This document shows positions 1 to 24,000 of a stretch of 24,000 nt of DNA, piece by piece. Each line of letters begins with the position of its first letter. The first letter of the stretch is position 1. This DNA is from an uncultured Gammaproteobacteria bacterium (GTDB lineage Bacteria > Pseudomonadota > Alphaproteobacteria > Azospirillales > Azospirillaceae). Where the stretch lies: assembly GCA_963575695.1 (NCBI GenBank), contig CAUYTZ010000315.1, forward strand, positions 3,180 to 27,179. The letters are read 5' to 3'. The notes under the pieces were generated by a model. That model saw only the letters and a program-made list of their open reading frames with translations, had not been told where the DNA came from and did not search any database. The position numbers and the translations under genes are program-made.

Positions 1-770
1 CACTTGCCTGCCGCACCTTCAACCACGCGCGCCGCAGTCACGCCCTTGGCCGTCATGGCGGTTCCGGCCACGCCCTTCCCCGCCAACCCCACCGCTTGCC
101 CGGTGGTTGGGTTCAAAAACAAAAACTTGCCGGCATTGTCGGCCGCAATGATCGGCCCCTGTTCGACGGTAAAAGTCTTACCGACCAGCGTCGGCACCAC
201 CCCAGCGGCGTTCTGGAGCTTAAGAACCACAATGTCCTTGGCGGCGACAGCGGCATCGCCAACCGGTTGCAGGAACAGCCACTTACCGGCCTCCCCAGCC
301 ACGGCTGATGTCTTAATTACCGTAAATGTCTTGCCGGCAAGGGCGGGAGTCTGTGCGGCAGCCGTGGCCCCCTCCAGTTGCAGCATTAGCATATTCGGTC
401 CGGCAACACCCGCCGACCCCAGACCTGCCGCCAACACCCCGGCCCCGCCCTTGGCCGCCAGAGCGGCTTTCGGACAGAACGTGACCCACTTGCCCATGCC
501 GCCAACGACAGTCGGCCCGTGCCCGATTGTAACCGATTTACCGACGAGGCCAGACATCTGCGCCATCTGCCGGGTGCCCTCAAGCTTTAGAACCACGGCC
601 CCCTGTCCAGCGGCGGTGGCACCTCCATCAGGAACCAGAAGCAAACTGGTTCCCATACCGTTACCGACAGTCGTTACTTGGCCCACGGTAAATGATTTTC
701 CGGTCAATCCAGACAAAAGGCTGGCCTGAGTGGTGCCTTCCACCTTCGCCATCACCATTTCTTGAAGCAT
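1..770 (-). CDS. mamD: MamD/Mms7-like magnetosome membrane protein, N-terminal ~256 aa (gene runs off the left window edge)
   Basis: Absent from the ORF track because it has no stop inside the window. My translation of the minus strand from ATG 770-768 (GGAGAG about 8 nt upstream) is open to position 1: MLQEMVMAKVEGTTQASLLSGLTGKSFTVGQ... It contains four ~45-60 aa modules of the pattern VVLKLEG...L(V/A)GK(T/S)FTV...GK(W/F)LFLxP, which is the repeated N-terminal architecture I recall for MamD. It lies downstream of an LG-repeat gene, as in mamGFDC. The + ORF 4..729 is its antisense shadow. Confidence 0.75.
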   Translation of the reverse strand, partial: MLQEMVMAKVEGTTQASLLSGLTGKSFTVGQVTTVGNGMGTSLLLVPDGGATAAGQGAVVLKLEGTRQMAQMSGLVGKSVTIGHGPTVVGGMGKWVTFCPKAALAAKGGAGVLAAGLGSAGVAGPNMLMLQLEGATAAAQTPALAGKTFTVIKTSAVAGEAGKWLFLQPVGDAAVAAKDIVVLKLQNAAGVVPTLVGKTFTVEQGPIIAADNAGKFLFLNPTTGQAVGLAGKGVAGTAMTAKGVTAARVVEGAAGK

Positions 771-847
771 TTGGGTTACTCTCCGCGATCGAATGAAAGG
801 CTAAATTACGTGAACCATCCAGTTCCGCCATAAAATCTGAAACCAGA

Positions 848-1063
848 TCAGCTCTCTTCATGTCTTCGGTGTATCCAAACACAACTGCCATAACAGGCAA
901 GCACACTTCCAATAAACCTAAGCCAAAACATGGCACTCAACAAAGCAGCGGAAGAACTCAGCAATACGACAAAACTAACCACCAGCACCCAAACCGCCGT
1001 GCTCAACAACAGATACGGGATCAGCCGCCACACCCAATCGACAATCATGACCGGCAAAACCAT
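848..1063 (-). CDS. small hypothetical membrane protein (71 aa, 2 predicted TM helices)
   Basis: Hydrophobic segments: IVDWVWRLIPYLLLSTAVWVLVVSFVVLL and LLSAMFWLRFIGSVLACYG. The ATG at 1063 is only 6 nt after the stop of the upstream LG-repeat gene, and the ORF ends 77 nt before the mamD start on the same strand. It occupies the slot of mamF but has no MamF motif. No family recognised. Confidence 0.4.
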   Translation of the reverse strand: MVLPVMIVDWVWRLIPYLLLSTAVWVLVVSFVVLLSSSAALLSAMFWLRFIGSVLACYGSCVWIHRRHEES

Positions 1064-1069
1064 CCAGCC

Positions 1070-1546
1070 CTAACCTTGTGTGGCCAGGAAACCTTCATCC
1101 GTGTTCGCTTCAGCAACATCAACGACGGCACTCTCCGTCTGACTGCGATAGCGCATGTAGGCAGAAAATGCAACCACCCCCGCGACTCCAAGCAGAATTG
1201 GCCCCCACATACCTAGGCCGAGACCAAGGCCAAGACTTATACCTTTGCCGCTCCAGATCGTCCCGCCAGCATTCAGGGCATAAGCCGTAGCCGGAGAACC
1301 GCCCGCCGTTAGGCCCGCCTTACCGACAACTGCCACGCCCTTACCCGCCACACCCGCAGTTCCCCCCACCGCCTTGGCCGCAAGGGCATCACGAACCACT
1401 TCATGCTCAATTCCCGGGAACATCGCAGCCTGCGCCGGTGCAACGCCCTTGGCAATCAGGGTATCACGAACCACTTCGTGCCCAATGCCGACAGCCCCCA
1501 AGCTTTTTCCACCCCCTACGACCGGTCCCGTCACAACTGCAACCAT
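1070..1546 (-). CDS. Mms6/MamG-family Leu-Gly-repeat magnetosome protein (158 aa)
   Basis: The C-terminus GGTIWSGKGISLGLGLGLGMWGPILLGVAGVVAFSAYMRYRSQTESAVVDVAEANTDEG has the LG-repeat + TM + acidic tail signature of Mms6, which MamG/MamD partly share. The ATG at 1546 is preceded by GGGGTGA. An internal segment is duplicated: GI(G/E)HEVVRD(T/A)L(I/A)AK. Confidence 0.8.
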   Translation of the reverse strand: MVAVVTGPVVGGGKSLGAVGIGHEVVRDTLIAKGVAPAQAAMFPGIEHEVVRDALAAKAVGGTAGVAGKGVAVVGKAGLTAGGSPATAYALNAGGTIWSGKGISLGLGLGLGMWGPILLGVAGVVAFSAYMRYRSQTESAVVDVAEANTDEGFLATQG

Positions 1547-1720
1547 AAAACATCACCCCGTTACAAAGACATCCGACGACCAAGGCTTCACCCCGAAAAT
1601 ACCAGGAGTCTAAGTTTTGTCAAAGGGCTTCATTTGAACCTGAAGCGCCATAACAAAATGTAGATCGAAACGGAAATCATGCCATAATGTCTCGCTCCTC
1701 TAGTGCGCTGGTGCCTTTGC

Positions 1721-1750
1721 CGTCGCGTCCAGCGCCGTCGCGTCCAGCGT
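1721..1750. repeat. 15-bp tandem duplication CGTCGCGTCCAGCG(C/T) x2 in a divergent intergenic region
   Basis: Read directly: cgtcgcgtccagcgc (1721-1735) and cgtcgcgtccagcgt (1736-1750). It lies between the LG-repeat gene start (1546, minus) and the ORF starting at 1784 (plus). Confidence 0.9.
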
Positions 1751-1783
1751 CGATGAGACCGCATCACAATCCCGCGTGGCAGC

Positions 1784-2842
1784 ATGCAACCCGACCAGCA
1801 ACCGCTCACGACACTCGTTCGCCATCCTCTAGAACTCGTGCTGGGGGTTGATGTCAATGTCGGGTGGCGGTTAAGCGTTGCCACCAGCCCGGGGAAACTT
1901 TCCCCACAACACTCGCTTGAAGTTTTTGATGCAGACGATATCAATTCAGAATTTGAAAACGAAAACAGTGACCTGCTGGACCGAACCCGATACGCCAACG
2001 ACCTTGCGGAAACCTTTATTCGCGATGTTCCGGTCTGGTTAAAGGAGTTTGGCAAGGAATTCGAGGTTCCAGGTTTCGGGCGCTCTTTTCACTACTACAC
2101 GGAATGCCTGGATTGCGTTGACCTCCCAGAGTGCGAATTGTGTGGCAAAACTGGAAAAATAACGCATACCTGCCGATCATACCTTGTCGCCGTTTGTTCG
2201 GTTAATAAGGTTGTGCCGAGGCTGCCATCGCCGTTTCCTCCAGCAGAGGGAAACCCTCCCCCCGCCCCGCCGCAACCCACCCCGCCCCGCACGCTTAAAA
2301 AAGGGCACTGGGCGGTCGCGGCGGCCGCCCTTGCAACGATTATCATGGCCGTAAGTGTCGCCTTAAGAGTGATGCTGTACCCGGAATTAATCGTTCAGCC
2401 TGCGCCCTCCACTCAAACACAATGCTTCCCCGCCGAGAATGTTCCCGCGCCCGCGGTGGCCGCCCCCCCTCCACTTGAACCCACGCCCGCCCCGCCACCG
2501 CTTGCCGAATCGGACTCCACCCCCCCCGACCCCTTGCGCAAGCCCGTGGCTCCACCGGAGTGGACACCACCTCTAGCCGAGGGGCCGGAGAAAAATGCGC
2601 CGGGACTCCGTCTGCAACGCGCATTGAGTGAACTCGGTTTCCACCATGGCCCGCTTACCGGGGAACTCGATGGCCCGACTCGCCTAGCCCTAGCGGAATT
2701 CCTGGCCCTTGTGCCGCAGCCAATCAAAAGCAAATTCGGTAAACAGGTCGCCGCCATGGCCGAAGCGGCAGCCCGTCATGACTTCAACCTAGATGCGAAA
2801 CCCGGATCAGGCCCACCGGTCAGGCCTCCTCTGCCGGATTGA
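1784..2842 (+). CDS. hypothetical protein: Cys-rich Zn-ribbon-like segment, Pro-rich linkers, one TM helix, C-terminal peptidoglycan-binding-like domain
   Basis: 352-aa ORF. It has a CxxC-x5-CxxCGKTGK motif (TECLDCVDLPECELCGKTGKITHTC) and a TM helix (HWAVAAAALATIIMAVSVALRVML). The C-terminal LRLQRALSELGFHHGPLTGELDGPTRLALAEFLA fits the PG_binding_1 pattern (LQxxLxxLGyxxGxxDGxxGxxTxxAlxxFq). There is no SD before ATG 1784, so the start is uncertain. Confidence 0.6.
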   Translation: MQPDQQPLTTLVRHPLELVLGVDVNVGWRLSVATSPGKLSPQHSLEVFDADDINSEFENENSDLLDRTRYANDLAETFIRDVPVWLKEFGKEFEVPGFGRSFHYYTECLDCVDLPECELCGKTGKITHTCRSYLVAVCSVNKVVPRLPSPFPPAEGNPPPAPPQPTPPRTLKKGHWAVAAAALATIIMAVSVALRVMLYPELIVQPAPSTQTQCFPAENVPAPAVAAPPPLEPTPAPPPLAESDSTPPDPLRKPVAPPEWTPPLAEGPEKNAPGLRLQRALSELGFHHGPLTGELDGPTRLALAEFLALVPQPIKSKFGKQVAAMAEAAARHDFNLDAKPGSGPPVRPPLPD

Positions 2843-3155
2843 ACGAATGCAATTTCGATAAACCTTAATTAATCACCTCCCCCCTACGGATGGGTACACG
2901 CGGGAGGGCGGGACGGTTTTGATTTCAGAGATCCAAACCAGATGTTTCGCATCGGTTCACTTTCATGCGACAATATGGCAGAACTGGTGGTGAATTGGGT
3001 GGCGGTTAGACGCACGGTAGCTTATCAGCAACCTGTTGAATGCAATTGTGTTTGACTCAGAATTGAACACCTAGCCATGCAACCAAAAGCAGCGGAAGCG
3101 ACTCGACCGACGAATGCGAGACTGGTGAGAGTACGGCGGCCGATCGGAGATAGTG

Positions 3156-4379
3156 ATGGCGATCAGAGTCCTGTGTACCGTTGTCATATTGCTGGCTGAA
3201 TTTTATGCGTGGTTGATGACCGCGACCGGTTTGCAGTTGACGCAATATCGGCCCGCCTTCGGCGGTTGGATCGGTGACGCGCAGCCGTTCGTGTTGGCGG
3301 CACTGGTCCATGCCGCAATTTCCTTGTTTTACCTACGCTTGGCCTCACCAGTAACCATGGCGCGCCATGAAAAGGTCGCCTTGGCCCTGTCGGTGCCCTT
3401 GATCACGATTTTCGTGCTGTGGTCAATTTTTATGTCCACCTATTCAATCATGTTTGAGCGGCGCGCCGAAACCTCTTTCGTTGAAGCCGGAAACAAACTT
3501 CAATCGATCTTCGAGAATGTACGCAATCTTGATGATGAGATGTCAAAATACTATGTTGGTGCCGCCAATAACCTTCGTGAGCGCATGGAGTTTGAATCCA
3601 AGAAGCCAGAACCGGGTGTCCTCGCAGGATGCGGGAATCGCTGCCGAACAATTCGGCGAGCTTGGACCGACCTTCAAGATTTCCAGTATCTCAACACACC
3701 TGCTCTCCATAATCGGCAGCCATACCTGGATCTGGCAAAAGAACTTAGCGCTCTAGAAAACGAAAACATCACGGTTACTGACCGCCTTGAAGGATTTAGA
3801 GCCGCGAGTAAAGTTTTCATGGATCTCAACCGATTGTTGAGTGGTAACATTCGTGATGCGACCGCACTTGAAGATAATGCTGTGGTAAATGCCAGCAACC
3901 AATCAAATCAATACGCAGCACGCCTAAGAGAAATACAGAGACGCTTGGATGACTTGCGAAGCAATGATCGAAAGCTGACAGATTCCAAATATCGAGGCCT
4001 AACTGAACTGGTCAAAGACATTGTTACCGCGTCGGAGACCGGAAAAATAGCTCAGGTTCTGGATCTATCAACCGTACTGTTGATTGCCATGGCCCCGGAT
4101 ATTCTCTGCTTGGCAATGGCCGCACTGGCACGGAGCTTCACCTCCTCTTCAGAGCCGACCCCGATGCTGCCGTGGGGGCAAATGTTCTGGAAGCGACTCA
4201 TGCGCAACCGCCGCTACATGCCGAGCAACGTTGAAGTGGACAATCTTAAGAACCTGGTTGCGGAACAGCTTCGACAGCGGGTGAGCGGTGATCAACCCAG
4301 CCGCGACTCCAGTTCCGGCTTGCCCCATGGACCACGGCTGCAACCAAGACCAGCGGCACGGGAGCCGATCATCCGTTAA
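3156..4379 (+). CDS. hypothetical membrane protein (N-terminal multi-TM block, central coiled-coil-like region, C-terminal TM)
   Basis: ATG 3156 lies 5 nt after GGAGA (3146-3150); the track starts at GTG 3153. Hydrophobic N-terminus: VLCTVVILLAEFYAWLM, FVLAALVHAAISLFYL, ALALSVPLITIFVLWSIFM. The middle is charged and heptad-like, and there is a late TM (VLDLSTVLLIAMAPDILCLAMAALA). GC is visibly lower than in flanking genes. No family recognised. Confidence 0.65.
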   Translation: MAIRVLCTVVILLAEFYAWLMTATGLQLTQYRPAFGGWIGDAQPFVLAALVHAAISLFYLRLASPVTMARHEKVALALSVPLITIFVLWSIFMSTYSIMFERRAETSFVEAGNKLQSIFENVRNLDDEMSKYYVGAANNLRERMEFESKKPEPGVLAGCGNRCRTIRRAWTDLQDFQYLNTPALHNRQPYLDLAKELSALENENITVTDRLEGFRAASKVFMDLNRLLSGNIRDATALEDNAVVNASNQSNQYAARLREIQRRLDDLRSNDRKLTDSKYRGLTELVKDIVTASETGKIAQVLDLSTVLLIAMAPDILCLAMAALARSFTSSSEPTPMLPWGQMFWKRLMRNRRYMPSNVEVDNLKNLVAEQLRQRVSGDQPSRDSSSGLPHGPRLQPRPAAREPIIR

Positions 4380-4434
4380 TCCTGCGGTTCTTACCCTTGG
4401 GAACGCTCTGATTGTCGTCCAAAATAAAGCGAGT

Positions 4435-4456
4435 CCAGGAGCCTCTCGGCTCCTGG
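4435..4456 (-). terminator. hairpin CCAGGAGCC-TCTC-GGCTCCTGG between convergent genes, likely intrinsic terminator of the hemerythrin gene
   Basis: Perfect 9-bp stem with a 4-nt loop. On the minus strand it is followed by ACTCGCTTTATTTTGG (T-rich). On the plus strand it is followed by a G-run, so it is less convincing for the plus-strand gene. Confidence 0.45.
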
Positions 4457-4516
4457 GGGGGGCAGGGCAAAGCCCGGGCACCAAAGACATATGGGTCAAT
4501 CATTAGGCTTGATCTA

Positions 4517-5026
4517 TCACACGCCTCCACCCTCAATAAAACCCTCTGAACCAAAACCACGAGAATACAGAGCTTCAAACTCTCCAAATTCTTCATCACA
4601 AATCACTGCATGACCAAGAAACCATTGGCCAACGTACGTCATCAACCATCTGAATGTTTCTTCATTCTCATTTATTTTCTCAACAAAAGAACTGACATTG
4701 CCAATGAACCTAGCATGTATGCGCTCGTGCGTGATAAACCCAGGGTACTTCATTATGCGCATCATTTTTTCTTCAAACGCAAAATGAAGCTCGAAAAAGA
4801 GGAGCAAATCCTTAAACATAGACCAACCATTTCCGTCCACATCTCCAGACCCAAGACAGTCTACAATAGCATTGTATCTTTCTATAATCGCTGAATGCTG
4901 ATCGTCGACAAGCTTGATCCCGACCAGATCGCTCTCACTCCCGAATAGTTTCTTAAGGTTGTCACATATATCCATAATATACTCGTCGCCCAACGGCCCG
5001 AGTTCAACCCCTACTGGAATAGTCAT
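4517..5026 (-). CDS. bacteriohemerythrin-like protein (169 aa)
   Basis: Hemerythrin ligand pattern is present in order: VDDQH, HFAFEE, THERIHARF (HxxxH), FLGHAVICD (HxxxxD). The gene is AT-rich; my hand count of lines 4621 and 4681 gives about 37% and 45% GC. Confidence 0.85.
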   Translation of the reverse strand: MTIPVGVELGPLGDEYIMDICDNLKKLFGSESDLVGIKLVDDQHSAIIERYNAIVDCLGSGDVDGNGWSMFKDLLLFFELHFAFEEKMMRIMKYPGFITHERIHARFIGNVSSFVEKINENEETFRWLMTYVGQWFLGHAVICDEEFGEFEALYSRGFGSEGFIEGGGV

Positions 5027-5257
5027 AAGGTCACGCTCATTTTTGAGAAATCTCTTGTAAACGTAATATGTACGAGGCCATCTGGAATTTCAAGCGCATA
5101 ACTTTCGCACTCCGGGGGCCATGCCTAATCAGGGGGCTTTGCCCCCCAGCAACCTCTATCTCAACCATTCGGCTCGCCGGGATAAGAACTGCTGATGCGT
5201 AATGTTGCGAATTTCCTTATGGTCAAGAGTGATGGTTGCGCAGGGAGAGCACCCGCC

Positions 5258-7003
5258 ATGATCGGGAGCGACGACACAAGTGACAACGACGAACACATCG
5301 CCAACCCGCGACATCCGGGATCGAATGGTGTTCGTGGTGCTATGCGATCAAATCGGGTGACGGAGGAAGGCCAATGGGCAGAGCTTCTTGAAATCGCTGA
5401 CTGGAACCGACCGGCGACGCGAAAAACCGACGCCCCCCAACCATGCCCGCCCCAAAGGCCGGAGTCCGATCGTGGCCCAAGCGGGACCACAGCCGGGTTT
5501 GATGTGTTCGACACCAGCCTGTTCGATGACTGGGCCAGACTGGAAGGGGCGGGAACGCGGCCAATACCCGAATCAGCACTGGTGACCGCAGAAAGAATAG
5601 AAACAGAGGCTAACGCTGGGGACGAGAACCCGACTCCGAGTAATTCTTCGGCTGATCAACAGAGATCAGCGCTGATCGAAGTACGTACGATGCTGGAGCG
5701 TGAGTTGGAGGGGCTTCGTACCGAGGAACTCGAAGCCCGGCAGGAACTGGACAAGACCAATCAAAAGCTACACGCCACACGACTCGAAATTGAACATCTG
5801 GAACGCCAAGGCGGCGCACTGGTCGAATCGCAAGCAGTACAGGCGGAAACGCGAATAGTGCTGGAGCATGACCTTATAGCCCTGCAAGCCGACCTGTCGC
5901 ATCTGCGGATGGAACTCGATACCGCCAATCAAGAATTTGGGGCCAAGCGAGAGGCGATCGAGATCCTTGAGCGCGAACGGCGAACCTTGGCCCGCGACTC
6001 GGAGGCAGCGCAAACCAGGCTTACTCACGATCAAGACCAACTGGCCCGTCTAGCCCAGGATATCGCCGCCACAGAATCCCGGCAATCGGAACTGGCGCGC
6101 GATCTCGACACACTCGCCCAGGCTGGCCAGACCGCGCAACGCCAGAGCCAGGAACACTTGGCTGCCGCTGATCTCGAGCTTCAATCCAAGCGGGCTGAAA
6201 TCAATCAGTTGAGTCAGCATGGCTGCGCCCTGGCCGCCGACGTGGCCGCGATAAAATCAAGCCTTACCCGGGATCAGGAACAACTGGCCCGTCTAGCCCA
6301 GGATATCGCCACCAAACAATCCCGACAATCGGAACTGGCGCGCGATCTCGACAGACTCGCCCAGGCTGGCCAGACCGCGCAACGCCAAAGCCAGGAACAA
6401 CTGGCTGCCACTGGTCTCGAGCTTCAATCCAAGCGGGCTGAAATCAATCAGTTGAATCAGCATGGCTGCGCCCTGGCCGCCGACGTGGCCGCGATAAAAT
6501 CAAGCCTTACCCGGGATCAAAACGCCTCTAACCAATTGGCGAAGCAACGCACCACCTTGGAAAGCGAAGTGGAGGTTCTCCAAGCCGAGCAAAACCGGTA
6601 TCGGAAGGAAATCACCGCACTGAGCGAAGCGTCACGAATCAAAAGGACTGAGGTCGATGCTCTCGAACTCCAAACCCACGGACTGACTGACGAAGTTGCC
6701 GTAGCCAGAACGCAGCTTGGTCAGGCAACCGCTGCCGCACAAACCATGCAGCGCCACCGTGATGTGGCCGCCGAGGACATCCGAGGATTGAACCGACAAC
6801 GGGAAGCGATAAAATCAGAACTAACCCAACTACAAGAGGAAAAAAACAGACTTCAAGAAGACTTTCATGCCAGGCGCTTGGAACTTATAACGGTTTACAA
6901 CCATGATCGCAAACTGTTGGATAAACTGAAACGTGAGCTTGCCGCAACCCAACATCAACACGCCGGACTTGAGCCGGCTTCACCGTCACAAGCCGACACT
7001 TAA
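5258..7003 (+). CDS. large soluble coiled-coil protein with acidic N-terminal region and an 81-aa internal tandem duplication
   Basis: The ORF is open from 5195. ATG 5258 has GGGAGAG (5243-5249) 8 nt upstream, so it is the preferred start. From about residue 170 the sequence is continuous Q/E/R/A/L-rich heptad-like sequence. No TM segment and no family recognised. Confidence 0.7.
   Translation: MIGSDDTSDNDEHIANPRHPGSNGVRGAMRSNRVTEEGQWAELLEIADWNRPATRKTDAPQPCPPQRPESDRGPSGTTAGFDVFDTSLFDDWARLEGAGTRPIPESALVTAERIETEANAGDENPTPSNSSADQQRSALIEVRTMLERELEGLRTEELEARQELDKTNQKLHATRLEIEHLERQGGALVESQAVQAETRIVLEHDLIALQADLSHLRMELDTANQEFGAKREAIEILERERRTLARDSEAAQTRLTHDQDQLARLAQDIAATESRQSELARDLDTLAQAGQTAQRQSQEHLAAADLELQSKRAEINQLSQHGCALAADVAAIKSSLTRDQEQLARLAQDIATKQSRQSELARDLDRLAQAGQTAQRQSQEQLAATGLELQSKRAEINQLNQHGCALAADVAAIKSSLTRDQNASNQLAKQRTTLESEVEVLQAEQNRYRKEITALSEASRIKRTEVDALELQTHGLTDEVAVARTQLGQATAAAQTMQRHRDVAAEDIRGLNRQREAIKSELTQLQEEKNRLQEDFHARRLELITVYNHDRKLLDKLKRELAATQHQHAGLEPASPSQADT
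6020..6520 (+). repeat. 243-bp in-frame tandem duplication (2 copies plus the start of a third) inside the coiled-coil gene
   Basis: ctggcccgtc occurs at 6041-6050 and 6284-6293, giving a period of 243. cttac occurs at 6020, 6263 and 6506. The encoded 81-aa units (LT(H/R)DQ(D/E)QLARLAQDIA...HGCALAADVAAIKSS) differ at 10 positions. Confidence 0.9.
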
Positions 7004-7014
7004 GGAGGTTTGTT

Positions 7015-7620
7015 TTGTACGACACCTCATCGAATTCCGTGCTTGATGGCAACCAAGCCCCTGCCCTTTCCGCCATTAGTGGCGGCTCGATCCTCGACGC
7101 CCTTACCCGAAGCGAGCGGCTCTGGCCAATGTTGATCGGCCTATCATTGATCGCGGTGTCTTCGGTCACCTTGTTGAGCTATCAATCAATCAGCACGCGG
7201 TCTGAATTCCGCGACACCAGTATGGAGCAGGCAAGGCTCAAGTCGGAACTCGATGTCGCAACCAAGAAGGCAACCACGCTCCAGACCGAGTTGTTAGCGA
7301 CCAGAACAGAACTAACTGCGGCAAAACAAGAGCGCACGCAAAAAGAGATCGAGCTACAGCGTATTAACGGCGAAGTGGCCGCCTTGAGCGGTCGCCGGTC
7401 AACCCTCACCAATCAACTTACCGAACAGGCGCGGCTATCTAAAGATACTGAACACAAGATGGCTGTGGCGGTTCAGCAACGGAACCGATGTGAATTGGAT
7501 CTGGAAACCGCGCGATCAGAGATCGGTAGCATTCAGGGCCAACTCGCAACCGTCAGCGCCCAACTTAAGCAAGCACAAACTAAGATTCCACAGCCTCGCC
7601 CGGCCAAAGGTTCACGGTAG
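7015..7620 (+). CDS. membrane-anchored coiled-coil protein (201 aa)
   Basis: TTG start at 7015, 6 nt after a perfect AGGAGG (7003-7008) that overlaps the upstream stop codon. One TM helix (LWPMLIGLSLIAVSSVTLLSY) is followed by about 130 aa of heptad-like sequence. No family recognised. Confidence 0.7.
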   Translation: MYDTSSNSVLDGNQAPALSAISGGSILDALTRSERLWPMLIGLSLIAVSSVTLLSYQSISTRSEFRDTSMEQARLKSELDVATKKATTLQTELLATRTELTAAKQERTQKEIELQRINGEVAALSGRRSTLTNQLTEQARLSKDTEHKMAVAVQQRNRCELDLETARSEIGSIQGQLATVSAQLKQAQTKIPQPRPAKGSR

Positions 7621-7638
7621 TCCAGGGAGAATGTATAC

Positions 7639-9033
7639 ATGACTGGTAACTGGACGCTGATCCTAACCACCACTGCCGGATTGTCATTCGGGGGGGTGGT
7701 TGGCCTCATCGTGTTGATTGGCTACCAATTTCAGCGCGAAAGGATGCGGCTGGCTGATCGTATGGCCGAACAATTTTCTCATCAAGCAACCTTCGTGCTG
7801 CCGAACGATCACCACGCCGAAGTCGAGGCTGCGGAAAAACGGTTGGCACAGATCAACGAGGAAATTGTTTGGCTCGAACAGAGACGGGCGGAGGCGGCCT
7901 CCGCTGCGTCCGCAGCCTCAGCCGAGGCCACGGCATGGCAGGAACGGGCCAAACAAGCCCGCTCGGACGCCGCCACCCTTGACCGGCGCAAGGAATCGTC
8001 TGAACAAGAGCGTATCGCCTTGTCCACGATTACCGCAGAAATCGAATCGGCCGAACGAAACCGGGCCGAATTACACGCCAGCCTAAAGGAGATGCAGCAG
8101 CGCCGCGAAGCCTTGAGCGAAGATAATACGGGTTTGTCCCGCGATCTTAAGGCCTTTCGGGCCGAATTGGCCGCCCTGACTCACGAAATCCAAACCAAAC
8201 GCAACGAACTGGTGGAAATCAGCCGGCACACGGAAGCGCAACGCTTTGCTTCGACTTCCCTCGGGTCTGAAACCGAAAAACTGGCCCATCTCCAAAAGGC
8301 GAAGGCCGAAGCGGAACGGTACCTCCAAGAACAGCGGGCCAAGGTCACTGACCTGGAACGACAGGCTCAGGCACTGGCGGATGAAACGGAAAAGCTTCGA
8401 ACCGGAATCGAGCGGCACCGGCAAGCTTTGGCACGGTCGACTGAAGAAATCGCCACGACCGAACAGCAGCGCAACGAAATCGTTAGCTCCACCGATGAAT
8501 TGCGGCATAAACGCGACGCCCTGGCCGCAGATGTCACCCTGGCCAAACGCACCCAGGATGCACTTAAAGCTGAAGTTGTGCGGTTGGATAACGAGCGGAC
8601 CGCTCTTCAGCAGGATCTGGCCGTCAAACGTGACCAAATGGTCACCAGCCTGAACGAAACCCAGCAACGACAGGCAGCCCTGCACAAAGAGGTCACCGCA
8701 CTTGGCCGCGAACGAGAGATACTGTCCGAACGAGTCGCCGTCTTGCGTGGGGCCGCCGATGTGCTCGCCCCTCGTTCGACAATTCCAGCCCGACCAGCAT
8801 CCGTAACGGCAGCGCCACCGACACCGACTGCGGCACCGACCATAGCGACGGCCGCGAAACCGCGCCCGACGACACCCAAGTCCCCGCAGCCAAGCCCTAA
8901 AAAGGCGGCATCAACCGCCGGAGGATCTCTCGTTTTCAACGCGTTCAAGACGATCGATTCCGCCCTGACCACCTATCTATTTGGAAAACCCGCAGCGAAG
9001 AACCGAACGGCCCCCCCAAAAAAGAAGGCATAA
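7639..9033 (+). CDS. membrane-anchored long coiled-coil protein with Pro/Ala/Lys-rich C-terminal tail (464 aa)
   Basis: ATG 7639 follows GGGAGAA and lies 18 nt after the upstream stop. It has an N-terminal TM (NWTLILTTTAGLSFGGVVGLIVLIGY), about 330 aa of E/R/A/Q/L-rich coiled-coil-like sequence, then the tail PARPASVTAAPPTPTAAP...APPKKKA. No family recognised. Confidence 0.75.
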   Translation: MTGNWTLILTTTAGLSFGGVVGLIVLIGYQFQRERMRLADRMAEQFSHQATFVLPNDHHAEVEAAEKRLAQINEEIVWLEQRRAEAASAASAASAEATAWQERAKQARSDAATLDRRKESSEQERIALSTITAEIESAERNRAELHASLKEMQQRREALSEDNTGLSRDLKAFRAELAALTHEIQTKRNELVEISRHTEAQRFASTSLGSETEKLAHLQKAKAEAERYLQEQRAKVTDLERQAQALADETEKLRTGIERHRQALARSTEEIATTEQQRNEIVSSTDELRHKRDALAADVTLAKRTQDALKAEVVRLDNERTALQQDLAVKRDQMVTSLNETQQRQAALHKEVTALGREREILSERVAVLRGAADVLAPRSTIPARPASVTAAPPTPTAAPTIATAAKPRPTTPKSPQPSPKKAASTAGGSLVFNAFKTIDSALTTYLFGKPAAKNRTAPPKKKA

Positions 9034-9149
9034 TACCGTCGGGCCCCCTTGCCTTCTGCGACCAGAGCCTTTCTCCCTTGGAACCCACCAGGACGCTTCA
9101 CCTCTGGACCCAATTCGGAGCTTTTTTGGAGGTAAAATCCCAAGAAACA

Positions 9150-9746
9150 TTACGGCTGCCAGATATAACCACCCGGCGTCGACTCGATCGGAACTTTCAC
9201 AACAATATCGTGACACTTAATACAACGTCCCGCCGGCGGATGCGGAATTTCTGCATTGGGGCGGATTGGTGGCCCAAGCTTATGCAGGCGGGACAACTGT
9301 TCAAGAACCGCTCCAACTGGAGTTTTATACTGTGAACCTGGTCCGGGACCACCGACATAGAGATGACAATTGGTGCAGGGGCCAACATAAGGATGCGGCA
9401 TCCCGCCGCCAGCGACAATCGGCGGAATGCGTTTGATCGCCATCAGCTTGTAATCGGGACGCGCCTTGAACAGATCTGCCAGCGGGTCGAACAGCGAGGG
9501 GCCGACGGGTCGTGGCAGCGTGCCCAGGTAGTCGCCATCGACCATCCGGACCGAAACCTCTGAGTTAACACCAAAAATCGCGCGACCAAAGGCCAACAAG
9601 AACAGACCGGAAGCCAACACGATGGCAACGGCAAGCAGAGGCATCGCCTTACCTGGCCACCACTGATTGAATCGCTGCCAGGCCGAAATCAAATATGCCG
9701 GACGCTTCCACCATTTTTGACCTGTCAGCCAGCCCCACCAGTTCAT
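9150..9746 (-). CDS. mamT: MamT, double magnetochrome (2x CxxCH) magnetosome protein
   Basis: Two CxxCH heme motifs in magnetochrome context (PYVGPCTNCHLY and PPAGRCIKCHDI) follow a TM helix (MPLLAVAIVLASGLFLLAF). ATG 9746 forms an ATGA overlap with the mamS stop (9743-9745); the track start at 9773 is a GTG alternative. It is the last gene of the mamPAQRBST order. Confidence 0.85.
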   Translation of the reverse strand: MNWWGWLTGQKWWKRPAYLISAWQRFNQWWPGKAMPLLAVAIVLASGLFLLAFGRAIFGVNSEVSVRMVDGDYLGTLPRPVGPSLFDPLADLFKARPDYKLMAIKRIPPIVAGGGMPHPYVGPCTNCHLYVGGPGPGSQYKTPVGAVLEQLSRLHKLGPPIRPNAEIPHPPAGRCIKCHDIVVKVPIESTPGGYIWQP

Positions 9747-10351
9747 GGCCGCTGCCCAAGCCGATTTGACCACAGCGCGAAACCCTCATCCGAACGCAAT
9801 TGGCACGGCCGACCGTTAACTTTGATCGTACGGGCATAAAGCGGAACATCGGCACTGGCGGAATCAAAACGAAAAGCGGCTCCACTAACCTGATTATCCC
9901 GCATCACCGAACAGCCAAGGTACTGAAGGTACCAAGTGGGGGCGAGAGATACTATTTGACGGGCTCCAGTCGCATCACTCGCAATGGTAATGTGGACCTG
10001 TCCCCAGCCGGTCTCGGCACCCAGGGTCATGACCTGAACCACCCGCCCGGCAAATCGTTCCGGTAGTGGGCGCGAAAATGGTACCAGACCAGGAATCGCG
10101 GCCGGCTGCATTCGGCCGCCAACCGGCCTACCCGCCATCCCGCCCCCCAGAACGGATAGCTCCTGAGGCATCTGGGGCGCATTCAGCCCGGGGGTACCAA
10201 CACCAGCTCCGGCACCAACCGCTTCGGCGATCAATTTACCTGAGGCGTCAAAATCGGGCGCATCGTCATAAGAATCTGAAACCACCGCTGCAATTAGAAC
10301 AAAAATACCAAAGGCGGCACCAATGCCGATGACCGATCTTTCCAATTTCAA
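9743..10351 (-). CDS. mamS: MamS-like magnetosome protein
   Basis: It sits between mamB and mamT. It has an N-terminal TM (VIGIGAAFGIFVLIAAVV), and the C-terminal part VSLAPTWYLQYLGCSV...NGRPCQLRSDEGFALWSN matches what I recall of MamS (APGWFLQYMGC...LRNDEGFALWSN). The TTG start at 10351 is supported by a strong GGGGGGAGG 5 nt upstream. Confidence 0.8.
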   Translation of the reverse strand: MKLERSVIGIGAAFGIFVLIAAVVSDSYDDAPDFDASGKLIAEAVGAGAGVGTPGLNAPQMPQELSVLGGGMAGRPVGGRMQPAAIPGLVPFSRPLPERFAGRVVQVMTLGAETGWGQVHITIASDATGARQIVSLAPTWYLQYLGCSVMRDNQVSGAAFRFDSASADVPLYARTIKVNGRPCQLRSDEGFALWSNRLGQRP

Positions 10352-10389
10352 GGAAGCCTCCCCCCGCTTTAGTATCGGAGCCTGCCCGA

Positions 10390-11319
10390 TTATGCCCGAC
10401 CACCTTCACCCGCGCCGCCGTGGCTACGGGTTCGCTTGATTCCTTGCGCCGAAGACGGCGTGACGCCAACGCGAACATCCTTCACATGGTCAATCGAGAC
10501 AAAGATTTTATCCCGGATCGCCTGAGCAATGAAGTCGCTCTCAAAAACTGAACAACTGCCATCAAGATAAATATTAATATCTAGATGAATACCTTCCCCG
10601 ATATTACGACCACGCAAGAAACGGATACCCTTAACCCGTGGCGTCTCAGAAGCCAAACGGTATACCGCCTCCAGGGTTTCCGTCTCAACCGAGGAATCCA
10701 TCAATCCCTTAACTGCGCTGACGTTCAAATCGATGCCGATTTTGGCCACCATAAACGCCACGAAGATCGCCGCCAGTGCATCGGCGATCGGAAATCCAGC
10801 AATCGCGACGATCACGCCGATCAAAACCCCCACCGAAGAAATGGCATCGGACCGATTATCCCAGGCCACCGCGATCAAGGCCGGGCTGTTGTTTTTTCGG
10901 CCTGCGCAAACTTCATACCGATACATGATCTCGTTGGTAATAATCGAAACCAAAGCACCGATCGCAGCCAACATTGTCGGAGGATGGGACGTTCCCGACA
11001 TGATCGTACCAAAGGACTCATAAATCCAGATCGCCGCACCGACGAAAAGGATCAGTCCAACCACCGCCGAAGAGATGAACTGAATGTTGCCCAAACCATA
11101 GGGATAATCTTCGTCTGGTTCCCGTTTCGAGACCCAAACGCTGAACAACGTCACCCAGTCCGCAACAACGTCGGCACCTGAGTGCATGGAGTCGGCGACC
11201 AAGGCCGCGCTGCCGCCGACGACGCCAAGAACAGCCTTGAAGATCATCATGGTGGTATTGGCTGCCATGCCCCACCAGACAACTCGGTCGCCACACTGTC
11301 TACAGAGTTCTGTGCTCAT
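10390..11319 (-). CDS. mamB: MamB, magnetosome cation diffusion facilitator (CDF) iron transporter
   Basis: N-terminal CRQCGDRVVWW, VADSMHSGADV (TM2 HxxxD), YPYGLGNIQFISS, NSPALIAVAWDNRSDAISS (TM5 DxxxD) and a C-terminal CTD (FLRGRNIGEGIHLDI) all align closely with the MamB sequence I recall. ATG 11319 forms an ATGA overlap with the mamR stop. Confidence 0.9.
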   Translation of the reverse strand: MSTELCRQCGDRVVWWGMAANTTMMIFKAVLGVVGGSAALVADSMHSGADVVADWVTLFSVWVSKREPDEDYPYGLGNIQFISSAVVGLILFVGAAIWIYESFGTIMSGTSHPPTMLAAIGALVSIITNEIMYRYEVCAGRKNNSPALIAVAWDNRSDAISSVGVLIGVIVAIAGFPIADALAAIFVAFMVAKIGIDLNVSAVKGLMDSSVETETLEAVYRLASETPRVKGIRFLRGRNIGEGIHLDINIYLDGSCSVFESDFIAQAIRDKIFVSIDHVKDVRVGVTPSSAQGIKRTRSHGGAGEGGRA

Positions 11320-11564
11320 TTCTTCAGATAATCCAGCAGGCTTTGGCCAAGAATCCGATAACTGCCCTCGACCTTGTTACACGCGATCGCCCCATTTTGC
11401 ACCAAACGAACGATGGCGCGCCGATCAACGCCGAGCAACCGAGCCGCCTCCTCGGAAGAGTAGATCCGGTACGGCTTGATTTCCCGAAAAAAAGCATCAA
11501 AAAGCTGGACGCCGGCCAGCGCTATCGACATGACAGCGCCACAGCGCAAGACAAGAGTCCACAT
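11316..11564 (-). CDS. mamR: MamR, small HTH (excisionase-like) magnetosome protein
   Basis: 82 aa. PYRIYSSEEAARLLGVDRRAIVRLVQNGAIACNKVEGSYRILGQSLLDYLKK parallels the recalled MamR (HRIYSSAEAAQLLG...KKVGDNYRILGSNLVEYM). It lies between mamQ and mamB. Confidence 0.8.
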   Translation of the reverse strand: MWTLVLRCGAVMSIALAGVQLFDAFFREIKPYRIYSSEEAARLLGVDRRAIVRLVQNGAIACNKVEGSYRILGQSLLDYLKK

Positions 11565-11585
11565 CGTTCCGCCCCCCTATGGTCC

Positions 11586-12416
11586 TCATCTGGTTCTCAC
11601 CAACGGCACCAATTGTTGGTACAAATCGGGCATGATCTCTCTGGCCGGTGTCCCTGACGCATGGCTGTAGTCTTTCCACTTGAACCCGCTGACGCTGGCC
11701 AAGTATTGCCAAGGGAAAGATGTGACAGAAGTATTATATTGGCGAAGAGATTCATTAAGTTCCGCTCGGCGTTCTGCAATCCGGTCTTCCATCTCGATCA
11801 GAGATGTCATCGCGTGAAGGTAGGTTTCCGATGACTTGATATTAGGGTACTGCTCAACCACGCCCAATAGCCGCCCAAGTGATACCTCCCCGCCACCTTC
11901 ACCTAATACTTTTTTAATAACTGACTCAAAATTACTACCGCCCCCTTCCCCGGGGCGGGCCGGGTTCGCTGGCATAGCACGGGTAGCCTCCCTGGCCAAC
12001 GCTTCGGCCAGCGCATCGGGCAGTTTGGACTGCTTGATAATTTCGGTCCGCATTTCTGCCGTATGGGAAAACACCGCATGCTCAAGCGCCGCATGGCTCA
12101 ACGTCAGCTTAACCAGATTCGCGAACAGGTTGGCACGGCGCTGAACCGAGGCTTCCAGGTTAGCCTCCCGCGAGCGTGTACCTTCGAGTAGCATGATGAA
12201 TGTATTGATCTTGTAATAAACGACAGAAAGCGCAACCGCAATCGTCATCAAAGAAACAACCATCATGGTTCGAAGGCCGCGAACCTTGCGCACCCGATAC
12301 TTTGGCTTTGGAGTCAGACCGTAGAGTTCGGCAAGCAGCGCCTCTGAACGCCGGATGCGATGCATCTGGTCTCCAGTTGGGTTTGCTCCCTGGTTGGCGA
12401 TAAGGGGTTCCGTCAT
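11586..12416 (-). CDS. mamQ: MamQ, LemA-family magnetosome membrane protein
   Basis: 276 aa. One TM (MMVVSLMTIAVALSVVYY) is followed by LemA-like segments (EANLEASVQRRANLFANLV...EQYPNIKSSETYLHAMTSLIEMEDRIAERRAELNESLRQYNTSVTSFPW). It lies between mamA and mamR. Confidence 0.9.
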   Translation of the reverse strand: MTEPLIANQGANPTGDQMHRIRRSEALLAELYGLTPKPKYRVRKVRGLRTMMVVSLMTIAVALSVVYYKINTFIMLLEGTRSREANLEASVQRRANLFANLVKLTLSHAALEHAVFSHTAEMRTEIIKQSKLPDALAEALAREATRAMPANPARPGEGGGSNFESVIKKVLGEGGGEVSLGRLLGVVEQYPNIKSSETYLHAMTSLIEMEDRIAERRAELNESLRQYNTSVTSFPWQYLASVSGFKWKDYSHASGTPAREIMPDLYQQLVPLVRTR

Positions 12417-12537
12417 CGAGTCAGTGTCCGCATCCGCCTTCGCATTGCCGGGCGGTCAGCAACCGCCGTCGTCGTACCAGTATTACCAGTATTAGGCCCT
12501 AAAAAGGCGGCTCCACATCTCGCTTCAAGGTGCGGAC

Positions 12538-13188
12538 TCAGTTCGCCTCATTGTCTTCAAGTTCATCTGCCCGCTTGAAACAGGCGAGCGCTCGATCTCG
12601 TTCCCCCAATTGTTCAAGAGAATAGGCCATGGCGCGGATCACTTTGACCGCCTTTGGCCGTTGTTCAAGCGCCCGTTCAAAATAAACCACCGCATCGCCA
12701 TGATTGCCCTGGTTGTCGCACGCCGCGCCCAACCGATACAGCAGGCTAAAGTCTTCTGGATAGACGTTAACAGCATACTTCAGCATCGGTAGCGCCCGCT
12801 CGTGTTCCCCGGCCTGAGCATAGGCCAGACCGAGAACTTTGGCCGTTTTCGGATTGGAGGCATCCCGGGCGTGAGCGGCCTCTAGCAGTTTTATTCCCTG
12901 CTCCTTTCGACCAAGCTTGATCTGGCATAGGCCAAGATTAAGCATGACTTCAAGATCTTCCGGGCATTGCTCAGAGACATACTCCAACAACTGCAATGCC
13001 CGGGTATAACGCCCAGCCTTGGTGTGCTCGATACCGCGATTACGGAAATAGCCGAGTTTGGTCTCCTCGCTGATAAAAAACATCGACTGGAAGCCGGAGA
13101 TCAGCTTGGAGGCACACCGCGTCAGCACAGTTGAGCCAATCTCAAGGTAGAGGCCCGCTGCATCCGGGAAGGCAATTTTCTGGTTCAT
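12538..13188 (-). CDS. mamA: MamA, TPR magnetosome-associated protein
   Basis: TPR repeats throughout. YFRNRGIEHTKAGRYTRALQLLE, AKVLGLAYAQAGEHERALP, YRLGAACDNQGNHGDAVVYFERALEQRP and AYSLEQLGERDRALACFKRADELE parallel the recalled MamA. ATG 13188 follows GAGGAG at 6 nt and gives 216 aa; the track start at 13209 is TTG. Confidence 0.9.
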   Translation of the reverse strand: MNQKIAFPDAAGLYLEIGSTVLTRCASKLISGFQSMFFISEETKLGYFRNRGIEHTKAGRYTRALQLLEYVSEQCPEDLEVMLNLGLCQIKLGRKEQGIKLLEAAHARDASNPKTAKVLGLAYAQAGEHERALPMLKYAVNVYPEDFSLLYRLGAACDNQGNHGDAVVYFERALEQRPKAVKVIRAMAYSLEQLGERDRALACFKRADELEDNEAN

Positions 13189-13224
13189 GATGCGCTCCTC
13201 ATCAAGCAAAAATGCGGCTAAAGA

Positions 13225-14244
13225 TCATGGTGCAATAACGTGACAGGCTTGGCATGGCCCCCGGTCTTCATGGGGCCGAACGCCCTGCGCGACAGTATCG
13301 CGGAAGAGTGGCGGTGGAGGCAAGGTTATCAGATCTGGATCGGGTCTGAGTTCAAATCCAGAGCCGATCGAATGACACTGGGTGCAGGGGCCGCGATCGG
13401 GATGGGGACGCGGGTCACCCGCCTTGATCATCGGTGCCCCCTCAACCTGAGCGAACCCTAGTTCGCGGCTGTCGCTTAACGCCAGAGTCAGGCGCATCAT
13501 CGTCGAACGAGCGCCGGTCTGGTCTCTGGCCCCGACCTTGCGCAGCACCGCCATCGTCGCCTGTTTGTGGTTGGCCACAGTGCGAGTCGCTTCCTGGAAA
13601 GCCTCCAGTGTCATCACCGGTTGGCCTTGAATCGCCACGATCACATCACCACCAAGCAGCCCAGAGCGCCCCGCCGCCAAAGAAACCTCGCCGACCAGAA
13701 TCCCTTCCAGTTGCTGAGGAAAGCGCAATTTTCGCCTCAGCTCGACGGTCAGCAGGCGGACATCCATGCCCTGCCAATGCGCTTCGTACAACTGCACAGT
13801 TTCGGGAATGAAGTTTGGGGCTTTCGGTGCGACGGCCTCAACCGCCCCTTCAACCATGCCCTGCCCCTGCACAGGCCCCGCTGAAGGTACGGCGACCGGA
13901 ACAGCTTCAGCGACGGGTGGGGGCTGGACGATCACATGGGGCGGGAAGCCATTCACCGCGTTGACCGGCAACATCAGCAGAGTCCCCGGAACAGGCGGTA
14001 CAGCGCCGGAAATCCCATCGGCCGTGGACGACTTTCCTCCCCCCCAAACCGCCGACATCACCCCGGATGGGTTCACCGCCGATACATGTTTGAACAGGCC
14101 GAACCCGTTTGTCCACACCCCAATGACCACTGCGGTCACGACGGTGAGGATGGTCACACTGATCTGAGTTTCCTGCTTCACGCCGACTGAGCTTTCCGCG
14201 TTATGGCTTTGTCTTAACAGGGTTAGAAAATATAGACTCGCCAC
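13225..14244 (-). CDS. mamP: MamP, PDZ + double magnetochrome iron oxidase
   Basis: It has a TM (ISVTILTVVTAVVIGVW), a PDZ-like segment (GILVGEVSLAAGRSGLLGGDVIVAIQGQPV) and two magnetochrome CxxCH motifs (RGPCTQCHSI, RGPCQACHVI). There is no ATG before the TM. The start is either GTG 14244 or GTG 14181, and neither has a good SD, so the 5' end is uncertain. Confidence 0.85.
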   Translation of the reverse strand: MASLYFLTLLRQSHNAESSVGVKQETQISVTILTVVTAVVIGVWTNGFGLFKHVSAVNPSGVMSAVWGGGKSSTADGISGAVPPVPGTLLMLPVNAVNGFPPHVIVQPPPVAEAVPVAVPSAGPVQGQGMVEGAVEAVAPKAPNFIPETVQLYEAHWQGMDVRLLTVELRRKLRFPQQLEGILVGEVSLAAGRSGLLGGDVIVAIQGQPVMTLEAFQEATRTVANHKQATMAVLRKVGARDQTGARSTMMRLTLALSDSRELGFAQVEGAPMIKAGDPRPHPDRGPCTQCHSIGSGFELRPDPDLITLPPPPLFRDTVAQGVRPHEDRGPCQACHVIAP

Positions 14245-14271
14245 CCTTTTATAGGGTATCGGCCTTTATCG

Positions 14272-14334
14272 TGTCAACGACGCCACCGGGCTGTCAACGG
14301 TTATCATCCCTTGGGGGGGTATCATCCTTTGGGG
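14272..14334. promoter_or_regulatory. two pairs of direct repeats in the mamP / CDF divergent intergenic region
   Basis: TGTCAACG at 14272-14279 and 14292-14299 (20-bp spacing). TATCATCC(C/T)TTGGGG at 14302-14316 and 14320-14334 (one mismatch, 18-bp spacing). Function unknown. Confidence 0.3.
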
Positions 14335-14450
14335 AATCCCTCCCCCTTGCCCCACGCCAATAAGCCCGCGCGCCACAATCATCTGTGTCTGGATATCACT
14401 TCGTGGTAGTGATCTGGCGGCGACGGGATCGGACTGACAAGAGCGTGCGG

Positions 14451-15320
14451 ATGTTCAACAAACACTGTCGTGACTGTCGCGACCACGCAGCCTGGACCGA
14501 TATGTTCACGGCGTTGGCGCTGGCCGTGTTCAAGAACCTGCTTGGTACTCTGACCGGCAGCATGGCCTTGCAGGCGCATGCACTGCACTCTTTGGCCGAT
14601 TTTTTGACCAAAGGCATCAATCTTGCCAGCATTAAGCTTTCCGGTCGCGCCCCGAGTTCTCAGTTTCCCTATGGCTATGGCAAGATTCAATTTCTATCGG
14701 CAAACTTCATCGGGGTTTCCCTGACCGTCGGGTCTCTCGCTTTCTTGTGGGATAACCTACGCCACATCAACAGCGGTCACATCCAGCCACCGCTGCCGAT
14801 CGCCTTGCTCGGTGCCCTGGTCTCTGCGGTCACGGCGGAGCTGATGCACCGCTACCTAACCTGTGTCGCGATCAGAACCAACAGCCCGGCCATCCAGGCT
14901 GCCGCAGCCGACAACCGCGGCGACGCACTGTCTTCACTGGCGGTGATGGCCGGTGTTCTGTTGGCGTTGCTTGGCTGGAGCACCGCCGACCATCTTGCGG
15001 CGATTCTGGTTAGTCTGCTGGTGTTGCGTGTCGGCGTACGAGTCGCCTGGGATAGCATCCATGGCTTGATGGACGGCACCGTCCCCCCCGCAGTGCTCGA
15101 TGAAGTTCGGCGAATCGTCGGACAGCACGATGGGGTTACAAATATCGAAGGCTTGCGGGGTCGACGAATGGGTGAAACCTGGGAAATAGATCTTCGCGTC
15201 AGGATTCCCGGCACGTTGAGCGCGACTGAATGTCACGACCTTGCCGAAGCACTTAGACAGCAAGTGATTCAGAAACTCCGCCACGCCGCTACCGTTCATA
15301 TTGCCTTCGTTCCAGGGTAA
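14451..15320 (+). CDS. MamM-like / MamB-family cation diffusion facilitator, divergent from mamP
   Basis: ATG 14451 gives MFNKHCRDCRDH..., the N-terminal CxxC typical of MamB/MamM; the track start at GTG 14385 adds 22 unlikely residues. CDF motifs: HALHSLADF (TM2 HxxxD), FPYGYGKIQF, CVAIRTNSPAIQAAAADNRGD (TM5 DxxxD) and a CTD (LRGRRMGETWEIDLRV). CVAIxTNSP and HSLxD resemble my recollection of MamM more than MamB. Confidence 0.85.
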   Translation: MFNKHCRDCRDHAAWTDMFTALALAVFKNLLGTLTGSMALQAHALHSLADFLTKGINLASIKLSGRAPSSQFPYGYGKIQFLSANFIGVSLTVGSLAFLWDNLRHINSGHIQPPLPIALLGALVSAVTAELMHRYLTCVAIRTNSPAIQAAAADNRGDALSSLAVMAGVLLALLGWSTADHLAAILVSLLVLRVGVRVAWDSIHGLMDGTVPPAVLDEVRRIVGQHDGVTNIEGLRGRRMGETWEIDLRVRIPGTLSATECHDLAEALRQQVIQKLRHAATVHIAFVPG

Positions 15321-15393
15321 TGGCACCCGCTCTGGCAGGATTAGAGAGACGCAGACCATGAATCGTGGGGCACAATAAAACCAGATCAGTTTA

Positions 15394-15579
15394 ATGCACA
15401 ATCAATCTATTCGGCGTACCCCCTGGGCTGAAGGATTTTTTATTTCAAGAGATGACTTGATTGCATCAAAGATCGCTGCTGGAAGACCACAAGACATGGC
15501 CGATGTCGATGCACTCCGTTGGGCTGGCGATCAAAGAACCGAGTGGAAGCCGCTGGTAGAAAATTGGCGGAAAATTTAA
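15394..15579 (+). pseudogene. probable gene remnant (C-terminal fragment of a nucleotidyltransferase-like protein)
   Basis: 61-aa ORF. FISRDDLIASKIAAGRPQDMADVDALR matches the C-terminal (I/L)sxxdLIaxKxAaGRpqDxxDlxxL signature I associate with small nucleotidyltransferase-type proteins. The N-terminal catalytic part is missing and there is no SD. Confidence 0.35.
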
Positions 15580-15595
15580 CGCAGCACGCCTCGTG

Positions 15596-15609
15596 TTGCG
15601 AATTCGCAA
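15596..15609. promoter_or_regulatory. perfect 14-bp palindrome TTGCGAATTCGCAA, candidate CRP/FNR-family-style operator upstream of the CZB gene pair
   Basis: Read directly. It has the 5-4-5 layout of FNR boxes (TTGAT-N4-ATCAA) and keeps the outer TTG...CAA. It lies about 100 nt upstream of the first CZB gene. Confidence 0.35.
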
Positions 15610-15709
15610 TGCGACTCCTCACCCGTTCCGCTTACAGTTTGCCGGTTGAAGCGAGTCGCGGGTTGGGTGATCCCGTGGGGCTGGCCTTGGTCGCCATTTG
15701 GAAAAGAAC

Positions 15710-16162
15710 ATGCGAACAACGATGACTCTAGATGTGAATGCGGCACGGCTCATCCACATTGACTGGCTAATGCAACTGGAAAGCTCCCTTGATCTGGGGC
15801 CGAACCCGGCCGGGACTCCGGTCATGGGTACGCCACCCCAGTCTGACACGGAGTGTGCTCTGGGGGTGTGGCTCCACGGCCCCGGCCGGCTCCGCTACGG
15901 CCAGCTTGATGAGATCAAGCGCCTAACTATCGAGCATAGAACATTTCATCGCACGATTGATAAGGCGGCGGCGCGGGTCCATCAAGGAGAGCGCGAAAAA
16001 GCACTGGCTCTGTTCCAAGATGCACGAAGAATTAGTAAGGACATTGTCTACCTGTTGACTTTTATCGAACTGGAGATTCTGGAGCGGGAACGGAAGCGCC
16101 ACCTTTCCCGGAATCCTTTTAATGCCATTCGATCATTTTTTTCAGGCATTGCGGCGCGATGA
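15710..16162 (+). CDS. stand-alone CZB (chemoreceptor zinc-binding) domain protein
   Basis: CZB signature: ARLIHIDWLMQL ... ECALGVWL ... IEHRTFHRTI (His, Cys, HxxxH ligands). The ORF is open from TTG 15698, with ATGs at 15710 and 15722, so the start is uncertain within about 25 nt. Confidence 0.75.
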   Translation: MRTTMTLDVNAARLIHIDWLMQLESSLDLGPNPAGTPVMGTPPQSDTECALGVWLHGPGRLRYGQLDEIKRLTIEHRTFHRTIDKAAARVHQGEREKALALFQDARRISKDIVYLLTFIELEILERERKRHLSRNPFNAIRSFFSGIAAR

Positions 16163-16214
16163 TCATTGGCAATGCCACTCATTACGCCCCACGAGAACGC
16201 AGGAGAAAGCGGCC

Positions 16215-16571
16215 ATGATGCTCGATATAACCCATGCTCGTTTGGTTCACTTGAAGTGGGCGTCGCAACTAAGCCGACTGTTCCGTAATTTTGGCAAAGA
16301 TGTAGCGCTTCAGACCCATGAGGAATGTGCTGTTGGTGTCTGGATAAGCCGGGTTGGCTTGCACAAATACGCCCACATTGAAGAAATAGGACAACTTAAC
16401 GATTGTCATGCTAAATTCCACGAAGCGGCCAGCCGTACCATCTCTTGCTTGCAACAAAAGCAATTCCACCAGGCACAGGAGGCTTATGGCATCGTCAACA
16501 CACTCAGTCGGGATATCGTCTATTTGCTGACGGTGATTGAATACCATCTGGAGATGACGAAGCCACATTGA
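16215..16571 (+). CDS. stand-alone CZB domain protein (second, tandem paralog)
   Basis: ATG 16215 lies 8 nt after AGGAGAA (16201-16207); the longer track ORF from 16122 overlaps the upstream gene. Motifs: ARLVHLKWASQL ... ECAVGVWI ... NDCHAKFHEA. Confidence 0.8.
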   Translation: MMLDITHARLVHLKWASQLSRLFRNFGKDVALQTHEECAVGVWISRVGLHKYAHIEEIGQLNDCHAKFHEAASRTISCLQQKQFHQAQEAYGIVNTLSRDIVYLLTVIEYHLEMTKPH

Positions 16572-16577
16572 GTAAAC

Positions 16578-17354
16578 TTAGACTTCCGTTGCGATTTGTT
16601 CTAGCGCCTCCAGATCACAGGTAAAACTGTTCGGTCCAAGTTCTTGAACCGTGCCCATTCTTCTGAATTGGGCCACCACCCGGCTTGCGGTTTCGGTCGT
16701 TACCCCCAGCAAAGCACCGATGTCTTCCCGCCCAAACAACCGGCACCGGCCATGCGCACTTTGGGCGGTATTTGAAGAGGCGGCATCGCGTGAAGCCAGC
16801 ATCAAGAACAGCCGCGCGACCCGCTGGCGGGCACTGCCGGTCGCCAATTCGCGTGTGCAATCATGAGCCTGGAGTACCGCTTCGTGCCACTTCTTCATCA
16901 ACTGCCGATGGAGTTTGCCGGAAAGTCTGGCCACGATTTCGGTCGGTAACCGGCAGACCCAGGTCGGTTGCAGGGCCACGGCCGCATGTTCATAGACGGC
17001 GGCAACCGTTACCTCCAGACCGGCAACCTGGCCTGGGCCGAGCAGGCTGACGATGCGCGAAGTTCCGTCTGGAAGATATTGTTCAAGCTTAAGCAAGCCC
17101 TCACGAACAGTATAAATCGCGGCACCGGTGTCGCCAGCCCGGTACAGACAGGCCCCCGGAGACAGCCGGAGATCTTGAATCGAGGGATTGGAACCAAGTT
17201 CGGCGCGGGTCAGGTCGGCGAACAGGGCAAGCTCACGAACGCTGCAAGCGTCGCACGCGGTCGAATCCGGACAGGAAGATTGGCTTTGTTTTGTCCGCAT
17301 GGTCGGAATTGTTGTCGCAACGAATGTGGGTCCAGGGACTCTAGGCTCCGGCAT
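16578..17354 (-). CDS. Crp/Fnr-family transcription regulator with FNR-type cysteine set
   Basis: It has a cNMP-binding-like beta-roll (LYRAGDTGAAIYTVREGLLKL) and a C-terminal HTH with the E--SR recognition motif (GVTTETASRVVAQFRRMG; compare E. coli FNR GLTVETISRLLGRFQKSG). N-terminal cysteines: SCPDSTACDACS. A central Cys in WVCRLP aligns with FNR MVCEIP (C122). ATG 17354 overlaps the upstream stop as TAATG; an alternative ATG is at 17300. Confidence 0.85.
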   Translation of the reverse strand: MPEPRVPGPTFVATTIPTMRTKQSQSSCPDSTACDACSVRELALFADLTRAELGSNPSIQDLRLSPGACLYRAGDTGAAIYTVREGLLKLEQYLPDGTSRIVSLLGPGQVAGLEVTVAAVYEHAAVALQPTWVCRLPTEIVARLSGKLHRQLMKKWHEAVLQAHDCTRELATGSARQRVARLFLMLASRDAASSNTAQSAHGRCRLFGREDIGALLGVTTETASRVVAQFRRMGTVQELGPNSFTCDLEALEQIATEV

Positions 17355-18406
17355 TACTTCCGATCACCGAAGCGACGCCAGACCGAACGGATCGCAAGCG
17401 CCAACAACAACGCGGCCGAGGCCATGGCCACCCATCCGGGTGCCGCTTCTTCGGCGGTAGACCAGGAATGAGCCAAATCAAAAGAAAAATCATGCACAAC
17501 AAGATCGGTGATTATCCCGGCCACAAGCGCGCAGCCAATCAGACCACTCAAATAGAGCACCGTGGCCATTGACCCAAGTTCACGCCGAACCACCGCAATC
17601 GTGGCCAAGTTGGTCGCGGGCCCGGCCAGCAGGAACACCATCACCGCCCCGGGCGAAACCCCGGCCAGCAACAAGGCTCCGGCCAACGGCGTTGAAGCGG
17701 TGGCGCAGATATACATCGGCACGCCGATGGCGACCATCGCCAGCATCGCTGGCAGGCCACCGCCCCAGCCGGCCAATGCTTGCGGCGGGACCAGCGTCGC
17801 GGTCAGCGCCGCCGCCAGCAAGCCAAGCGCCAACCACAAGATCAGATCATCGAACATGTCGGTAAAGGCGTAGGACAACCCGGCCAGAGTCCGGCCCAGC
17901 AAGCTCTGTCGCGCCGGAGCCACCATTTTGCCGCTCCCACAGCAGTCGGTGGCGCAGCCACCGGCGGAAGCGGCTGGGGAAAGAGCTGGCACGGCAACAT
18001 CCTCACGCGGCAGAACCAGCATCAGCAATCCGGTGGCCACGGCACTGGTTACGGCGGCAACCGGCCGGGCGATGGCGAAAAACGGTCCCAGAATGCCGTA
18101 AGACAGCGCGATGGAATCAAGGCCAGTTTCCGGGGTGGCGATCAGGAACGAAACCACCGCCTCACGCGACGCGCCGGCTCGGCGCAGCCCTACCGCCGCC
18201 GGCAGCACACCACACGAGCACAGCGGCAAAGGTGCGCCAATCAGCGCCGCCAGCACCGCTGGCCGAATTCCACGCCCGCCGAGCCAGCGCCCCAAAGTGG
18301 CGGCCGGCAGCCAAGCGTGAACCAGTCCCGCCGCCGCCAGTCCCAGCACCAGCCAGGGAGCGGCATCAAGGAACAAGTCCAGACCGTGAACGGCAAATTC
18401 CTGCAT
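17354..18406 (-). CDS. PF03773/UPF0718-type permease (ArsP / SO_0444-like putative metal transporter)
   Basis: 350 aa, polytopic. It has the family-typical GAPLPLCSCGVLP motif, a Cys-rich central loop (GGCATDCCGSG) and a two-halves architecture. ATG 18406 follows AAAGG. Confidence 0.8.
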   Translation of the reverse strand: MQEFAVHGLDLFLDAAPWLVLGLAAAGLVHAWLPAATLGRWLGGRGIRPAVLAALIGAPLPLCSCGVLPAAVGLRRAGASREAVVSFLIATPETGLDSIALSYGILGPFFAIARPVAAVTSAVATGLLMLVLPREDVAVPALSPAASAGGCATDCCGSGKMVAPARQSLLGRTLAGLSYAFTDMFDDLILWLALGLLAAALTATLVPPQALAGWGGGLPAMLAMVAIGVPMYICATASTPLAGALLLAGVSPGAVMVFLLAGPATNLATIAVVRRELGSMATVLYLSGLIGCALVAGIITDLVVHDFSFDLAHSWSTAEEAAPGWVAMASAALLLALAIRSVWRRFGDRK

Positions 18407-18445
18407 TTAATGACCTTTGTTTTCTTTTATTTTTGGCGATCTGCC

Positions 18446-18607
18446 TTATTTGGAAGGCTCACCACCACAACCCTTGGAACAGCCGCAACAGCCGCCCTGC
18501 CCCGCCGAGCGCCCGAACAAACCCATCAAGCGGCGCGCCACGATAAAAATACAGACCAAACCGATCGCGACCACAACCGCGATATCCAACCAGGAACCAT
18601 GGGTCAT
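18446..18607 (-). CDS. FeoB-associated Cys-rich membrane peptide (53 aa)
   Basis: MTHGSWLDIAVVVAIGLVCIFIVARRLMGLFGRSAGQGGCCGCSKGCGGEPSK has one TM plus a GC-rich Cys tail, typical of the small peptides encoded after feoB. ATG 18607 forms an ATGA overlap with the feoB stop (18604-18606). The 101-aa track ORF is an upstream extension inside feoB. Confidence 0.7.
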   Translation of the reverse strand: MTHGSWLDIAVVVAIGLVCIFIVARRLMGLFGRSAGQGGCCGCSKGCGGEPSK

Positions 18608-20655
18608 AGGATCAGCTTCCCCAGCGTTTCGGCGATCGCCCCCGTAGCATAGGCCAACGTCCAGGCCACCACCAGCGAGCAAACCAACGACAGCCCAGCC
18701 CAGCGCCAACTCCCAGACTCCCGACCAATCACGGCCAAGGTGGTCAGACAAGGCGTATAAAGCAAAACGAAGACCATGAACGCCAGAGCAATCGGCTGCG
18801 TCATGCCTCGGGCGATAGCCTGGCGCAAACCCTCCGATCCTTTTTCCTGGGCGTGGAGCACGGCATAGGTGCTGACCACAGTTTCCTTGGCCATCAGACC
18901 GGTAAGAATAGCGATAGTATCGTTGTGGCCAAACCCAAGCGGGGCGAACACCGGATTAACGGTATCGGCAATTTTGCCAAGATAACTGGCCGCCATCGCT
19001 TCTTGAGCCGTCGCCGTCTCCGGTGCCGCCGGATACTGCTGAAGGAACCAGATCGCGACCGAACCAATCACAATAATGCCGCCAATCTTGCGCAAAAAAT
19101 CCTGGACGCTATCCCACACCTGATAGGCAAGCGAATGCAGAGCCGGCCGGCGATAGGGCGGAAGCTCCATCAGGAAACTTTCGGCATCAGCCACCAGCAG
19201 CACCCGATCAAAGGCCACTGCGGCACCAAGCGCAACCAGCACACTCAAAGCATAGAGCGCAAACACCACCGAGCCGGCCCAGCGATCGAAAAATGCCCCG
19301 CCGAACAGAATAAACACCGGCAGCCGCGCCGAACAACTAACATAAGGTGCGGCAAGAATGGCGATCAACCGCGAGCGCTTAGTCTCAATGGTTCTGGTCG
19401 CCATAATGGCGGTGGCATTGCAACCGAAGCCCATAATCAGCGGAATCATGGCCTTGCCATGCAAACCGAACGCCCGCATCACCCGATCGAGCAAAAACGC
19501 CGCTCGTGCCAGATAACCGGTCTCGCTGAACACGGCCATGAAGAAAAACAAGATCATGATGTTGGGTAGAAAAACAATCGTACCGCCGACGCCGGCCAGG
19601 ACACCATTGACGATCAAATCATGGGTAAGACCCGGTGGAATCGCCTGGTCCGCCCAGCCGGTAACCACGGCCACCGCCGCATTAATCCAAACGGTGGGAA
19701 GCGCTCCCAAGGTAAAGGTGGCCTGAAACATCAACCACATCAAAGCGCCAAGCGCCGGTAGCCCAAGCCAGCGGTGCAGCAACAGGTCGTCGAGCCGGTG
19801 GGTCAGTCGATGCCCCAAGCTCGGCGTCGGGGTCGTGCGCTGAACCACCCGCCGCAGCAGCGTGTCAATGAAGCCAAAGCGGGCGTGCGCGATCATATGG
19901 GCGCAGTCCTCACCGTGATCACGCTCGATTCGCTCGCCGATCTCACCAATTAACGCGATCAACCGGTCGTGTTCGCCTTCGCGTTGAAGGATTTCAGTGT
20001 CGCCCTCCAGCAACTTGATCGCCAGCCAGCGGCTCTGCTCCGGCGTCATCGACGCGGGACGCAACTCGGCAAGCAACGTCTGAACCCGCCCAATCGCCCC
20101 TTCCAAAGGCTCCTGGTAACGGATCGCTGGCGCTGAGTGATTAACCTGGTGCTGGGACACCGCCACCACGGCATGAAGCACATCAGGAACGCCATCGCCA
20201 GAAACGGCGACCGTCTCGACCACCGGCCCCCCCAGCGCGGCGGCCAGGGCGACACGATCGATTGTGATGCCTTGGCCCCGCGCCTCGTCGATCATATTAA
20301 GCACGAACACGCACGGCCGGCCCATCTCAACCAGTTGGATGGTCAGGAATAGGCTACGGTGAAGGTTACCGGCATCAAGAACATTGACCACCACATCCGG
20401 CCGCTCGAAATGAATCACGTCCCGGCCAACACGCTCTTCAGGCAACCCACCGTTCAGAGTGTAGATTCCGGGCAAATCAATCACCCGAAGGGTGCGGCCA
20501 TCGTGGGTAGTCTCAGCAACCTGCCGCGTTACCGTAACCCGCGGATAATTGGCGGCGATGCCAAAGGCCCCGGTCAGACGATTAAACAACGAGGTCTTGC
20601 CACAATTCGGATTGCCGGCAAGGGCGGTGGTGATCGGAAGGGACCGGCGAGACAT
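18604..20655 (-). CDS. feoB: FeoB ferrous iron transporter
   Basis: N-terminal G-domain (ALAGNPNCGKTSLFNRLTG, DLPGIY, NMID) is followed by a polytopic permease with gate motifs. ATG 20655 is preceded by GGGGAAG; the track start at 20679 adds 8 aa. Confidence 0.92.
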   Translation of the reverse strand: MSRRSLPITTALAGNPNCGKTSLFNRLTGAFGIAANYPRVTVTRQVAETTHDGRTLRVIDLPGIYTLNGGLPEERVGRDVIHFERPDVVVNVLDAGNLHRSLFLTIQLVEMGRPCVFVLNMIDEARGQGITIDRVALAAALGGPVVETVAVSGDGVPDVLHAVVAVSQHQVNHSAPAIRYQEPLEGAIGRVQTLLAELRPASMTPEQSRWLAIKLLEGDTEILQREGEHDRLIALIGEIGERIERDHGEDCAHMIAHARFGFIDTLLRRVVQRTTPTPSLGHRLTHRLDDLLLHRWLGLPALGALMWLMFQATFTLGALPTVWINAAVAVVTGWADQAIPPGLTHDLIVNGVLAGVGGTIVFLPNIMILFFFMAVFSETGYLARAAFLLDRVMRAFGLHGKAMIPLIMGFGCNATAIMATRTIETKRSRLIAILAAPYVSCSARLPVFILFGGAFFDRWAGSVVFALYALSVLVALGAAVAFDRVLLVADAESFLMELPPYRRPALHSLAYQVWDSVQDFLRKIGGIIVIGSVAIWFLQQYPAAPETATAQEAMAASYLGKIADTVNPVFAPLGFGHNDTIAILTGLMAKETVVSTYAVLHAQEKGSEGLRQAIARGMTQPIALAFMVFVLLYTPCLTTLAVIGRESGSWRWAGLSLVCSLVVAWTLAYATGAIAETLGKLIL

Positions 20656-20742
20656 GGCTTCCCCACTGCCGCCAAGCACGGAATACCATGCCCGTTCAAG
20701 CGGTATTGTTTCAGAAAAAGACGGAAAAGCGTCAAAGAGGAT

Positions 20743-21036
20743 CTATTCGATTCGCAACAAAACGCTGCGGGCGTCCTCATTACGCAGAGACAAGCGATAA
20801 CCAAGCAAAGTATAGGCCCGTGGATTACCCATCGGGGCTGTCCTGTCCACAGTGATCTCTGTGCCCCGGACCAAACCGAACGCCGTCAGCCGACGCCCCA
20901 ACTCACTGCCTTTTCCGTCAAAGCCAACAACGATTCCACGTTGGCCTGCCACCAAATCGGCTAGTGTTAGTGTTACAGGTGAGGTTCCCGCCCACTGCGG
21001 CTCCCGGACTTGCTCGACCTTGCTGGACTGCGTCAT
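20743..21036 (-). CDS. feoA: FeoA
   Basis: SH3-like FeoA pattern: LADLVAGQRGIVVGF...LGRRLTAFGLVRGTEITV...PMGNPRAYTLLGYRLSLRNEDARSV. It lies immediately upstream of feoB. The start is either ATG 21036 or TTG 21054, and neither has a strong SD. Confidence 0.85.
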   Translation of the reverse strand: MTQSSKVEQVREPQWAGTSPVTLTLADLVAGQRGIVVGFDGKGSELGRRLTAFGLVRGTEITVDRTAPMGNPRAYTLLGYRLSLRNEDARSVLLRIE

Positions 21037-21124
21037 GATGGTGCGCCTAGTCAATTTACGAACAGATTTCTAACCGCCCGCTCGAAGGCCCTTAAACCCC
21101 ATGGCCCGCTCGATGCGATTAACT

Positions 21125-21139
21125 ATCATTCTTAATGAT
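21125..21139. promoter_or_regulatory. AT-rich inverted repeat ATCATT-CTT-AATGAT upstream of feoA (Fur-box-like hexamers)
   Basis: Read directly. It is built of the same AATGAT/ATCATT hexamers as the Fur consensus GATAATGATAATCATTATC, but in the opposite arrangement. It lies 71-89 nt upstream of the candidate feoA starts. Confidence 0.3.
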
Positions 21140-21319
21140 GGCAGCCTGCCAATGGCATGTCAACCACTCATTAACTGCACTCGTCGCATCATCAGGGCAC
21201 TGTCAACCGCATTCTTCCCAATCATAACGAGCGCATCTGAGGGCAAGCAAAACCACACCCCCGCCAGATTTCACCAGAGGGGGAGGCAACAATCCAACAC
21301 AAAACAACCCGTTTAGGGT

Positions 21320-21655
21320 TTAAAGTTGGTCAGCAAGATCACCAATCAACGGAAACTTCCAGGTTTGCTGAAGCAACGCGGAAACGATCCCAATCACACT
21401 CAAGATAGTAACAAAACTGCCCGAAAACCGAAAAAACCACCCAAACCCGGGAATACCGAGCGAGAACAGCGCCAAAACGCCCCATCCCCAAATCACCAAG
21501 CCCTGCCGCGCATGAAAACTGACGAAAGCGTCGTCCCGACTGAACAACAGCGGAATGAAACACAACACGCCAAGATAGCTAAGGACGGCCATCACCCGCG
21601 ACCTTACTCCGACACCATCGCTGACCTGCCTTAACACCCGGTTCAACATGGCCAT
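21320..21655 (-). CDS. mmsF: MmsF/MamF-family magnetosome membrane protein
   Basis: 111 aa. SYLGVLCFIPLLFSRDDAFVSFHARQGLVIWGW ... TWKFPLIGDLA closely parallels the recalled MamF/MmsF ([33 protein letters not shown] ... TWRLPLIS). ATG 21655 follows GAGGAGAG. It lies directly downstream of an mms6-like gene. Confidence 0.9.
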   Translation of the reverse strand: MAMLNRVLRQVSDGVGVRSRVMAVLSYLGVLCFIPLLFSRDDAFVSFHARQGLVIWGWGVLALFSLGIPGFGWFFRFSGSFVTILSVIGIVSALLQQTWKFPLIGDLADQL

Positions 21656-21675
21656 CAGGCTCTCCTCAGATTGGA

Positions 21676-22206
21676 TTACACAGGATTATGCGGGGCCAGC
21701 GCCTCTGACAGTTCTTCGCTCTCGTCGGTGAACTCAACCTCTTCCTGCCCCTTACGATAGCGCCAGTAACCATACGCTGCCGCCGCACCAGCGGCAACAA
21801 CCAAAACCGGCCCCCACGCCCCCAGGCCCAAACCCAATCCGAGACTCAGGCCCTTGCCAGTCCAAATCGTCCCGCCGGTGGTCAAAGCTTGAGCACTACC
21901 CGCAACTTGCACCCCGGTCGCGGTGGTTGCTGGCAAGGCCGCCTGCGTGACCATGCCGGTTCCCTTGCCGGCCGCAACCGCAGCCCCCTTGGCGCCCGCC
22001 CCTGCCCCAGCGACGACCTTCTCACCAGCCATGATCTTAAGGGTAGCCGCCTGCCGGGCGGCTTCCTTTTCGATGCCGGCCCCCGCCACTTTAGCCCCTG
22101 TGGCAACCTTACCCCCGGCAACCCCTTTTACCGCAGCCCCCTTGGCCGTTGCAGTTTGACGGGCAATTTCATTTTCCACTTCGCCGACAGGCGTAGCAGC
22201 AACCAT
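21676..22206 (-). CDS. mms6: Mms6-like Leu-Gly-repeat magnetosome protein (176 aa)
   Basis: The C-terminus GGTIWTGKGLSLGLGLGLGAWGPVLVVAAGAAAAYGYWRYRKGQEEVEFTDESEELSEALA has the Mms6 signature (GTIWxGKGLGLGLGLGAWGP + acidic tail ending (D/E)ALA). ATG 22206 lies 5 nt after AAGGGGG. The track start at GTG 22272 is less likely. The gene is followed by mmsF. Confidence 0.85.
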   Translation of the reverse strand: MVAATPVGEVENEIARQTATAKGAAVKGVAGGKVATGAKVAGAGIEKEAARQAATLKIMAGEKVVAGAGAGAKGAAVAAGKGTGMVTQAALPATTATGVQVAGSAQALTTGGTIWTGKGLSLGLGLGLGAWGPVLVVAAGAAAAYGYWRYRKGQEEVEFTDESEELSEALAPHNPV

Positions 22207-22959
22207 AGTAACCCCCTTAGGTTTAGCTGGATCGGCACAAACAAAAAAACAACGAGACCCCAACCCGTTCACTTTTCCGTAAGCACGCTATCACACGATC
22301 AACCGGTTTTCACGCTTAAAATTAAGCGCAACCAGCGATAAACACCAGGAAGTGCTCTGCAATTATTGTTAATTAAAACGGCTACCATCCAAGCATACTT
22401 GGCTATCCCTCAATAGACTGCTCAGAGAATAGAATTAAAGCTATGTATATTTTTAGACCCCCCCCCAGATTTGCTAAAATTTTTCGCTAATATTTGAGGC
22501 TTTTGCAAAGCCCTCGGAAGTTTTGGCGAGAAGACTCCAATTTGTTCGCTTTTTATTCTATTTTACACTAGGCGGAGCCGCGAATGGGCCTTCGAAGTGG
22601 CTGCTGTGACCGTCAATCCATTAATCTTATGTAATTTTTCGCATATCTCCCCGACTCAGGCACGCCCAAAAGAACCGTGCAATTTAGTAAAATCGAGTTT
22701 CGAGAACAGAAGCCGCGCCGCCGACCCGGCCCAGGATGCTCGCCCGCCTGTGGCGCTTCGCCGCCAGCGTCTTTATCCGCGAAAGTGGCTGGTAATTGTG
22801 GCGTGCCGTGGACCGAGGACGATGATAAAGTCCGCACATGATCGCCCGCCAGATTCACCGCCACGCCCAGTTCTTCCCGCGCCTGCTTGACAAGCCAGGC
22901 GCGGCTGGCACGCTGGTGCGCCATTGGCAGGTAATGGTTGTGTCAAAGGAAGTCTGGTG

Positions 22960-24000
22960 ATGGCCGAGTCTGACTCCCTCTACCACCGGCTGTTCTCGCA
23001 CCCGCTCATGGTCGAGCAACTGGTACGCGAGTTCGTGCCCGAGGCGATGGCGGTCGGATTGGACTTCGCCCGGATGGAGCGGGTTAACGCCAAGTTTTAC
23101 TTTCAGAAGGGCAAACGCCGTGAGGGCGACGTAATTTGGTGTCTGCCGACAAATATGGGTACAGATATTTACTTGTACTTCCTGATCGAATTTCAATCGA
23201 CGATCATTGAGTGGATGAGCGTTCGAACTCAGGTTTATACAGGCATGTTGTGGCAACAGATAATTAATACCAAAAAGCTCAAACGGGGTGACAACCTGCC
23301 GCCCGTCTTACCAATCGTTCTGTATAATGGCGACCAGCGCTGGAATGCGCCACTCAATGTCACTGACTTGATTGATCTTCCACCCAACTCGCCGCTTTGG
23401 CCATGGCAACCGGCTGCGCGCTATTATCTACTCGATGAGGGCGCGTTTCCCAAGGATGATTTGGCCCGCAGGGAAACCCTGACGGCATTATTGTTCCGTT
23501 TGGAACACTGCCATCACCTTGATGATCTGGTCGGCTTGATCGACGAGGTGCTTGGTTGGTTCCGATGCCATCCCGGTTACGACGCACTGAAGCAGTTATT
23601 TACCGAGGTGGTGGCCCAATCCGCCCAAGACATGGGCGGTCAGGATGAAGTTAAAATTCCCGATGACTTGTTGGAGGTCCGGAATATGTTGGCAACCCGT
23701 ACTCAGGTTTGGAAACAGCAACTGGTGGCCGAGGGCAAGGCCGAGGGCAAGGCTGAGGGCAAGGCTGAGGGCAAGGCTGAGGGCAAGGCTGAGGGCAAGG
23801 CTGAGGGCAAGGCTGAGGGCGAGACCGTGGGCAAAGCGAACATGCTCCTTCGCCAGATTCACCGCCGCTTTAAGACGCTCCCCTCCGGTCTTGAGGATCG
23901 AATTCGGGCCGCAAGTGCCGACCAGTTGGACGCGTGGAGCGAGCGTTTTGCTGATGGCCTTTCGCCAACCGAAATCTTCGGCCTCGATCTGCCGCACTGA
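22960..24000 (+). CDS. Rpn/YhgA-like recombination-promoting nuclease / putative transposase (PD-(D/E)xK family)
   Basis: The N-terminus SLYHRLFSHPLMVEQLVREFVP and the core GDVIWCLP...IYLYFLIEFQS...LPPVLPIVLYNGDQRW are typical of the Rpn/transposase_31 family. ATG 22960 follows AAGGAAG. The stop TGA is at 23998-24000. The C-terminal region contains an (AEGK)7 repeat. Confidence 0.85.
   Translation: MAESDSLYHRLFSHPLMVEQLVREFVPEAMAVGLDFARMERVNAKFYFQKGKRREGDVIWCLPTNMGTDIYLYFLIEFQSTIIEWMSVRTQVYTGMLWQQIINTKKLKRGDNLPPVLPIVLYNGDQRWNAPLNVTDLIDLPPNSPLWPWQPAARYYLLDEGAFPKDDLARRETLTALLFRLEHCHHLDDLVGLIDEVLGWFRCHPGYDALKQLFTEVVAQSAQDMGGQDEVKIPDDLLEVRNMLATRTQVWKQQLVAEGKAEGKAEGKAEGKAEGKAEGKAEGKAEGETVGKANMLLRQIHRRFKTLPSGLEDRIRAASADQLDAWSERFADGLSPTEIFGLDLPH
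23728..23826 (+). repeat. 12-bp tandem repeat GAGGGCAAGGC(T/C) x7 plus a partial copy, encoding (AEGK)n inside the rpn-like gene
   Basis: Read directly. Units begin at 23731, 23743, 23755, 23767, 23779, 23791 and 23803, with a degenerate unit at 23815. Confidence 0.95.

Follow-up and report, generated by a model that had tools for sequence, protein, structure and literature searches.

In CCP5-WCLP8, an Azospirillaceae MAG from Lake Pavin, the magnetosome gene cluster (MGC) contains the CC1-CC3 operon, which encodes one soluble and two membrane-anchored coiled-coil proteins. It is an accessory rather than a core MGC operon and is confined to a single clade of uncultured freshwater Rhodospirillales, the Azospirillaceae-related CCP-1 / CCP5-WCLP8 group. 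Genomic context and protein architecture suggest that CC1-CC3 may form a membrane-anchored scaffold or tether, built of coiled coils, that organizes the magnetosome chain, a role for which we consider the chances to be even. The window analyzed here is the whole stretch of 24,000 nucleotides containing the operon (Table 1).

Organization of the locus

The three genes lie on the plus strand, converge on mamT, and are separated by gaps of 11 nt (CC1 to CC2, 7004-7014) and 18 nt (CC2 to CC3, 7621-7638). The Shine-Dalgarno sequence of CC2, AGGAGG (7003-7008), is placed 6 nt 5' of the TTG codon, and that of CC3, GGGAGAA (7625-7631), 7 nt 5' of the ATG codon. This layout confirms the initial annotation, which gave 582-602 aa for the first protein. 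The longest ORF spans 5195-7003 (602 aa), but the best start is the ATG codon at 5258, yielding 581 aa; it is preceded by GGGAGAG 8 nt upstream, matches the deposited model, and aligns with the N-termini of the homologs. On the minus strand, mamT is followed by mamS, mamB, mamR, mamQ, mamA, and mamP. The third-position GC content (GC3) of the CC1-CC3 genes matches that of the mam genes and thus does not point to recently inserted foreign DNA.

Table 1. Positions of genes and protein features in the CC1-CC3 region, numbered from the first nucleotide of the window.
Feature	Position	Strand	Description
CC1	5258-7003	+	581 aa; soluble; ORF, deposited model WCLP8_3840011
CC1 N-terminal region (aa 1-129)	5258-5644	+	disordered, acidic, Pro-rich; net charge -12, pI 4.4
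CC1 motif WAELL..W	5375-5389	+	conserved short motif in N-terminal region
CC1 motif F[DNE][DE]WA[RK]lEGAG	5522-5554	+	conserved short motif in N-terminal region
CC1 in-frame tandem duplication	6029-6520	+	243 bp = 81 codons, 2.0 copies, inside rod
CC2	7015-7620	+	201 aa; single-pass membrane protein; ORF, TTG start
CC2 TM helix (aa 36-54)	7120-7176	+	Kyte-Doolittle 19-residue mean 1.99
CC3	7639-9033	+	464 aa; N-terminal TM anchor; ORF, ATG start
CC3 TM helix (~aa 5-29)	7651-7725	+	motif W..AGLS..G...L
CC3 linker (aa 376-429)	8764-8925	+	Pro/Ala-rich, disordered; pLDDT 38-46
CC3 C-terminal helix (aa 430-448) and polybasic end (aa 449-464)	8926-9030	+	AF2 helix 430-448
Terminator-like hairpin and T-run	9102-9128	+	69 nt past CC3 stop, in 116-nt CC3/mamT spacer; consensus match only, count of such hairpins in the region not above shuffle expectation
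mamT	9150-9773	-	convergent to CC1-CC3; Pfam MCR; NCBIfam MamT 195.7 bits, slightly below the 200-bit cutoff

Distribution of the operon

An exhaustive phmmer/HMMER search of 1.84 billion representative proteins found only five CC3 relatives, which together with synteny and profile searches extended the family to at least eight lineages. Word-indexed searches of 5.8 billion clusters returned no match to CC1 or CC2 beyond themselves, and a metagenome scan with CC1 led to the same genomic contexts only. Homologs widespread in non-magnetotactic bacteria, or ORFs absent from related clusters, had been named in the initial annotation as observations that would speak against its reading; instead, every relative with genomic context sits within an MGC, and the carriers comprise ELA004, ELA536, ELA412, CCP-1, the GROS21 metagenomes, a JGI/ENA lineage, and SESB/SERZ contigs. 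The gene order CC1-CC2-CC3 is conserved across relatives. Since homologs in at least eight other lineages share both architecture and gene order with them, CC1-CC3 are real genes and not chance ORFs.

The operon lies directly downstream of mamT in six lineages. CC2 and CC3 are convergent with mamT in ELA004, ELA536, ELA412, and loci L071-73 and L081 (the L081 contig stops just after CC3, and its putative mamT is based on an antisense match to the mamT region of the window). In CCP-1 the operon adjoins a CDF gene, and in GROS21 it adjoins mms6-like and mmsF genes. CC1 is missing in ELA412 and L071-73. The CC genes evolve rapidly: between lineages, their proteins are 27-32% identical, compared with 62-81% for Mam proteins.

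In 66 other MGC loci, profile HMMs detected no CC gene within 10 kb of mamT, and such loci otherwise contain few long coiled-coil ORFs (12 in 69). VK3_bin-0780, Umea3_bin-0647, and CCP2-SC5, which are equally close relatives, do not have the operon within 10 kb of mamT. The MGC of cultured Rhodovastum G2-11 is the closest to that of CCP-1 (PMC9938234), and no G2-11 relative of CC3 was seen in the phmmer scan, whose library may not include its proteome. The assignment as accessory follows from these observations. The patchy occurrence of the operon among close relatives counts against a scaffold role. The initial annotation was right that mamJ, mamK, and mamY are not found in the window, but this carries no weight as an argument, since the mamHIEKLMO part of the cluster lies off the 27-kb contig and CCP-1, a carrier of the same operon, has MamK (PMC9938234).

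MGC islands include non-magnetosome genes, and Zorya-like defense genes adjoin the operon in some relatives, which also speaks against a scaffold. More than 20 genes without a known magnetosome role are scattered through the CCP-1 cluster (PMC9938234). It is improbable, in our assessment, that the operon is an island passenger without a magnetosome role, whether as a general coiled-coil system of the cytoskeleton or envelope or as an accessory to neighboring Zorya-like (ZorA/ZorB/ZorC) genes. Such a reading would account for the ZorA-, ZorB-, and ZorC-like genes that precede CC1 in divergent orientation in ELA004 and GROS21, for a candidate gene set of the same lengths and order upstream of CC1 in the SERZ locus L083, for the EH-signature gene ~9 kb from the operon in CCP-1, for the many unrelated genes in CCP-1 clusters (PMC9938234), and for the dispensability of the operon in close relatives. 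However, the operon stays with the mam genes where no Zor genes were seen (the window, ELA412, L071-73, and L081), its position next to mamT is kept in six lineages despite ~30% protein identity, no homolog outside an MGC was found among the 1.84 billion proteins, and PADLOC returned for CC1-CC3 only coiled-coil noise (≤22 bits).

We consider it slightly more improbable still that the operon tethers or positions the lipid-bounded intracellular Ca-carbonate inclusions, or fixes the magnetosome chain relative to them in a cytoplasm of which they take up about half. Both carriers of known phenotype, CCP-1 and CCP5-WCLP8, form these inclusions, which are enclosed in a lipid bilayer and fill 44-68% of the cytoplasm in morphotype 1 (PMC11773610), and a protein with two predicted membrane-binding ends would suit organelle-organelle tethering. 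CCP2-SC5 also forms them, yet it is without the operon beside mamT; moreover, the gammaproteobacterial MGC loci L028, L029, and L043 have no homolog, and the linkage is to mam genes and not to any carbonate-related gene.

Family assignment

None of the three proteins matched a Pfam, NCBIfam, PADLOC, PHROG, or PDB family. In agreement with the initial annotation, which had recognized no Mam, Mms, Mad, or Mca family, the Pfam, NCBIfam, and exhaustive phmmer comparisons show that CC1-CC3 are unrelated in sequence to these described families and to SMC. The name "Chromosome partition protein Smc" has been deposited both for CC2 (identical to CAK0765492.1) and for the CC3 homolog of CCP-1. CC1-CC3 share with SMC a long heptad coiled coil, the CC3 model consists of two long helices with a short break, and NCBIfam SMC models give weak matches (E-values 1e-12 to 1e-5). 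These matches nevertheless score only 24-45 bits where the cutoff is 567, more than 10-fold under, and are confined to the coiled-coil arm (model positions ~670-980). Pfam found neither an ATPase head nor a hinge domain in CC1-CC3, which with 201-581 aa are far from the ~1,150 aa of SMC, and two of the three are membrane-anchored. The probability that they are SMC-type chromosome partition proteins is therefore close to nil; we rejected the public label as a coiled-coil artifact.

Protein architecture

The three proteins had been described in the initial annotation as dominated by heptad-like sequence, the first with an acidic N-terminus, the second and third beginning with a TM helix, and the third ending in a basic tail. 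All these features were recovered, except that the TM helix of CC2 does not open the protein but follows a variable N-terminal segment. In a heptad-register test, proline-free windows compatible with heptads covered 65% of CC1, 63% of CC2, and 66% of CC3 residues, compared with maxima of 51%, 42%, and 45%, respectively, in shuffled controls (30 per sequence) and with 0-33% in the remaining window proteins. Coiled-coil, TM, and amphipathic-helix predictions were made with simple in-house heuristics and with AF2 on a shallow or absent alignment.

CC1 has a net charge of -28 and a pI of 5.1, and no TM helix is predicted in it. AF2 models four long helices (130-190, 196-318, 329-472, and 477-569), and the coiled-coil rod accounts for ~440 of the 581 residues. 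The preceding region is predicted to be disordered (pLDDT <50 for aa 1-108). Its acidity recurs in the first 150 aa of all four CC1 homologs compared (N-terminal net charge -6 to -13, pI 4.3-4.8), with Glu-Pro repeats in ELA004. Invariant residues in the alignment are W40, L43, L44, F89, W92, E96, A98, and G99, and the FDDWARLEGAG block shows 55% mean pairwise identity compared with 20-30% in its flanks. The duplication in the rod (TRF period 243, 94% matches), whose two copies are identical at 72 of 81 aa, is specific to the window lineage, as the homologs are gapped there. CC1 homologs at the same position comprise 578, 546, 547, 537, and 296 aa in ELA004, GROS21, SESB, SERZ, and CCP-1, respectively.

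CC2 consists, beyond its TM helix, of a ~125-aa coiled coil (heptad segments aa 62-141 and 146-191) and a basic, Pro-rich C-terminal end. Its seven homologs (192-224 aa) are always encoded immediately 5' of CC3. The TM helix is flanked by two K/R residues on each side and the charge pattern is mixed over the seven homologs, giving no clear orientation, so the CC2 rod might not be cytoplasmic.

CC3 comprises a TM anchor, two long helices, a Pro/Ala-rich linker, a conserved C-terminal helix, and a polybasic end. In the AF2 model, based on a five-sequence alignment (mean pLDDT 76), the long helices span residues 58-206 (149 residues) and 212-375 (164 residues) with pLDDT ~90. Among the seven full-length homologs (435-617 aa), the TM helix is the best-conserved part (55% mean pairwise identity, no indels), with W5, G14, L15, S16, G19, and L23 invariant in 7/7 sequences. 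In all seven, no K/R residue precedes this helix and two to four follow it, and an N-out / C-in topology is predicted. The rods (37-38% identity) are rich in indels, as is the linker (26%). The C-terminal amphipathic helix, with the motif ..[RK].[IV]D.AL..yLFG and invariant L443, L447, and F448, again shows higher identity (45%), no indels, and a hydrophobic moment of 0.39-0.65; in one homolog (P0007) the motif is duplicated. The polybasic end has a net charge of +6, and the last 90 aa carry +8 to +14 in 7/7 homologs. Conservation is thus distributed as would suit a protein made of an anchor, a spacer, and a binding end. Charge complementarity is kept between the negative CC1 N-terminus (4/4) and the positive CC3 tail (7/7).

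A magnetosome-specific function other than chain organization, namely membrane remodeling or invagination, protein sorting to the organelle, or control of crystal growth, is possible but on the unlikely side. The MGC-exclusive distribution fits it equally well, and the neighbors are biomineralization genes (mamT, mamS, CDF, mms6-like, and mmsF) rather than mamK or mamJ. The conservation of the CC3 TM helix hints at a specific intramembrane partner, and crystal habit differs between CCP-1 (prismatic) and CCP5 (octahedral) (PMC11773610). The CC3 N-terminal tail of ~5 residues, however, provides no lumenal domain to contact a crystal, and long rods that vary in length, with indels and duplications, are more usual in spacers and scaffolds than in enzymes or fixed-geometry curvature modules.

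Comparison with known systems and proposed role

If CC1-CC3 do act as a scaffold, they would be analogous, not homologous, to McaB, MamY, CcfM, MamJ, and Mad20/25/26. McaB, which acts with McaA in Magnetospirillum magneticum AMB-1, has, like the predicted CC3, a single TM helix near the N-terminus, the N-terminus outside, and the C-terminus in the cytoplasm. It is a magnetosome-associated, lineage-restricted, N-out single-pass protein that controls magnetosome spacing and whose gene lies within or close to a magnetosome cluster (PMC9512821). In contrast to McaAB, the window system has three proteins, including the soluble acidic CC1; no McaA-like partner with a VWA domain was found in the window or related loci, and phmmer against the 1.84 billion proteins, a library presumed to include McaB, matched the CC3 family only.

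MamY and CcfM of Magnetospirillum gryphiswaldense, which are membrane-bound or contain coiled coils, position the magnetosome chain, as proposed here for the CC proteins, and CcfM bridges MamY and MamK (summarized in PMC9512821). The mamY gene belongs to the mamXY operon and is not a neighbor of mamT. No sequence similarity of CC1-CC3 to either protein was detected by phmmer or NCBIfam. The acidic N-terminus of CC1, which is Pro-rich and disordered, resembles MamJ, an acidic adaptor between magnetosomes and MamK. Unlike CC1, MamJ to our knowledge has no coiled-coil rod. CC1 matched no Mam family in NCBIfam or Pfam, and the MamJ gene lies between mamE and mamK, whereas the CC1 operon lies beside mamT. 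In the related G2-11 cluster, a separate MamJ-like gene occupies the canonical position (PMC9938234).

Mad20, Mad23, Mad25, and Mad26 of Desulfovibrio magneticus RS-1 are, like CC1-CC3, a multi-gene, MGC-encoded, lineage-specific coiled-coil set. The Mad module proteins interact mutually and assemble magnetosome sub-chains, and the coiled-coil proteins Mad20/25/26 organize chains (PMC12748827). They belong to a different phylum and show no sequence similarity to CC1-CC3 by phmmer. RS-1 coiled-coil proteins have no TM domains, whereas all coiled-coil magnetosome proteins of AMB-1 have them (PMC12748827), and two of the three CC proteins are membrane-anchored.

In the proposed scaffold, the very short acidic N-terminal tail of CC3 would lie outside, in the periplasm or magnetosome lumen, and its rod of ~320 residues in the cytoplasm, measuring ~22 nm if the helices fold back on each other or ~45 nm if extended. 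The flexible Pro-rich linker would display the amphipathic helix and polybasic end, which could attach to another membrane surface or to an acidic partner. CC2 would be a shorter, membrane-anchored partner, and CC1 a soluble rod whose conserved C-terminal 90 residues may pair with the anchored rods. The two Trp motifs in its acidic disordered N-terminus could recruit, in a MamJ-like manner, e.g., MamK or MamA. Jointly, CC1-CC3 might link, space, or position magnetosomes, with rod length tuned through indels and duplications, of which the 81-codon one in CC1 is an example.

The interpretation given in the initial annotation is thus partly supported, because its functional part derives from context and architecture, the operon is patchy in relatives, and the mamJ/mamK/mamY argument is without weight. 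Chain organization has been argued to have arisen separately in different lineages (PMC12748827), and CC1-CC3 are good candidates for proteins that may contribute to a lineage-specific arrangement of magnetic organelles.

Results

The operon and its genomic context

Family models and domain searches identify the window as a 24-kb magnetosome gene cluster (MGC), and an exact-sequence match assigns its genes the locus tags WCLP8_38400xx. The deposited proteins are labelled "uncultured Gammaproteobacteria bacterium", whereas the paper and the genome table name the organism Azospirillaceae bacterium CCP5-WCLP8 (GCA_963575695.1); the MamT sequences nearest to that of the window share 66-72% identity with it and belong without exception to genomes of Rhodospirillales or Azospirillaceae, and the Gammaproteobacteria label is probably wrong. 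CCP5-WCLP8, from the Lake Pavin water column, produces both magnetosomes and intracellular amorphous calcium carbonate (PMC11773610). A role of the coiled-coil operon linked to carbonate inclusions, which take up roughly half the cytoplasm in the two carriers whose phenotype is known, seems to us rather remote.

ORF calling places the three genes encoding the coiled-coil proteins CC1, CC2, and CC3 where the initial annotation had located them, with the reported gaps of 11 and 18 nt and with the proposed Shine-Dalgarno sequences AGGAGG and GGGAGAA lying 6 and 7 nt ahead of the CC2 and CC3 starts, respectively. The operon converges with mamT, as had been described, and the 116-nt spacer between CC3 and mamT contains a terminator-like hairpin. 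The length of 582-602 aa suggested earlier for CC1 corresponds to an ORF that does exist from position 5195, but the ATG giving a 581-aa protein is preferred because it is the deposited start, has its own GGGAGAG site, and lines up with the N-termini of the homologues. The GC3 of the three genes (0.57-0.62) agrees with that of the mam genes. A consensus scan found no sigma-70-like promoter upstream of CC1. A sigma-70-like match, on consensus only, is located ahead of CC2, within the 3' end of CC1; from such a site CC2 and CC3 could be expressed on their own, which would be in keeping with the lineages devoid of CC1.

Features of the window and of related loci
Feature	Locus	Position	Strand	Remark
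mamD, partial	window	1-770	-	runs past left window end; NCBIfam MamD, 218 bits
ORF	window	4-729	+	antisense shadow of partial mamD
Mms6/MamD/MamG-like	window	1070-1546	-	GLGLGLG..WGP motif
Orphan, 352 aa	window	1784-2842	+	Cys-rich N-terminus
408-aa protein	window	3153-4379	+	about 4 TM helices; coiled-coil segment
CC1	window	5258-7003	+	581 aa
Sigma-70-like match	window	6788-6815	+	TTGAAC-16-TAAAAT
CC2	window	7015-7620	+	201 aa
CC3	window	7639-9033	+	464 aa
mamT	window	9150-9773	-	convergent neighbour of CC3
mamS, mamB, mamR, mamQ, mamA	window	after mamT	-	
mamP	window	13225-14244	-	
Second CDF gene	window	14385-15320	+	MamB/MamV type; divergent from mamP
CZB-domain ORFs	window	15698-16162, 16122-16571	+	chemoreceptor zinc-binding domain; overlapping frames
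Crp/Fnr-type regulator	window	16578-17354	-	right of mamP
ArsP-type permease	window	17354-18406	-	right of mamP
feoA/feoB	window	right of mamP	-	
Mms6/MamD/MamG-like	window	21676-22272	-	GLGLGLG..WGP motif
YhgA-like putative transposase	window	22924-24000	+	runs past right window end
CDF gene	L080	14026-14901		ELA004
YhgA-like transposase copy	L064	10683-11723		Magnetococcales
ParA/CbiA-like ATPase	L070	3666-4484		CCP-1
ParA/CbiA-like ATPase	L074	14663-15472		GROS21
P0007	L071	2304-4157		CC3 homologue, 617 aa
Zorya-like genes	L080	51-4526	-	
Zorya-like genes	L074	3144-7372	-	
Zorya-like genes	L070	20035-21308	-	EH-signature and OmpA-domain genes only
Zorya-like genes	L083	5061-9316	-	matched by length and order only

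One of the two further Mms6/MamD/MamG-like genes is found at each end of the cluster. The second CDF protein scores above the MamB cutoff (371 bits) and comes near MamV (391 bits, cutoff 500), unlike MamM (189 bits); its divergent arrangement with mamP is kept in the metagenome-assembled genome ELA004. The CZB-domain ORFs, the Crp/Fnr-type regulator, and the ArsP-type permease, all located between mamP/CDF and feoAB, may serve the cluster as accessory factors for regulation or transport. The YhgA-like protein (Transposase_31 and DUF4351, with a run of eight AEGK repeats) has a 34%-identical copy in an MGC locus of Magnetococcales; its gene in the window is the probable boundary of the island. 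The 352-aa orphan combines an N-terminal C..C...C..C pattern, one TM helix at about residue 174, and a Pro-rich region (15.6% Pro); it belongs to no family, has no homologue in any fetched locus, and matched only itself in a 15-billion-protein collection. The 408-aa protein, without a family match in Pfam or NCBIfam, is encoded by a further MGC gene specific to the clade; its homologues in the clusters of CCP-1 and GROS21 are 45-69% identical. There it adjoins a ParA/CbiA-like ATPase of 269-272 aa, and a ParA-like ATPase inside an MGC could point to organelle positioning.

Distribution among magnetosome gene clusters

In a word-indexed search of 5.8 billion protein clusters, CC1 and CC2 retrieved only themselves, and an exhaustive phmmer search of 1.84 billion representatives with CC3 returned five matches in total, all belonging to the CC3 family. 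In addition, 69 MGC loci were fetched through MamT and searched both by tblastn and with profile HMMs of the homologues found first; the contigs carrying the phmmer matches were inspected, and metagenome contigs were scanned with the CC1 alignment.

Homologues of CC1-CC3 and their neighbourhood
Lineage (loci)	CC1 (aa)	CC2 (aa)	CC3 (aa)	Neighbouring genes
ELA004 (L005/L080/L082)	578	215	555	mamT convergent
ELA536 (L002)	contig ends	192	455	mamT convergent
ELA412 (L001)	absent	224	437	mamT convergent; glnB next
ENA/JGI/Logan lineage (L071-73)	absent	196	617	mamT and mamS convergent
SESB01006942 (L081)	547	192	457	contig ends just past CC3; then antisense match to window mamT region
CCP-1 single-cell genome (L070)	296	195	435	CDF gene convergent; mms6-like gene just upstream
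GROS21 metagenomes (L074-79)	546	192	448	then response regulator, mms6-like gene, mmsF
SERZ01001758 (L083)	537			only CC1 present, at contig end

In the remaining 66 MGC loci, no homologue of any of the three was found at up to 10 kb from mamT; among them are the close relatives VK3_bin-0780, Umea3_bin-0647, and CCP2-SC5, as well as Magnetospirillum (locus L022 starting at mamK), Magnetococcales, gammaproteobacterial, Nitrospirota, Nitrospinota, and SAR324 clusters. The magnetosomes of CCP-1 form one central chain, those of CCP2 a honeycomb bundle. Long coiled-coil ORFs near mamT are otherwise scarce (12 in 69 loci). Since homologues were found only in the MGC lineages listed and in none of these 66 loci, CC1-CC3 form a clade-restricted, MGC-exclusive accessory unit. 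The initial annotation had named widespread homologues in non-magnetotactic bacteria, or absence from related magnetosome clusters, as findings that would speak against its reading; every relative with genomic context proved to lie in an MGC, and homologues are present in the clusters of at least eight lineages. That reading thus withstands both, its functional part being a prediction.

In relatives, Zorya type I-like genes lie in or next to the MGC; twice they precede the CC1 homologue and are transcribed divergently from it. The PADLOC models score 182-233 bits for ZorA, 198-204 for ZorB, and 136-311 for ZorC in the neighbours at L080 and L074; L070 shows no more than one EH-signature and one OmpA-domain gene, and the genes at L083 were matched by length and order only. 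ZorD was not found among the Zorya-like genes of these relatives, and in ELA004 a truncated ZorC is followed by an AAA-ATPase-like gene. No Zorya-like genes were seen in the window. The operon could be an island passenger unrelated to magnetosomes and possibly tied to these genes; we regard this as improbable, however, as the operon stays with the mam genes where no Zor genes are seen.

Family identity

NCBIfam and Pfam give no Mam or Mms match for CC1-CC3 (E below 0.01), in agreement with the initial statement that no Mam, Mms, Mad, or Mca family is recognizable, and the phmmer search with CC3 likewise returned only its own family; the same library, in which models for MamJ, MamY, and MamK are assumed, recognized the neighbouring MamA, B, D, P, Q, R, S, T, V, and Mms6-like proteins. 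Only sub-threshold coiled-coil noise (SMC arm, ATG16, Fez1, LmuB, and similar) was obtained from Pfam, NCBIfam, PADLOC, and PHROGs. Profile searches of the three families against PDB sequences gave generic coiled coils only (designed coiled coils, dynein stalk, reovirus sigma-1, keratin; E-values 8e-5 and weaker), and the CC3 model had no Foldseek match in the PDB.

CC2 and the CCP-1 homologue of CC3 have been deposited as "Chromosome partition protein Smc". An SMC protein requires both halves of the ABC-ATPase head and a hinge (about 1,100-1,200 aa), whereas CC1-CC3 comprise 201-581 aa and Pfam detects neither SMC_N nor a hinge; NCBIfam SMC models (TIGR02168) score 24.5-44.7 bits against a cutoff of 567, over arm positions of about 670-980 only. 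Nor does a soluble DNA-associated protein agree with the conserved hydrophobic TM helix carried by both CC2 and CC3. We therefore give the SMC explanation practically no credence, and the public label is misleading. Phage or plasmid coiled coils (tail fibre, KfrA-like) were rejected as well: tblastn with CC3 found nothing in 50,697 phage and 72,556 plasmid records, and PHROGs gave a single weak CC1 match with no passing stretch. Zorya or another PADLOC family was likewise rejected, the three proteins matching only the coiled-coil parts of LmuB, JetC, and PbeC at 22 bits or less.

Conserved features of the proteins

The heptad-like character attributed to the proteins is borne out, with 63-66% of each lying in proline-free heptad-compatible windows, more than in every one of 30 shuffles per sequence and far above the share in the window's other proteins. 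Simple scripts and AF2 models underlie the calls of coiled coils, TM helices, and amphipathicity, the models being computed with shallow or absent alignments (single-sequence for CC1). TM helices had been placed at the start of both CC2 and CC3; this holds for CC3, where the helix occupies the very N-terminus, but in CC2 it spans residues 36-54. Both helices are kept in all homologues. By the positive-inside rule, CC3 is predicted to be N-out/C-in in 7/7 homologues (zero K/R before the helix, 2-4 after), and the orientation of CC2 is ambiguous.

In the CC3 model, residues 5-48 form a helix that covers the TM and juxtamembrane segment; two helices of 149 and 164 residues follow (pLDDT about 90), then disordered Pro-rich sequence (376-429), and finally a short helix at the C-terminus (430-448). 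Across seven sequences, the TM and juxtamembrane segment is best conserved (55% mean pairwise identity, no indels; W5, G14, L15, S16, G19, and L23 invariant), followed by the C-terminal helix, likewise free of indels, at 45% and with L443, L447, and F448 unchanged throughout. Indels abound in the rods (37-38%) and in the Pro-rich linker (26%), and total length ranges from 435 to 617 aa. With a hydrophobic moment of 0.39-0.65, the C-terminal helix is amphipathic to a moderate degree, and a polybasic end comes after it. The CC3 tail appears modular, because the amphipathic-helix motif occurs twice in P0007, the longest homologue (LDVLRGTLRAVDKQV... and LDLLRGTFRAVDSALSTYLF, with a Pro-rich spacer between), and an additional short motif, KSPLAF[LF], is present in the ELA004, ELA536, and GROS21 proteins.

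In the CC1 model, about 130 disordered N-terminal residues precede four long helices. The gene contains an in-frame 243-bp tandem duplication (94% nucleotide identity; 72/81 residues common to the copies). Conservation in CC1 concentrates in WAELL..W and F-D-D-W-A-R-L-E-G-A-G, both in the disordered N-terminus, and in the last 90 or so rod residues. Charge is kept where sequence varies: 4/4 homologues of CC1 are acidic over their first 150 residues, and 7/7 of CC3 are strongly basic (+8 to +14) over their last 90. Between the window and ELA004, Mam proteins are 62-81% identical, CC1-CC3 only 27-32%. The hhalign scores (CC3 vs CC1, 98.6% probability; CC2 vs CC3, 95.5%) make paralogy possible, but were not relied on, as coiled-coil profiles inflate such scores, which may reflect shared composition only.

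Discussion

CC1-CC3 were known before only as unnamed genes, shown in grey with function unassigned in published cluster maps, or under the label "Smc", a misleading public annotation that the present result corrects. They are a trio of new protein families of a known functional kind, that of lineage-specific, MGC-encoded structural accessories. Chain organization relies on lineage-specific proteins that differ between groups (PMC12748827). The most economical function, which would fit this pattern and to which we assign about an even chance, would be that of a scaffold or tether linking, spacing, or positioning magnetosomes. A magnetosome role other than chain organization, such as membrane remodelling, sorting, or crystal control, appears unlikely, although it retains some weight.

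An architectural parallel is McaB, an N-out single-pass protein that sets magnetosome spacing in AMB-1 (PMC9512821): its single N-proximal TM helix and cytoplasmic C-terminus are matched by the topology predicted for CC3. As to sequence, CC3 found only its own family among representatives of public proteomes, and a McaA-like periplasmic VWA/MIDAS partner is lacking, no VWA domain being present in the window ORFs or in the called genes of related loci. MamJ, which is acidic and repetitive, is encoded between mamE and mamK, and binds MamK, resembles CC1 in the acidic disordered N-terminus; however, CC1 differs in gene position and is mostly a coiled-coil rod. In Desulfovibrio magneticus RS-1, chains are organized by the coiled-coil proteins Mad20/25/26 (PMC12748827), which are soluble and have no TM helix, whereas two of the three proteins described here carry one; in AMB-1, every magnetosome protein with a coiled coil is a membrane protein (PMC12748827). 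CC3 had no match outside its own family that would indicate homology to RS-1 Mad proteins, and the CC1-CC3 profiles had none in Nitrospirota, Nitrospinota, SAR324, or Deltaproteobacteria MGC loci. The presumed non-homology to MamJ, MamY, McaB, CcfM, and Mad proteins, which are assumed to be present in the searched libraries, is based on the exhaustive phmmer search for CC3 and on the weaker word-indexed search for CC1 and CC2.

As a scaffold or tether, CC3 would be an anchor-spacer-binding-end protein: a specific TM anchor would be followed by a cytoplasmic rod of about 320 residues, measuring about 22 nm folded back or about 45 nm extended, and a flexible linker would then present the amphipathic helix and the basic element, which might attach to another membrane surface or to the acidic N-terminus of CC1. 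CC2 would be a shorter co-anchor, and CC1 a soluble rod, pairing through its conserved C-terminal segment and offering its acidic, motif-bearing N-terminus to another factor.

CC1-CC3 are conserved, exclusive to magnetosome clusters, and architecturally coherent over at least eight uncultured lineages, and they provide a concrete, cloneable candidate set for a further chain-organizing system in a host group whose cytoplasm is crowded with carbonate inclusions. Chain organizers evolved separately, as MamJ, MamY, CcfM, and McaAB in magnetospirilla and as coiled-coil Mad proteins in deep-branching groups. Possibly, though we hold this only tentatively, the trio is an independently evolved alphaproteobacterial coiled-coil system, in which CC3 would act as a two-ended tether, held by its integral TM anchor on one side and binding a membrane or a partner through the amphipathic helix and polybasic element on the other, CC2 as co-anchor, and acidic CC1 as an adaptor to the actin-like filament. 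Indels and duplications would then change rod length, which would set how far magnetosomes lie from each other, or the chain from a further membrane, either the cell membrane or that of a carbonate inclusion. If true, this would represent a third solution to chain organization, distinct both from MamJ/MamY/CcfM/McaAB and from Mad20-26.
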